From IMG/VR virus record IMGVR_UViG_3300046387_001332: a stretch of 64,000 bases of DNA, one strand, 5' to 3'. The position numbers were made by a program, and so were the translations under genes. Positions 1 through 64,000 of this stretch are shown in pieces. The notes under the pieces are model-generated. The model did no database searches, was not told where the DNA came from, and worked only from the letters and a program-made list of their open reading frames with translations. Each line of letters opens with the position of its first letter. Position 1 is the stretch's first letter. This DNA comes from a virus.

Positions 1-690
1 ATGGATTGCTATGAAGATGCCATCGATTATATTGAATCGGAAGAAAAAACTGATACATCTTTCGTAAAGGTATTTACCAATTCAAAAAACTTGGTTATTA
101 GTTTCAATGGAAATGCTCATACGGGATTTGGTAGGAAAACATCATTGATGGATTTAAAATATAATAAACAATATGATATTGATGTATTGTATATGAGAAA
201 TTATTTTGGATGGTATTTAAATTCAATGCAGAACATCGGTGAAAAAGTTGATGATACAATTGAATTTTTAAAAGACATATTCAATTCTTATGAAAGAGTC
301 GTTTGCACAGGATCCAGTGCTGGAGGTTATGCTTCGTTGTTATTTGGTAGTTTGTGTAATGTCAATTCAGTTATTGTATTCTCACCACAGACGAACTTAG
401 ATTACATTGCTGAAAAGTGCCAACCAAAATTGTTATTGAAAAGCAAATCTGAAATGACCGATTGGAACAAGTATTCCAATATTAGTAATATCTTAAATTC
501 AGATGTAAATTATTATTTTAAATTTAACAATAAATATTGGCAGAAGGTCGCAGATGAAAATCAAAATGAGAACTTATTTATTCTTCATGATGCAAATATT
601 CATTTTCCAACTTCAATTAAAAATCATCCAAACGTAAATATATGTGATGATTTCTTTGATACATTAAATAAAACATTGTGTATTGATTGA
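1..690 (+). CDS. alpha/beta-hydrolase-fold protein (may extend 5' of window)
   Basis: G-S-S-A-G-G nucleophile elbow, VIVFSPQT, late His (LHD). Confidence 0.6.
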   Translation: MDCYEDAIDYIESEEKTDTSFVKVFTNSKNLVISFNGNAHTGFGRKTSLMDLKYNKQYDIDVLYMRNYFGWYLNSMQNIGEKVDDTIEFLKDIFNSYERVVCTGSSAGGYASLLFGSLCNVNSVIVFSPQTNLDYIAEKCQPKLLLKSKSEMTDWNKYSNISNILNSDVNYYFKFNNKYWQKVADENQNENLFILHDANIHFPTSIKNHPNVNICDDFFDTLNKTLCID

Positions 691-720
691 TTCAAATACC
701 AAATTGATATATATTATTAT

Positions 721-1329
721 ATGTCGAGCAAAATTTTTTTAGTATACAGTGGATTATTGATTGTATGTAATTTATTTGCTGGCCGGTATTATCCTCAAAT
801 CTCAGATTTTCTATGTGGATGCAAATATTGCGAAAGTGTTAATAAACACGAACCATTAGATATTGGTATTCATTTTTCAAGATGTTTATCTCGTAATCAA
901 CAATTTCAGAAAACAATGGACATCTTGAATGAAAGCAAACCCGATCCATTTGGCATTCCAGCAAGAGATATGTTACCCGATCCTTCGAGGAAAAATTTTT
1001 CGGAAGAACCAAAAAATGTTCATAAAGTAGATACTACTATAAAAGAACCTAAACTTGAAATAATAAATGATCCTTATGATGACTATGAATGGAGATATAT
1101 AGATAATCACGGATGGACTTATTCTACTACCATTCAAAGTTCCACTCATGATACATGGATATATCGTGAAGATTTAGGATGGGTATTCAGTTTCGGAATC
1201 GAGGCAAATTTTTTATACAGTGAAGAACACGGATGGTTTTATTCAATGCAATATAATGACCGTTATATTTTATATTGGTACGACCGTAGATATTGGTTAT
1301 ATGCCCACGATTTTTGGTGGAAGAAATAG
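721..1329 (+). CDS. putative secreted/membrane protein with C-terminal Trp/Tyr-rich repeats
   Basis: N-terminal hydrophobic stretch; three (W/L)xYxxxxGW-type repeats (YIDNHGW, WIYREDLGW, LYSEEHGW). Confidence 0.6.
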   Translation: MSSKIFLVYSGLLIVCNLFAGRYYPQISDFLCGCKYCESVNKHEPLDIGIHFSRCLSRNQQFQKTMDILNESKPDPFGIPARDMLPDPSRKNFSEEPKNVHKVDTTIKEPKLEIINDPYDDYEWRYIDNHGWTYSTTIQSSTHDTWIYREDLGWVFSFGIEANFLYSEEHGWFYSMQYNDRYILYWYDRRYWLYAHDFWWKK

Positions 1330-2131
1330 TGGCCAATGATTCACTCAAAAGAAATAAATGCTTGCTTTCGCAACCATTTGATTTCTTCTTCATTCATCAT
1401 ATTATTCAGCCGGACTTTTGCCCCACAAATTACCCCTTAAAATGCGACCCCAAATGGCTATCCGTAGTAGGAGTTTTTTTGCGGAAATATTGTATAATGA
1501 TAATAGTAATAGTAATAGAGATAATAAAGTAGATACAATACGCATAATGCATAATAGTAATAATAGTATAGGTAATAGTAATAGAGGTAATATAAAGGAA
1601 ATAGTATCCACGTCGTCTAAATCGTCTATAAATGCTATAATGCGTATAACATCAGGTTAGTTGTCCCCACGCACCAACTGAGTATAATGCATATTAATAT
1701 CAACTATCATCAATATCATCAACTAACATCAACTTAGGATAACCTGATATAATAGTAATAATACGAGTATAGGTAATAGACGAACAAGACTTCATATAGG
1801 TAGGGATATATGTCCCCAAAAATACCTTTTACACCTAATAGCATATATTACCTTGTGTTATAGGTGTCAAATGCGTTCTAGGTATCAAGGTAGTTATATT
1901 GATAGGTATATACATTTATTTACATATAATATAATAAACTACTGCTTATGAGGAATGAGAACCTGCTACACCTACAATTTAATAAAGGGGGGTCACGGTT
2001 GTCCACCACTTTTTCACTATAAGTACCCATATCAAAAAAGCATACCGCTGTCAAGCATTTTCGCACACACCTTGCATCTATTACTATTACTAATGATAAT
2101 ACGCATAACACCCACTAGCAATGGCCTGATA

Positions 2132-2249
2132 TATTTTCTCCAGCACCTAGTAAAAATAAAATGCGATTAATTCTAGCACATATAATGCTGAGTAATAGCA
2201 ACTTACGCAAAGCCCTTTAAATTATTTTTGCTAGGTGCTGGAGAAAATA
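2132..2249. repeat. 28-bp inverted repeat with 62-nt spacer
   Basis: 2132-2159 TATTTTCTCCAGCACCTAGTAAAAATAA vs reverse complement of 2222-2249, 27/28 identical. Confidence 0.9.
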
Positions 2250-2342
2250 GGAAACTTGGAGTGCATTGTGTATTACTATTACTATGTATGCGTATATTAC
2301 TATTACCTACTCTTATACTATTACTATTATCATTATTATTAG

Positions 2343-2371
2343 TTGACTTTTCGCAAAATTTTTGATACCAT
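2343..2371 (+). promoter_or_regulatory. sigma70-type promoter
   Basis: TTGACT-N17-TACCAT. Confidence 0.6.
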
Positions 2372-2461
2372 CAAGGGATGGTGGGAGGGGAACAGATATA
2401 TGCCCAAAATAGACTTCATTTTTGTGGGGTAAATTTTGTGAATAACTTCTTATAAAAAGTC

Positions 2462-2490
2462 TTGACATTAACGGCGTTTTTTAGTAGAGT
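2462..2490 (+). promoter_or_regulatory. sigma70-type promoter
   Basis: TTGACA-N17-TAGAGT. Confidence 0.55.
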
Positions 2491-2686
2491 ATTTGTATAG
2501 TGAGATTGAGATATTTAAGAAGTTTGTTTGTTCGTTATTCGGTTAGTAATAAACCAAGGTTTTTTGTTTTTGTTTTCCTTGGTATTTCTCCTTAACCGGG
2601 TTAGGTTGTGTGAATAACAAGTCCGATGGGGGTTTCCTTTCTATCTCCTCCATCGGACTTTTTTTATATTCTTTTTTATAATATGC

Positions 2687-2715
2687 TTGACAAATTATAA
2701 AAACTTTATTACACT
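2687..2715 (+). promoter_or_regulatory. sigma70-type promoter
   Basis: TTGACA-N17-TACACT. Confidence 0.65.
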
Positions 2716-2969
2716 CTAAGGAGTGGGAGGGAGGGTTACCCTTAAATAACTTCGAATTTTTAAAAACAGAGCAGGACATCTCAAAAAAGTGTTTCGCCTT
2801 AAGATGCGTATTAGTGTACATACAACGCAATATAATTCCTAATATGCGTAATAGAAAATATTGCAATTACTTTTTGTGCTATAATGCGTTCTGGATACAT
2901 CCAGAATCAATAATCAAATTATACTGCTGGGCCCGGTTAGTGCCCTTTGTGCTCATCCATAAAAAAATA

Positions 2970-2998
2970 TTGACTAAACGCAAATTATATTATAATAT
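2970..2998 (+). promoter_or_regulatory. sigma70-type promoter
   Basis: TTGACT-N17-TAATAT, 6 nt before ATG 3005. Confidence 0.65.
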
Positions 2999-3004
2999 TG
3001 ATAT

Positions 3005-3319
3005 ATGATTAAAATAATTGAGAAGACTATGAAAGAATTTGCGGACAAGCAAATCAATTTACAAAGTGATACTGCACGAACTATGATTGCTACTACAATT
3101 GCCAAAGCAGTTGCTCAACATCAACAAATAAAAAAAGACCTTACACAAATTGTTCCGGAACAAAATATTGATGATGTTATTACAACTGCTATGGAAAATA
3201 ACGGATACACAAAAGGTGATAGTGGATATGATATTAACAATGGTACAAGAGATATTATCTTTCATACCAAGAACGGTTCTAAATTTGAAGTAACCTTTCG
3301 CAGACTTTGGAATACATGA
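3005..3319 (+). CDS. hypothetical protein
   Basis: 104-aa ORF directly after promoter, ATGA-coupled to next ORF. Confidence 0.7.
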   Translation: MIKIIEKTMKEFADKQINLQSDTARTMIATTIAKAVAQHQQIKKDLTQIVPEQNIDDVITTAMENNGYTKGDSGYDINNGTRDIIFHTKNGSKFEVTFRRLWNT

Positions 3320-3393
3320 TAACCTATTTTGCTATTGCTATGTGTGCTTTGATGTTGTGTTGTTTGGTGTACGATTTGTTTTTTCATGATTGA
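3316..3393 (+). CDS. small hydrophobic peptide (25 aa)
   Basis: MITYFAIAMCALMLCCLVYDLFFHD; ATGA overlap with upstream stop; read manually. Confidence 0.4.
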   Translation: MITYFAIAMCALMLCCLVYDLFFHD

Positions 3394-3553
3394 TTTAAGT
3401 GATCCGATATTTTATATAGGAATGATGCTGATATGTGTGTATGCTTATATCGGAGGAAAATGGTTGGACAACCGTAATAAGATACATAACGATAAATTGA
3501 AAGAAGAAGAACGTAAAAATCGCATAAAAGAATTTAAGTCGGAAAAAATATAA
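3386..3553 (+). CDS. small single-TM protein (55 aa)
   Basis: MIDLSDPIFYIGMMLICVYAYIGG followed by charged tail; overlaps previous ORF. Confidence 0.5.
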   Translation: MIDLSDPIFYIGMMLICVYAYIGGKWLDNRNKIHNDKLKEEERKNRIKEFKSEKI

Positions 3554-3585
3554 AGTACTGATAATACGCAACTTACGAAAAAAAC

Positions 3586-4074
3586 GTGAATCCCCAAAAA
3601 AAATTAAAAACCTATAATATCACATATCGTGAGCATGAACATAATCCAATTAGTAACAAAACGGTTACCTATAAAGCAAATACTGCACAAGAAGCAGAAG
3701 AACTTTTTTATGCTGATTATCCTGAACAAAAAGAACGCACTTATATAGAAATACATTCTCCACTAAGCAATTACCAAATTGATCGTGACAACGAAAAAAG
3801 CACGGAAACCCCAAATGATGATACAATGAAGAAACTAAACATACTAAGCATATTCAAAACCGTTAATGAGTATGTGCAACAATTAACAATGCTTATTATA
3901 GGACTTATACCATTGCTACTATTGGGTGTTGTTATATTCGGTGACAATTTCTTTTTGGGTAATGCAGTATTATGGAATATACAGAATATACTTGATAGCA
4001 TGGCAGGTTTCGTGGGCATCGTTACTTTGATACTCATTGTATACTTTTATAGTCGCACTACCAAAAGCAAATAA
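3586..4074 (+). CDS. hypothetical membrane protein (soluble N-term + 2 TM)
   Basis: Two hydrophobic segments in C-terminal half. Confidence 0.65.
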   Translation: MNPQKKLKTYNITYREHEHNPISNKTVTYKANTAQEAEELFYADYPEQKERTYIEIHSPLSNYQIDRDNEKSTETPNDDTMKKLNILSIFKTVNEYVQQLTMLIIGLIPLLLLGVVIFGDNFFLGNAVLWNIQNILDSMAGFVGIVTLILIVYFYSRTTKSK

Positions 4075-4159
4075 CTTCGCATAACCGTCCCACAAAATTA
4101 GTTGTTATAATATTTATAATAACGAGGTCATATACGACCTTTTGTTGTGGGAGAAAAAT

Positions 4160-4264
4160 GTGGAAAATATAAAAGATACTTTAATAGGTATAGCTATATT
4201 CGTAGTAGGAATACTAATACTCAAATACATTATTGATTTTATAGGATTGTTTATGTGCAATTAA
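4160..4264 (+). CDS. small single-TM peptide (34 aa)
   Basis: GTG start after GGAG; hydrophobic LIGIAIFVVGILIL. Confidence 0.4.
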   Translation: MENIKDTLIGIAIFVVGILILKYIIDFIGLFMCN

Positions 4265-4326
4265 GAATTAGTATAACTAATATGTAATTTAATAATAAAA
4301 AGATAGTTTTTATAATATTTATAGAC

Positions 4327-4446
4327 ATGAGTAATTATATAACACCTCGTCAAAAAGCCATTATCACGGAAAAAACACTAAAAGTGGGGAAAAAGGCACT
4401 AATAGTAGCAGGTGTATTCGCATTAGCAGTATTGTGTAGTGGATAA
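4327..4446 (+). CDS. small protein with C-terminal hydrophobic tail (39 aa)
   Basis: ATATTTAT motif 4 nt upstream of ATG; ends ALIVAGVFALAVLCSG. Confidence 0.5.
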   Translation: MSNYITPRQKAIITEKTLKVGKKALIVAGVFALAVLCSG

Positions 4447-4759
4447 TATAGGTATAATATTGCTTAATACTATGCTAATTTTTATTTTGCTTTATTCGGT
4501 TAGTGTTATAGTAGCATTGGTATATTAGATATACTACTAACTTTTTTTTGTAACCCAAGGGCGGCAATGCCGGTTTTTGCCGGGCCATGTCTACTCTTGT
4601 GTGGGTGCCCGTTTTTTTGTCAGATATTTACTATACCGTTTTTAGACACCGAAATTATATTTTTTTTGGGGAAAATTGCCAAAAATCCAGAAGAAAAAAA
4701 AATTTATGGGGAAATTACTATTAAAATTAAGGTTTTTTGTGAATATTTATATATAAATC

Positions 4760-5155
4760 ATGAAAAAACTAAACGGAAAACTCTATTTTAATAAAAATGA
4801 CATGGAAGAAGCAAAAAAAGATGCAGTATTCTACTTGGATCACCCGAATGAAGAGCATGAATTTCTTTATATCATAGATTCTAATGAAAAAAAATGCGTA
4901 ACAGATGGTATTAATGGGTTAAATAACACTTTTTCATGGGAATTTACTTCTGAGAACGCAATAAATATGAATACAATAGACCGTTGTTACAATAGTTTGC
5001 GTGTTCATAGCACTTCACTTATATCATATAATGAATATTATGAAATTAAACCTGTTCAGAGAACTCAGTATGTTGAACAGAAGTTTGCTAATTGGTTAAA
5101 TGCTCAAGGTCATCTGATTTTATACAATATTTTGAATAAACTAAATAAATCTTAA
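4760..5155 (+). CDS. hypothetical protein
   Basis: 131-aa ORF preceded by ATATTTAT. Confidence 0.65.
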   Translation: MKKLNGKLYFNKNDMEEAKKDAVFYLDHPNEEHEFLYIIDSNEKKCVTDGINGLNNTFSWEFTSENAINMNTIDRCYNSLRVHSTSLISYNEYYEIKPVQRTQYVEQKFANWLNAQGHLILYNILNKLNKS

Positions 5156-5196
5156 ATAGAGTTATAAAAAATCTTGTGTAGTTAATATATATATGT

Positions 5197-5517
5197 ATGA
5201 TAAATTTGCTCGGACTATCTAAACCAAAACCCAAAGGTATTAAGGTTACTATTGAATATTGTCCTAAGAATGTTACTCTTCCGTATAAGGTAAAAAAACT
5301 AATCAATGAAGCATCATTGAAAGTTCCCGATGAAACAAATAATCCTTCTGCTAAAGACCCGTTTGGTTTTTCTGATAAAGTAGTAAGAGTTGGTGAGTTT
5401 CTTAACGAACAACAAGTTCAGCATCTCGTAGAAAAAGCTCGTTCCTATAAATCAGAGTTTGATAGTATTGAAATCGTTGAAAGAGAATCCTCTGGACCAG
5501 AGTTGCTTTTAGATTAA
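5197..5517 (+). CDS. hypothetical protein
   Basis: 106-aa ORF on the locally coding strand. Confidence 0.7.
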   Translation: MINLLGLSKPKPKGIKVTIEYCPKNVTLPYKVKKLINEASLKVPDETNNPSAKDPFGFSDKVVRVGEFLNEQQVQHLVEKARSYKSEFDSIEIVERESSGPELLLD

Positions 5518-5533
5518 TACCAATTGAGGTTTT

Positions 5534-6142
5534 TTGGTGGACATTCTTCATTTACCTATTTGTGAGGATTGTTATTCTACTGCGTATTGCATACAAAACA
5601 AACTAAGATTAAATTCTTATTCATTGGATTGGGTGTATGTATCTCCTTATAGAGCATATCAATGTATAGAAAATGAATTTGCTAACTTCTTTGAACCTGA
5701 TAACATAGAAATTTGTGGAATCAACAAACAAAGAATCATAGAATCTAGGTACACTGTGTTTGATACTAAATACAAACTGTTAGTTCCTCACTTCATTGTT
5801 AATCCTAAAACTGATATACCTGTTATGCATGAAAAGTTTAAAAAAAGAAATCGTAAACTATTAAATCAGTTTGAAGATAAAGTACCTGTCAACTTTGTGT
5901 ATAAATCACTAAATACATTCAATAAGCAAAGAAAGCATTTTACTGAGTATTATTCTGCGGAAGAACAAAATGAGTTTGGTAAGCATAATATGAAAATACA
6001 ATTTGAGAATATAAAGCAATTACTAATAAACAAATACCAATACAATGAAAAGGATATTACAATACAATATCTAAAAAGAACTCAAGGTACTAACTTTATA
6101 GGAATAAATAAAATAACAAAGCAATCTGAAAAGCTTGACTAA
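5534..6142 (+). CDS. DUF1796-like putative papain-type cysteine peptidase
   Basis: N-terminal xxC...LR..SY.LDW...F..FF pattern resembles DUF1796. Confidence 0.5.
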   Translation: MVDILHLPICEDCYSTAYCIQNKLRLNSYSLDWVYVSPYRAYQCIENEFANFFEPDNIEICGINKQRIIESRYTVFDTKYKLLVPHFIVNPKTDIPVMHEKFKKRNRKLLNQFEDKVPVNFVYKSLNTFNKQRKHFTEYYSAEEQNEFGKHNMKIQFENIKQLLINKYQYNEKDITIQYLKRTQGTNFIGINKITKQSEKLD

Positions 6143-6163
6143 TTTTTGGGGAAACTGTATAAT
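6135..6163 (+). promoter_or_regulatory. sigma70-type promoter
   Basis: TTGACT-N17-TATAAT, 8 nt before ATG 6172. Confidence 0.75.
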
Positions 6164-6171
6164 TCCCTATT

Positions 6172-6429
6172 ATGTTTAATAGTAAATCATCAGAAGGTAC
6201 AACATATGTGTATCTAAAGAGATATGTAAAAAGTCATCCTACTGCTATGCTGGCTAGTGATGCTCATTTTGAAATTATGAAAATTGAAAATGGTGTATGC
6301 TTTGAAATAAACAAAAACTCAGATTCAAAGCCAAGAGTAGTTAGTGTAGGAGATCGTGTAAACATGGATCAAGCATATGAAATCTCTTTAGAAGCAAACT
6401 GCATTGTAGAACCTGTGTATCCTAACTAA
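6172..6429 (+). CDS. hypothetical protein
   Basis: 85-aa ORF behind consensus promoter. Confidence 0.7.
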   Translation: MFNSKSSEGTTYVYLKRYVKSHPTAMLASDAHFEIMKIENGVCFEINKNSDSKPRVVSVGDRVNMDQAYEISLEANCIVEPVYPN

Positions 6430-6512
6430 GTAGCATACATCAATTTTTTGGGGGAATATTTACCCAACCTACATAATAATTTTAAATTATAAAAAAATTA
6501 TAAAAATAGATG

Positions 6513-6541
6513 TTGACGTCTAAGGGGTATTATGGTAATCT
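6513..6541 (+). promoter_or_regulatory. sigma70-type promoter upstream of rIIA
   Basis: A-tract UP region, TTGACG-N17-TAATCT with TGn extended -10. Confidence 0.65.
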
Positions 6542-6676
6542 AGTATCATAATGAGAAATACGAGAGAGATAGAAAATCATTTTTTTCTAAGAACTATAAT
6601 ATAACTATAATAAATCGTAGACCTTATTCAGATTCTAATAATCAACTAACATATATTACATCAACTATCATCTATT

Positions 6677-8935
6677 ATGCAATTAAAAACAGCTCCTAAC
6701 GTAGTAAGCAATACATTAAGTAATACTACTCAGTATTCAATCAAGGCATCAGCAAAAGCATTTAAGATATTAAGTGATGGTTTATATAGTGACAAAATAG
6801 CTGCTCCTATACGAGAGTTATCTACTAACGCATATGATGCTCATGTAGCTCAAGGTAATACTCATACCCCATTTGATGTACACCTGCCATCTGTAGCAGA
6901 GCCTTGGTTCTCTATTAGGGACTATGGCATCGGAATGAGCAAACACGAATTGCAAACTACGTATACTACTTACTTTGATAGCAACAAAACTCATAGCAAC
7001 GACTTTGTGGGCTGTATGGGATTGGGAAGTAAAACTCCTTTTACTCTTAGTGATGCGTTTACGGTTACTTCTGTAAAAAACGGCAAGAAGACTACGGTTA
7101 TCAATTATCTTGATGAAGATGTCCCAAATTTTTCTATTATCTCTGAAGAAAATACCAAAGAAGCATCTGGTACTGAAATTAAGTTTACTCCTACGGAAGC
7201 ACATACCTACGATAAACTTCGTGAGTCTGCTCAACGCATTCTCGGTTACTTTGATGTAACTCCTAATCTTACTATTGGATCAACCAAAGAAGAAGTTAAA
7301 GTTCCTACCAAGAGACTTGAAGGAAAAGATTGGTATTATGTAGATTCACAACTTGCTCATTCTGATTCTATTATTCTTATGGGTAATGTTGCGTATCCAT
7401 TCAATTTCTCTGATGTTGCTGATGACTTTGAGAAAAAGTACGGATGGAGCAACTCCTACGAATATCGTAGACTGGTTAGCAATCTTGTATTTCGTGTTCC
7501 TATCGGTAACTTGGATATTACTGCAAGTCGTGAAGAAATTGGTTGGACAAGTGAAGGTCGTGAATATATGGTTAATTTCGTTGAACGTGTTAACAACGAA
7601 ATTAAGGATATAATGAACGAGCAATTGAATGATTGTGAGAACTTTTGGGATGCTCGTATTCTTTTTAATAGTATGGTTGGTTACAACGAAGAATATTATT
7701 CTGACATTGATCGTGAAGGAAGTGGAAGCATTGGACACTTCAAGTGGACTGAAAAACTAACTTGGAATAAAGTAGATGTATCTGAAAGATACGGAGATGT
7801 TTCCAAGAATCCTAATCTTGAAAAAATGAATTATCGTTTATTTTGGTTGGGTTCTCCCAAAAGAAATAGATACCACGGTGCTGATAAAGTAAATCGTAGA
7901 AGTGATGTACACGGTATCATTCCATTTGATGCTGATGTAGAGTTCTTTCAAAACGATCTACCAACGGGTAGTGTTAGTCGTGTAAATCATTATGTTCGTG
8001 AAAATAAAAATAAAGTTGTTCTTATGTTCAATGAGTTTACTAATAAAGAACGCACATATTTGAAACTCATTGGTTATCCTAATAAAATTCGTGTTACTTC
8101 CGAATTGGAAAAACCACCTTCTAATCGTAATACTTCTACTACAACCAAGGATAATGTAATTGCTTACGAGAAAACCGATGACTACGGATGGAACCCTGCT
8201 GGTAATTGGAGTTCTGAAGAAGAAATTGCTTTGAATACCAAGGACACCATTTATTATGTTCCTATTCGTAATTGGAAAGTTTACTTTCACGATAGTGAAT
8301 ATAATAATACAAACAAACTTGATACTTTACTTGGTAGGGTCATTGAACAAGATGATGTTAAGATTTACGGAATCAAGTATGCTCAAACCAAGAAACTTGC
8401 GAAGTATGAAAACTTCAAGAATGTGTTTGATGTAATTTCCGATTACATTGAATCTTCGTTCAAAAATAAAACTGGTTCTCTTTATCAATCTGTTATTGCA
8501 AGAAAGTTTTATCACTTCAAGCATGATGGTTCTTACAAGGTTGTTAATAATCTACTTAACAATCGTGTATTTAAAAGAGTATGTGTTCTTCTTAAAGAAT
8601 CTGGTAATACTGATACAATAAAAGAATTAATGAAGATTCGTAGAATCATAAACATTAATAATCATTCTGAAAAAAGTGTTTCTGAGAAGGATTCACAATT
8701 ATCTCACGATTTTGAGAATTTCGCAAGATTTACAAACATTTATTGTGAAGGAAACTTGTATTCTAACTTTACTTCTAAGGTGTCATACACCCTCAAGAAC
8801 ATACCTCATATGCTTTCCCAAGATTATCCAATGGTAAGGTTCATGGGTGGTGCTTTGGATGGTTCTGGTTCTTACACTAAATCTATGGAAAATCTCATTG
8901 AATACATGGAATTGGTAAATTCCACCAAAAAGTAA
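6677..8935 (+). CDS. rIIA: rIIA-like lysis inhibitor (GHKL ATPase N-terminus)
   Basis: AFKILSDGLYSDK..IRELSTNAYDAH, IRDYGIG, GLGSKTPF, ASREE motifs; rIIB downstream. Confidence 0.9.
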   Translation: MQLKTAPNVVSNTLSNTTQYSIKASAKAFKILSDGLYSDKIAAPIRELSTNAYDAHVAQGNTHTPFDVHLPSVAEPWFSIRDYGIGMSKHELQTTYTTYFDSNKTHSNDFVGCMGLGSKTPFTLSDAFTVTSVKNGKKTTVINYLDEDVPNFSIISEENTKEASGTEIKFTPTEAHTYDKLRESAQRILGYFDVTPNLTIGSTKEEVKVPTKRLEGKDWYYVDSQLAHSDSIILMGNVAYPFNFSDVADDFEKKYGWSNSYEYRRLVSNLVFRVPIGNLDITASREEIGWTSEGREYMVNFVERVNNEIKDIMNEQLNDCENFWDARILFNSMVGYNEEYYSDIDREGSGSIGHFKWTEKLTWNKVDVSERYGDVSKNPNLEKMNYRLFWLGSPKRNRYHGADKVNRRSDVHGIIPFDADVEFFQNDLPTGSVSRVNHYVRENKNKVVLMFNEFTNKERTYLKLIGYPNKIRVTSELEKPPSNRNTSTTTKDNVIAYEKTDDYGWNPAGNWSSEEEIALNTKDTIYYVPIRNWKVYFHDSEYNNTNKLDTLLGRVIEQDDVKIYGIKYAQTKKLAKYENFKNVFDVISDYIESSFKNKTGSLYQSVIARKFYHFKHDGSYKVVNNLLNNRVFKRVCVLLKESGNTDTIKELMKIRRIININNHSEKSVSEKDSQLSHDFENFARFTNIYCEGNLYSNFTSKVSYTLKNIPHMLSQDYPMVRFMGGALDGSGSYTKSMENLIEYMELVNSTKK

Positions 8936-8999
8936 TATCAATGGATACTAACAAGTCTAAGGAAAGTTTTTTTTGATTTCGCATGAAATTAAAAAAAAG

Positions 9000-9028
9000 T
9001 TGACGAGAGACGTTTTATGAGGTATTAT
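9000..9028 (+). promoter_or_regulatory. sigma70-type promoter
   Basis: A-tract, TTGACG-N17-TATTAT. Confidence 0.65.
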
Positions 9029-9069
9029 TATAATAATTAAATTTAACTTAAAGGAAATATATATAAATT

Positions 9070-9216
9070 ATGAAAGCATCACAACATTGGAAACATCGTT
9101 TAAAGAAAAGGTTTGGAATGGGAAAACAATCTAAACTTGCAAAAAAATACAAGTACCCTTCTATTGAATCAACCAAAAGAAGTAATTTTAACCAAGAGCA
9201 AGATTCACAACAATGA
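9070..9216 (+). CDS. small basic protein (48 aa)
   Basis: MKASQHWKHRLKKRFGMGK...; AAGGA upstream; ATGA overlap with next ORF; read manually. Confidence 0.55.
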   Translation: MKASQHWKHRLKKRFGMGKQSKLAKKYKYPSIESTKRSNFNQEQDSQQ

Positions 9217-9422
9217 GCAAAAAAGCAAGAACCAATTTACCTAATAAAGAGAAACATCCAAAAATATATCAAGTCTCAAAAAAAACCGGTCGAAGTTCCG
9301 GTGCATTGAAAAAAGGTATTTATGGAACTATGGTTACTCCAAAAGTATATAACGCACAAGTTCGTAATAAAAATCGTGCAAGAGCAAAACACGGACTTCC
9401 ACCAATCGAAGAAACAAACTAA
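9213..9422 (+). CDS. small basic protein (69 aa)
   Basis: K/R-rich ORF coupled to upstream ORF. Confidence 0.65.
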   Translation: MSKKARTNLPNKEKHPKIYQVSKKTGRSSGALKKGIYGTMVTPKVYNAQVRNKNRARAKHGLPPIEETN

Positions 9423-9440
9423 AAATAAAGGTTATTTAAA

Positions 9441-11003
9441 ATGCAAAGTATCATCACTGACTCAACTATTACTTTAATCTCCGAAACGGGTCCTTCTGTT
9501 GTCGGTAAAACTCATCCTAACTTCTATAAAATTAAAAAAGCATTGCTTCAAAAAAATTTCCTCGAAGTTGAAAATATGCTTGATGTCAAGGATGGATACA
9601 AAGAATTCTCTAACGGCCGTATTGCCGTTGATGGAGATAATCTTATTTATGATGGAGCAATCATTCACAATGTTCTTACACAACGCATCGTAGAAATGAT
9701 TCATAACGGAGACGAAGCAACACCTATGTTGAACTTCCTCGTTAATCTTATGGATAATCCCTCTGAAGGTAGCATAGATCAACTTTATACCTTCTTGGAG
9801 CATGAGAACCTTCCTATCACCGAAGACGGTTGTTTCCTTGCTTACAAAGCAATTAATCGTGATTATACCGACAAGTATACTGGAAAGATTTCCAATAAGG
9901 TTGGAGATAAAGTAAAAATGCCTTATGAAGAAGTAACTGCTGATCCAACAAAACATTGTTCAAGTGGTCTTCATTGTGGTAGCATTGATTATGTTCGTAG
10001 TTATGGAAACTTTCAAGTTAATGAAAATGGTGAACATACGGGTGATCGTCTTGTTACCGTTAAAGTTAATCCAAGTGCGGTAGTTAGTGTACCGGAAGAT
10101 AGTGATCGTCAAAAGGTTCGTGTTTATCGTTATGTTGTCCATGAAGAAATTGAAAATCCTTATGATTTAGTTCCTAAGTATGAAGCACCTGTATATTATG
10201 ATAGTGAAGGTAATGTATACGATGAAGATGTATTCGGTGATGACGATTACGAAAATTATGAACATTGGGATGAAGATGAATGGACACCGGTAGAAGAACT
10301 TGGTCCTGATGATTCTAATCTTTATTCCGAAAAAGGACCCGAAGGACCTGCGGGTTTTGATTGTGGTAATCCCGTAGAAGGTCTTATTGATTTTGATGAT
10401 GTCAATCGCAAAGAATCTATTATTGCTGGATGTATTCGTCAAAGCACCGACAATCCATTGAAAAAAAATTCTTTCGAAACCAATGATATTGTTGGTGATG
10501 TAGATGTAGATATGTTTGATGCAATGTACAATAATACTGATTATGCAAACGGACAACCTTCCGAAAAAAATTCTTTCGACTCCGTCGAAAAGACAAGTGA
10601 ATCGGAAAGTTGTTTTATTTACGATTGGCACGGAGTAGCAAATACCGAATGGGATGTTATTCACACTATTAATAATGATAAACGACGTGAAGATATGCAC
10701 CCCAATGCACGTGAGATTTTTGAATACTACGAAAATAAGTATGGTATGAATATTACCGATAGTGTTACTATTAATAGCATTATAGGTGATTTAAAAGATG
10801 CTGGATTTGATATGTCCGGTAATCCTCTTAAAGAATCTAAAGATCAAAAAAATTTCCTCGACGAAATGTTTCAAGATGCTTCTTGTTACACAAAAAAGAA
10901 TGCTGAAAAAAATTCCTTCGACGTTGTCGATAAAGACTCTAACGAAGAAAGTGTTGTGAAAGTTGATAAACCAAACAATATTATTCTTCCTGACAATAAC
11001 TAA
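9441..11003 (+). CDS. rIIB: rIIB-like protein with long acidic C-terminal extension
   Basis: NLMDNPS..LYTFLEH..LPITEDGCFLAYK, CSSGLHCG, VKVNPSAVVSVP motifs. Confidence 0.9.
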   Translation: MQSIITDSTITLISETGPSVVGKTHPNFYKIKKALLQKNFLEVENMLDVKDGYKEFSNGRIAVDGDNLIYDGAIIHNVLTQRIVEMIHNGDEATPMLNFLVNLMDNPSEGSIDQLYTFLEHENLPITEDGCFLAYKAINRDYTDKYTGKISNKVGDKVKMPYEEVTADPTKHCSSGLHCGSIDYVRSYGNFQVNENGEHTGDRLVTVKVNPSAVVSVPEDSDRQKVRVYRYVVHEEIENPYDLVPKYEAPVYYDSEGNVYDEDVFGDDDYENYEHWDEDEWTPVEELGPDDSNLYSEKGPEGPAGFDCGNPVEGLIDFDDVNRKESIIAGCIRQSTDNPLKKNSFETNDIVGDVDVDMFDAMYNNTDYANGQPSEKNSFDSVEKTSESESCFIYDWHGVANTEWDVIHTINNDKRREDMHPNAREIFEYYENKYGMNITDSVTINSIIGDLKDAGFDMSGNPLKESKDQKNFLDEMFQDASCYTKKNAEKNSFDVVDKDSNEESVVKVDKPNNIILPDNN

Positions 11004-11020
11004 GATATACATAAATATAT

Positions 11021-11224
11021 ATGAAAAAGTATAATAATAACCATGACCCTCAAGTTGATGTTTTTGTGGTCACCCGTGATAGAAGACGAACTTCCGATAG
11101 GAATTTCACTAACGAAGAAGATGCCAAACGTGAAGCACAATATTGGATTGGCATCTGTAGAAACTACGATCCCTCTTCAAAAGTATCTATCGTTAAAACC
11201 AACAAACCAAGAAAGATTAGGTAA
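11021..11224 (+). CDS. hypothetical protein
   Basis: 67-aa ORF in operon context. Confidence 0.65.
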   Translation: MKKYNNNHDPQVDVFVVTRDRRRTSDRNFTNEEDAKREAQYWIGICRNYDPSSKVSIVKTNKPRKIR

Positions 11225-11226
11225 TT

Positions 11227-11874
11227 ATGTACGATTGGAAATTTGAAGGAGCAGGAGAAACACCCGCAAAGAAAAAAACATCCACGACAAAAAAGAAAGT
11301 TACTGCAAAGAAGACAGCAGGAGAAGGAGTAATGGATACCGTAGAAGGTGATGATAATATCATTTATTTTTATGCCGGTGTTTCTATGAAAGAGAATTTT
11401 ACTTTGAATAAAGAGATTTCTCGTCTTGATCGTGAAATGCAAATGGTATCTCTCAAGTTAGGTCTAAAAGTACCTGTACCTATTCATCTAAGAATTAATA
11501 GTTATGGTGGTAGTGTATTCGCCGCATTTAGTAGTATTGATTATATGAATCAAAGTAAAACTCCTATATTCACTTACATAGACGGATGTGCGGCTAGTGC
11601 AGGTACTATTATGAGTGTATGTGGAACTCAACGATTCATTGGTGAAAATTCTTATATGCTTGTCCACCAACTAAGTTCAGGTATGTGGGGCAAATATCAA
11701 GAACTTCAAGATGATATGAAGAACTCTGATAATTTGATGAAACGCATCAAAGAAATTTATGAAGCAAAAACCAAGATTCCTAAAACAAAAATGGATGAGA
11801 TACTCAAACATGATCTGTGGTGGGATGCACGTACTTGTTTAAAGTATGGTCTTGTAGACGAAATTCTTACTTAA
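11227..11874 (+). CDS. clpP: ClpP-like serine protease
   Basis: INSYGGSVF, AASAGT (Ser), MLVHQL (His), YGLVDEI. Confidence 0.85.
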   Translation: MYDWKFEGAGETPAKKKTSTTKKKVTAKKTAGEGVMDTVEGDDNIIYFYAGVSMKENFTLNKEISRLDREMQMVSLKLGLKVPVPIHLRINSYGGSVFAAFSSIDYMNQSKTPIFTYIDGCAASAGTIMSVCGTQRFIGENSYMLVHQLSSGMWGKYQELQDDMKNSDNLMKRIKEIYEAKTKIPKTKMDEILKHDLWWDARTCLKYGLVDEILT

Positions 11875-11885
11875 TAGATTTTCAT

Positions 11886-12194
11886 ATGTCTCGCAAAAAT
11901 AATTCAGACATCATTGAGATGGAAGGTATAGTTACAAAACTTCTTCCTGGAACAATGTTCGATGTAGAATTTCAACAAGGAGACGCAAAGGTTATGTTAC
12001 TTTGTTCACTTGCCGGAAAACTTAAACAACATTTTATTAAGTTAACGGTGGGTGACAAAGTCCTTGTTGAAATAAGCAAATATGATATGTCAAAAGGTAG
12101 AATTACATATCGTCTTAAAAACAAGAAAAGTTATAATACATCAAACAAGTCTATGCCGATCAAAAGTGGTGGTGTAGGAAAAAAGAAAAAATAG
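11886..12194 (+). CDS. infA: translation initiation factor IF-1 with basic C-terminal tail
   Basis: IEMEGIVTKLLPGTMF..AGKLK..FIKLTVGDKVLVE.SKYDMSKGRITYR; start moved to ATG 11886. Confidence 0.9.
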   Translation: MSRKNNSDIIEMEGIVTKLLPGTMFDVEFQQGDAKVMLLCSLAGKLKQHFIKLTVGDKVLVEISKYDMSKGRITYRLKNKKSYNTSNKSMPIKSGGVGKKKK

Positions 12195-13298
12195 TTACTT
12201 CTTAGTTTTTTTATATAACTCAAGAATACTTTTTTCTTCAACTGATAGTGTTTTAGGAAATTCGGGTTTTACAATTACATATAAATCTCCTTTTGCGTTT
12301 TCACTTCGCATATTAGGCAATCCATAATCTTTTATACGCAAAACAGACTCGGGTTGTGTATTTTGTGGAATTTTCAAATTTACTCCACCATATAGAGAAT
12401 TAATTGTTATATCTGTTCCTATTATCATATCGTAAAATGGTATATGCTCATGGCAGATAAGATCATTTCCGTCTCTTTCAAAATATTCATCTTTTTTAAT
12501 ATGAACTATAACGAATAAATCACCAAATGATCCTTGTCGTCCACCATAATTACCCATGTCAGTTACTCGCAACTTAGTTCCATCTGGACACCCTTTTGGT
12601 ATTTTTATACTCGTTTTCACACGTTCTTGTTTTACACCCGAACCTTTACATGGATTGCATGGATTATTTAATATATGACCACTTCCTCCACACGTTGGGC
12701 AAGTTTGTTGAATTTGCATAGGACCCATTTGTCGGTAAACTGATCCGTGTCCACCACACTGAGTACATGGTTTTAAACTAGAATTGGCAGTTTCTCCTGT
12801 ACCTTCACATGGTTCACACAATCCATTTCTAGTAAAACTAATATTTAATGTTTTATCTTTAATGATATCTTTTAATGTTAATTCAACTTCATGTACTAAA
12901 TTTGATCCTGTAAAGTTTTGCCTAGATTGATTATCTGATGTGTAAAAATGGGAAGAACCTCCGTGATTAGTACGACCTCCTCTTCTTTGATCAAAGAAAG
13001 AGTCAAACATATCAAATGGATCAAATCCTTGGTGATGGAATCCTGGTCCACCGGAATGTCCTCCACGTCCTTGTTGTGTGAACGCATCATGACCAAATTG
13101 ATCATATTGTTGTTTTTTACTTTCATTAGATAATACATCGTATGCTTCCGAAATTTTTTTAAACTTTTCTTCTGCGTCTGGATTATCTTTATTTTTATCG
13201 GGATGCCACTTTATAGCAAGTTTGCGATATGCTTTTTTGATTTCTTCTGGTGTAGCACTTCTTGATACATTTAAAATATTGTAATAATCTTCACTCAT
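12195..13298 (-). CDS. dnaJ: chaperone DnaJ (type I)
   Basis: J-domain HPD, G/F region, four CxxCxGxG motifs, C-terminal domain. Confidence 0.95.
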
Positions 13299-13382
13299 AA
13301 ATTTGACTTATTGTATGTTTTTAGTATACTTTATGTTTTAAGATTTTTCAACAAAATAAAGTATATTTAGATATTTATATAT

Positions 13383-13784
13383 ATGATAAGTAGGAGTATA
13401 GCCAAACTTCTTGGAAAAAAACAATATAAGTCTGAAATTTTAATCGTAAAAGACAATTTTACTGCTACCTTTTCAAGTAATTCTTTGTTGGAATCCTTGA
13501 AGTGGACAATTCACGGAATCTATGAAGCATCTGGATTTGATCATCTTTCTTTTGACGAAGATATACTAGAAAAGGCAAGTAAAGGAATAGGTGTGTTTGG
13601 TAAAATCAGAGAATTTAAAATATTTAGTGTATCAACTTCGTCTGTTACTTTATTTGATTACACAAGACCAAAAAATGAAGATATTTTATTTATGAATAAT
13701 AAAATGATTTATATACCTGATAAAATTCTTAAAAATTTACGAGAACAGGATGCAAAACTTAGTGAATTAGATTTACTTAAATAA
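13383..13784 (+). CDS. hypothetical protein
   Basis: 133-aa ORF preceded by ATATTTAT. Confidence 0.65.
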   Translation: MISRSIAKLLGKKQYKSEILIVKDNFTATFSSNSLLESLKWTIHGIYEASGFDHLSFDEDILEKASKGIGVFGKIREFKIFSVSTSSVTLFDYTRPKNEDILFMNNKMIYIPDKILKNLREQDAKLSELDLLK

Positions 13785-15120
13785 TTCCATGAGCAATAGC
13801 TGCGTGTGCTACACGTAAAAAACCACCTACATTAGCACCAAGTGTATAATCACCCTCTGTTCCATATTTTCTTGCGTTTTTTAAGCAGTTATCGTGTATC
13901 TGTCTCATTATGTGTCTGAGTTTATTATCTACTTGAGGTAGACCCCATTTATCCCATCCTGCATTTTGTTGCATTTCAAGTGCAGATACTGCTACCCCAC
14001 CTGCATTTACTGCCTTACTAGGTGCGACTACCACTAATTTATCATTAAATACTTTTATTGCTTCTGCGGTACATGGCATATTAGCTGCTTCTACTACGAA
14101 TTTACAATCATTGTCTACCAACATATTTGCATCATCTTCGGTTATCTCATTTTGTATTGCACATGGTATTGCAATGTCACAACGAACTTCCCAAGGTTTT
14201 TTATTAGCATGAAAATCTACACCAAATTTTTCTGCAAATGGTTTTACTACATCTTCGTTAGATGAACGTAAAACTTCCATATATGGAATCATATCTTTTT
14301 TAATCCCATCTTTCATATATACATAACCATCTGGTCCTGATATTGATACAACCTTTGCCCCCATTTCTACTGCTTTTTTTACAACACCAAAAGAAACTTG
14401 ACCAAAACCACTTACCGTAATTATTTTTCCTTTTATATCTGTATGGTGATTTTTTAACATTTCTTCCGCAAAATATATTGTTCCAAATCCAGTTGCTTCT
14501 TTTCTTCCATGAATTCCACCCCAATGCGGTGCTTTACCTGTGATTAATCCTTGTTCATATTTACTATGAAGTGCTTTGTATTGACCAAACAGATACCCAA
14601 TTTCTTTATACCCAACACCTATATCACCCGCAGGTACATCTGTTTTATGACCAAGGTGAGTGTGGAGTTTTATCATGAACGACTGACAAAATCTCATTAT
14701 TTCTAAATCTGTTTTACCATTTGGATCAAAATCACTTCCACCCTTTGCTCCTCCAATTTGTAATCCGGTTAAACTATTTTTGAATGTTTGCTCAAATCCA
14801 AGAAACTTCATTGTTCCTAAATTAACACTTGGATGAAATCTCAACCCACCTTTGTATGGTCCAAGGACACTATTGAATTGTACTCGGTATCCACGATTTA
14901 CATGAACATTTCCTATTTCGTCAATCCAAGGTACACTGAATATAATTTGTTTTTCTGGTTCTGCCAACCTCTCTAGTAAATTAAGTTTTTTAAACTTATT
15001 ATGTTTATCTATTACCATGTGTAAACTTTCATAAACTTCATTTACAGCCTGAATAAAGATTGGTTCAGAGTGGTTTCTTTCTTCCACTCGCCTTATTACA
15101 TCATCCACATACTTGCTCAT
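13777..15120 (-). CDS. gdh: glutamate dehydrogenase, NAD-type signature
   Basis: [31 protein letters not shown]; cofactor loops GFGQV and SGPDG. Confidence 0.93.
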   Translation of the reverse strand: MSKYVDDVIRRVEERNHSEPIFIQAVNEVYESLHMVIDKHNKFKKLNLLERLAEPEKQIIFSVPWIDEIGNVHVNRGYRVQFNSVLGPYKGGLRFHPSVNLGTMKFLGFEQTFKNSLTGLQIGGAKGGSDFDPNGKTDLEIMRFCQSFMIKLHTHLGHKTDVPAGDIGVGYKEIGYLFGQYKALHSKYEQGLITGKAPHWGGIHGRKEATGFGTIYFAEEMLKNHHTDIKGKIITVSGFGQVSFGVVKKAVEMGAKVVSISGPDGYVYMKDGIKKDMIPYMEVLRSSNEDVVKPFAEKFGVDFHANKKPWEVRCDIAIPCAIQNEITEDDANMLVDNDCKFVVEAANMPCTAEAIKVFNDKLVVVAPSKAVNAGGVAVSALEMQQNAGWDKWGLPQVDNKLRHIMRQIHDNCLKNARKYGTEGDYTLGANVGGFLRVAHAAIAHGII

Positions 15121-15138
15121 ACTAATATATATTTACCT

Positions 15139-16561
<1,423 letters not shown>

Positions 16562-16572
16562 AATAAGTAATA

Positions 16573-16857
16573 ATGAAATACTATATAAAAGACTCAACAC
16601 TTAAAGATTCTCCTGTTAAGTTGTTCGATACACCCGAATATGCCGTTGCATATTTAAAAAGTATGGTTCAACGCAAAACTGGTATGAACTATGAACAATA
16701 TTTAACACATCTTGCTGATTTAGGACATTTTGGTTACGATGAACGTGAATTATACGAAAGTATGCGTGATTCAGTAGATATGGGTGTATTGCGAGGAGAA
16801 CAACTTCTTCGTTGCAATATATTCGAAGCAACAATTAGTAAAGATGGAAGTGATTAA
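16573..16857 (+). CDS. hypothetical protein
   Basis: 94-aa ORF after promoter. Confidence 0.7.
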   Translation: MKYYIKDSTLKDSPVKLFDTPEYAVAYLKSMVQRKTGMNYEQYLTHLADLGHFGYDERELYESMRDSVDMGVLRGEQLLRCNIFEATISKDGSD

Positions 16858-16863
16858 TTTATT

Positions 16864-17802
16864 ATGACACAAGTAGCAGCTGGAGAAAAAAAGCAAGTTA
16901 AAGAAAAAAAGTTCAACAAGTATGTGAGTTTTTCTCAATACTCAATGTACTATAAATGCCCACGCAGTTGGAAACTTGCATATGTAGATAACCTTCGTAA
17001 AAAAGAAAGTAACATACACTTGGTGTTTGGAACTTCTATGCACGAAGTTATTCAAGATTATCTTGAAATGATGTACAACCAACCACATCTTGATACTGAA
17101 AGTGTTGATTGGAAAGCAAAGTTATTGCAAACAATGACAACACTTGCCGATGATGAACGTAATCTTATTGATGGTAAGCGTTGTATGGACGATGCCACCT
17201 TTGATGAATTTATCCAAGATGGTAATGAAATACTTGATTATTTGCTTTCGGAAGATGTTCGCAGTAAATTCTTTTCAAAAACTCGTTATTCATTATCTGG
17301 CATTGAAACTTCAATTGATTTAGAAGTTCGTAACAATGTTGGATACATTGGATTTCTTGACGTTGTATTATTTGATAAAATCAATCAAAAGTATAAAATC
17401 ATTGATCTGAAAACATCTACACGTGGATGGAACAAGTGGCAAAAAGCAGATGAAAGTAAAACTCATCAATTGCTTTTGTATAAAGTATTTTATGCTAAAG
17501 AATTTAATGTACCCTTGGATAAAATAGAGGTTGAGTTTATTATTCTTAAACGCAAACACGATCCAGATGATGTTTGGAGTGGGGACCGTATTCAACGATT
17601 TGTTCCACCACATGGTACAATGAGTAGCAAAGAAGCATGGTCAAGTTTCAATAATTTTTTGAATGAATCATTTACCAAAGGTGGTGAATATAATATGGAT
17701 TGTTCATTTCCAAAAACACCTGGTAAAAACAAAAAGAATTGTCGTTATTGCGAGTTTGCAAAAAAGGCCGGAGGTCCGTGTGACGGAAAAGAAGGAGAAT
17801 AA
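16864..17802 (+). CDS. PD-(D/E)XK exonuclease (RecB/Cas4-like, probable Fe-S)
   Basis: SFSQ..CPR, FGT..HE, E..GFLD..IIDLKT, QL..Y, C-terminal CxxC..C. Confidence 0.85.
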   Translation: MTQVAAGEKKQVKEKKFNKYVSFSQYSMYYKCPRSWKLAYVDNLRKKESNIHLVFGTSMHEVIQDYLEMMYNQPHLDTESVDWKAKLLQTMTTLADDERNLIDGKRCMDDATFDEFIQDGNEILDYLLSEDVRSKFFSKTRYSLSGIETSIDLEVRNNVGYIGFLDVVLFDKINQKYKIIDLKTSTRGWNKWQKADESKTHQLLLYKVFYAKEFNVPLDKIEVEFIILKRKHDPDDVWSGDRIQRFVPPHGTMSSKEAWSSFNNFLNESFTKGGEYNMDCSFPKTPGKNKKNCRYCEFAKKAGGPCDGKEGE

Positions 17803-17907
17803 AAGTATTTTAGATTATATTTATATAAAGATAATGCTCAACAGAGATTGTCTAGAATGCTCAAACGAGATTCAAACAAAACTAACAAAATAAAAGAGGA
17901 ATAGAAA

Positions 17908-19842
17908 ATGGCTAAAGTAATTGGCATTGATTTAGGTACATCGAACAGTTGTGTTGCGGTGGTAGAAGCAGGAGAACCAAAAGTGATAACCAACTCAGAG
18001 GGAGCAAGAACTACCCCAAGTATAGTTGGATTTGCAAAAGACGGAGAACGACTTGTAGGTCAATCCGCAAAAAGACAAGCAATCACTAATCCAGAGAATA
18101 CAATTTTTTCTGCGAAACGTTTAATCGGAAGAAAATACAAGGAAGTAAAAGATGAAGTTAAAAATCTTCCTTATGAAGTTGTCTCAGGTAAAAACGGAGA
18201 TGCTTATATTAAATGTAAAGAAGGTGATGAAGAAAAAGAATATGCACCTGAATTCATTTCAAGTATTATTCTGAGTAAACTTAAAGCAGATGCAGAATCA
18301 TATCTTGGTGAAGAAGTAAAACAAGCAGTTATTACCGTACCTGCTTACTTTAATGATTCACAAAGACAAGCAACTAAGGATGCAGGTGAAATCGCAGGAC
18401 TAGAAGTATTGCGTATCGTTAATGAACCAACAGCTGCATCACTTGCTTATGGATTAGAAAAGAAGAACGAAGAAACAATCGCAGTTTACGACCTTGGTGG
18501 TGGAACTTATGATGTTTCTATTTTAGAAATTGGAGACGGAGTATTTGAAGTTAAATCTACCAATGGTGATACTCAACTTGGAGGAGATAATTGGGATGAT
18601 ACTCTTATTGACTTCCTTGTATCAGAGTTTAAGTCAGAGTCTGGTATTGATTTGAAAGATGATGGTCAAGCAATGCAACGTCTTAAAGAAGAAGCAGAAA
18701 AAGCAAAGGTAGCATTATCATCAAGTTCGTCCACAACAATTAATCTTCCGTTTATTACTGCGGATGCAAGTGGACCAAAGCACTTAAACATTGATGTTAC
18801 TCGTAGCAAGTTTGAACAAATTTGTGACTCTCTGTACACTCGTACAAAAGAACCATTTGAAAAGTGTCTTGATGATGCAGGTATCACAATGAGTGATGTT
18901 AAAAATCTCATTCTTGTTGGTGGAATGACTCGTAGTCCTAAAGTTGTTGAAATTGCAAAAGAACTTGCAGGTGGTAATGATCCACATCAAGGAGTTAATC
19001 CGGATGAGGTAGTTGCACTTGGTGCGGCTATTCAAGGTGCTATATTAGCAGGAGACGAGGGTGTAAGTGATGTTTTGTTGCTTGATGTAACCCCACTTAG
19101 TCTTGGAATAGAAACACAAGGTGGGGTATCTACACCAATGATTGAACGCAATACTACAATTCCAACTAAGAAGTCTCAAGTATTTACAACTGCATCTGAT
19201 AATCAACCCGGTGTTGATATTGTAATTCTTCAAGGAGAAAGAGCAATGTCTGCTGATAATAAAAAACTCGGTAATTTCAAATTAGATGGAATTTCTCCTG
19301 CTCCAAGAGGAACTCCTCAGATCGAAGTTACATTTGATATTGATGCTAATGGTATTCTTAATGTTTCTGCCACCGATAAAGGTACGGGTAAGGATCAAAA
19401 GATTACAATTAGTGATTCAAGTGGTCTTGATAAAGATGAAGTTGAAAAGATGAAAGCCGATGCTGAAAAGTATGCTGAAGAAGATAAACAAAAGAAAGAA
19501 GGAATTGAACTTCGTAACCAAGTAGATTCATCGGTTTATCAACTTGAAAAAATTCTTGAGGAAAATAAAGAAAAAATTCCAGAAAATGAAACAAAGCAAA
19601 CCAATGAACTTCTTGAAGATGTTAAAAAGCAACTTGAAGATACTTCTATCACAGGTGACAAATTAAAAGAATTAAATTCTTCTATAATGGAACATCTTCA
19701 AAAACTTGCTCCGTTTATGCAAGCAGAACAAGAAAATGTATCACCCGACCAATCTAATCCAGAAACTAAATCAGAAGATGTAGTTGATGCAGACTTTGAA
19801 GTTGTTGATGAAGAGGAAAAGGAAGATACTGCTAAATCCTAA
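17908..19842 (+). CDS. dnaK: chaperone DnaK (Hsp70)
   Basis: [41 protein letters not shown]; GAGG RBS. Confidence 0.98.
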
Positions 19843-19861
19843 TATATAAATATATATTTTT

Positions 19862-19893
19862 AAAAAGGTGAGGATTTTTTCCTCACCTTTTTT
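19862..19893 (+). terminator. intrinsic (bidirectional) terminator after dnaK
   Basis: AAAAAGGTGAGGA-TTTT-TCCTCACCTTTTTT perfect hairpin with T-tract. Confidence 0.85.
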
Positions 19894-19927
19894 GTTTTTA
19901 TAATTTTATAGTTTTATATTTATAGTC

Positions 19928-20119
19928 ATGGGAAATGATGTTGTGATTGATAGAATTAAGAAAAGAGCATACGAACTTCGTCATCGAAGACGTGAAGGTT
20001 TTAAAGACGAAAATCACCTGGACTCTAAATGTATAATAAATGAAATTAAATTTTTATTTAATATGCTAGATAATAAAGAAAAAGATGATATTTTGAATAA
20101 ACCATGGCTAGACGAATAA
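19928..20119 (+). CDS. hypothetical protein
   Basis: 63-aa ORF, ATATTTAT 4 nt upstream. Confidence 0.6.
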   Translation: MGNDVVIDRIKKRAYELRHRRREGFKDENHLDSKCIINEIKFLFNMLDNKEKDDILNKPWLDE

Positions 20120-20180
20120 ATTATGTATTTGATGTAGATGATGATTGGAAACACACCTTTGAACTATTAAAGAAAATATA

Positions 20181-20624
20181 ATGGAAAAAATAATAAAAGG
20201 ATTTACTTGTGGAGCAATGGACGTATTTCATGCGGGTCATGTGCTTATGATGGAAGATTGTAAACGTCATTGTGATTATTTAATTGTAGGATTGCATACC
20301 AACCCACAATTAGATAGAGCAGATAAAAACAAACCAGTTCAGTCGGTTGTGGAAAGATATATACAACTCCGTGGCAGTAAATTCGTTGACGAAATCATTC
20401 CATATGAAACTGAATCTGATTTAATAGAAATTTTAAAAGGCATTGATTATGATGTTCGTTTTGTTGGTGACGATTGGAGGGACAAACCATTCACTGGTCA
20501 TGATCTTCCCGGACACTTGGATAAAGTAATGTACAATTCTCGTAAACATGATTATAGTAGTTCTGCTCTTAGACGAAGAGTCGCAGAAGGAGAGAAACTA
20601 GAAAAGAAAAAGAAATTAGGATGA
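20181..20624 (+). CDS. cytidylyltransferase (TagD/glycerol-3-phosphate CTase-like)
   Basis: G.MDVFHAGH, LIVGL, ER, VDEIIPY, GDDW, RxxxYSSS. Confidence 0.85.
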   Translation: MEKIIKGFTCGAMDVFHAGHVLMMEDCKRHCDYLIVGLHTNPQLDRADKNKPVQSVVERYIQLRGSKFVDEIIPYETESDLIEILKGIDYDVRFVGDDWRDKPFTGHDLPGHLDKVMYNSRKHDYSSSALRRRVAEGEKLEKKKKLG

Positions 20625-20639
20625 TTTATATTTATATCC

Positions 20640-21323
20640 ATGTCGGATAAAAAAATTTATTTTATACATCAACCAAAGTGTGCTGGAAGCACAATTGTAA
20701 ATTTTATAAATGGATGTAACAATCCAAACTGGATTACATTTTCAGGGGGTGATCACCATCATAGATTAAACAAAACCGATAAATCAAATTTCGCAAATGG
20801 TGATTGTTATATATCCAATGTAAGAAATCCATTTACATTTTATGCTTCTTTATTTACATTCGAGTCTTTTAAACAAAATAGAAGACTCAAACGAAGAGGT
20901 AAAAAAACATTTGCACAGGAATGGGAGTTAGATTATTCACTAAAGGTAAAGGCATTTAAGGATTGGATGATTAAAATTCACTTACCAGAAAATTTACCAG
21001 AAGTAATTACTAAGTATAATTTTGGTGTATTTACACACTCTGTTATTAGATATTGGTTTTTAGACGATCCTATATTTTTCAAAAATGAATTTTACGAAAA
21101 TCATAATGAAAATTATATAATATCAGATTTTATGAAAGTGGAGAGTTTGAAAACTGATATTGAACGGATATTTCAACTAGAATCTATTGTTCTTCCCGTA
21201 AAAAACAAAAGTCGTGGCTTTGGGTCAATTAGTAAAGACGAAAACTATATGGATTTATATGACTCGGAATTAATTGATTTGGTTGAAACACGTGACGATT
21301 ATATTTTTAGAAAATTTTACTAA
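20640..21323 (+). CDS. sulfotransferase family 2 protein
   Basis: FIHQPKCAGST PAPS loop, VRNP motif. Confidence 0.7.
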   Translation: MSDKKIYFIHQPKCAGSTIVNFINGCNNPNWITFSGGDHHHRLNKTDKSNFANGDCYISNVRNPFTFYASLFTFESFKQNRRLKRRGKKTFAQEWELDYSLKVKAFKDWMIKIHLPENLPEVITKYNFGVFTHSVIRYWFLDDPIFFKNEFYENHNENYIISDFMKVESLKTDIERIFQLESIVLPVKNKSRGFGSISKDENYMDLYDSELIDLVETRDDYIFRKFY

Positions 21324-21395
21324 TAGTTCATAGGTTATAAAAGAAATATATATTATATTTATATCTGAATAAAGGTTATACACTCTCTAACGGAG

Positions 21396-21875
21396 ATGAT
21401 TGATATGAGCTTTGTTTACTTTATATGTCCAGAAAACCAACACCTTTCAAAATATTGTGAAGGATTTTTTAATTACCTTACTTATGGATATAAAACATGG
21501 ACACGTGATCGTTACGTTTCTACATCACCGAAAGACAAAGACGGAAGATCAAGACTATTAAGAAGTAAATATGCTCCACTTATCGATGAAATGAAAGCAA
21601 ATGATCCCGTGTTTGATAGAATTCATCGGAAAGTAATTACATCTGATTGTTATCAACATTCTTACCAGCAAATATCAGAAGAGGAAGTTGCCAACAGTTC
21701 ACAGATTGTTTATATTACTTGTAATAAGAAACCATCAGGACCTCCACAATATCTTTCATCTGATAAAAATTCAGTTGTTGTGTGGAAGGTTTCTAATATA
21801 GAAAAGTTGACCGAGAATAAATTTGAATTGTTAGAAATGTTGATACGAAGAATGGCAAAACCACATCAGTCGTAA
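21396..21875 (+). CDS. degenerate LMW-PTP/ArsC-fold protein
   Basis: YFIC-PENQHL-S..CEGFF pattern lacking the CX5R Arg. Confidence 0.45.
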   Translation: MIDMSFVYFICPENQHLSKYCEGFFNYLTYGYKTWTRDRYVSTSPKDKDGRSRLLRSKYAPLIDEMKANDPVFDRIHRKVITSDCYQHSYQQISEEEVANSSQIVYITCNKKPSGPPQYLSSDKNSVVVWKVSNIEKLTENKFELLEMLIRRMAKPHQS

Positions 21876-24598
21876 AGATTACCTACAATTTCACCAAAGT
21901 TTCGCATAATAATACCAGCACAAGCATTTGCTTCGTTTTCTATATCACTACCCGTTTCACCACTATTTACCTCAAGCATTTCTAGTTCATTTTGCTTTTG
22001 ATGAACCATTTCATGTGCAATACTACGACACACGTCGGCAAATGCTCTTCCTTTTGTATATATAGAAATTTCATTGGTATTGGGATCATAACAAGCAGCC
22101 GTCATATTTTCATGTCTTTTCTCTAAAAGTTTCACTGATACTTTTTCTTTTAATTGTAATGCGTTCTTTGCAAATTTAATAAACTCTTGAACATTATCTT
22201 TGTTCATTGCGACTTCGTTTAGTGTTTCTTTTGTATATTTCATATCTGGATGTTTTGTATCTTTGTTGTTTTTAGAAATTATTTTGTTATTAGAAAAGGA
22301 TTCCACGGGAATGTCATTGCCAAGATACATTTCTTTAAATTCCTTAAACCATTGTTCAAATGTAAAATCTCCGATTCTTAACCCATAGTCGTGGATAGTT
22401 TGTTCTTTAAAGTGATTTGCAACCCCACCTACGAAGTGATAGTAACTTCCACTTTTCTGTACTTTTACATTTGGAAATCCTTTGTCTTTTAACATTTTGG
22501 AAACCTGTGCACCTGATTTTGGTGATGACTTCATATTGATTTCTTGTATCTTCACTTCGTTTATATTTGCTCCACCGGTTCTAACAATCTCACGAAAGAA
22601 CCAACGAGTCCACTCTCCGAGTTTACCAGGTCCTCTTATTATATATAGTTTAAATGCTTCTGCAAATGCTTCTTCTGCATTTGTGTTTCCGTAATTGGTA
22701 ATATGTTCTATTGGTATTTCTTTACCAGGACCAACCCATCTATCTGCTAATTTTGTTACAACTTCTTTTCTGTTCTCGGTTGACCACACGGATGACATTT
22801 GCATTGCCTTGAACTTTGCTTTAGTCTCGGCGTTGTCTTCGTTTTTATCAATGACTCTTAATCCTGCTTTTCTTTTGTGTATCTTGCTTCCATTCTTATC
22901 AAAATACTTTTCTACATAATCTTCTACATCTTTACGTTCAATAGATACTTTCTTGCTTTTAATTGTATCTTGCCAATGCTTCTTTGCATTAGATGGAACA
23001 TTACGATACCAAAAACGATGACCAAGTTCGTGTGTAAATGTATCTTGGGTCATTCCACATCCGTATAACTTGAGCATATCTTTGTTCATATAATACTCAC
23101 CATTGACCATTTCCCCCGTATCTGCTGTTAAACCGAAATCTAAATCAACGGTTAATCCTTCTATGCACTTTCCGAATCCTGCTTTTTGAATTTTCTTTGA
23201 CCAATGCTTGATTCCATTTACCAACTCCTTGAAACTTTTTTCACGACTTGCTTCACCTTGTTCTGTTCCACCTTTTCGTTTGAAGTTATGAATAACCAAT
23301 TTAACAGGTCCTATTTGTGCTTGTTCAATTGGTTTCTCTCGTTCTTGATCACCCTCTATTGCGATGTACTGAAGAAGTGCTTTAATTCCCAAACGGAATT
23401 CTGCACGATACCTTCGAATATTCTTTTCACGTTCTCTTGCAAGTATTTGTGGACTTACACGATGCTTTTTAGTTTGAAAGTCCCACATCTCTGGAAAGTT
23501 ACCACCAAGACTTGTAACTGCTCTCCAGCATTTTTCACGAACTTCTTTTTCTTCCCACGTTTCCATCTTCTTACCACTTGCACCTGTGTGTTTATACTGC
23601 AAAAAGAACTTATAAACCCATTGTTCAAAGTTTTCTTGGAATGTACCAAATGCTCTTCTTACTTTCTTAAAGTCTTTGATTGTTTGTGGGTCTTGGCTAT
23701 TATCACCAATGGATTTATATGCCTTTGTAAGAACTCTTAAATCCTTTGCCCACTTTTTTACAGAGTTGCTATCAACCTTAACTTTGCTTTCTGAAATGAC
23801 TTCCGACAACTTCCCTTTTTGTATATACATATATAAACCTGCTAATCGTTTCTTGAACTTCTTGAGATATTTGCTATTGATGTATGTAAGAAAGTCTTTA
23901 TCAAAGAACTCTACATCAATTGCCCAATCTTGAAATGCTTTGTAACTTTCTAATTTTTTCTTTTTGAAGTCAGCAAGAAATTCTGGACGATGTGCAAATC
24001 TGTCGGATAGATTTTTCCATACACGAATTATTTGAGATTGTCCTGCTTGGTAATATGCATTAAATTCTTCTGGTGTGTTGTAGTATCCTTCTATATCTTG
24101 TGTATCTAAGTACTTGGCACTTGTTTTACCTAAACCACGACTACGATACCTCAAATGATCAAGAAAGTGTATATATTCGTGAATGAATGTATCTTTATCA
24201 AGACGAGTATCCATATACTTGCCATTGTAATCACCAAGTAGATTAGCATTTACAATTACACCTTTAAATGATATTCCACCGACTTTCAAACTTTTGTTTG
24301 TAAAACCACCTGCGATTGTTTGACCACCACGTGATGTACTTTTTGTTGGAATGAAAAATAATACTACCTCACTTAAAGACGGAAAGTTTTTGTCTATGTC
24401 TGTTCCTCTAAGAGCAACACCTTTCCATTGTGTAAGTGGTATAAATGGTTTGTTGACTATACTATCGTCACCTTCACCTTCTAATTTATTCTTATGTTTA
24501 CTTAAAAATCGCACCACTTTATCATATGCTTTCTCGGCAATACCGGTGTAATACATATCTTGCTCTACGTTTGCTTCTTTAATATGGGTGCTATTCAT
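21866..24598 (-). CDS. large polyvalent protein with three zincin (HExxH) domains
   Basis: HEYIH..PEEFNA, HELGH..EEAFAEAF, HEMVH..ENEANA; ATATTTAT upstream. Confidence 0.75.
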   Translation of the reverse strand: MNSTHIKEANVEQDMYYTGIAEKAYDKVVRFLSKHKNKLEGEGDDSIVNKPFIPLTQWKGVALRGTDIDKNFPSLSEVVLFFIPTKSTSRGGQTIAGGFTNKSLKVGGISFKGVIVNANLLGDYNGKYMDTRLDKDTFIHEYIHFLDHLRYRSRGLGKTSAKYLDTQDIEGYYNTPEEFNAYYQAGQSQIIRVWKNLSDRFAHRPEFLADFKKKKLESYKAFQDWAIDVEFFDKDFLTYINSKYLKKFKKRLAGLYMYIQKGKLSEVISESKVKVDSNSVKKWAKDLRVLTKAYKSIGDNSQDPQTIKDFKKVRRAFGTFQENFEQWVYKFFLQYKHTGASGKKMETWEEKEVREKCWRAVTSLGGNFPEMWDFQTKKHRVSPQILAREREKNIRRYRAEFRLGIKALLQYIAIEGDQEREKPIEQAQIGPVKLVIHNFKRKGGTEQGEASREKSFKELVNGIKHWSKKIQKAGFGKCIEGLTVDLDFGLTADTGEMVNGEYYMNKDMLKLYGCGMTQDTFTHELGHRFWYRNVPSNAKKHWQDTIKSKKVSIERKDVEDYVEKYFDKNGSKIHKRKAGLRVIDKNEDNAETKAKFKAMQMSSVWSTENRKEVVTKLADRWVGPGKEIPIEHITNYGNTNAEEAFAEAFKLYIIRGPGKLGEWTRWFFREIVRTGGANINEVKIQEINMKSSPKSGAQVSKMLKDKGFPNVKVQKSGSYYHFVGGVANHFKEQTIHDYGLRIGDFTFEQWFKEFKEMYLGNDIPVESFSNNKIISKNNKDTKHPDMKYTKETLNEVAMNKDNVQEFIKFAKNALQLKEKVSVKLLEKRHENMTAACYDPNTNEISIYTKGRAFADVCRSIAHEMVHQKQNELEMLEVNSGETGSDIENEANACAGIIMRNFGEIVGNLYD

Positions 24599-24702
24599 CA
24601 AGTATAAATATTAACCACGCATAAATATATACATTTTATATAAGTACAAAAAAAGAACCAATCCTAAGACTGATTCTTTTATACATAACCTTTTTTTTTG
24701 TT

Positions 24703-24819
24703 TTATTCGTTACCGGTAAGGATATACCAAACTTGTAAACAAATAATAATAAAAAACACACCACACGCACCGAGCAGTTCGTAGGCTGCATATGCCCTAT
24801 CTTTTAGATTCTTGGTCAT
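24703..24819 (-). CDS. small membrane peptide (38 aa)
   Basis: MTKNLKDRAYAAYELLGACGVFFIIICLQVWYILTGNE; ATGA overlap with clamp-loader stop. Confidence 0.45.
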   Translation of the reverse strand: MTKNLKDRAYAAYELLGACGVFFIIICLQVWYILTGNE

Positions 24820-25772
24820 AGTGTTTGAACGATTTGTGCGATGGTTGATGCAAATGTAATTTCTTTATCAACAACTAAACTATCGTGGTAAGTTTGTTGA
24901 TCAAGCATAATAACAATGTTTGCACTTTTACCCGGAGCATACTCATCTACATTATCAAACAAAAACTTATAAACATCCGTGAAGTCATTTATTTTTTCAT
25001 TTGCAATAAGTTGACGAGCAGTTAACCAAGCATTCTTTTTGTCTTTACTTGCATTCTTTAGAATTTCCAACAACTTTAACTTATAGTCACCTTCAATGAG
25101 GTCTTCTTTGATAATTTCAAGAGTACCATTGATACTATTTTGTTGTGCGTTGTTGATTACCTTACGAATATCAGGATATCCTTTATTCACCATCAATGCA
25201 ATATCATCAGGTTGTGCTTTAATAGATTCCTTTGCAAGAATCTTAGCAAGATGAACTGCAACATCTTTACGATTGGGAGGAATGATGTTGAACGTTTGAC
25301 AACGACTGACAATCGGTTCAATGATTTTTTCGTGGTAATTACAAGTAAGAATAAAACGAGTAGTAGCACTAAACTGCTCCATAAGATTTCTTAAAGCAGC
25401 CTGAGCATTGCCCGTAAGAAAGTCACACTCATCAAGTAGAATAATTTTAAGGTCATTGAAACCCATACTACTTGCGAATGACTTAATCTTTGTACGAACG
25501 GTATCTACATTGTTTTCATCACTTGCATTAATGTACAAATAATCACAAGGAACTTGTTTGGTAATCAACTTACCTAAAGTTGTTTTACCCGTACCTGCTT
25601 TGCCATACAAAAGTAAATGAGGAATGTCTTTGGACTCAATCCAAGATGCAGCCCGTTTCTTCAATGGTTCGTTTCCGATATAATCAGATAAGTCTTTGGG
25701 TCGATATTTTTCGACCCAAAGACTATTTTCCGATTCAACTGGAGACTTTGTTGCTTCTTCTAAGAAATTCAT
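24816..25772 (-). CDS. gp44: clamp loader AAA+ subunit (gp44/RFC small subunit-like)
   Basis: WVEKYRP, GKAGTGKT, LDECD, SRC motifs; adjacent clamp. Confidence 0.93.
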   Translation of the reverse strand: MNFLEEATKSPVESENSLWVEKYRPKDLSDYIGNEPLKKRAASWIESKDIPHLLLYGKAGTGKTTLGKLITKQVPCDYLYINASDENNVDTVRTKIKSFASSMGFNDLKIILLDECDFLTGNAQAALRNLMEQFSATTRFILTCNYHEKIIEPIVSRCQTFNIIPPNRKDVAVHLAKILAKESIKAQPDDIALMVNKGYPDIRKVINNAQQNSINGTLEIIKEDLIEGDYKLKLLEILKNASKDKKNAWLTARQLIANEKINDFTDVYKFLFDNVDEYAPGKSANIVIMLDQQTYHDSLVVDKEITFASTIAQIVQTL

Positions 25773-26497
25773 TAATCGGTTGTTTGAATTTCAACCAAAT
25801 AATAACTGCTACGGAAGTCACCGACTTCAAACTCAATGCTTGCAATTCCTTGAGTACTAACATTGAGAACACTTTTTTCAGAGTCACTGTTTGCATTAAG
25901 AATTTCCTTAAAATACTTTGAGGAAAAACTAATGGGGTCTGTGAGTGTACTTGTACCTTCAGTAATCGCATTTAAAGAAACACGATTGCTATTGATTGTA
26001 GAATAACCGATTACCAACTGAATTCCGTCTTTTGATGGAACAATAGTAAAGGTATCACAATCACTCAACGCACTTGCAGAACGAACAAACTTCTTTGCGA
26101 AGTCATTGCTAAAAGGAATTTGCAAATCAAACTTTGGCAAGTCTTTTAGTGCAGGTACATTAGGAATTACTGCTAAATCAGCAAGCATGAAGTTAACACT
26201 TGTTGTGTCATCTGAAACATTAATGCTGACATTCTTTTCGTTCTTTTCAACGACTTCAACATTAATTTCGTCACCAACGACTGACAACAACTGCTTCAAC
26301 TTTGCAGTATCATAAACACCGACTTCACCTTCTGTGAGTTCAAAGTCTTTTGCAGATACTTTGCCGAGAACACTTTTGTCATCGGTAATGAAGGTGGTTT
26401 CGCAAACGTTGTCTCCGTTGGTTTCCCACTTAACTGATTCTACGTTACCATTAAGATTGTAACGAGAAATGAATTGTAGTACTTTATCTTTTTTCAT
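25772..26497 (-). CDS. gp45: DNA polymerase sliding clamp (gp45-like)
   Basis: 241 aa, G(V/I)YD..L..LLS motif and C-terminal G..S.EF...YY as in T4-type clamps; beside clamp loader. Confidence 0.8.
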   Translation of the reverse strand: MKKDKVLQFISRYNLNGNVESVKWETNGDNVCETTFITDDKSVLGKVSAKDFELTEGEVGVYDTAKLKQLLSVVGDEINVEVVEKNEKNVSINVSDDTTSVNFMLADLAVIPNVPALKDLPKFDLQIPFSNDFAKKFVRSASALSDCDTFTIVPSKDGIQLVIGYSTINSNRVSLNAITEGTSTLTDPISFSSKYFKEILNANSDSEKSVLNVSTQGIASIEFEVGDFRSSYYLVEIQTTD

Positions 26498-26504
26498 AGT
26501 TTAT

Positions 26505-26533
26505 ATATTATTATTTTAATTGTTAATTGTCAA
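26505..26533 (-). promoter_or_regulatory. sigma70-type promoter for clamp/clamp loader
   Basis: TTGACA-N17-TAATAT, 7 nt before ATG. Confidence 0.7.
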
Positions 26534-26780
26534 TGTTTGTTTTTATTATTTTATTATAATTAAATCCGTTTTTGTTACCTGCACAATTCGTAACTAACTC
26601 ATGTATGTACGAAGAAAGTAATTCTTGTGAAACCACTTCTGTCTTTTTTTCTTTTTTAATCATATCTAGAAAGGCATCATTTACTTCAAAATGTAAACCA
26701 GTTTCTTTGGTATCTGAATTCTTTGTCACATCTATTACTTCAATGTGAGGTGTTTTGCTATTTTTATGATATGCGTCCAT
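26523..26780 (-). CDS. hypothetical protein
   Basis: 85-aa ORF overlapping upstream gene. Confidence 0.6.
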   Translation of the reverse strand: MDAYHKNSKTPHIEVIDVTKNSDTKETGLHFEVNDAFLDMIKKEKKTEVVSQELLSSYIHELVTNCAGNKNGFNYNKIIKTNIDN

Positions 26781-27144
26781 CGGTGATCATGCTTCTTATT
26801 TGAACAGGAATAATTTCAACAAGATGATTTTTTGTGTTTTTAATAATAACAGAATGATCTTTTAGTGATGAATCCATAAAACTCTCTATATCAAAAAAAT
26901 GAATATCATCGTCATGTGTAAGTTCTAATATTAGTTCACTTGGTTTCATTTTTTTAATATCATAAAGTTCATATTCATACATTTTATTTTTAAGCATAAT
27001 TCCATGACATTCAGTTAAAGCAGAGTATAATGCATAAAACTTTTTTTCTTTTTTAAGTTCAAATATTGAACTGAATCCAGACGCATATTTTTTATGCTTA
27101 TCTACATATTCTTCTTCTATATCAAATAAATCTTCGTAAAACAT
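26764..27144 (-). CDS. hypothetical protein
   Basis: 126-aa ORF with TTGACC-N17-TATAAT upstream. Confidence 0.65.
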   Translation of the reverse strand: MFYEDLFDIEEEYVDKHKKYASGFSSIFELKKEKKFYALYSALTECHGIMLKNKMYEYELYDIKKMKPSELILELTHDDDIHFFDIESFMDSSLKDHSVIIKNTKNHLVEIIPVQIRSMITDGRIS

Positions 27145-27199
27145 TTTTAATTTTTATATATGTATATATTATATTATATATGTATATATAGGTCAATCA

Positions 27200-28318
27200 C
27201 TATTTCAATAGTTGATCTGGATTAAGTGAAATCAAATCATTAACGACAAACTCTCCGTCTTTGCGAATAAGTTCATCATCAAAGTAAATTTCACCTCCAC
27301 CATAATCTGGTCTCTGAATCTTAACCATGTCCCAATGAACTTGCGAATCATTTCCATTGCTTGCATCATCATAGCATTGACCGGGTGTAAAGTGAAAACT
27401 TCCACCAATCTTTTCATCAAATAAAATGTCACGCATAGGTTGAACAACATAAGGATTAAATCCAATAGCAAACTCACCAATGTATCTTGCTCCATCATCA
27501 CTATCAAGAATTTCATTTAATGCTTCTGTACTTGCATCACTATTTGCAATTGCATCAACAATCTTTCCATCTTTGAATTCCAACCGAATTCCATCAAAGT
27601 CTGTTCCACGATAAATTGTCGGAGCATTAAACTGAATGTGTCCTTGGACACTATCCTTGATTGGACAACTGAATACTTCTCCGTCCGGAATGTTATGAGT
27701 TCCACCACAAGCAACTGCACCTATATCTTTAATAGAGAAACGCAAATCTGTATCATCACCTTTAATGTGAATTTTATCTGCGTTTTGCATTCTTGTTTGA
27801 AGGTTACTCATTCCTGGATTGAACTTAGAGTAATCAAATGTACATACATCAAAAAAGAAATTCTCAAATGCTTCGGTACTCATGTTTGCTTGTTGTGCCA
27901 TTGCAGGATGTGGCCATCTTAAAATACACCACTTGGTTTCGTTTACACGATAATCAAGATAAGGTTTAGTTACCTTGGACATCATCGTTTTAATGTCTGC
28001 ATCTACATCACTTGTTTCGTATATATTATGAGAACCTGCGATGGCAATATATGCATCCATTTCTTGAATCTTAGGCATACTGAACTTCATAAAGATTTCC
28101 ATTTGCTCTTTGGTTGCGTGTTGCATAATCTCACGACCAATACGACTTTGTGAAGTTTGTACAAAAGGTATTCCTCCGTATTCACGAACTGCACGAACAA
28201 GTGCAATCGTCATATTTTCCGGCACTTCTGTGTTGTCTATTAATACCTTTTCTCCTTTCTGTAAAGACACACTATGTCTTACAAGAAGGTCTGCTAGTTT
28301 TGTATAATTTTCTTCCAT
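27200..28318 (-). CDS. aminopeptidase, thermophilic metalloprotease M29 family
   Basis: [31 protein letters not shown] motifs. Confidence 0.9.
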
Positions 28319-28321
28319 AGA

Positions 28322-28582
28322 TTAACGCATCATCATTAGACCGAGGAACAAGAAAAATAACACCATTACAGTTGGTATTGCTCCAACTACAATTGCACGT
28401 GTATGTTTACTTGTGATTCCAAGAATCGTTGCTGTTGCGGATGCGAAGAAACTAAGTATCAACAACAAACCACCAATGTTCTGTGAAACTTGGCATAACA
28501 CGAATCCAACTACAAACACTATTGCACCCACGGTTGATAGTGTTCCTGCTAACTTATAATTATTATTTTCTTTTTCTGTCAT
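28322..28582 (-). CDS. small membrane protein (3 TM)
   Basis: Three hydrophobic segments; TTGCAT-N17-TAATAT promoter. Confidence 0.7.
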   Translation of the reverse strand: MTEKENNNYKLAGTLSTVGAIVFVVGFVLCQVSQNIGGLLLILSFFASATATILGITSKHTRAIVVGAIPTVMVLFFLFLGLMMMR

Positions 28583-28618
28583 ATTATTATATTATATATT
28601 TATATACATATATGCAAG

Positions 28619-30079
28619 TTAAAAAGCAAAGAAGTCTTTGCTTTTGTTTTTCTCGGATGGTTGATTTGGTGATTCTGCATCATCAAGACGAGTTTTTGCA
28701 ATGATTGCATAATCCTTTTCTTTTTCAATTCCGATATATTTTCTATCAAGCATTTTGGCTGCAATGCAAGTTGTTCCACTTCCAACAAATGGGTCAACAA
28801 CAACATCATTTTCACGACTTCCAAGTGTTATTAAATAACTCATAAGTTCAATGGGTTTAACGGTTGGATGAACATTTTGTTTTTCCGTGACAAATCTACC
28901 AGTAACATCGTGGTCGATTTTGCTATTGCTCATATCTTCTGCATTTCTTCTTCCTGGCATTGAAGAACTTTTCTTTTTAGGAAGATGTTCAAGACCTTTG
29001 TTTTTTTCTGCTTTGCTTGCTTTTGCGACAATCATAAAAGGAAAAGTCTTTTGCACACTTTCGGGCAATTTATGTATTTGTGATTTCCACCAAGAATCCA
29101 AATCGTAAAAACGAGAAAATGATCCTTCGTCTCCATAAGTTCTTCCTGCTGGTTTACCTGTGCTTTCTTGCCAAATACCACCCGATCCACTTCCACTATC
29201 TGTGTGTTTTCCTTTGCTTCGTTTTACTCCGTCATTGAGTACATCATCTTGTACAATTAAATTGGCTGCGAATCTTCCGTCTGGTTTATCATAACCAATT
29301 TGCTCTCCACTTGAATAAACTCCAGTATTTTCTCCGTGGAATCCACCACGATCATCACTTTGTTTATTTTGAGATTCTGCTTGATCGTTTTCGTTCTTGT
29401 ATGGAATTCTACAATCATCTAACCAAGTAATTCCTTTACCATTTTTCATTGCTTGTTCAAGAGTGGTTTTTTCTGTGATTGGTTTCATTGCAACAAGCAC
29501 AACTTCTACTGCTGGTTTTGGCTGATAACCCACATAAGAACCTTCAAGTTCTTTTGCTTCATTGGAAGATGGTTCGGTTATTTGTAATCTTTCTTCCAAG
29601 GTTCGTTTGTCATCTCCTTGTGTTATATAACCTTCAAGTGTATTGGTCATCGATTTCTCTCCCCAATTTTTATCTTCAACTCCCTTTTCAATACTACGAG
29701 GGTGTTTGTATTTTCCAACTACTTTTCGTTGCTTTCCAAGTTTTTTATCGACTGCTTTTCCGACATTCGTTGCCTTGGGAAATCCTGTTGCGTATGTCCA
29801 ATAAATCGGAGTGAATCCAATATTGAATCCTGCATCTTCTAAACGAACCATCATACGACTTTGTACATCTGAACGTGGTGCTGACATAACAAAGCAGAAT
29901 CCTCCTGGTTTCAAAACTCGTAAACACTCTTGCCAAATTTCTAATGCAGGAACTGCTTTGTCCCAATCACGATTCATAAACGAATAACCATAAGGTGGGT
30001 CTGTACACACTAAGTCTACCGATTCATCCTCAAGTTTCTTGAGAACTTTCAAACTATCTCCATTTATTATTTTATTCAT
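28619..30079 (-). CDS. DNA N6-adenine/N4-cytosine methyltransferase (beta class)
   Basis: TDPPY near N-term, HPTVKP, DPFVGSGTT near C-term; start placed at MNKIINGDS. Confidence 0.9.
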   Translation of the reverse strand: MNKIINGDSLKVLKKLEDESVDLVCTDPPYGYSFMNRDWDKAVPALEIWQECLRVLKPGGFCFVMSAPRSDVQSRMMVRLEDAGFNIGFTPIYWTYATGFPKATNVGKAVDKKLGKQRKVVGKYKHPRSIEKGVEDKNWGEKSMTNTLEGYITQGDDKRTLEERLQITEPSSNEAKELEGSYVGYQPKPAVEVVLVAMKPITEKTTLEQAMKNGKGITWLDDCRIPYKNENDQAESQNKQSDDRGGFHGENTGVYSSGEQIGYDKPDGRFAANLIVQDDVLNDGVKRSKGKHTDSGSGSGGIWQESTGKPAGRTYGDEGSFSRFYDLDSWWKSQIHKLPESVQKTFPFMIVAKASKAEKNKGLEHLPKKKSSSMPGRRNAEDMSNSKIDHDVTGRFVTEKQNVHPTVKPIELMSYLITLGSRENDVVVDPFVGSGTTCIAAKMLDRKYIGIEKEKDYAIIAKTRLDDAESPNQPSEKNKSKDFFAF

Positions 30080-30968
30080 AATCAAAAAACTTATTTGAGT
30101 TAACACGAAGTTCGTCTTGTTCACAATACTCAGGTATTTCGTATTCACCTTGTTTGCGGAAAACCATAATATATTCGTGTATTTTACTTGTGTATCTTTT
30201 GCTTGCTACTTTCGCACATTGAACATAAGCAAACGGACTAAGATTCTTCATAATGATTGTATCGTGATGAATCATTCCTTCGTTTACAAATGCAGTAATC
30301 AAGTCCGAATGAAAACTACGAAGACCACTACCTGTCATATCTCTCCAATCTGAAACGACCCATACACAAAATGCTCCTGGTTTCAAAACACGATTTATAT
30401 TTTTACCACACTTTTGAATTTGAACCATAAACTCTTCGTATGTTCCACAATCACTTAATTGATTTTTCGTACTTTCGTACTTTTCAAGATTATGATACGG
30501 AGGACACGTAAATACTAAATCAGCAGTTTCATTTTGTGTGTGAAGCATTTCTGTTCCATCACAATTAAAAAGTTTAGGGGATACCTTGAACTTTTCAAAA
30601 TGCTTCATACATCGTGTATATGTTTGTTGTGATACTTCGTAACCTTGATAGTCACGTCCTAGTTTACAAGCAACCATAGCACGGGTAGCACGACCTGCAA
30701 ATGGGTCTACAATCACACTTCCACGCATACTCCAATAATTAAGTATTTGTTCTGCTACTCCTGCGTGAAACTCACTAAACCTAAGACCAGGAAGATTCTC
30801 TGCATCTATACTTCTTTTTGTTTCACGAATGCCATCATCAAGATATGCTTCCGGCCATTGTTCACGGTGATCACGACTTGGTTCTAATACACTCAAAGGC
30901 AACCAACCGAATTGTTCATCAATTCTACAATCTTTTCTGATTGGAAGTATTTGATTATAGTTTGCCAT
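30072..30968 (-). CDS. DNA amino-methyltransferase
   Basis: DPFAGRATR motif I followed by FTCPPY motif IV. Confidence 0.8.
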   Translation of the reverse strand: MANYNQILPIRKDCRIDEQFGWLPLSVLEPSRDHREQWPEAYLDDGIRETKRSIDAENLPGLRFSEFHAGVAEQILNYWSMRGSVIVDPFAGRATRAMVACKLGRDYQGYEVSQQTYTRCMKHFEKFKVSPKLFNCDGTEMLHTQNETADLVFTCPPYHNLEKYESTKNQLSDCGTYEEFMVQIQKCGKNINRVLKPGAFCVWVVSDWRDMTGSGLRSFHSDLITAFVNEGMIHHDTIIMKNLSPFAYVQCAKVASKRYTSKIHEYIMVFRKQGEYEIPEYCEQDELRVNSNKFFDYE

Positions 30969-33475
30969 TAGAATGCAAAAAACTTTTGTGCAGTCGCAAG
31001 ATTCTCACTTGCAAAGTCCCAATCAAGAGCATCATAAAAATCACGCAACTTACCTTCAAGTTCTCGTTCAAACAATTTATCTTTGTCTGCATACTTCTCA
31101 ATAAACTCCATAAGTTCTGGTGGGTCTTCATAACCACGAAACGCAAGAGCATCTAAACCAAGTTCATTGTTCTTTAGATATATCCACTTTATTTTTTCTC
31201 CGTTGCGGATGGGTTCTGCTTGAATCTTAAACTTCTTGATAAACTGATTATGAATGATACTTGCTTTAACGTGAGCAGGTGTACTTTTCGCACATTCACC
31301 CACAACTGCACCTTTGTCCATCATCTTCAAATACTTGGTTATGTTCTTAACTGCACTTGTTTTTGCGATGTCATCAACCGACTCATTTTTGACTTGTTTT
31401 TTAAGAGCAACGATTTTGTCATCAATTTCTTCTTTCGGTGTGTCCTTCAAAATATCTTTAAGAATCTCCGTCATAAACGCACGAAATCGTGTAGGGAAAC
31501 TACTACGAACAACATCAAGTCCTTTAACTTCCAATTCATCACAACCAACACCGTTGTTGTTGATAATCCATTGTGCATAACGTTTCTTTGCCAACCAAAT
31601 ACTTGCTTTGGAAATAACTTCTTGTTTAATGTCATAACGATGCTCTTCAATGTTGAAGAATCGTTTTGCCATCACATCATAACTTTTGTTGATAAAGGTT
31701 TGTACATTATCTGCGACTTCTAAAATAGCAGTTGCCATTTCATCGTCATTCTTTACATCAACATTAGGCATCGTTTTTTCTACGATAGGTAATGCTGAAA
31801 AGAACACCGAGTCGGTATCAATGTAAATACAATGATCTTCGGTATCACCGAGAGTTTTATTGTAATAGTGATTCGCAATCTTGCGACTAAACTTAATCAC
31901 GGACACACCTGTGGTTGTAACTGCTTCTGCATTGTCCACATCATAAAAACGAAAGATAGGCAAACCGAGAACACCATACAAAGAATTAAGAAGAATCTTT
32001 TGTACGTGTTGTCTTCTTTTATAGAACACATACTTGGCATCATCACCTGCGTTACCATATTCCTTCATTTTATTCTTAAACTCAACACGTTGATTAAACC
32101 ATTGATCAAGAATCGCAGGAATAAGTCCGACCTTTTCTTTTGTGTACATTACACCATTGCTACTAATAGCAAGATTGTTTTCCTTCAAAAATGTTTTGAA
32201 TTCGTCTGCTGAATAATTGTCACCACGAAATCCAACCTCAGTTTGCTTGCCATCACAGAAATCTTCAGGACTCCAATTATCAACAACACCCACTTTAGTT
32301 TCAGGTGATATATTTGTTGACATAATGATAGAAGGATACAGAGACGTCAAATCTAAGTCAAACACCCACTTGTATTTACCGGGTGTCGGTGCGGCCACAT
32401 ATGCACCACTAAACTTCTTTGATTCATCACCTTTGATTTCATTGAATCGTTCACGACCTTCTGGGTCTTTGTTTGGTGCAACTAAGTTATGTCTGCGAAG
32501 ATACGTAAGCAACGCACCTTCAAGATAACGAGACGAAAACAAAATGTCTTCATATGGAACGTGACCCACATGACAAATACTACGAGTTAACTCAATGAGT
32601 TCCATCTTTTTGTCAATCTCCACAACAATCTTTACGTCATTCAAATTGTATTCAATAAACTTCTCAATGTCTGAAGAAAACAAATCATCAAGATTACCTT
32701 CGTATTCAATTTTTCCGATGCCGACTTCTTTACGACCAATGGCATCTAACCGATATGTTGGTTCAACCGAGTATGTAAAGTTTTTGTACAACACAAGATA
32801 ATCCAAGCAACTGACACCCGCAATCACGATGCGTTTCTTGAATGGATGAAAGTATGCGTGGCCAATCGGACTCAAACGATTTGCTTCTTCTTGTCCTAGT
32901 ACTCTTGCGAGTCTGCGATACAAATAAGGAACATCAAATCCATCAATGTTCCAACCTGTTAATATTGTCGGACTAATCTCTTGATAGAAATCAAGAAAAT
33001 GAGAAAGTAATGCTCGTTCATTGTCATAAGAATAAACTGATACTTCATCGTTGGAGTAATCGGTGATTTTATTCTCTTTATCAAGAATCAACACCACATA
33101 ATTATTGGTGCAACTATCGTGCCACGCAATAGCAGTAACAGGATTGTTTGCTTTTTCTGTATCAGGTAAATCACCTTCCATACTTACCTCAATATCAAAG
33201 TTCATTACGCAATGACCGGTGCTTGGTTCATCATCGTCTTCGTACAAATCAATTAAATTACGAGTTTCAATCGGTACATCCGATTCAAACAAACCTGTAT
33301 CTTCATACCGATATCGTGTTACCTTTTCTAACTTGTCACCATACATACTGCGATACATTCCGTTCGGAGACTTTTTGTATGCGTATGGTTTATTCTTGAA
33401 TGTTACGAGACCTTTTTTATCGTCCCACAGATAGACCGTGTGATCTTTTTTATTTACGAATATGTTTTGATACAT
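30968..33475 (-). CDS. polB: family B DNA polymerase (gp43-like)
   Basis: Exo FDIE, GWN.DGFD.PY, YNLND; pol DLTSLYPS, KILLNSLYG, YIDTDS. Confidence 0.97.
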   Translation of the reverse strand: MYQNIFVNKKDHTVYLWDDKKGLVTFKNKPYAYKKSPNGMYRSMYGDKLEKVTRYRYEDTGLFESDVPIETRNLIDLYEDDDEPSTGHCVMNFDIEVSMEGDLPDTEKANNPVTAIAWHDSCTNNYVVLILDKENKITDYSNDEVSVYSYDNERALLSHFLDFYQEISPTILTGWNIDGFDVPYLYRRLARVLGQEEANRLSPIGHAYFHPFKKRIVIAGVSCLDYLVLYKNFTYSVEPTYRLDAIGRKEVGIGKIEYEGNLDDLFSSDIEKFIEYNLNDVKIVVEIDKKMELIELTRSICHVGHVPYEDILFSSRYLEGALLTYLRRHNLVAPNKDPEGRERFNEIKGDESKKFSGAYVAAPTPGKYKWVFDLDLTSLYPSIIMSTNISPETKVGVVDNWSPEDFCDGKQTEVGFRGDNYSADEFKTFLKENNLAISSNGVMYTKEKVGLIPAILDQWFNQRVEFKNKMKEYGNAGDDAKYVFYKRRQHVQKILLNSLYGVLGLPIFRFYDVDNAEAVTTTGVSVIKFSRKIANHYYNKTLGDTEDHCIYIDTDSVFFSALPIVEKTMPNVDVKNDDEMATAILEVADNVQTFINKSYDVMAKRFFNIEEHRYDIKQEVISKASIWLAKKRYAQWIINNNGVGCDELEVKGLDVVRSSFPTRFRAFMTEILKDILKDTPKEEIDDKIVALKKQVKNESVDDIAKTSAVKNITKYLKMMDKGAVVGECAKSTPAHVKASIIHNQFIKKFKIQAEPIRNGEKIKWIYLKNNELGLDALAFRGYEDPPELMEFIEKYADKDKLFERELEGKLRDFYDALDWDFASENLATAQKFFAF

Positions 33476-33483
33476 TGAATACT

Positions 33484-33512
33484 ATAGTATCTTGTTTTAT
33501 ATAAAAAGTCAA
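33484..33512 (-). promoter_or_regulatory. sigma70-type promoter for DNA polymerase
   Basis: TTGACT-N17-TACTAT, 8 nt before ATG. Confidence 0.7.
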
Positions 33513-34036
33513 GCACCTGTGCTTCCGAATCCACCTTTTCCACGATCAGTCTCTGATAACTCTTCTACGACTTCAAATTCAACTTTGTGAGTTTCTGCAA
33601 TCACAAGTTGTGCAATACGTTCACCCTTTGTGTAAATTTTGTCCATATTAACTTCTGTGAGCAATGGAATGGTTGCTTGGTGTCCTTGAATACGTGCATA
33701 CATATCTTCTGGTTGTGTAATATATTTAAAACGCACAAGCAACTCTCCACGATAACCACAATCAATCAACCCAACTGAATTTGCAAGCATAAGATTTTTG
33801 TTGCTGATACTACTTCTTGGAAAAATATTAGTATGATAAACTTTATCGTCAACACACGGTTCGATATATAAATCTGTGTGATACTGAATATAATCTATTC
33901 GTGACCATGCTTTTGCTTCTTCATCATATTCACCCGAAATTGCTGGATGTGATGATGCAACTAAATCATATCCTACATCGTATTGCGTTAAATTTTTTGG
34001 TACAATGGTTCCAGTATTTTTTATCTTAATTTTCAT
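33509..34036 (-). CDS. dut: trimeric dUTPase
   Basis: GYDL, PRSS, GLIDCGYRGE, RIAQL, RG.GGFGSTG. Confidence 0.95.
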   Translation of the reverse strand: MKIKIKNTGTIVPKNLTQYDVGYDLVASSHPAISGEYDEEAKAWSRIDYIQYHTDLYIEPCVDDKVYHTNIFPRSSISNKNLMLANSVGLIDCGYRGELLVRFKYITQPEDMYARIQGHQATIPLLTEVNMDKIYTKGERIAQLVIAETHKVEFEVVEELSETDRGKGGFGSTGA

Positions 34037-34502
34037 TTAGATATAATACTGCATCTTCAAAGGTGTTGACAACCTTAATATTATTTTCTGTTGCTTCGTG
34101 TTCAAGCATCCCTCTCCAAAATTTAATTGTTCCCCACATATGATTTTGATTTATTTCCAACAAATTTTGCTTATGTCGTTCTTCATCAATAGTTACAAGT
34201 ACATTAGGTTTGATAGGCCATTCCCAAAAACTTCTTGCACTCCACACTTCGGGTATACTTAAAATTATATCATTTTCATTTGTATAATTCTCAAGAACTT
34301 TCCAAGAATCACGTGAAAACTGAACTGCAACATCGTGTTCATCAATTAAAGGTGAAGAATATATTTTGTCGGAAAACTCTTTTTTGTCAAAGTGAGACGG
34401 CCATCCAATTGCTTCTCCTATTATTTTATCACAATCTACAAAGTTAAGTAATTTGCTATGATATGTTTTTCCCGAATGTCTAACTGCTGATAATATTTTC
34501 AT
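34026..34502 (-). CDS. hypothetical protein, degenerate P-loop kinase-like
   Basis: N-terminal SAVRHSGKT then D.D. Confidence 0.5.
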   Translation of the reverse strand: MKILSAVRHSGKTYHSKLLNFVDCDKIIGEAIGWPSHFDKKEFSDKIYSSPLIDEHDVAVQFSRDSWKVLENYTNENDIILSIPEVWSARSFWEWPIKPNVLVTIDEERHKQNLLEINQNHMWGTIKFWRGMLEHEATENNIKVVNTFEDAVLYLNEN

Positions 34503-34839
34503 CTGAATAATATTTGTTTATTAATTTTACGATAACATCTCCGTGACAAGGTTTGGGTTTACACCAACATCCTAATCGTTTTCCTTTTAATCCTTTAAGT
34601 GCTTCTAATAGTTTAGGAGACGATTCTAGATATTCTTCGTAACTTTGTATTGCTTCTGATTTGCTTCCAACGAAATACTTGGCAAGAGTTCCTTTTTTTG
34701 AAGAATAAGGATTACCCCACAAAGAAGGCCTTCCAATATAAACATCATATTCGGACTTTTTGCAATGTACTATTTGCGTTGTATTTGTTGTTGTTTCTAA
34801 GTTAGAATAAAATGATAAATTAACTGCTTTTTTTGTCAT
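34480..34839 (-). CDS. DUF4326 family protein
   Basis: VYIGRPS.WGNP, LGCWCKP.PCHGD. Confidence 0.85.
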   Translation of the reverse strand: MTKKAVNLSFYSNLETTTNTTQIVHCKKSEYDVYIGRPSLWGNPYSSKKGTLAKYFVGSKSEAIQSYEEYLESSPKLLEALKGLKGKRLGCWCKPKPCHGDVIVKLINKYYSDENIISS

Positions 34840-35161
34840 CCAAATCTATGTCAGTATCTTTATCAAAATTTTCTACATCGGTGAACAATTCTTTTACAAA
34901 ATCAAACTCTAATTGCTGATTTTGGAATTCTGGTTGATTTACATCTGCGTAACTTGTGTTTGTTGGATTATTATTTTCATCAACAAATTCAAGGTGTCCG
35001 TCAAAATGAAATCCCGCACCTCTTAAAAACAACTCAAATGCATTTAATACTTCTCCGAGAGTTTCATCTGCGGTTGTGTGTCTTGTTCTTGAAACAAGAT
35101 TATCGTCAGAATCTCTCCAAGTATAATCAAATGTAAATTTTGCTGTATTATCGTATTTCAT
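34820..35161 (-). CDS. hypothetical phage protein
   Basis: 113 aa with FE.FLRGAGF motif; ATATTTAT upstream. Confidence 0.7.
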   Translation of the reverse strand: MKYDNTAKFTFDYTWRDSDDNLVSRTRHTTADETLGEVLNAFELFLRGAGFHFDGHLEFVDENNNPTNTSYADVNQPEFQNQQLEFDFVKELFTDVENFDKDTDIDLDDKKSS

Positions 35162-35203
35162 ATATACATAAATATATACACAATAATAACAAACGTAAAG
35201 TCT

Positions 35204-35413
35204 TTATTTTTCAGTCTTCGTCTGAAGTGTGGATGCTTTTATTATTAGTTGCAAATATAATTGCAAAAATGCTACACCTAACCAATTCCATAATGTATAT
35301 TCTATGTTCAATTGAAAGACAGCATTCACCGACCAAATAAATCCAAGTGGTAAAATAATTAAACCAAGAATACCCACAAGAAATGTTGCTAATTTAGTTG
35401 TATCAACTTCCAT
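35204..35413 (-). CDS. small 2-TM membrane protein
   Basis: Two hydrophobic segments. Confidence 0.65.
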   Translation of the reverse strand: MEVDTTKLATFLVGILGLIILPLGFIWSVNAVFQLNIEYTLWNWLGVAFLQLYLQLIIKASTLQTKTEK

Positions 35414-35705
35414 TTTTTTTTCTTATTTCACAAATTTTTTCATGCAATAATTTTAAATCATCGTATGTCATTCCAAATATTGCTTCCACTCCTTCAACCA
35501 TTTTATTAAATGGTAACTGAGTTCCGACTTCGTCAGGATCACCCTCGGATTCTGTTATTTTATATTTAAGGTCAAGTGTATCATCCTGAACTTCTTCAAG
35601 TTTACACAATGTCATATGCTCGTACAATGCAACAAAGTCATCAACAGAGCAAGTTGTTAGAAAGTCAAGTGACTCTTGTTCAATTTTATTTTCTTTGGAA
35701 TCCAT
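35403..35705 (-). CDS. hypothetical acidic protein
   Basis: 100-aa ORF in operon. Confidence 0.65.
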   Translation of the reverse strand: MDSKENKIEQESLDFLTTCSVDDFVALYEHMTLCKLEEVQDDTLDLKYKITESEGDPDEVGTQLPFNKMVEGVEAIFGMTYDDLKLLHEKICEIRKKNGS

Positions 35706-35759
35706 TTTTTTAAGTTAAGGTTATGTATTTATATAAATATATATTATATTGTTAGATTG

Positions 35760-36977
35760 TCAATTCTTTTTCCAAATCCAAATAGGTTCTGCAAAAGCAA
35801 CATCTTTCGTTTCTTCGGTAATTTCTTTGAGGTCTTCTGAGAAATATTCACTTTTGGCATTACCAGCACCACCTGAATTAAATCGTTTCGTCATTTCCAT
35901 TCCAATGCAACCAAGATATTCAAGTCTTTGGGATTTAATAAAGTCATTCATTGGATTTGTAATTTCAACATAATCGTTGATAGGAGCATTAAAAACATCT
36001 GCTATGTTTATTGCAAGAATACCATTCTTTTTTATTGTCGGAATTATTTTACCAAGTGTGGTGTGAAGAAATCTCTCGTTCCAATCATCTATCTTTTTAT
36101 ATCGCACCCACGATTGTGTATCATCTTCCGAATACTTTTCTGTATTAAAATATGGTGGACTTGTAAACACCGTATCAAAGTAATTTTCGTATTGCAAGTA
36201 ATCTACATCTTCAGCAGGACTTTCTATTAAGTCTGCTTTTCTGTTCTGTTCAAAAAAGGTAGAATACTTTTCGTAGAACTGAATTTGCTTTTGGTAATTA
36301 GGATGATTAAGTGTATTGGGATCAATGCCAACATAATGCTCTGTGGTTTCACCTGTGTAAAATCCTGCTAATCTATCACCCCACCCTGCACTAAAATCTA
36401 ATACTTTTTTGCTTTGAAAGTGATCGTAAAATGCTTTTGCTACTGCCGGTTTGAATTGTGATGCGACATACTTACGAAGAGTTGTAGCAACACGTAGAGT
36501 ATTAACATCAACTTGGTTAAGAACTTTATCAAGTGTCCAATAAGCACGAACGATTGTTTTAATTCCTTTAACCGTTTGCCAAGTTTTCCAACCACTTGGT
36601 GTTCTTGTCCAATCGACTTTCCAACGAGTTTCTACATGAAATGGATTAGAAGCATTGTTACCAGAATTGTTTCTTTTCAATAGAAACTGAGAGCCTTTAT
36701 AGTTTAAATGGTAATTACTTTTTCTTTCGTTACGAGGAAACCACTTTTTTTCTACAAGCACATCGTTGTGCTTTATTCCTTTTAACTTGTTTAAACTATC
36801 AAAAGTTTGTCTGTCTGTAATTTCAGGTAACGGAGCAGGATATGTGTGCAATACCTTTGCAAGTTCTTCTACAACATCTTCTTTTTCATACGTTTGCATG
36901 ATGTCTTTCCATTCTTCCTCTTCAATGAGGAGATATGGTTTCATGTTGTAGAACTTTTTAAAGTAGTTTTCTAACAT
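35760..36977 (-). CDS. DNA amino-methyltransferase-like protein (SPPY type)
   Basis: LDFSAGWGDRL motif I, GIDPN, FTSPPYF motif IV; paralog of 45055-46644. Confidence 0.8.
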   Translation of the reverse strand: MLENYFKKFYNMKPYLLIEEEEWKDIMQTYEKEDVVEELAKVLHTYPAPLPEITDRQTFDSLNKLKGIKHNDVLVEKKWFPRNERKSNYHLNYKGSQFLLKRNNSGNNASNPFHVETRWKVDWTRTPSGWKTWQTVKGIKTIVRAYWTLDKVLNQVDVNTLRVATTLRKYVASQFKPAVAKAFYDHFQSKKVLDFSAGWGDRLAGFYTGETTEHYVGIDPNTLNHPNYQKQIQFYEKYSTFFEQNRKADLIESPAEDVDYLQYENYFDTVFTSPPYFNTEKYSEDDTQSWVRYKKIDDWNERFLHTTLGKIIPTIKKNGILAINIADVFNAPINDYVEITNPMNDFIKSQRLEYLGCIGMEMTKRFNSGGAGNAKSEYFSEDLKEITEETKDVAFAEPIWIWKKN

Positions 36978-37741
36978 CAGAAGATATCAGACTCGTCCAA
37001 TTCAGATTCATGCGGTGTAGAAGGATCAATATTTTCTTCCTTAACCGGTTGTTCTTCATAATTCAACACAGTTTCGGCACTTGACTTACCTTCTTGCTTT
37101 GCTTGTTGCTTTTTAAGTTTATGTTGCTGAAGATGATATGAAATTTCATCGTCATACATTTGCTTTCCGTCTGTACCTAATGTAGTTGCTTCTCCGTTAG
37201 CAGCCCGTAAAACTGCGATTTGAGAAACTGCGTCTTCTAACTTAGCACGTTTTTCAGTTACTGGATTATTATCTTCGTATCGTACTCTATCAGTTGAAAT
37301 ATTTGTTTCGGTTTTTTCTTGTTTCTTTTTGACTTGAGTTTTTTCGGTGACTATTTCAATATTCTCTGCTTTAGATAATTCTTCTTCAATGGAAGTTTTG
37401 TTATTTTGGGGTTTTTCAAGCAAAGAATTTATTTGCTCTTCCGAAACTTCTTTGCTGGGTGCAGTAGTAGGACTTGATTTTACGATGTCATCTGAAGTAA
37501 TATTAATAGTATCAAATGAATCATCAGGTTTTTTTTCAGTTCTAACTTTAGATAATTGTTTTTGGAACACAGAAAGTAATCCACCTTTTAATGATTCTGA
37601 CATTTTAGATTCATACTTCTCTTTCTCTTCCACAGGTTGAGATTGCTTTTGGTGTGCTTCTTCGGGAGAAATATTTTTATTTTGCTGAGAATCTGTGGCT
37701 GCTTTTTTCTCAAAATTTGAATCTAAGTTTTGGAAAGTCAT
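36977..37741 (-). CDS. hypothetical charged low-complexity protein
   Basis: 254 aa K/E/S/Q-rich; ATATTTAT 4 nt upstream. Confidence 0.7.
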   Translation of the reverse strand: MTFQNLDSNFEKKAATDSQQNKNISPEEAHQKQSQPVEEKEKYESKMSESLKGGLLSVFQKQLSKVRTEKKPDDSFDTINITSDDIVKSSPTTAPSKEVSEEQINSLLEKPQNNKTSIEEELSKAENIEIVTEKTQVKKKQEKTETNISTDRVRYEDNNPVTEKRAKLEDAVSQIAVLRAANGEATTLGTDGKQMYDDEISYHLQQHKLKKQQAKQEGKSSAETVLNYEEQPVKEENIDPSTPHESELDESDIF

Positions 37742-37756
37742 TTATATAAATATATA

Positions 37757-38011
37757 TTAATTAACTTTTTCAAACAACAAAGTTGGTCTACCAATTTCAC
37801 CCTCAATCTTACCAGCAGGTTGAATTGTACCAGATTCAAGTGCTTTTTTGACACGGAATCGTAGGGTAATGGGAACGGCAGATGGATGTGCTTGTTCTAA
37901 ATCAGAGATACTAAATTTACCAGTTGGCCAATTTACCACAAGTTTTTTCTTCTTAGTTGATACAGAAGTTTCAACACTTATTTCTTTTTTAATATCATTT
38001 TCTGTTGTCAT
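37757..38011 (-). CDS. putative winged-helix DNA-binding protein
   Basis: FSI.DL...ITLR.RV..AL..G.I...GRP...F layout. Confidence 0.55.
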   Translation of the reverse strand: MTTENDIKKEISVETSVSTKKKKLVVNWPTGKFSISDLEQAHPSAVPITLRFRVKKALESGTIQPAGKIEGEIGRPTLLFEKVN

Positions 38012-38028
38012 TTTATGCTCCTATTCTA

Positions 38029-38214
38029 TTATGATTTAGATTCAGCAACTGATGCTTTTCTGTATTCCGTTGCAAGTTTTTTAATTTCACCAATTGCTTT
38101 TCTTGCACGGGTACCAGATACTTTGGTTCCAGACTCTGCGTTTTTTTCATGGTTTTCCTCAAAGTCATTAAAAAGTGACTTGATTTCTTCATATAGTTCT
38201 TTTGATGTTTTCAT
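38029..38214 (-). CDS. histone H1-like nucleoid protein (Hc1-like)
   Basis: GTK..GTRARKAIGEIKKLA.EYRKASV motif. Confidence 0.75.
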   Translation of the reverse strand: MKTSKELYEEIKSLFNDFEENHEKNAESGTKVSGTRARKAIGEIKKLATEYRKASVAESKS

Positions 38215-38271
38215 AAGTTTTTATAGGGTTTAATATTATTATTATAGATTATTTTTAGTTTAGCAAGTATT

Positions 38272-38688
38272 TTATGCAAAAAATATTATAAACTGCTCTG
38301 CGTCAGATGTTACTGACATATGTCTGAATGCCCATCTGTTTTCTTTCATGTTATTAACAAACTGAGCATATGCTTCGGGAGTTTTTTCAATTGTGAAATA
38401 CTGACCCGCAACATTCTTTACTTGCAGTCTTTGAATTATTTCTTTTAGATTTATTTCATTAGGATGTTTCTCCAAAAAAGAATTATTAAGTTGTTCTACT
38501 TTTTCTGGATTTGCTTTGTAGTGATCAATTAATTTTGATTTACAACTGCATTCCGGATCAACTGAATAACTTAATGCGTGTTCTTCGTTCTCTGGAAAAG
38601 TCTTGATATATTCCTCTTGATAACTAAAAGAAGTTCTTAGTAACTCTAGCATTATGCCTAAGTTAATGTGATTATCATTTGAATTCAT
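38272..38688 (-). CDS. hypothetical protein
   Basis: 138 aa with DPECSCK motif; promoter-like TTGACG upstream. Confidence 0.65.
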   Translation of the reverse strand: MNSNDNHINLGIMLELLRTSFSYQEEYIKTFPENEEHALSYSVDPECSCKSKLIDHYKANPEKVEQLNNSFLEKHPNEINLKEIIQRLQVKNVAGQYFTIEKTPEAYAQFVNNMKENRWAFRHMSVTSDAEQFIIFFA

Positions 38689-38738
38689 AAATATTATATT
38701 ATATCAAATGGAACAATCCGTCAACCTAAATTTATGTA

Positions 38739-39383
38739 TTGTATTTTTTAACCGATAATGATATTATTTCCACAATGTATGAATATGTAAGCAGTTCTGA
38801 TAATCTAGTTCTTTTACTGACCCACTATTGGACCCCGTTAAACGTAACATCTGTGAAGGAAGGTCTAAAAAAATTAATGGGTGCAAAAGAACGATATCAC
38901 AAAACCCGTCCAAAAGTTGTTGCAGTTGCAAGTGACGGAAATACGTGCGACTGGAATACATGGATGGAATATAAACATGGATTCTACAAAAACCAACCTT
39001 TTATTAGATCAGTTAATCATGTTATTCCAGTTCCAACTATTCTTCTTACAACGGCAAATTTTACTTACAATGCAAAAAGAAAACCATCACTTAAATATCT
39101 TTACAAAAAATACGAAGGACGATGTCAAATATGTGGTGAACATTTTCCTCAAAACAAATTGACAATAGAGCACATTAAACCAAAAAGCAAAGGTGGAGAT
39201 AACGACTATTTCAATTTAACTCTCACCTGCGTTAAGTGTAATTCAAGAAAAGGAAGTATATTTCCATACTACGATTACAAGGGGGATATTCTAAAAGCAA
39301 GTCCACCTAAACCGTTTTATGAAGTTGGAAGTGTAGTTCGTGAAGAGTGGAAACCATTTCTTTTTAAAAATTCTTCTTTTTAG
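38739..39383 (+). CDS. HNH endonuclease (McrA-like)
   Basis: CQICG, TIEHIKPKSKGG, NL...CVKCN..KG; true start may be ATG 38775. Confidence 0.9.
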   Translation: MYFLTDNDIISTMYEYVSSSDNLVLLLTHYWTPLNVTSVKEGLKKLMGAKERYHKTRPKVVAVASDGNTCDWNTWMEYKHGFYKNQPFIRSVNHVIPVPTILLTTANFTYNAKRKPSLKYLYKKYEGRCQICGEHFPQNKLTIEHIKPKSKGGDNDYFNLTLTCVKCNSRKGSIFPYYDYKGDILKASPPKPFYEVGSVVREEWKPFLFKNSSF

Positions 39384-39386
39384 TAT

Positions 39387-39415
39387 TTGACATTTATTAT
39401 AATTTTTAATATACT
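39387..39415 (+). promoter_or_regulatory. sigma70-type promoter of tRNA cluster
   Basis: TTGACA-N17-TATACT. Confidence 0.8.
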
Positions 39416-39514
39416 ACAGATCATAGTTTTTACTTCCTATGTAGGAAACATAGGCATAACGTCCAATAAGGGGTGTCCAAACCGTACAACGAGAGGGGCA
39501 AATGTTTCTTTTAT

Positions 39515-39589
39515 GCATCGGTGGCGGAATGGTGACGCAAGGGACTGCAAATCCCTACCATGCAGGTTCGAATCCTGTCCGATGCTCCA
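39515..39589 (+). tRNA. trnC: tRNA-Cys(GCA)
   Basis: GCATCGG/CCGATGC acceptor, AGGGA-CTGCAAA-TCCCT arm, GTTCGAATC, U73, CCA. Confidence 0.95.
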
Positions 39590-39602
39590 TAATCACTTTA
39601 TT

Positions 39603-39678
39603 GCCACCTTAGCTCAGCTGGTAGAGCACCTGATTTGTAATCAGGTTGTCGTCGGTTCGATCCCGACAGGTGGCTCCA
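39603..39678 (+). tRNA. trnT: tRNA-Thr(TGT)
   Basis: GCCACCT/AGGTGGC acceptor, CCTGA-TTTGTAA-TCAGG arm, CCA. Confidence 0.95.
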
Positions 39679-39683
39679 TTTTT

Positions 39684-39760
39684 GTCCACATCGTCTAGTC
39701 AGGTCAGGACACCGGGTTTTCATCCCGGCAACCGGAGTTCGAATCTCCGTGTGGATGCCA
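39684..39760 (+). tRNA. trnE: tRNA-Glu(TTC)
   Basis: GTCCACA/TGTGGAT acceptor, CCGGG-TTTTCAT-CCCGG arm, CCA. Confidence 0.95.
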
Positions 39761-39767
39761 TTTTAAA

Positions 39768-39858
39768 GGAGAGATGGCTGAGTGGTTTAAGGCGACGGTT
39801 TGCTAAACCGTTGAAGGAGTATATCCTTCCGCAGGTTCGAATCCTGTTCTCTCCGCCA
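39768..39858 (+). tRNA. trnS: tRNA-Ser(GCT)
   Basis: GGAGAGA/TCTCTCC acceptor, ACGGT-TTGCTAA-ACCGT arm, long variable arm, G73, CCA. Confidence 0.95.
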
Positions 39859-39905
39859 TTTTTTTTATATAAGTATATATGTATATAAATACATTGTAAT
39901 ACATT

Positions 39906-39981
<76 letters not shown>

Positions 39982-39998
39982 ATTTTAGGAAAATTAAA

Positions 39999-40184
39999 AT
40001 GAAAGTAGAAATAGATAAAGAAACAAACGAAGTAATAATTCGTTTGCCGATAGAAAAAGAACCAAAAGATTCTGCAAGTGGGAAAACAAAAATCATTGCT
40101 AGTTCAAGTGGAAGAAACATTACAACCGAAACATACAACGAAAAGCAGTTGATGGTAACTGCTAGTGTTTATTATAAACCATAA
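39999..40184 (+). CDS. small hypothetical protein
   Basis: AGGA RBS; P..SASGKT.IIASS.G motif; start trimmed to avoid tRNA-Ala. Confidence 0.7.
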   Translation: MKVEIDKETNEVIIRLPIEKEPKDSASGKTKIIASSSGRNITTETYNEKQLMVTASVYYKP

Positions 40185-40215
40185 CTTTTTTGTTATAGAT
40201 ATATATTTATTGTCT

Positions 40216-41139
40216 ATGAAGTCCGAAAATATTGTTTGTGAGGAGTGGAAAGGGTATCGTCCTAATATGCCTGTTCAAGTTGTTGGTGTACAAAACGGAA
40301 AGATTACATCCAACGGTAATGGGGTTGAAATATTTAAGAACCTAAAAGACGCACAGAAGAAGTATTCAGACCTTGATCCTGAAGAGAATACCAAACGATT
40401 TACTTGGGTAATGCGTGGTGAGATCAAAGGCAGAGACGCAGGAAGATTTGAAACTTGGCAAGCAGAAAGAATGTATTCAATGGAAGAACAAGTATTTCAA
40501 GATATAATGAAAGAAGCAAAATTTAATGCTCGTATTCTTCCTGCTAATCTAGAAGACCTTGAAATGAAAACTTTGATTGTTGCAATCGGAAGCACCGTTA
40601 CAGGAATGTTGGACAAAATTAAAAAGAATACAGGTTCTAATGCTAATCCAGTTAGTTTACAAGTTATTAAGGGTGGAGATGCTATAAAGTCTGCACTTAA
40701 AAGTCAAATGGATTTAAAAGGCAAAGAAGCACTTGTAGCGTTTTTCAAAGAAACAAACAAACATTTTGCAGGTAACGCACCTGCATTATCTAGTATAGTA
40801 AGGAAATATAAATTGAAATCTGATAAATATAGTGGTAAGGTATTTGCAGAACAAGAAACAAAATTACGTGAACTTGTTCGTGGTTATTTAAAAAATAAAC
40901 TGAATATGAACGAAGCAAAAAAAAGCAAAATGATTCCTATGGAAAAGTATGGGGCTGCGTTCATGGTTGATAACGGACATCTTATGTCGGTTGCTATGAA
41001 CCGTGATGGTAGTCTTGAAACGTTTGATGGTGATTTGGACTGGGGTGAAGTAACTGCTCCTGAATCTCAGAAGTTTCTTGATGACATCAATAAAAAGTTC
41101 AAGACGAAGTTTAAGATGGATGACTTCGCAGGAAGATAA
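40216..41139 (+). CDS. hypothetical multi-segment protein, possible virion internal protein
   Basis: ATATTTAT upstream; linkers IMKEA, KLRELVR..MNEA. Confidence 0.65.
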   Translation: MKSENIVCEEWKGYRPNMPVQVVGVQNGKITSNGNGVEIFKNLKDAQKKYSDLDPEENTKRFTWVMRGEIKGRDAGRFETWQAERMYSMEEQVFQDIMKEAKFNARILPANLEDLEMKTLIVAIGSTVTGMLDKIKKNTGSNANPVSLQVIKGGDAIKSALKSQMDLKGKEALVAFFKETNKHFAGNAPALSSIVRKYKLKSDKYSGKVFAEQETKLRELVRGYLKNKLNMNEAKKSKMIPMEKYGAAFMVDNGHLMSVAMNRDGSLETFDGDLDWGEVTAPESQKFLDDINKKFKTKFKMDDFAGR

Positions 41140-41468
41140 TGTTTAAACTAGGTGAATCTAATATTCACGGACACGGTTTAATTGCTACCGAGAATATAAA
41201 AGCAAATACTGATGTTGGTTTGAGTCACTCCGGAATTGGTTTAATAAATGAACGAGTGGTTGTTGGTGAAGCAACTGATATTGGTAACTTTCAAAATCAT
41301 AGCAATACAAATAATTGCGTTAATAAGATTGTCGGCAAAGATTTGCATATGTTTACTATCAACGATGTTAAATGTGGAGATGAACTTACAATTAACTTCT
41401 ACGAAAATACAGACATTTGCATCAACATAGAAAACTCAGAAAGTTGGAAGAAAAGTCAGTTTTTATAA
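41139..41468 (+). CDS. SET domain protein (lysine methyltransferase-like)
   Basis: S.IHG.GL.A...I, FQNHS..NC, DV..GDELT.NFY. Confidence 0.8.
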   Translation: MFKLGESNIHGHGLIATENIKANTDVGLSHSGIGLINERVVVGEATDIGNFQNHSNTNNCVNKIVGKDLHMFTINDVKCGDELTINFYENTDICINIENSESWKKSQFL

Positions 41469-41482
41469 TATTTATAGATGTT

Positions 41483-41809
41483 ATGGGAAATCAAAAAGAA
41501 TACAAAGGAAAACCTTTTTCAAAGGAAGACAGAGAACAAGCATTGAAAGACATTGTTCCATCTAACATGGATGATAAAAGAACCGTGTGTAATGTAGTTC
41601 GTTTGATATTTGAAAATGCCCAAGACGAAGCATATAATCTTGGGGCAATTCGTGAATTGGCATTAGAAGCAATGTGGATGGGCAAACGAATGAATGATAA
41701 ATTGACTGAGTATCGTCAGAAGGAAATGTATGAAGAATACATCGACCAAAAAGATAGTCATCTAAATTCCAACTACGATATGTATCCTGCTCAGGGAAAT
41801 TGGGATTGA
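41483..41809 (+). CDS. hypothetical protein
   Basis: ATATTTAT upstream; start placed at MGNQ. Confidence 0.65.
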   Translation: MGNQKEYKGKPFSKEDREQALKDIVPSNMDDKRTVCNVVRLIFENAQDEAYNLGAIRELALEAMWMGKRMNDKLTEYRQKEMYEEYIDQKDSHLNSNYDMYPAQGNWD

Positions 41810-41842
41810 TTTTGAGTTCTATCCGATATATATTGTATTAGG

Positions 41843-43399
41843 ATGGAGTCACACAAATGCACAAAAAAAGAATGTAAATATCCTATAAGTTGCGAACACA
41901 ACGATTTGTGCATGGAGAATGAAATGCAAAAAAGTGTTTCTTCAAAGAAAATCAAAAAAACCTCAACTCAAAAAGTTGGGGTTATTTTGTGTCATGGTTT
42001 TTTATCAAAGCACGAACAAATGGTCCCTCTTAGCAATTTCATTTACGAAAATTTTAATTGGGAAACTCATCTTGTTGAGTTAAGTGGTCACGGATACGAT
42101 GCTGATAATATTACCAAGGTAACTTGGAATGATTGGGTTGATGATGTGAAAAACAAGTACAACAAAGTTTCCAAAGAATGTGATACAATTTACTTTATTG
42201 GATTTTCTCTTGGTGGTTGTGTTGGTGCTTATGTATCTACTTTAAAAAGTGTAAGATTTTCTGGAATGGTGTTAATCAATTGTCCATTTGGTGTTAAGAA
42301 TGTATTTAATAAACTTTTACCAGGTGTTATGATTTACAATAAAATTTGTAAGAAACTCAATCTTCAAAAAATAATGCTTGAGTGTATTTCTAATGATAGT
42401 GAAATGCCAGAGTTAAACCAACCATTAATTGATTTGTCCGCAACAAATGAACTTCGTAAAATGTCTAACGTTTCTAAAACTATATTAGATAGAATATTAT
42501 GTCCTGTGTTTCAAATACAAGAATACAACGATCCAACTGTTTTTTATAGTAGTGGTGTTCGTGCATTTAAGAAGATTGCATCATCCTATAAGAAATTATT
42601 TACCACAAAATTAAATACACATCTTACGATTTACGACAAAGGATTAGAGTGTAGTGTGTTTTGTAAAATAAAACAATTTCTGACGGAAATGGAGAAAAAT
42701 AAATTTATTAATATTGCTCATCGTGGAGCAAGTGGTACTTGTACAGAAAATACACTTTCTGCATTTGAAAAAGCAATTGAGTTTAATTGTGATATGATTG
42801 AATTTGATGTTCAGCATATTAATCACAACTTCTGCGTGTTTCATGATTATACGGCAGAAAGAATGTTTGGGTTAGATAAAAAGATGAGTGATTTGTCATC
42901 GGATGAATTTGATAAACTTATTTATGCTAATTGTGAACGCATACCCACTTTACAACAAGCACTTGATTGTATAAATGGTAGGTGTGGTGTGAATATTGAA
43001 GTTAAAGATAGTAGCATTGCAACTAATATTGTGTCAGTTGTAAGAGATTATCAAAAAAAGAAACAATGGCAGAATGTTGATATTGTATTGAGTTCTTTTA
43101 GTTGTGCAACCGTCAATTTAATTAGAAGAACCGGTGATGATATCAAAGTATCCCAATTATTCCACGAAGGTAACGTCACACTACAAGACATAAAGAATTT
43201 TAGAAAAGACTACTTTGAAAAAAATATATATTCTGTAAATTTATATATAGAAGATATTACACAACCCATTGTTGAGTATTGTAATGAAAATAACATGAAA
43301 ATATATGTATATACCGTAAATGAACTTCGTGCTATAAGATATTTGCGTGAATTGGGTGTGGATGGTGTATTTACAGATTATCCCGAAAGAATACAATAA
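41843..43399 (+). CDS. alpha/beta-hydrolase (carboxylesterase/lipase) fused to glycerophosphodiester phosphodiesterase
   Basis: HGF, GFSLGG, DPTV, H; then IAHRGASG..ENT..AF, EFDV, FHD, NIEVK, YTVN, GVDGVFTDYP. Confidence 0.85.
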   Translation: MESHKCTKKECKYPISCEHNDLCMENEMQKSVSSKKIKKTSTQKVGVILCHGFLSKHEQMVPLSNFIYENFNWETHLVELSGHGYDADNITKVTWNDWVDDVKNKYNKVSKECDTIYFIGFSLGGCVGAYVSTLKSVRFSGMVLINCPFGVKNVFNKLLPGVMIYNKICKKLNLQKIMLECISNDSEMPELNQPLIDLSATNELRKMSNVSKTILDRILCPVFQIQEYNDPTVFYSSGVRAFKKIASSYKKLFTTKLNTHLTIYDKGLECSVFCKIKQFLTEMEKNKFINIAHRGASGTCTENTLSAFEKAIEFNCDMIEFDVQHINHNFCVFHDYTAERMFGLDKKMSDLSSDEFDKLIYANCERIPTLQQALDCINGRCGVNIEVKDSSIATNIVSVVRDYQKKKQWQNVDIVLSSFSCATVNLIRRTGDDIKVSQLFHEGNVTLQDIKNFRKDYFEKNIYSVNLYIEDITQPIVEYCNENNMKIYVYTVNELRAIRYLRELGVDGVFTDYPERIQ

Positions 43400-43425
43400 A
43401 TCTATTTTGATATATATTTATTGTC

Positions 43426-45054
43426 GTGGATATTGTAGAACATTATTTGAATAAGTCTTTGATTACATCTATTGAGTATGAAGATGTTTTGTGTGAACTT
43501 GCTTTACACGATTTGTTTAAACGTGACAACAAGCAAAGGTTCATTGACAAAGTTGATAGCAACGAAGTTCTTGATGATAAAAATAATCCTCTTAAAATAA
43601 AAAGTGGTACTACTGCTTTGTGGAAAGATATGAAGAAGCAACTTTTATCAGCAACAGACAAAGATGGAATTGCCGATTGGGGTGGTCGTGGTGACACTAA
43701 AATAAAACAACTATTTGGTGTTCCTATTAGTAAAATAGGTAAATCACAAAATGATATGAGTGGTGGTGCGAGTAGTGGTAATCCAAGTGGAGAAGATTGG
43801 GAGGCAATGATTGCTATTGGTCTTGCTACTATTGAAAAGAAAGACCCATCAAAAGAAGTTCCCGATGAGTGGTCACGAATAGAAAGAAAGGGGTTTTGGG
43901 ATAGTGAATTTAATCGTGACATTGCAGAAAAGATTGCAAGTGCATTTAAGAAAAACGGATATGCACCCATTTCACAAACTGGTAGTGGAAAGGGTGGTGC
44001 GGGGGTATCAAGTGAATGGGGAGAGATATTTAAAGAATACGGAAGTGGTAGTATGAACAAAACTCCAAAGACTGATATCAAGGGTGGTTCAAAGAAAATT
44101 TCATTAAAGAAAGCAGGTGGTTCTCAAGCAATGAGTGCCAAGCAAGCAGAAGCAGCTTCTACATTCGGAGCAGCTGTTAGTATGTATGGTAAAAATTATC
44201 CGAGTAGTGTAAATAAAATCTTAGATTCATTTAAAAGTTCAATTCTTGATTTATCTGAAAGTGGTTATCGTGGTAGTATATCTGCTCTTGAAAAAGACAT
44301 CAAAGCAAGTGAAGGTGATCCAAAGAAAATGAAGAAACTTAAACCCGTGGTTGATAATTTAAAGCAAGCAAGAGATGATGGTAAGTTTATTACATCTGAA
44401 ATGAATCGTTTGTTTTTAAGTGATTCAAAATTCAAAGACTTATTTGTATTTGAGGCAGCTACCGGTTCTGTTAAGTTTGGAGATTCATCGGAAAGTCGTG
44501 CTGATACTATGGTGGAAATTGATACTGATAGTGGTAAAATTACATCACAATACAAAATGAATTCTCCAAGTGATATCTCTTCGTTGGCAAGTCAATACAA
44601 GTTTTATTTGTCATTCAAAACAAGTGGTAATAGCACTCCTTATATGGCACTCCGAGGAAATATGGAACAAGACCCAAAGAAGGTTACTGCGTGGATGAAG
44701 AAGCAGGTTGTAGAAAATAAAAACTTTTCAACGATATGTCCAACATTTTCTACTATTATTCAAGAAGGTTTTAAACAAGACGATTTTGGAAAAAGATTAT
44801 TAACCGAATCTAGTTATCAAAATCTCAATGAATGGCAATTACTTAAAAAAGTTCGTGACGGAATAACATCTGTTAGCAACAAAGTAAAGGACCGTTTTGT
44901 TAAAATATGGAATTGGATTTCTGAACGAGTTTCTGTTGCGTTTAATTGGTTAAAGAAACAAGGAGCAAAAGCACTTGTTTATCTTCAAAAGTTTTTTGGA
45001 GTGAAACTTGACAAATGTGGAATAAATGGAAAAATAGAACTTTTCTCTGCTTAA
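43426..45054 (+). CDS. hypothetical protein with possible restriction-endonuclease-like core
   Basis: GEDWE...KTPKTDI....ISLKK pattern; ATATTTAT 4 nt upstream of GTG. Confidence 0.6.
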   Translation: MDIVEHYLNKSLITSIEYEDVLCELALHDLFKRDNKQRFIDKVDSNEVLDDKNNPLKIKSGTTALWKDMKKQLLSATDKDGIADWGGRGDTKIKQLFGVPISKIGKSQNDMSGGASSGNPSGEDWEAMIAIGLATIEKKDPSKEVPDEWSRIERKGFWDSEFNRDIAEKIASAFKKNGYAPISQTGSGKGGAGVSSEWGEIFKEYGSGSMNKTPKTDIKGGSKKISLKKAGGSQAMSAKQAEAASTFGAAVSMYGKNYPSSVNKILDSFKSSILDLSESGYRGSISALEKDIKASEGDPKKMKKLKPVVDNLKQARDDGKFITSEMNRLFLSDSKFKDLFVFEAATGSVKFGDSSESRADTMVEIDTDSGKITSQYKMNSPSDISSLASQYKFYLSFKTSGNSTPYMALRGNMEQDPKKVTAWMKKQVVENKNFSTICPTFSTIIQEGFKQDDFGKRLLTESSYQNLNEWQLLKKVRDGITSVSNKVKDRFVKIWNWISERVSVAFNWLKKQGAKALVYLQKFFGVKLDKCGINGKIELFSA

Positions 45055-46644
45055 TTACTTCTTGTAAAACACAAAGATAGGTTCGTACTTTTGCAACTCT
45101 CCGTTTATCTTGCAACAATTCTTAACCGTTTCTGCTTTAACACCACGCATTGTTGTCATAAGCATTTTAAGAGTTTCTACATACTCAAGTCCGTATTCCG
45201 CAAGAATATCACGACTATCTTTTTCTAATGGCATAAATCCATCTCCGTCTGCAATGTCTGCAATATTCCAAAGTAAGTATCTATCGTTCTTCAAATACTC
45301 GGCAGCCGTTTTCAAAGTAGGACGAAGAAAGTTGTCTCTCCAATCTTCGTACTCTGGAAACTTTTTGAAACTCTGAGATTCATCTGCTGAATATTGCTCA
45401 CGATTAAAATAAGGTGGACTCGTAAAAACCAAATCAAGTTTACCTTTGTATTTTTGGAAACTTGGATTCTTGTGAATTTCTTCACTTCCGTTCTGATAAA
45501 CATCATAAGTGTTACGATGACCAAAGAACGGATTACCTCCGTTTGTTTTATCATTAAAGAAGTCAGCAAGATATTCATAACGACTTTGATTTAGTTCGTC
45601 TATATAATTGTCTGTATTTGGATCAGTTCCTATATAATGAATTTGACGATCATGTACTGACATAGCACCTAGAATACGACCACCCCAACCAGAACTTGGG
45701 TCATATATATGGAGATTGCTTTTATCTTGAATGTGGTCTGTGTATTTCTGATATATATATTTTGCAGTCAACGGAGGAAAGTTTACTGCTGGTTGACTAA
45801 GACCCAACTTAAATGCTTCCATTGCTGACGGAAAGATTCTTGAGTTCTTGTTATAGTAACGGATGCTGAATTTGAATTGTACTTCCTTTTCATCTTCAAT
45901 AACGACATCATTTATATTTTCTATATCGTCACCGAAGTTTGCAGTTCTTTCTAAATTTCTAATGTTGTTTATTTCAAGCAAACCTTCTTTGTGTAATTTT
46001 CTTATTTGCTTTGCCGTAAGCATCAAACTATTTTGTTCATACGAATCAAAGTTTTTTTCTGTGAACAACTCAATAATCCAAAAGTCGTTATCTGGATGAA
46101 GATGCTTTTCTTTGACGAAGTTGCGAATCCACTCTTCTCCGTTTTGTGTTGGACACGGAACATCGAAGTCATTCTTGCCGATAGTTTTTCCGTGAGCATA
46201 AAACGAATCCCTACGAACAGTTCGTCTCATACAAGTATGAAAACTTTCTCGTTTCTCTGGATTAGCAAAACAATCATATACACTCCAAGATGTATGCTTA
46301 CTAGAACCTATTTTGGTTTTAAGCATCGTTGGAAAAAACTGATCAACTACGGTTGCGAACTTGTTAAAGTTTTTGATGATAGTATCAGTTCCATCCATTT
46401 CATCTGTATGCTGAAACTTGTAAACATCGTAACCAGGTAGCTTATTAAAGTTTGCTATAATATCTTTTTCGTTTTTACCTGTTCTTGGTGGAAGACCTTC
46501 ATTGTCCCAAGTGTCCACGATATAAGTTCTAAGTTCATCAATCCACTGTTCCAATTCTGTACCATTCTTTTGCAATAGTTCGTGGAATGTAATATTAACC
46601 TTACACTCTGTTAAATTATTCTTTTCGTAAAAGTATTTTTTCAT
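45055..46644 (-). CDS. DNA amino-methyltransferase-like protein (SPPY type) with long N-terminal region
   Basis: YDPSSGWGGRILG motif I, GTDPN, FTSPPYF; start at ATGA overlap with upstream stop. Confidence 0.8.
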   Translation of the reverse strand: MKKYFYEKNNLTECKVNITFHELLQKNGTELEQWIDELRTYIVDTWDNEGLPPRTGKNEKDIIANFNKLPGYDVYKFQHTDEMDGTDTIIKNFNKFATVVDQFFPTMLKTKIGSSKHTSWSVYDCFANPEKRESFHTCMRRTVRRDSFYAHGKTIGKNDFDVPCPTQNGEEWIRNFVKEKHLHPDNDFWIIELFTEKNFDSYEQNSLMLTAKQIRKLHKEGLLEINNIRNLERTANFGDDIENINDVVIEDEKEVQFKFSIRYYNKNSRIFPSAMEAFKLGLSQPAVNFPPLTAKYIYQKYTDHIQDKSNLHIYDPSSGWGGRILGAMSVHDRQIHYIGTDPNTDNYIDELNQSRYEYLADFFNDKTNGGNPFFGHRNTYDVYQNGSEEIHKNPSFQKYKGKLDLVFTSPPYFNREQYSADESQSFKKFPEYEDWRDNFLRPTLKTAAEYLKNDRYLLWNIADIADGDGFMPLEKDSRDILAEYGLEYVETLKMLMTTMRGVKAETVKNCCKINGELQKYEPIFVFYKK

Positions 46645-47498
46645 TGTCTCCAAAAGTGTGATGCACAAGCACCACCAAGATTATAGAATAGTACATCTCC
46701 GTCTAATTTGCAACCATTTTCTGTTAACCAACTCCACGCCTTTTTGTCCCAATTACCATTACAAGGAAACGGAGTTTCACACCAATCCATATCATCAAAA
46801 AAGTCGTGAGGTGTTTCGTGTATTTGAGTTTGATTACGATCATACACATTCCACTTCTTTAACATATTTGCAATAGATGACTTACTTGCAGTTGTGATCA
46901 AGTGAGCATACTTTTTATCTTTTTCTGACTGAACTCCAAATGTTTCAAAGTTCATAAATCCTTGTAGAATACCAGAAGGTGTAACACCACTTCCTGCATT
47001 TATCACCAAATGCTTAAAGTTTTTTTTCTGCATTATGCTTTGGGTGCGTTCTCTAAAATAAGTTATATACTCGGAGTGATTAAATGCGTAAGGCATCATT
47101 TGGTATTTTTCTTTTTCTGCAAGAATTCCTACACTACTTATTACGATGCTGAGAATATTTGGTTTCATCGGAACAAGTTCTGCTCCTAAACTTTCTATTT
47201 TTTCAAGTGCTTTTTTTGGATAGTCTTTGGTGTCTGGATAAGCAATCTTGATCTTAAACCCCAACTCTTTTCCGATATATGCTAATGCCCATCCACTATA
47301 ACTTACACGAACTGATAAATGTATAATGGGTTTGTCTTTAGATAACTCACCACTTTCAAGAACTCTGCGAATACCTTCCATTTTTGCCCACGGAGGTAAA
47401 TCCATATTTCCGTTTAGTAAATCGTCACGTTTTACATAAACTTTTTTTTCTCCACACAAATGTTCTTCAAGTGGAGTATCAAAATTAAAGGAGAGCAT
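46641..47498 (-). CDS. PLP-dependent enzyme, fold type II (ACC deaminase/D-Cys desulfhydrase-like)
   Basis: VYVKRDDL..K, NAGSGVT phosphate loop, FYNLGG. Confidence 0.8.
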   Translation of the reverse strand: MLSFNFDTPLEEHLCGEKKVYVKRDDLLNGNMDLPPWAKMEGIRRVLESGELSKDKPIIHLSVRVSYSGWALAYIGKELGFKIKIAYPDTKDYPKKALEKIESLGAELVPMKPNILSIVISSVGILAEKEKYQMMPYAFNHSEYITYFRERTQSIMQKKNFKHLVINAGSGVTPSGILQGFMNFETFGVQSEKDKKYAHLITTASKSSIANMLKKWNVYDRNQTQIHETPHDFFDDMDWCETPFPCNGNWDKKAWSWLTENGCKLDGDVLFYNLGGACASHFWRQ

Positions 47499-48690
47499 CT
47501 AAATGTTTTTGTTCACATTCAATATCCATTATTACGTGGAAACGATAATTCTCTGAATTGTTTACAACCCAATGAGGTTTTCTTTTGTCCATATAATAAT
47601 ATTCTCCCGTCTTTAAACGAAAGTCTTCTGTTTCACCATCAAGTCCAACTTGGGTGAATATACACTCTTCGTCAACTTGAATAGGAAAATGAATTCTTAA
47701 CGAACGACCAAGTTTTGGTCCATTCTTTGTTTGGTAATCCCAACTATCGTGACCAATATCGGTGTGTCTTTGAATCACTCCATTTTTTGGTTCTACTCTT
47801 GTGATAACCAACCAAGTACATTTTTCTACTGATGTAATTTCATTTACAATCTTTGCAAGTTTAGGAAGTTTCTCAAGAATTGTATAATCAACTTCACTGT
47901 TAGGGTTGATCGGCACAACTTCAATTGTGTACCAAGTTTTTTCGGGTCCTCCGTAGTTTCCATTAATTCCATCGTAACTCCAAGGATTAACTGCTTCTTT
48001 GTAGTCTTTAATTTCTTGAACAAGTTCTGCACATTCTTTTTTGTTGATAGAACTCAACTTCATTTTCTGAATCTTAATGTCTTCATACTTTGAAACACCC
48101 GGTTGTTTCAACTCACCACTATACCAAATACCACGAACCTCAGAACCAACCGCGGTTACTTTACTGCTTAACCAAGTTGCGTTAATTGCATTACACAAAT
48201 CTTTATCTTGTTGAAGTTCCATATTAACATCTGTGAAAAACAAATCACATCTTGTATCAAACAAATCGTTTTCTAGTTCTCGTTTGCTTTCAATGTCTTT
48301 AATTAAATCATCCATATACCCATCTGCATATGCGAATCTTGTAATTTGCAAATCACCTGTCTTAATATGAGCAACTACATCTTCGGCAACATCTTTGATT
48401 CCACGACCAGATTTTGCTTCCGCACAAATATAACTCCAAACAATCTCATCGTTTTCTTTCTTGAAAAACAATCTACCTTTTTGATCTGCTTCCCAAAGGT
48501 TCTTCCAGTTTACTTTCTTGAACGGATCGAGGTTAGGTTCTTTGCAAGCAATTGGTTGATTTTTCCATTGTGGCGGAACATCATATTGCTGATAGAACTT
48601 TGCGTGTTCTCTGAATGAATCTTTTACTTCATCTGAAATGTCATCTTTGACTTTGACCTTTTTTGTTTTCTTTTCTTTTACTGAAACCAT
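47485..48690 (-). CDS. 2OG-Fe(II) dioxygenase (Asp/Asn beta-hydroxylase-like) with uncharacterised N-terminal domain
   Basis: HTD...RIHFPI...PHWVVN...RFHVIMD: HxD/H triad plus 2OG-binding Arg. Confidence 0.8.
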
Positions 48691-49487
48691 TTGTTTTCTT
48701 GCCTTTCTAAAATTGCATTATTCACTTTATTCTCTAAACAATTCTCTATAATTTTTTTTAAATTTTCGTGATCGTTTTTTTCTCCAAGGAAATTCCACGA
48801 TGTGTGATTGTAATACTTGACTGAATCTGTTTCAAGAAGTTCTTCGCGTTTAGTCGTACCAAGTGTATCAATGTGAGCAGACTTAATATTACCACCTAAA
48901 AGTGCAGAAAGCAATCCTTCGTTGTCGTGACATTCTGCTCTTGAAATAGAAACAAAGTTTATCCAGCAACATTCTTCAAATAGTTTTTCGTTGAACATAT
49001 TTTTGGTGGAATCATTCAACGGAACGGCTGCAACTATGTTTCTTGTATCCGCATTTGCCATTACTTCTCTGATTAACTTCATATCAGTTTTTGAATCTAC
49101 AACTACAAATGGATTATCACATATTTCTTGAACTTTCTTGGATATTGGTCCATTACCAAATATGATAACACGACCTTCTTCTAATTTGTCTTTAATCCAA
49201 TAAGCACATCCGTTTGTATTAGGACTTGTTGTCACTACACCAACATTGTGCTTTTTACACAACTTTAGATTTACCGAATCTACTCCATGACCTCTGTGAA
49301 CTACCCACTCAAGGTTAGGATACCGATCAAGTGTAGTTTTTCCTACTTTGCTAAATTTGGTTGATATGACCTTAATTTCTTTCGCAGGAATTCCATCTGC
49401 TTTTTGCATTGCACCGAGAATGTGTGCATTTGGAATAAACTTCTCTATATCAACAAGATCGGATTTATCTTTTATTAAGGTATTCAT
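48678..49487 (-). CDS. D-2-hydroxyacid dehydrogenase-like protein (divergent)
   Basis: GHGVDSVNL...[26 protein letters not shown]. Confidence 0.7.
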
Positions 49488-49498
49488 TTTCGTATACT

Positions 49499-49527
49499 AT
49501 ACTAAACGAATACGCACCAAATATCAA
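49499..49527 (-). promoter_or_regulatory. sigma70-type promoter
   Basis: TTGATA-N17-TAGTAT upstream of 49487. Confidence 0.5.
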
Positions 49528-49541
49528 GTATATAATATAAT

Positions 49542-51188
49542 TTATGCTAACTCGGTAACTTTGATTCTCGCAGATACATGACCAAGACTTCTATTTAGAT
49601 ATTCCATTGGAACTTTGTTTTCTACAAACAACTCGTTAAAGTATTGATCAATAGTATCTTGTTCTTTTTTAAGATAATCTGTATGGCATCCTTGTTGAAA
49701 TGTTTTTTTGGGTCTCCAGAGCAACTCATCGGAAATCTCTCCTTCAAATGCTTTTCGCAAAACATATTTCATTATGTTTCCTTTGCCATCTGCTTCATCT
49801 CTGTATCTGGTTGGAATTCTCAAACCAAAATCAATGACTTCTTTATTAAGAAACGGAGTTCTTAATTCTACCTTACCACCATACATCATTGCTTTGTTTG
49901 TTCTAATAAGATTGTTCTTGTGAAGATTGTTTATGAGGTTAACTCGTTTTTGATGCCAGGCAAGTGGATCAGGCCAGCAAAATCTTTTAACATCTCCATA
50001 ACTAGCAAATATTTCATCTGCTCCTTCTCCACCAAATACCACTTTGTATCCTTTGTCTCGGATTTCCCAAGATAAAAATAATTGAGCAACTGCTGGAGAT
50101 ACTTGTGTCCATTTGTGGGTTTCTGATGCCCATATGCTTTCTTTTAAATTATTCTGAATATCTTCTTTACTTACATTAACTTCGTGCAATCTAACACCCA
50201 ATTCTTTTGATGCTATTTTAGCATAATACAAATCATCTTTCAAAGTTTGCTTACGATTAGATGTCACATTCACAACAAATGCTTCAATGTTTGGGTTTTT
50301 CTTTTTAAGTAGGTATGTGATTATGGTGCTGTCTATACCACCGCTTAAAATTGTACAAATTGGAGTATCACTTATTAGTTCATCATCAACTGCTTTTTCC
50401 AACCGTTTTCTAAATTCAGATGCGTAGTAATCAATTCCTTTATCTTCTTTCTCAAATAATTTTAAGTCTGTTTCTGATCGTGTATATAAAGTTGGATTCT
50501 CTGGATTAAACTCTGGTTTGAAATCGTTCCATCTTTTAATCTCACAATTTGTTACTCCGATTAAATTTTCGGAAACCGTTACAATTGTTCCAGGTTCTAC
50601 TACTTTTATTTTTTCTTCTTCACCCCTTGGTGCTTTGCGATTTCTATCTACATTAAAAAACTTCAGTTCTTTGTTTGCTGATTGTAATCCTTTAACTTCA
50701 CTTGAAAAAACAATCTTTTCGTTTTCAAATGCATAATATAACGGAAGTCTTCCGATAAAGTCTCTTCCTAATGTTAACTGATTTCGTTCTACATCATAAA
50801 AAGCAAAACAAAACATTCCATCAAGATTTTTCATTGCTTCTAAAATATTATCACGATTATCAATCAAATAATAAAGTAACAACTCTGAATCACTTCGTTC
50901 AGTCTTGAAATTGTATTTCTTTCTGAGTTTGTTGTTAAACTTTCTAAAAAATGGTTTCCACATTTCTCCGTTGAAGGCCAGCACAAATTTTTCATCTTCA
51001 GAAATAAGTGGTTGATTTGCTGACTCTGATAAATCTTGTATAGACAAACGATTGTGACTCATATAAAAATCATTCTTCTCAAAATGAAATATAACATTGC
51101 CATCTGTTCCCCGATGCATAATTGAAGCAAGACCGTTTTTTACGTCTTGTATATTGTTGAAAGAGTTACCCCCTAATATTCCACACAT
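49542..51188 (-). CDS. asnB: asparagine synthetase B-like glutamine amidotransferase
   Basis: MCGI (Ntn Cys), HRG.D, H.RLSI.DL, FNGE, LSGGIDS PP-loop, GEGADEIF, ELRTPFL. Confidence 0.9.
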   Translation of the reverse strand: MCGILGGNSFNNIQDVKNGLASIMHRGTDGNVIFHFEKNDFYMSHNRLSIQDLSESANQPLISEDEKFVLAFNGEMWKPFFRKFNNKLRKKYNFKTERSDSELLLYYLIDNRDNILEAMKNLDGMFCFAFYDVERNQLTLGRDFIGRLPLYYAFENEKIVFSSEVKGLQSANKELKFFNVDRNRKAPRGEEEKIKVVEPGTIVTVSENLIGVTNCEIKRWNDFKPEFNPENPTLYTRSETDLKLFEKEDKGIDYYASEFRKRLEKAVDDELISDTPICTILSGGIDSTIITYLLKKKNPNIEAFVVNVTSNRKQTLKDDLYYAKIASKELGVRLHEVNVSKEDIQNNLKESIWASETHKWTQVSPAVAQLFLSWEIRDKGYKVVFGGEGADEIFASYGDVKRFCWPDPLAWHQKRVNLINNLHKNNLIRTNKAMMYGGKVELRTPFLNKEVIDFGLRIPTRYRDEADGKGNIMKYVLRKAFEGEISDELLWRPKKTFQQGCHTDYLKKEQDTIDQYFNELFVENKVPMEYLNRSLGHVSARIKVTELA

Positions 51189-51308
51189 TTTTAAATCCTA
51201 GTTTCATGGTTGACTTATAAATAATTTATGTTATTTTAAGGGTCCATTATAAACTGGATATGTAGCTTTTGCTAGCTAAATCGCGTAAAATCAGCGAGTT
51301 GTGTAAAA

Positions 51309-52211
51309 TTACTTGCTGGTAATCTTCGCAATATAATCTTCAAGTTTTATTTTTGCTTGCCAACCAAGGTGTTGGTAAGTTAAAGAGGGAATTGCTTTTC
51401 CGTAAAATCGTTCACCACGACGTTCTGGAATCATAACGTGTTTATGATTGAACATTTTAGCAACATCAATTATTTTGTGTGGAATACCAGTGCCAAGAGG
51501 ATATTCTCCTTGTTGTCCTTTTTCGGCAGCTAATATAACACCACTTACGATGTCGTTGATATGAGTAAAATCTCTTGATTGCTCTCCTGGTTCTACGACA
51601 GTGAGTGGTTCTCCTTTAGAATATTGCTCTTCAAATATACCAATGACGGTTGCGTAATCACCTGTTCTTACTTGTCCGGGACCATAAGCATTATAGAAGT
51701 ATGTGATTTCAAATTTAAGATCAAACCATTCTGCGTAATTGTTGATAAGTTCAACCATTTTTGCTTTCATCCAAGCATACGGAGAAAGGTTTTCGTCTTT
51801 TCCATCGTTACCAAACTTGCTTGAACTTGCAGAATAAATTAACTTTGCTTTTTTTGCGACACAATAATCAAGAACCATTTTAGTTCCTTGCATATTAAAG
51901 TCCCAACAATTATCAAAAGCATCAAAACTTGTTACGATTCTCGAAAACTCTCCGAAATGAAAAACAACATCTGGTTCAAATGCATCTGCAATATCCATCT
52001 TGGTATTGCTTGCATCAAATTTTTTCGGAATCAAAGTTTGAGTATCCTTATTAAGATAAGTTACTTTTTTACTTTTAATATGATTGCTTTCAAATCCACT
52101 ACTATAATTGTCAATGCTTACAATCTGCACATTCTTGTACTTTCTTAAAAGTTTTTTAATAAGTGCAGTTCCTACAAAACCCGCACCACCTGTTATTAGC
52201 ACCTTTTCCAT
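51309..52211 (-). CDS. NAD-dependent epimerase/dehydratase (SDR)
   Basis: TGGAGFVG, SSS, YAWMK (YxxxK), YGPG, RDFTH. Confidence 0.9.
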   Translation of the reverse strand: MEKVLITGGAGFVGTALIKKLLRKYKNVQIVSIDNYSSGFESNHIKSKKVTYLNKDTQTLIPKKFDASNTKMDIADAFEPDVVFHFGEFSRIVTSFDAFDNCWDFNMQGTKMVLDYCVAKKAKLIYSASSSKFGNDGKDENLSPYAWMKAKMVELINNYAEWFDLKFEITYFYNAYGPGQVRTGDYATVIGIFEEQYSKGEPLTVVEPGEQSRDFTHINDIVSGVILAAEKGQQGEYPLGTGIPHKIIDVAKMFNHKHVMIPERRGERFYGKAIPSLTYQHLGWQAKIKLEDYIAKITSK

Positions 52212-52619
52212 TTACTTTTTTTCTTTAAGTCCGGTTAAATCACTTGAACTTCTTATTTTATCTCCAAGTCCATCAATCATTTCTATTCCGTGTTTCTTAC
52301 AAACAACACTTTCTGGAACTTCACCCACACTTCTATCTCCACCGTTGGCAAAGATGTCGGGTTTAATTGCATCGAGAGAATCACACACACTTTTGTCTTC
52401 GTCAATACTGAGAAATGCTTCATCAACAATTCCAATTGCTTCTACGATTTTTACTCGGTCTACTTCGTCCATAAATGGTTTGCCTTTTTTAAGAACACAT
52501 TGATTGTTGTTGTTTACGATAACAACAAGACGATCACCAAGTTCTTTTGCTAATTCAAGATATTCCAAGTGTCCTACATGAATTGGGTCAAAGTATCCAC
52601 TAACTGCTACTGTTTTCAT
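52212..52619 (-). CDS. cytidylyltransferase-like protein
   Basis: SGYFDPIHVGH, KKGKPFM, FANGGDR, SSS; start at ATGA overlap. Confidence 0.85.
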   Translation of the reverse strand: MKTVAVSGYFDPIHVGHLEYLELAKELGDRLVVIVNNNNQCVLKKGKPFMDEVDRVKIVEAIGIVDEAFLSIDEDKSVCDSLDAIKPDIFANGGDRSVGEVPESVVCKKHGIEMIDGLGDKIRSSSDLTGLKEKK

Positions 52620-53035
52620 TGTGGTTGATCCATATCTTCGGTCCACTCATAGGGTGGATAGTTTACATCTGCTATGTGTTTTTCTGGACGATCATAATCG
52701 TCTTGAACTCTGACGATATCATCCTCACCAAAATAAGTTCCTGTTTGAACTTCAATTAAAATCATCATTTCATCATCACTTGGGTTTGCCATACGATGCT
52801 TTGCACCGAGGGGAATCAAAACAGTTTCACCTGGTTTGTAATCGTCTGTGACATCATCTAAGGTTATTCTTGCAACACCACTAACAACTGTCCATGCTTC
52901 TTGTCGCTTGTGGTGATACTGATAACTAAGTCTTTGTCCTGGTTTTACATAAATTCGTTTTACTTTGCAGTATTCTGCATCTAAAAGGATTTCATAATTT
53001 CCCCAAGGTCTAATGCTTTCGTCTTGTTCACTCAT
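52616..53035 (-). CDS. mannose-6-phosphate isomerase type II C-terminal cupin
   Basis: RPWG, PGQRLS.QYH..R.E.W, HR..N, EVQ.G.YFGEDDIVR..DDY. Confidence 0.9.
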   Translation of the reverse strand: MSEQDESIRPWGNYEILLDAEYCKVKRIYVKPGQRLSYQYHHKRQEAWTVVSGVARITLDDVTDDYKPGETVLIPLGAKHRMANPSDDEMMILIEVQTGTYFGEDDIVRVQDDYDRPEKHIADVNYPPYEWTEDMDQPQ

Positions 53036-53041
53036 ATTTTT

Positions 53042-53167
53042 TCATCCCCATCTGTCTGCTAAATCTTGCTCAGATATTTCAGACTTCTTGTATTGTTTAT
53101 TTAAAATTGGTTTAGTCAAAACCAAAAAACTCAATTTGTGTTTCTCAATAAATATTTTACTGCTCAT
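53042..53167 (-). CDS. small hypothetical protein (41 aa)
   Basis: ORF filling gap on operon strand, ATATATATT upstream; read manually. Confidence 0.35.
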   Translation of the reverse strand: MSSKIFIEKHKLSFLVLTKPILNKQYKKSEISEQDLADRWG

Positions 53168-53186
53168 ACTAATATATATTCTGCAT

Positions 53187-53807
53187 TTATATATTTGATG
53201 GTCCACACATATAATTAAATTTTTTAATAGAACGTCTATGACGTTGTGCGACTATTGCACCTGAGTGGTAATTGTAGTATTTCCAATAATCTTCATTTTT
53301 CTTTTTAAATGGAAACTTTCCTATGTTTTTTAAACTTTTATATTCTAAATTTAGTTTTTTACACAAAGATTTGTATTCATCATCTAAATTATCAAACTTC
53401 ATGTAGTGATCCATATTTGCTTCACCTTCCTTATTAAAATAGTATGGTTGATTAAATTGAGTGTAATTTCCAATCCAACGAGCAAATTGCTCCTTAAACT
53501 CATATCCATCGAATTTCATTTTAAGCAGTTTGTCTACATTTTCTCTGTGGTTCTCGCCGACCAAACCACCATCTTGCCACCAAAAATAAGAAACCATTCT
53601 GTCCCAAGGATTTCTTGTGATTGTTATTTTGTAGTAATTGTTGAATATTTTTTTACCTACAATATCATATGCATCACGTGGATTTCTATGAGTTGCATCT
53701 ATTAAATCTTCTTCACCACATTGCTCAATTAGATTATACTCAACACTATTACCACCCACTTTCCAAGGTTTGAAAAATATAAACTTATGTTTGTGAGAGA
53801 CAATCAT
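53187..53807 (-). CDS. sulfotransferase family 2 protein
   Basis: SHKHKFIF..K.GG.S, RNPWDRMVS. Confidence 0.8.
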   Translation of the reverse strand: MIVSHKHKFIFFKPWKVGGNSVEYNLIEQCGEEDLIDATHRNPRDAYDIVGKKIFNNYYKITITRNPWDRMVSYFWWQDGGLVGENHRENVDKLLKMKFDGYEFKEQFARWIGNYTQFNQPYYFNKEGEANMDHYMKFDNLDDEYKSLCKKLNLEYKSLKNIGKFPFKKKNEDYWKYYNYHSGAIVAQRHRRSIKKFNYMCGPSNI

Positions 53808-53820
53808 CTTATTAATTAGT

Positions 53821-54390
53821 TTAAAAATTATGTAAAATTTTTTGAAGTGTTTCTGTTAGAACACTATAATAATCAGTAATTTTTTTGTTGGTAAATTGAG
53901 GGGCAAGTTTTAAGTTTCCAGTCTCATAAAACCACTCTTTAGTTTTTTGGTTTGTAAAAATCTCAAACCTATCTTTAAGTTCTGTTGATAAAAAATCTTC
54001 TTTAATTGATGCAATGTCGAAGTCAATAACAGATAGTATTCCATTTGTGTTTAGACATATGTTTTTGCCACTAAGTACCATATCAAGGTGTTGGATGTTG
54101 CTTTTTTTTAGATTCGTAACAATGCATTTTATTTGTTCATTTTTGTTGGAAATTTTGATTTTTTCTCTTATTTTATCAAGTGAATGACCACAATTTGTTA
54201 ATTTGAGTCTATATTTCGTGTCTAGAGAACTTACAATTTTTGGAAAGTGATAAGTGTTCTGACCACATACACACTTAAAGTTTTTTTCTAACAATAATAA
54301 TATTTCTTTTTCAAGTTGATATGCTTGTTTTTGTGATAAACCTCGTAAAATAGTTTTTTCCTCTGATTTTGTAATTTTATATATTTCCAT
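53821..54390 (-). CDS. protein-kinase-like fold protein
   Basis: HLD....KN, IDFD motifs; start placed at MEIYK. Confidence 0.55.
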   Translation of the reverse strand: MEIYKITKSEEKTILRGLSQKQAYQLEKEILLLLEKNFKCVCGQNTYHFPKIVSSLDTKYRLKLTNCGHSLDKIREKIKISNKNEQIKCIVTNLKKSNIQHLDMVLSGKNICLNTNGILSVIDFDIASIKEDFLSTELKDRFEIFTNQKTKEWFYETGNLKLAPQFTNKKITDYYSVLTETLQKILHNF

Positions 54391-55333
54391 ATATCTCTTC
54401 AAATTTTTCAATAAATGTATGTAACTCTGTTTTTGGTAATTCATTTACTCCGGCTGCTTTTTCACGACCACCACCTGTTGGAAATTGTAGTGCAAGTTTA
54501 CTTGCACCAAATGGGTTTGATTTTGGGGAACGGATACTAATGCGATAGTTATCATCGTTAACTAATGTTAATATTGCAAATGCTTTATCAGGATTATCTG
54601 TGGTTTGCTGATTGCTATAAATTCCGGAATATCTAATAGATGCCTTTGAGTCTGGAAGAAGAATAACTTTACCAGTTTCTGTATCATGTAATATATCCGA
54701 TGAACTTAATTCACTTTCATCACTTTTCATTTGGGTAAATATTTTATTATATACTTCCGACTTCTCTCTGTATTGAAATGGCGATTCGTAGTCTTTTATA
54801 TCAAGATAAACATCTTTGGGATGAACTGTTAAATCAGATTCTTCGTTTCCATATCCATTGTAGTTTAATGTTTCCCCAATTTCTTTTAACTCTAACATAT
54901 GCTCTTTGGTAAAATTTGGATTTAGTTTATCCGCCTGTTCGTGTAAGTTGTCTCCGTATGCTCCACATATTGTCCACGGACGGTATAATCCATCAACATA
55001 TGTGTCCACCAAAATGTTTGTGCAACAATTTGGGTCGGCATCTACAAAAATTTGAAAATTTTCACCAAGTTCTGTTTCACCGGGTTCGTGGTGATCAAAC
55101 CAACGAATTGTGTTTCCATTATTTAGTATTGTATCTACATAATCTTTATTTGATAACAATGATATATCAAATACGGTAAGTTTTGAATTTTTTATGTCAG
55201 TACAATGTCTTAATAATTTTACATCTCGTTTGACACCTGTAAAAACTTCCGAGTCTTTGGGGTAATGCATTCTATATTGATGTAGACTGATTATACCATC
55301 TGCATCTCCATTAAAAAAATCGTAATAACTCAT
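54377..55333 (-). CDS. DHH-family phosphoesterase
   Basis: NGDADG, DIS, FDHH, GGGR..AAG. Confidence 0.85.
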   Translation of the reverse strand: MSYYDFFNGDADGIISLHQYRMHYPKDSEVFTGVKRDVKLLRHCTDIKNSKLTVFDISLLSNKDYVDTILNNGNTIRWFDHHEPGETELGENFQIFVDADPNCCTNILVDTYVDGLYRPWTICGAYGDNLHEQADKLNPNFTKEHMLELKEIGETLNYNGYGNEESDLTVHPKDVYLDIKDYESPFQYREKSEVYNKIFTQMKSDESELSSSDILHDTETGKVILLPDSKASIRYSGIYSNQQTTDNPDKAFAILTLVNDDNYRISIRSPKSNPFGASKLALQFPTGGGREKAAGVNELPKTELHTFIEKFEEIYGNI

Positions 55334-56211
55334 TTGCCTGTTTTCTTTTTGGTAGGAATTAAAGTTTCAACTTCAGCAGAAACTGCTCTACCCTTGTCGT
55401 TCATCCAATCTTTTTCTGGACGATCAAGTTCTTCGTTTCGTTTTATTACAGCATCTAATATTGGGGTTGGAATCATGTTTTTATCTGCAAATTTTGCTAA
55501 AGCATTTGTATCTTTTGGAAAGCAAGTGCCACCAAAACCACGATGGCCATCATGTCCAGGTACTTTTGTGTGACCACTTCCGATTCTTTTATCTTGAGTT
55601 GCTATACAACGAACATTTTCATAATCAATGTTAAGTTCTGTGCAAATACTTTCAAGTTCGTTGAAAAATCCAACTTTAACACTAAGAAAAACATTTTTAA
55701 GATATTTTATTATTTCTGCTTCACTTGGTTTGCACTGTATTACTTCTTTGTTTATAACACTTCCATCTCCGTTGTTATACGCCAGTTCAAACATACGTTT
55801 CATTTTTTCGTACAAAAACGGATCAGTAGAACCAAGTATCCATTGGTCACATTTTTTGAAATCATCTTTCCAGTTTTTTTCTGTGAGAAACTCTGGCATA
55901 AAGTTTACGTCAAGTTCTTCACTTGTTCCAGGAGGAACGGTAGAACGCAGTACAATATATTTAGAATCATCTATTTCTTGTATTTCCTCACAAACAGCAC
56001 GAACAATATTTAAGTTGGCACTTCCGTCTGAGTTCATGGGGGTGGGTACTGCCACAAATATAATTTCCGACTCCTCTACAAACGTTTCTATGTCTAATGT
56101 ATTGGGTTCTCTTTTTTCGGGTACAACGTCCCACACCAATACTTCAACATAAGGTCTTAATAATGTCATAGCATGACCAACAAATCCGTTACCAACAACT
56201 CCAATTTTCAT
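55330..56211 (-). CDS. ugd: UDP-glucose/GDP-mannose 6-dehydrogenase (short form)
   Basis: GNGFVG, AVPTP, RSTVPPG, PEFL, K..N, GFGGTCFPKD. Confidence 0.85.
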   Translation of the reverse strand: MKIGVVGNGFVGHAMTLLRPYVEVLVWDVVPEKREPNTLDIETFVEESEIIFVAVPTPMNSDGSANLNIVRAVCEEIQEIDDSKYIVLRSTVPPGTSEELDVNFMPEFLTEKNWKDDFKKCDQWILGSTDPFLYEKMKRMFELAYNNGDGSVINKEVIQCKPSEAEIIKYLKNVFLSVKVGFFNELESICTELNIDYENVRCIATQDKRIGSGHTKVPGHDGHRGFGGTCFPKDTNALAKFADKNMIPTPILDAVIKRNEELDRPEKDWMNDKGRAVSAEVETLIPTKKKTGK

Positions 56212-56272
56212 ATTACTTCTCACTTTAGTGTAATATAACCTTTGTTATAATAAGTATTTACTATTATCAGTA

Positions 56273-57082
56273 TTACTTGAATTTTCTTTTTATTCTATCA
56301 ATCGCATTTTTGTCAGAAATATTTGTAGAATTTCCGAGAGATGATCCAAAAATATTCAAAACTTCGTTTTTGGAAAACTTACGATCATCTTGAGATGATT
56401 TAATTGTGTGCTTTGCATCTTGTACACCTCGTATTATATTTGATGTCATTTGACTGCTCGTAATTCCCAACCAAGTTATTAGTCCTGGTATTCTACTTAC
56501 CAACCATGCGATTAATTGTGTAATAATTGGTAGTAATGCAGGACCACCTATTATTAAAACTGCAATTGCACCAACAATACCAAATGTTCCTGTTAACCAA
56601 CCCCACATAGAGTCAATGAATCCGTCTTTTTGTTCTTTTGCTTTTAATTCTCCCAAACTAATAAGTTTTTCTTCTGTATCTTTTAAGTCATGTCCAAGCA
56701 TTTGCTTTCTTCTTGCAAGTGTTATAACATCCTCATCTCTGTCCAATAAATTTTTTACTGCAATTTCATTATCATTAATTACATTATCTATATGTATTTT
56801 ATCCCCTGGTTGTGGCAGACCAACTATTTCTTGTGCTTTTCGTGCTAAATCAAGAGCAACTAAATCTTCTTTTGATTTATTCTCTGACAAGGATAGTGCA
56901 TCAACAGTACCTGATATATATGCACTTGTATGTCTATTTAGTTCTGATTCTTTTCTTGAAATCTCTCCTGCAATTTCTTGCCTGTCTTGTTTTAGTCCCC
57001 AATTTGGTAAAGTGAAACATCCTGAAAAAAAGGTACAACATAAAGTAAGTAGCAAGAAAGTGGTAACTTTTTTTGTCTTCAT
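56273..57082 (-). CDS. lipoprotein with C-terminal membrane segment (spanin-like topology)
   Basis: Signal peptide with FSG-C lipobox, helical middle, hydrophobic segment ~aa 160-207. Confidence 0.6.
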   Translation of the reverse strand: MKTKKVTTFLLLTLCCTFFSGCFTLPNWGLKQDRQEIAGEISRKESELNRHTSAYISGTVDALSLSENKSKEDLVALDLARKAQEIVGLPQPGDKIHIDNVINDNEIAVKNLLDRDEDVITLARRKQMLGHDLKDTEEKLISLGELKAKEQKDGFIDSMWGWLTGTFGIVGAIAVLIIGGPALLPIITQLIAWLVSRIPGLITWLGITSSQMTSNIIRGVQDAKHTIKSSQDDRKFSKNEVLNIFGSSLGNSTNISDKNAIDRIKRKFK

Positions 57083-57084
57083 TA

Positions 57085-57969
57085 TTATATATATGGAGTT
57101 TTTTTAATTTTTACTTTTAGTTTTTCTATCTCAGATACAAAACATTGCTCACTTTGCTTTTTTAAATAAGTTGTTTCTTTTAAAAAATGAACATTAAAGT
57201 TTTCTTCTTTTATTGACTCGCATACAAGAGTATCTGTCATTACATATTGTTGTATTCGTGTTCCTGATTTTTTTAAATGTTTGCAACCTTCCATTATGAA
57301 GGTATCGTCTACTCCATAACCAACGAATTTACTTGGGATGTTTATGTATTTGGCTAATTTTGCTGAAATGGTTGTAAACCACCCACCACCCCATTTAAAG
57401 GTTGGAATGGGTTTTAAATTATATTCATGTTTAAAATTTGATATTTCGGTTTCAATGTTTGCATTTTTGTAATAATTGAGTTCTGTTTTCTTGTATTGAT
57501 CAGCAACTATATAGTCCCAAGTTTTATCCCATAATCTAAGTGTTGTAGAAGTAATTACAAAATCTTTTAAAAACTTGCTAACTTTATTTGTAGTAAGCTC
57601 TATTGATTTTAAAATATTAAGTGTAAAGTGTATATCGCAATCAAGAAAAGTTATGTAGTTATTGTCATCTGTTATTGATAATATTTTTCTTCTAAAGTCA
57701 TTTACTCCAAGTATTTTTGCGTCTGTATCAAGAAGTTGTACATCAATTTTTGATTCAATTGAAACTGCTAAATACAAGTCTATTAAATTACTCAGAGTAG
57801 GGTGATTGTATGATTCCTTGCATATAATACTCGGGTTGCTATTTAGATAACTAATTATTTTGAAATTATCAGGTTTATCAACCTGTTTAATGCTTTCATT
57901 GAGTTGTGTTATTATGCGTTGATAATCATAAACCTCATGTGGAAATAAATGTATAGCAATATAATTCAT
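57085..57969 (-). CDS. GT-A fold glycosyltransferase
   Basis: FLDCD (DxD), GYGVDD. Confidence 0.65.
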   Translation of the reverse strand: MNYIAIHLFPHEVYDYQRIITQLNESIKQVDKPDNFKIISYLNSNPSIICKESYNHPTLSNLIDLYLAVSIESKIDVQLLDTDAKILGVNDFRRKILSITDDNNYITFLDCDIHFTLNILKSIELTTNKVSKFLKDFVITSTTLRLWDKTWDYIVADQYKKTELNYYKNANIETEISNFKHEYNLKPIPTFKWGGGWFTTISAKLAKYINIPSKFVGYGVDDTFIMEGCKHLKKSGTRIQQYVMTDTLVCESIKEENFNVHFLKETTYLKKQSEQCFVSEIEKLKVKIKKTPYI

Positions 57970-59597
57970 TTAAATAACAATTTAAAACTTATCTTTAAGT
58001 ACATTAAATTTTCTTGATTGTTCCTTTTTTCTAAAAAATTATAAATTTTGGTGTAATAATCTTTACTATTTTTTAATATCGATTCTCCTGATATATAATA
58101 GTTTGAAGAATCTGAGTAGGATATGTATTTGTGCAAATGCCTATCTATTAACTTTACATCATTATTTACCAATTGATACTTTATTGTTTTTGTTTTAACG
58201 AATAGTGCAATCCATTGTTTGAAATTTAGGTTTGAACGAGTTATGTGCTTATTATCTTCCTTTATGTGTAGATCATGTCTCAATACAATATCTTTATTAA
58301 ACTGACTTATCATATCTTTTTTGTTTTCAAAATTTTCATGTGACATTTTATCATTCACGAAAAAGAAATTACTTTTTATGTTATCATAATTGTTAATAAT
58401 GAATCTAATATAATATTGTTCGTATGTAAGTTTATTAGCATTATCAAGTTCATTTATGATTGTTGCATTTTCTTTGTAAAACTCGGAAAATTTAACATCT
58501 GATTTTAATTTTACACACACAAAGTGGTGTCCTGATATGTTGGGGGTTTCCTTTTTAAATACCTGCATATTCACTTTGGTTAGATATTCAAAGGGTAACT
58601 CTTTGTTTTTAGTTTTGGAGTATTTAGTAATTAGTGATTTGTATTTATTTTTAAATTGTTCATGGTTTCTTGAATTTAGTAAAAAGTCATCTTCATTCCG
58701 TGATTCAAAATACTTTCTAATTGCACAACTTATATCCGCACGATTTAAAAGTAATTCACCTGACTTTGAATACGAGGTGTCTTTTTCAGGAATAAAACCC
58801 AATTTATCTGGAATTATGTCACGGGTATAATATTTTCTATTCACTTGAGTTCCGTGATATTTTACAAGAATTGTATTGTCTGCACATCCAATTGTTTTTG
58901 TTTTATTGTTTTCGTTATACCATTCTATGTAATTTATTTGCATATTTTTATTTGAACCAAAAATTCGTTCTTGGTTATTTTTTATTTTGTCAATAAAGTC
59001 ATCACTTCGTGTATAACCAAGCAGATTTAAATAGTCACCCCCACCACATATGCATTTATCATATAAAGGTGTTTTGATATTTAGTATGTCCTTGTTATAC
59101 ACATAACCGTATCCAGGTTCACCAATTCTATTGAGTGTATTTTTTATATCTACAATTCCCTGTTTGTAGTAAGATGTCATTGATTTTACGCAAATTGTTT
59201 TTCCGTTGCTTTTTTCTTTGTTAATTGTATTTGCAACTTGTACAATATCATGTGTTCTTAATTCATTTTTTATTTTTTGGATCCAGTTATCGTCCTGAAA
59301 TATAATATCCGAATCTAACCAACCTACATATTTGTACTCTTTCATTAGTTTTGTGATACCAATGTTTAGAAGATTTTCTTTTTTCCAAAAAAATGATTCG
59401 TTTTTAAAAGACACAACATCTCCTACATTTTTGTTAATTCTAAGTTTACACTTTCGTGTGTATGATTCTACAAAAATAATTTTCACACCAGGGTGTGTTT
59501 GTATTTTATCGTAGAATAATAAAAAATTTAAATATTTTGATAAATAATTAAGTGGATTGAAATAACAAACCACAAATGCTATGTCTGATGTATTCAT
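57966..59597 (-). CDS. GT-A fold glycosyltransferase with C-terminal domain
   Basis: WKKENLLNIG, WLDSD, GGGD. Confidence 0.65.
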   Translation of the reverse strand: MNTSDIAFVVCYFNPLNYLSKYLNFLLFYDKIQTHPGVKIIFVESYTRKCKLRINKNVGDVVSFKNESFFWKKENLLNIGITKLMKEYKYVGWLDSDIIFQDDNWIQKIKNELRTHDIVQVANTINKEKSNGKTICVKSMTSYYKQGIVDIKNTLNRIGEPGYGYVYNKDILNIKTPLYDKCICGGGDYLNLLGYTRSDDFIDKIKNNQERIFGSNKNMQINYIEWYNENNKTKTIGCADNTILVKYHGTQVNRKYYTRDIIPDKLGFIPEKDTSYSKSGELLLNRADISCAIRKYFESRNEDDFLLNSRNHEQFKNKYKSLITKYSKTKNKELPFEYLTKVNMQVFKKETPNISGHHFVCVKLKSDVKFSEFYKENATIINELDNANKLTYEQYYIRFIINNYDNIKSNFFFVNDKMSHENFENKKDMISQFNKDIVLRHDLHIKEDNKHITRSNLNFKQWIALFVKTKTIKYQLVNNDVKLIDRHLHKYISYSDSSNYYISGESILKNSKDYYTKIYNFLEKRNNQENLMYLKISFKLLFK

Positions 59598-60220
59598 AAC
59601 TTTTCATAGTTTTGATCGTAGTTTCTGTGATATCTTGCGTTGGATTCTTCTTGAGTCTTGATGTCCTTGGTATGTATTATTTCATGAAATGTATTTGGTT
59701 CAATGATGTCCATATAATGATGTCCTGTAATAATCTCATGAACTGCTCGGGTCCATCTTATTCGTTTATCATTTTTAAAAAGTCTGGTTTGAAAGTCTGG
59801 ATAATTGATTCTATTTAGGTGATCTCTTTTCCAGTTCCATTTTTTAAGATGCAATTCTGTTATACCATGTACATAATTTACTCTAGGTATTTTTATTAAA
59901 TCTTTATTTTGTTTTTTAACTATTATGTCATGTGCATTTTTGATAAGAGGTTCGGTTGGTAATTCATCTGCATCAAACTGAAAAATGAAATCTTTTTCAC
60001 ACATATCATTTAGTTTATTTTTATGCACACCGTAGTTTCCATTGAGTCTATGTTGTTTGTGTTTATGGTTTTGTATAATTTCAATTGTTTCTTCGTTTTC
60101 AGAAAAATCATCTAGTATTAGAAGTTCATCATTTTCACGTTTAAGTTCTAATATCCTATCTATTAATTTACGAAGTGAGTCAGTTTCGTTGTGTGTGCAT
60201 ATTGCAAAACTAATGTTCAT
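59594..60220 (-). CDS. GT2 glycosyltransferase
   Basis: I.T.NE, LDD.S, DADE, YPD.Q.RLF, VHE. Confidence 0.85.
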   Translation of the reverse strand: MNISFAICTHNETDSLRKLIDRILELKRENDELLILDDFSENEETIEIIQNHKHKQHRLNGNYGVHKNKLNDMCEKDFIFQFDADELPTEPLIKNAHDIIVKKQNKDLIKIPRVNYVHGITELHLKKWNWKRDHLNRINYPDFQTRLFKNDKRIRWTRAVHEIITGHHYMDIIEPNTFHEIIHTKDIKTQEESNARYHRNYDQNYEKL

Positions 60221-60969
60221 GCTTTTCCATTCCCATACATATTTAATTCATTATCTGCGTACTTTTTTAGTTTATTTTTGTTATCATATTTGTCCGCAAA
60301 GTCTTCAATTTCTTTATATTCTTTCAGAAAGTTTCTAACCGTTCCGAATCTGTCTTTTATAATTCTGTTAAATTCCTTAATGTTTAATTTGCTGAGTTTC
60401 ATACCAATTGCAGTTTCTAATATTAGTCGTTCCTGATTTATATCTCTAATTATATCCTCATCAGAAATAAGTGTGTCTTTGTTTTCATAGTCACTAAATA
60501 GAGTTCTGAAATCTAGATATGTGACTTTTACGTTTGACATATCGTTTATTATATATGTTCGGTAGCAATCAAACTTTGTTAATTTTTTTACATGGGTTTC
60601 GTAAAAAGGTCGTGGACGATTAATTAGTTGGTTCACCGGTGCAACAACATCATATCTTCTTTTTATCAATGAAATTGTATCTTTTACCAATATCCTACGT
60701 AGAAAATCTTTAAAACTACCCCAAGGTATAAATTCAAGTGAGAGACCATGTAATTTACTTCTACCAAGTCCTCCTCGGAATGTATTTAATGCAAATACTA
60801 ATCTAAGATATTTTCTTCTTTTTTTTCTACCACCAGATGTTGCGTCATCACTTGTATACATGAATGAAACAATTTGTCCTGGTTTTATTTTAGAACGAGG
60901 AATGCCAACAGAACCACCAACACACTTTTGCAAATAATTTTTGTAATAACTCACTTGAATATATATCAA
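60217..60969 (-). CDS. hypothetical protein (weak resemblance to T4 gp2 DNA end protector)
   Basis: PG.I.SF.Y, HGL.L.FIP, C.RTY pattern. Confidence 0.5.
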   Translation of the reverse strand: MIYIQVSYYKNYLQKCVGGSVGIPRSKIKPGQIVSFMYTSDDATSGGRKKRRKYLRLVFALNTFRGGLGRSKLHGLSLEFIPWGSFKDFLRRILVKDTISLIKRRYDVVAPVNQLINRPRPFYETHVKKLTKFDCYRTYIINDMSNVKVTYLDFRTLFSDYENKDTLISDEDIIRDINQERLILETAIGMKLSKLNIKEFNRIIKDRFGTVRNFLKEYKEIEDFADKYDNKNKLKKYADNELNMYGNGKA

Positions 60970-60986
60970 GTGGCAAATGTATTATG

Positions 60987-62183
60987 TTAAATATATTGAC
61001 TGAACAAAGTTTCGTATGACACAGAGATAGAGTCTATATCAAATTTAGTTTTGTTAATTTCTTTTAGTTTCACTGCCTTTGTTTTGTACTTATCGTAGTT
61101 TTGATATACTTCTCGTATCTTTTGAGAAGATACGTCTTTGTCAACTACCATCCATTTTGCCTTTGTACTAAATAAAGATGTTTCTTTAGTAATGTTAGTT
61201 AACTTACCCGGTAGTAAAATAGAATTTTTTTTGTCTATAATGTCAAGGTGTCCTGACCATTTTGTTGCAAGAACTGGTAGTCCACATAAAGTTGCTTCTA
61301 GGATAGGTCTACCGAATCCTTCTCCTTTTGTGTGAGAAATAAATGCTTTAATTTTTGGATGAGTATACACGGAGTGTATTTCTGATTCACTTATATCCCC
61401 ATGTAAAAGATAAATATTCGGTCTACTCTGAGATGGATGTTCTTCAATTATACTTTTTATTTTGTTGGATATTTCAAAATAATCACTAATACTAAAATTT
61501 GATCCAGATGTCTTTAATACCAATGCAGGTTTGTCGTCTGTGTTATTAAATGCTTTTATAAAAGATTCTATGAGTGACTCAATATTTTTTCTACCTCCGT
61601 CATCAGACTCACTTGTGATCCATTGTCCAACTGAAAGAAAACAAAAATCTTCTTTGATTTCATTTAACTCATTGATACTACTACTTGATTCAGAATCTTT
61701 ATAAAATTCAAATGACGCACTTTCTGCGATGACGGAAATTTCGGTAGTCTTGTCTATTTCATTTTCTTTGTACGAGTTTTCAAAAGTTTCTTTTGTAAAA
61801 TTGGACGGAACTATTACATGATCCATTTGATTTAATCCGTTTAGCATACTAGATGGTACATAGTCAACTTCAACACCAGCAGTAATTCCAATATTTATAT
61901 CTGAACCTACCTTCTTGAATTCGGTGGGGAGTCCGAGTTGGATATATACATCGCATCCTGTGTAATGATCTTTTTCGTTTACAAAATGTGGTTTATACTT
62001 TTCACTTAGTTCTTTGTTTAGTCCTGTTTGTGGATTGCTACCCCAGGGTGTAATTGCAAATTTAAGTTCATGTGATGAAAACTTGTTGTACAATACAGAT
62101 GCAATTTCACGGGCATGATCTCCATAACCACTTCTTGATAATAATGGAGATACATATAAAATTCGTTTTTTATCTTTGCTCAT
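60987..62183 (-). CDS. GT4 (GT-B) glycosyltransferase
   Basis: SRSGYG.HAR, RKN, EGFGRPILEA. Confidence 0.9.
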   Translation of the reverse strand: MSKDKKRILYVSPLLSRSGYGDHAREIASVLYNKFSSHELKFAITPWGSNPQTGLNKELSEKYKPHFVNEKDHYTGCDVYIQLGLPTEFKKVGSDINIGITAGVEVDYVPSSMLNGLNQMDHVIVPSNFTKETFENSYKENEIDKTTEISVIAESASFEFYKDSESSSSINELNEIKEDFCFLSVGQWITSESDDGGRKNIESLIESFIKAFNNTDDKPALVLKTSGSNFSISDYFEISNKIKSIIEEHPSQSRPNIYLLHGDISESEIHSVYTHPKIKAFISHTKGEGFGRPILEATLCGLPVLATKWSGHLDIIDKKNSILLPGKLTNITKETSLFSTKAKWMVVDKDVSSQKIREVYQNYDKYKTKAVKLKEINKTKFDIDSISVSYETLFSQYI

Positions 62184-63433
62184 ATCTTTTCAAATCTATA
62201 CTTAGGAGAAGGTTTAAATGAATCTATGCTTTTATTAATGCCACCCTTGATTCCGTTAACCATTTGTTCCACAGAAAAATTGCTTTCAACATATTCCCTT
62301 CCAAGTTTACCCTTCTCGTTAAGTTTGTCCTTATCCTGATATAGAGTTATCATAGCAGATGCAAGTGCATCGGAAGATATATAATCTTCATATAAGTAAT
62401 TAGTAGTTCCGTCACCAGTCAAATGTCTAAGTGTGGGTTCTACACCAATGCCCCATGTATTATTGTTGTCAATTTGATCAAGCAATCCACCTGTGCGATT
62501 ACATATTATAGGTGTTTCACACGCAAGTGATTCTAATGTTGCAAGTCCAAATCCTTCGTTACATGAAGCATTTACAGTAACACTTGCAGTATTATACATT
62601 TGAGATAAAATTTCTGGACTAACCTTGGTTGTAGAAAATAATATATTACTATCATTAAATAAGTTATCACACATCTTAATAATGTCGTGTTTATTTTGAC
62701 CGACTTGATTTGTGTGAATCATCATCAATATGTGTTTAGACTCTGACTTGGGGAGGGTGTTACACATTTTATCAAATGCTTCCATGACAACAGGTAGTTG
62801 CTTTCTTCTCATGTTTACATTATTACATAAAAAACAGAACTCACACCCATCACCTAAAAGATTACTTCGTGACTCTACTGAAAATTTATCTTCCTGTTTT
62901 TTGAATGTATTCAAGTCTACTCCATGTGGAACATAGTCACATGAAACATTTCCACCTGTAACTTCTTGAACAATCTGATGTGTTAATTTAGAAATACACC
63001 CAATCCAGTCACAACTATAATAAATACCTTTATTAAAAAACGGAGTAGGGTAATTGTCCCACACATGATAATAGCAGATTGGAATAGTTCTGCGAACTTT
63101 ATTTTCAATTGCATATAACCACTTATAGAACCTTGGGTCCGACATATGTAGAATAGCATCAATCTTTTCTGCTTTACAAATTCCCTCTACAAGTGACTCA
63201 TTACCGTAATTATTATTGCAATACAGTCTTACATAACTACCAGATGTATTGTACATTTGGTCTAATGACTTACTAACATCTACAACTTTTCCATTTTCTG
63301 GATGATTTGTTTTTGATGCCAATTGTATCCAATTGAAGTCAGACAATGTGTTGACTATTATGTCTTTGCATATATTTGCTACACCACTTGGGTATCTTAT
63401 GTCATCTCCAATTAACAATACATTTGGTTTCAT
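62180..63433 (-). CDS. GT4 (GT-B) glycosyltransferase
   Basis: SGVA, PHGVD, RK, EGFGLATLES, TGGL. Confidence 0.9.
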   Translation of the reverse strand: MKPNVLLIGDDIRYPSGVANICKDIIVNTLSDFNWIQLASKTNHPENGKVVDVSKSLDQMYNTSGSYVRLYCNNNYGNESLVEGICKAEKIDAILHMSDPRFYKWLYAIENKVRRTIPICYYHVWDNYPTPFFNKGIYYSCDWIGCISKLTHQIVQEVTGGNVSCDYVPHGVDLNTFKKQEDKFSVESRSNLLGDGCEFCFLCNNVNMRRKQLPVVMEAFDKMCNTLPKSESKHILMMIHTNQVGQNKHDIIKMCDNLFNDSNILFSTTKVSPEILSQMYNTASVTVNASCNEGFGLATLESLACETPIICNRTGGLLDQIDNNNTWGIGVEPTLRHLTGDGTTNYLYEDYISSDALASAMITLYQDKDKLNEKGKLGREYVESNFSVEQMVNGIKGGINKSIDSFKPSPKYRFEKI

Positions 63434-63440
63434 TAAATGT

Positions 63441-63469
63441 ATCGTACAAAAATTATCTCAATAAGTCAA
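63441..63469 (-). promoter_or_regulatory. sigma70-type promoter for GT block
   Basis: TTGACT-N17-TACGAT, 7 nt before ATG. Confidence 0.65.
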
Positions 63470-63667
63470 CTAATATTTTTTATTGTCAAGAATGGGATTT
63501 GTTTCATCGACCTGTTCTTTAAACTCTTTATCTGTGAGATATAAATGTATTGCACGATTAACCAACTTCTGAAGTGTCATTTCGGAGGTTAGAGTTTCAA
63601 TTTTGAATTCTTTGTACTTGTCAGATAGTACCTTGACAGTAGTTAATTTATAATTTGCATCATTCAT
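63470..63667 (-). CDS. small ribbon-helix-helix-like DNA-binding protein
   Basis: KLTTVKV strand followed by two helices; ATATTTAT upstream. Confidence 0.55.
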   Translation of the reverse strand: MNDANYKLTTVKVLSDKYKEFKIETLTSEMTLQKLVNRAIHLYLTDKEFKEQVDETNPILDNKKY

Positions 63668-63725
63668 TTATACATAAATATTGTTGAAAAATAGTTTTAA
63701 TCAAAAAAAATTATAAAAACTAATT

Positions 63726-64000
63726 TTATAACGAATCCCACTTCGGTGGAGTTAATGGACACTTACTGCTAGTGAGTAGTAATTTGCCACTTCCACATCC
63801 ACACTTCATGCATTTAGCAACGTTGGTATTTTTATTTTCCGACCAAAAAGAACATGATCTGCATATCGTAAGACGAGTTTCCCATTGTTTCGCATTGACA
63901 ACAGGTCTTCCACTTTTAGTCCATGCTAATAATGATTGTGCTAAATTAGAGGGCATATCCTTAAATCCTAAATTTTTTGCGGTAGTAACTTGAAACTCTT
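63726..64000 (-). CDS. Cys-rich zinc-binding protein (5' end probably outside window)
   Basis: R..IC..C, C..CGC, CP....W; frame appears open to window edge. Confidence 0.55.
   Translation of the reverse strand, partial: EFQVTTAKNLGFKDMPSNLAQSLLAWTKSGRPVVNAKQWETRLTICRSCSFWSENKNTNVAKCMKCGCGSGKLLLTSSKCPLTPPKWDSL

Follow-up and report, generated by a model that had tools for sequence, protein, structure and literature searches.

Organization of the locus

The window, a 64,000-nucleotide stretch of DNA from an uncultured marine T4-like phage, carries at 45055-51188 a set of five genes, all on the minus strand. G1 (49542-51188, 548 aa) is an AsnB-type glutamine-dependent amidotransferase, G2 (48678-49487, 269 aa) a short, divergent D-2-hydroxyacid dehydrogenase (2HADH), G3 (47485-48690, 401 aa) a two-domain protein with a C-terminal 2OG-Fe(II) cupin, G4 (46641-47498, 285 aa) a fold-type-II PLP enzyme of the M6 gp52 family, and G5 (45055-46644, 529 aa) a SPPY methylase-fold protein, the last assigned from its motifs, family matches and an AF2 model. 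The genes overlap by 13 nt (G2/G3), 14 nt (G3/G4) and 4 nt (G4/G5), with a gap of 54 nt between G1 and G2; an ATG was taken as the start of G5, and an alternative TTG start at 46668 is likewise open. The open reading frames and family searches thus bear out the first-pass annotation in its description of five co-oriented genes, their families and their three overlaps. As promoter and terminator scans gave a signal no greater than chance, the designation of the set as an operon rests on the overlaps and the common orientation.

Amidotransferase, dehydrogenase and hydroxylase

G1 contains Asn_synthase and GATase_6/7 domains (Pfam) and matches the NCBIfam model TIGR01536 with 278.9 bits (cut-off 267.1). 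Its N-terminus (MC...) provides Cys2 as the nucleophile and the PP-loop, SGGIDS, is present at residue 282, confirming that both catalytic features are intact, as first described. The AsnB enzymes that adjoin G5 orthologues in two other loci, L077 and L079, are 63-66% identical to G1, which is predicted to convert the carboxylate of an adduct to a carboxamide. G2 exceeds the cut-offs of both 2-Hacid_dh_C (PF02826, 37.9 bits) and 2-Hacid_dh (PF00389, 32.8 bits); its NAD loop is degenerate (GNGPIS instead of GxGxxG) and the protein just 269 aa long. The 2HADH proteins of L077 and L079 are 54-56% identical to it, and it is predicted to interconvert the 2-oxo and 2-hydroxy acid forms of the side chain.

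The match of G3 to Asp_Arg_Hydrox (PF05118; 35.5 bits vs a cut-off of 22.6) is limited to residues 269-391, and this C-terminal part is a 2OG-Fe(II) cupin of the Asp/Asn-beta-hydroxylase type in which the iron ligands of the HxD...H motif are present (H309-T-D311 and distal histidines). Family searches with residues 1-265 gave no match, and the homologues of G3 are solely unnamed marine metagenome proteins. A radical SAM enzyme occupies the place of the G3-type 2OG enzyme in L079.

G4 is a homologue of a DNA-adduct decarboxylase

G4 matches phrog_7093 over its full length (E = 8.7e-24) and PALP with 35.9 bits (cut-off 35). In a BLASTP pairwise comparison it aligns end to end with gp52 of phage M6 (26% identity, E = 2e-20), and its PLP lysine, K39, which is invariant in alignment A2, aligns with K36 of gp52. 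No solved cellular fold-II enzyme is matched as well as gp52 (75 bits vs 36 bits or less for the family profile), and tblastn searches of cultured phages matched G4 only to M6/YuA-like, Bordetella, Sphaerotilus and Stenotrophomonas phages. The PLP enzymes of phage thymidine hypermodification, first cited as a precedent, thus include a relative of G4: G4 is a true homologue of M6 gp52, for which decarboxylation of an amino-acid adduct on DNA has been shown experimentally (PMC8989533).

G5 and its paralogue

G5 comprises a virus-only N-terminal domain (residues 1-290) and a class-I SAM-dependent transferase domain, with DPSSGWGGR as motif I and SPPY (within FTSPPYF) as motif IV. Across 55 homologues, D315, G319 and S409 do not vary, and at least 90% of them retain P410, P411 and Y412; the family amounts to 3696 representative clusters. 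Matches to N6_N4_Mtase and type II methylase models are weak, that to N6_N4_Mtase (PF01555) reaching 24.3 bits (cut-off 26.7) over profile positions 2-59 only. The AF2 model (pLDDT 93) places the catalytic domain nearest to the tRNA m2G methyltransferases Trm11/TrmN/Trm14 (Z 15-16); generic class-I enzymes follow at Z 13, and PrmC is also among its structural neighbors. The N-terminal domain has no PDB relative (best Z 4.1), and neither a THUMP nor another RNA-binding domain was found in it.

A paralogue of the G5 catalytic domain, P2 (35760-36977, minus strand, 405 aa), is 35% identical to G5 residues 296-506 and has motifs of the same type (DFSAGWGDR and SPPY). In relatives it belongs to the core genes and adjoins DNA polymerase; the gene directly upstream of DNA polymerase in L056, L059 and L081 is 42-50% identical to it. 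P2 is possibly a second transferase of the system.

Recurrence of the gene families in other phages

G5 orthologues occur near a PLP gene, and often near AsnB, 2HADH and 2OG or radical SAM (rSAM) genes, in at least four gene orders. Two of these, G5-AsnB-MTase-x-x-2HADH-2OG-PLP in L077/78 and G5-AsnB-x-2HADH-rSAM-PLP in L079/80, adjoin virion genes and are free of sugar genes; L056/L081 has the order TS-like-AsnB-PLP...P2-DNA polymerase-clamp-G5, within replication genes, and L019 the order DNA polymerase-2HADH-PLP-x-G5. A PLP gene stands beside G5 at 11 of the 13 loci of the window's clade, at 14 of the 15 freshwater loci with enough flank, and also in Flavobacteriaceae and Ignavibacteria/Kapaibacterium contigs (G5 identity 28-35%); the gene set is distributed in viruses only. 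The linkage anticipated for these families is accordingly recurrent in neighborhood analysis, the genes being found together in other phages in shuffled orders, also where sugar genes are absent.

These arrangements bear on the alternative, raised from the outset, of a small-molecule or glycan-substituent pathway tied to the adjacent sugar genes. G1-G4 could belong to the sugar cluster and make an amidated, hydroxylated acid glycan substituent, for example on a uronic acid from the UDP-sugar dehydrogenase, with G5 unrelated. The four genes do abut sugar genes (51309-63433: epimerase, cytidylyltransferase-like, cupin, sulfotransferase, nucleotide-sugar dehydrogenase and glycosyltransferases), and their position at the edge of this 12-kb cluster counts against a role in DNA modification; AsnB-like amidotransferases and PF05118 hydroxylases are known from polysaccharide and lipid A pathways. 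However, the G1-G4 families adjoin G5 orthologues in L077-L080, where sugar genes are absent, relatives without G1, G2 and a G4-type PLP enzyme still have the sugar cluster (80-97% identity), and the sole characterized relative of G4 acts on DNA. The glycan version of the alternative is weakened by the G5-linked sets without sugar genes, and we consider it distinctly unlikely.

Relatives also have G5 located among DNA polymerase, clamp and clamp loader genes. This placement argues against an RNA target, such as phage or host tRNA bearing an acp-type modification like wybutosine or acp3U that perhaps evades anticodon nucleases, as do the ParB_N proteins that flank the fused protein P0180 (described below) and lie near the PLP-G5 modules in L111 and L119, the action of the G4 relative on DNA, and the N-terminal domain of G5, where no THUMP or RNA-binding domain was found. 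An RNA target would match the Trm11/TrmN/Trm14 enzymes nearest to the catalytic domain (structural kin that are tRNA m2G, not DNA, methyltransferases, a point against the DNA reading) and the five phage tRNA genes at 39515-39981, and all aminocarboxypropyl transfers known to us are on RNA or protein; on balance we judge it very unlikely.

MetK is encoded close by in many freshwater relatives, which counts in favor of a SAM-dependent DNA modification as a likely source of its SAM; relatives also carry SAM-lyase-like genes. Auxiliary small-molecule metabolism (salvage of SAM or methionine, or conversion of amino acids, without acting on a macromolecule) would accommodate these genes and the small-molecule relatives that PLP fold-II, 2HADH and AsnB enzymes all have. 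Such a role is highly improbable, given the virus-only distribution, the placement in replication modules and the fusion of PLP enzymes to a protein of methylase fold whose SPPY motif is of the nucleic-acid type.

Gene fusions and swappable cassettes

G5 and the PLP enzyme are fused in P0245 and P0157 (G5 then PLP; P0270 and L107 are similar but cut short) and, in the reverse order, in P0180. The PLP part of P0245 is 29% identical to G4 (E = 2e-24), and the elements that encode P0157 and P0180 are small, bear an integrase and contain no further candidate enzyme of the pathway. The fusions fit a non-methyl, amino-acid-type group delivered by the transferase. Minimal clusters of the L059 type hold only PLP and methylase-fold paralogues, with no known attaching enzyme. 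Among the full-length G5 relatives examined, roughly one in two is without a PLP gene within 8-10 kb, and many of the more distant G5 relatives lack a PLP partner.

Within the window's clade, G5 is constant and the slot upstream of it holds the four-gene cassette G1-G4, a three-gene cassette (2OG, a 156-aa protein and PLP) or nothing, two close relatives (L011 and L012) having kept G5 with the slot empty. The cassette moves as a unit, since the cassette genes of L077 are more alike to those of the window (54-67% identity to G1-G4) than are G5 (44%) or the virion genes (29-45%). The first-pass annotation had described a five-gene pathway; its recurrent linkage stands, but not as a single fixed unit, as G5 is the core and G1-G4 are one of at least two alternative cassettes.

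The G5 genes that lack a PLP partner or cassette are also what brings an ordinary DNA m6A/m4C methyltransferase into consideration, with G1-G4 tailoring a DNA handle supplied by another enzyme (for example, the G3 N-terminal domain or a neighbor) or with G5 methylating an amide or amine that they create. The G5 motifs DPxxGxG and SPPY are those of ordinary amino-methyltransferases, the weak matches are to N6_N4_Mtase and type II methylase models, and PrmC, among the structural neighbors, is one of the NPPY-type enzymes that methylate a carboxamide nitrogen. Moreover, whether or not a relative has a PLP partner, the invariant residues of G5 are identical, so the sequence gives no sign of an altered reaction. 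Against this, G5-PLP fusions occur in small elements without another candidate transferase, and the L059-type clusters are without a known attaching enzyme; we regard an ordinary methyltransferase as unlikely.

Comparison with thymidine hypermodification

Absence searches covered the 130.6-kb record, which is 66% complete, and for the hydroxymethylase also three relatives, the records together being 66-84% complete. The dUMP hydroxymethylase (thymidylate-synthase fold, PF00303) had no match at E <= 0.1 in the 130.6-kb record and relatives G001-G003, and a thymidylate-synthase-like gene was found only in L056/L081-type relatives. Within the 130.6-kb record, neither the 5-hmdU DNA kinase (PF18748; positive control, M6 gp54) nor the amino acid:DNA transferase (PF18724, aGPT-Pplase2; positive control, M6 gp51, 159.6 bits) had a match at E <= 1, TGT (PF01702) was not found, and CmoA (TIGR00740) and C5 methylase (PF00145) gave no match. 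The hydroxymethylase, aGPT-Pplase and 7-deazaguanine genes originally listed as missing are thus absent from this record at its 66% completeness, and a start of the pathway by G5 gains support from the lack of any known initiating enzyme there.

Thymidine hypermodification in Pseudomonas phage M6 (5-NedU) and Salmonella phage ViI (5-NeOmdU) is among the closest known systems (Lee et al., PMC5889632, PMC8989533). Shared with it are a gp52/gp226-type PLP enzyme, with G4 a full-length homologue of M6 gp52, combinatorial, swappable tailoring genes that include radical SAM and glutamine-amidotransferase-type enzymes, and clusters embedded near replication and nucleotide genes. Unlike M6 and ViI, the 66% complete record is without the hydroxymethylase, kinase and amino acid:DNA transferase, the constant partner is a methylase-fold SPPY protein, and the set includes a 2HADH and an Asp/Asn-hydroxylase-type 2OG enzyme, which the published pathways do not include.

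Proposed pathway and its precedents

A conserved core joined to an exchangeable cassette of tailoring genes for DNA hypermodification best explains what was observed here: the families assigned, the intact catalytic residues, the recurrence of the linkage, the fused genes and the polymorphism of the cassette. We give a probability of roughly 0.55 to a pathway in which G5 first attaches a SAM-derived group of the amino-acid type (possibly aminocarboxypropyl) and tailoring follows; we infer DNA as the substrate, the transferred group, the target atom and the order of the steps. The product would most likely be a base modification of the phage's own DNA that is larger than methyl and has not been described before. 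At the core, G5 would place a SAM-derived side chain with an alpha-amino-acid end, most simply a 3-amino-3-carboxypropyl group, on an exocyclic base nitrogen, and G4 would act on the amino-acid end while it is attached to DNA. From the usual chemistry of each family, G3 may hydroxylate the beta carbon; G4 may then remove water and ammonia in the style of a serine/threonine dehydratase to give a 2-oxo acid or, alternatively, decarboxylate as gp52 does. G2 would reduce the 2-oxo acid to a 2-hydroxy acid and G1 convert the carboxylate to a carboxamide, leaving a neutral hydroxy-amide side chain. A single carboxylate cannot serve both AsnB and a decarboxylation of the gp52 type, so at least one assumed activity must differ.

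Parts of this logic have precedents. TYW2, a methylase-fold enzyme, places SAM-derived acp in wybutosine and TYW5, a cupin/JmjC 2OG enzyme, hydroxylates it, and diphthamide synthesis (Dph2/Dph6) includes amidation by the PP-loop ATPase Dph6. The proposed acp transfer, hydroxylation and amidation would be analogous, although the targets there are tRNA and EF2 and the proposed target here is DNA; we know of no PLP step in either pathway. Mom of phage Mu, an acetyltransferase-fold enzyme, produces N6-carbamoylmethyl-adenine, whose side chain ends in a carboxamide like that proposed here; no Mom homologue is present, and the Mom route is not known to involve a SAM, PLP, 2OG or AsnB step.

Synechococcus phage S-B43 uses CmoA/CmoX/CmoY to make 5-carboxymethylcytosine and its glycine amide: a DNA-methylase homologue draws on a SAM-derived cofactor to attach a carboxylate-bearing handle other than methyl, which an ATP-dependent ligase converts to the amide, with an AsnB-like ligase cluster predicted to use ammonia (Yang et al. 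2025, PMC12783734). The proposed methylase-homologue handle and the amide step with an AsnB-like ligase resemble this system, where ParB-domain neighbors are also common. In contrast to S-B43, neither CmoA nor a C5 (SPPC) methylase was found in the 66% complete record, G5 with its SPPY motif belongs to the amino-methyltransferase type, and its constant partner is a PLP enzyme. Such an enzyme requires a free alpha-amine, and a carboxymethyl group has none.

More tentatively, the G5 family as a whole may transfer the 3-amino-3-carboxypropyl group of SAM, instead of methyl, to the exocyclic nitrogen of DNA adenines or cytosines, with the cassettes diversifying it. If so, aminocarboxypropyl would be found on a DNA base for the first time; a PLP enzyme alone would yield an aminopropyl base, and the 2OG, PLP, 2HADH and AsnB set of this phage a hydroxy-carboxamide side chain.

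The five-gene set and its genome

The IMG/VR virus record is 130.6 kb long and 66% complete, with the window as its first 64 kb. It has a low GC content (about 33%) and represents a T4-like phage, with rIIA/rIIB, whose nearest cultured relative is Microcystis phage Mel-JY01 (47% identity between the family-B DNA polymerases). Identical copies of the window's genes are contained in TARA Oceans and other seawater assemblies; a search for nucleotide similarity of the window to cultured phages returned none. At 45055-51188 the first-pass annotation described five co-oriented genes, the last four overlapping by 13, 14 and 4 nt. ORF analysis recovered the same arrangement, on the minus strand, the 4-nt overlap being valid with the G5 start at the conserved ATG at 46644, and profile and motif analysis returned the same families for all five products. 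G1 (49542-51188) is an AsnB-type amidotransferase that scores over the TIGR01536 cut-off and has Cys2 and the SGGIDS loop; G2 (48678-49487) is a short, divergent D-2-hydroxyacid dehydrogenase (2HADH); and G3 (47485-48690) has an Asp/Asn-hydroxylase-type 2OG cupin as its last 130 residues, its first 265 residues giving no family match and its N-terminal domain nothing usable in an ESM Atlas feature search. G4 (46641-47498) is a fold-II PLP enzyme and G5 (45055-46644), with 529 aa, has the amino-methyltransferase motifs I (DPSSGWGGR) and IV (SPPY). Scanning the window for promoters and terminators gave matches at chance level only.

A variable slot upstream of G5

The comparison covered 62 IMG/VR loci with genes for G5 relatives, each scanned with tblastn and family HMMs. 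In the window's own clade (G5 88-97% identical) G5 is present in all loci, and the slot between it and the epimerase of the sugar genes is found in three states: occupied by G1-G4 (5 loci), occupied by a 428-aa PF05118 oxygenase, a 156-aa protein and a divergent 275-aa PLP-family protein (6 loci), or empty (2 loci). Protein searches found no G1- or G4-type genes elsewhere in the relatives' records (58-84% complete). The idea of one invariant five-gene operon was dropped, as close relatives keep G5 without G1-G4.

The sugar cluster on the far side of the slot (51309-63433, minus strand, 12 kb) encodes an epimerase, a cytidylyltransferase-like protein, a mannose-6-P-isomerase-type cupin, a sulfotransferase and a short nucleotide-sugar dehydrogenase, together with a GT2 and two GT4 glycosyltransferases of 'conflict-system' type. 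Freshwater relatives have the GT4-GT4-GT2 trio too, conserved at 31-35% identity and adjacent to their replication genes.

Linkage in other lineages and gene fusions

The first-pass annotation proposed a neighbourhood analysis for recurrent linkage of these families, and the comparison bears such linkage out in part: the families do recur together, in shuffled orders and as fusions, and more distant full-length relatives of G5 often have no PLP gene. Two more marine lineages carry a G5 orthologue (44-50% identical) immediately ahead of AsnB (63-66%), followed by the 2HADH (54-56%), then a 2OG enzyme (67%) or a radical SAM enzyme, and then the PLP enzyme (48-66%). In one of these loci (L077) the cassette genes are far more like those of the window than are its G5 (44%) or its virion genes (29-45%), which indicates that the cassette moves as a unit. 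This evidence, the three-state polymorphism of the slot beside a constant G5, and the five-gene version with AsnB, 2HADH and 2OG enzymes are what the window contributes. The radical SAM enzyme that stands in place of the 2OG enzyme in L079 has no similarity to the M6 gp53 isomerase and no cultured-phage homologue. The clusters of both lineages adjoin virion genes, with no sugar genes there. This bears on a rival explanation, suggested by the sugar cluster next to the cassette, in which G1-G4 would form a glycan-substituent pathway; it is weakened by these sugar-free arrangements of the cassette families and by the persistence of the sugar cluster in relatives without the cassette.

In freshwater relatives, with G5 about 45% identical to that of the window, the order is PLP, dUTPase-like, SAM-lyase-like, two small genes, P2 (a paralogue of the G5 catalytic domain), DNA polymerase, a 239-aa protein (probably the sliding clamp, judging from its position and size) and G5, often with a third G5 paralogue ahead of the clamp loader. 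The PLP gene is present in 14 of the 15 freshwater loci with enough flank, and in some of these relatives it is immediately preceded by a thymidylate-synthase-like gene and an AsnB gene, with MetK nearby. As a side observation, the SAM-lyase-family gene (PF23780, L056:4301-4930) and the complete MetK (L056:13771-14940) of freshwater relatives share a replication module with the methylase-fold paralogues and the PLP gene, a curious combination of SAM breakdown and SAM synthesis; neither was detected in the record that contains the window.

The tightest form of the linkage is gene fusion. Among the longer G5 homologues, a PLP domain is fused to the C terminus in P0245 and P0157 and to the N terminus in P0180; two more apparent G5-PLP fusions are P0270 and the MAG locus L107. 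In P0245 the PLP domain shows 29% identity to G4 (E 2e-24), and its lysine motif and PFPCN motif are common to G4 and to gp52, the PLP decarboxylase of Pseudomonas phage M6. The elements that carry P0157 and P0180 are small, encode an integrase and have no further candidate pathway enzyme. Two ParB_N proteins flank P0180; phage DNA methylases and CmoX typically have ParB-domain neighbours (PMC12783734).

A PLP gene beside G5 also recurs in contigs of Flavobacteriaceae and Ignavibacteria/Kapaibacterium, at a G5 identity of 28-35%. Three of the Ignavibacteria/Kapaibacterium contigs (L115, L117, L118) show another permutation of the parts, in which a thymidylate-synthase-like gene and a radical SAM gene, the latter of the same family as that of L079 (259-323 bits), come after the G5-like gene.

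Among the relatives without a PLP gene, one belongs to a T4-like phage, where it is placed after Rad50, and others belong to small elements or to the genomes of cultured Devosia and Limnohabitans. The stand-alone homologues in L101 (Devosia epidermidihirudinis E84), L103 (Limnohabitans sp. Jir61), L088-L090, L098 and L110, two of whose carriers are thus cultured bacteria, have directly upstream an ORF of about 350 aa of no known family (the L098 and L110 versions are detectably similar to that of L089), and no PLP gene was detected near them in contig sequence up to 10 kb on either side. The annotated neighbours of methylase-fold matches in Twort-like and Bacteroides DAC phages likewise include no PLP gene.

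G4 belongs to the gp52 family

The only cultured phages with a match to G4 are M6/YuA-like Pseudomonas phages and a few phages of Bordetella, Sphaerotilus and Stenotrophomonas. It aligns end to end with M6 gp52 (26% identity, E 2e-20), placing K39, which is invariant across 22 aligned family members, at K36, the proposed PLP lysine of gp52. Purified gp52 decarboxylates C-alpha-glycinylthymidine in DNA to 5-(2-aminoethyl)uridine (PMC8989533). The matches of the G4-family profile to solved cellular fold-II enzymes (serine dehydratase-like proteins, an ACC-deaminase homologue and cysteine synthases) are weak, at 36 bits or less. A rival reading would place the gene set in small-molecule metabolism. 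Complex prediction for G5 with G4 scored 0.00, which gives no verdict and weighs neither for nor against an interaction.

G5 has a methylase fold and an N-terminal domain of its own

The AF2 model of G5 is confident (pLDDT 93, pTM 0.91), and structure comparison assigns its C-terminal domain to the class-I SAM-dependent fold. The closest structures are the (D/N)PPY tRNA m2G methyltransferases Trm11, TrmN and Trm14 (Z 15-16, rmsd about 3 over 180 aligned residues), with unrelated class-I enzymes at about Z 13. RNA as the target is a rival reading to be set beside this comparison. When the N-terminal domain (residues 1-290) was modelled separately (pLDDT 88), no PDB structure proved related to it (no Foldseek match at E<=1e-3; best Z 4.1 in a VIA-wide search), and the fold searches returned no ADDT-like, THUMP-like or known target-recognition fold. 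A feature search of the ESM Atlas gave just unnamed viral clusters, below 0.9, and the Atlas shape search gave viral proteins only, some of them stand-alone. A PDB sequence search with G5 had no match. An exhaustive search found 3696 representative clusters at E<=1e-3, including 135 at E<=1e-30, and the invariant residues of the alignment are common to members with and without a PLP partner.

A candidate SAM-initiated route to a modified base

To our knowledge, all known routes to hypermodified phage DNA start from a hydroxymethyl-pyrimidine, a 7-deazapurine, a change in the precursor pool or, since 2025, carboxymethyl transfer from Cx-SAM. The G1-G5 set lacks the starting enzymes of all of these routes; it keeps a tailoring enzyme of a family proven on DNA adducts, tied to a methylase-fold protein by neighbourhood and gene fusion. 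The 130-kb record has no thymidylate-synthase fold, 5-hmdU kinase, amino acid:DNA transferase, TGT/DpdA, MetK, CmoA or C5 methylase, a provisional result as the record is incomplete.

A PLP enzyme requires a free alpha-amine, which a methyl group does not have, and the sole amino-acid-type group that we know SAM to offer is aminocarboxypropyl. In the minimal modules (methylase-fold paralogues with a PLP enzyme, or nothing but the fused protein) no other enzyme could attach an amino acid, which, together with the need for an alpha-amine, suggests an amino-acid-type group taken from SAM and delivered by G5. The most economical interpretation is thus that the methylase-fold enzyme transfers a SAM-derived aminocarboxypropyl group. 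An equivalent alternative would have the PLP enzyme first decarboxylate SAM and G5 then transfer aminopropyl; spermidine synthases transfer aminopropyl from decarboxylated SAM. In the rival account, G5, with its amino-methyltransferase motifs, would perform plain methylation and some other enzyme would attach the group, for which the minimal modules offer no candidate. Published precedent for a methylase homologue installing a non-methyl handle on DNA comes from phage S-B43, where such a protein moves carboxymethyl from Cx-SAM onto DNA as a handle for amide ligases (PMC12783734).

With aminocarboxypropyl transfer by G5 as the start, the four cassette enzymes can be arranged in a single chain of ordinary chemistry, in an order that we infer: G3 would beta-hydroxylate the group, G4 would dehydrate and deaminate it to a 2-oxo acid, G2 would reduce the 2-oxo acid and G1 would amidate the product. 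The dehydratase role is proposed for G4 because fold-II dehydratases are its nearest solved relatives; gp52 itself, in contrast, is a decarboxylase. Among the papers covered by the literature searches there was no description of such a module, no aminocarboxypropyl or aminopropyl DNA base and no AsnB-methylase hypermodification. If correct, the proposal would add a new start of DNA hypermodification, with SAM as the amino-acid donor; a new family of modified bases, relevant to restriction evasion and to sequencing artefacts in marine and freshwater viromes; and new enzymes for placing amine, hydroxyl or amide handles on DNA. Since the G5 family is large and widespread, extending to cultured Devosia and Limnohabitans genomes, the question is directly testable.

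Other genes of the window

Four methylase-fold genes, including G5, lie within 18 kb around the DNA polymerase; the others are a phrog_67 DNA methylase with an insert of about 250 aa (28619-30148, minus strand), a true N6_N4_Mtase of 298 aa (30072-30968, minus strand, 74.7 bits) and P2 (35760-36977, minus strand). An M29 aminopeptidase gene (27200-28318, minus strand) stands among the replication genes. On the plus strand are five tRNA genes (Cys-GCA, Thr-TGT, Glu-TTC, Ser-GCT and Ala-TGC; 39515-39981) and a gene that matches a PHROG tail-fibre family and whose product fuses an alpha/beta hydrolase to a glycerophosphodiester phosphodiesterase (41843-43399). The stop of a plus-strand 542-aa gene (43426-45054) abuts that of G5; its product, for which the first-pass annotation put forward a nuclease as a possibility, has no Pfam, PHROG or PADLOC match, and the PADLOC scan was also negative for the cassette proteins of no known family. 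In L004, L005, L012, L013 and L015, whose G5 is 90-96% identical to that of the window, this product is only 31-42% identical, marking it as a hypervariable neighbour.
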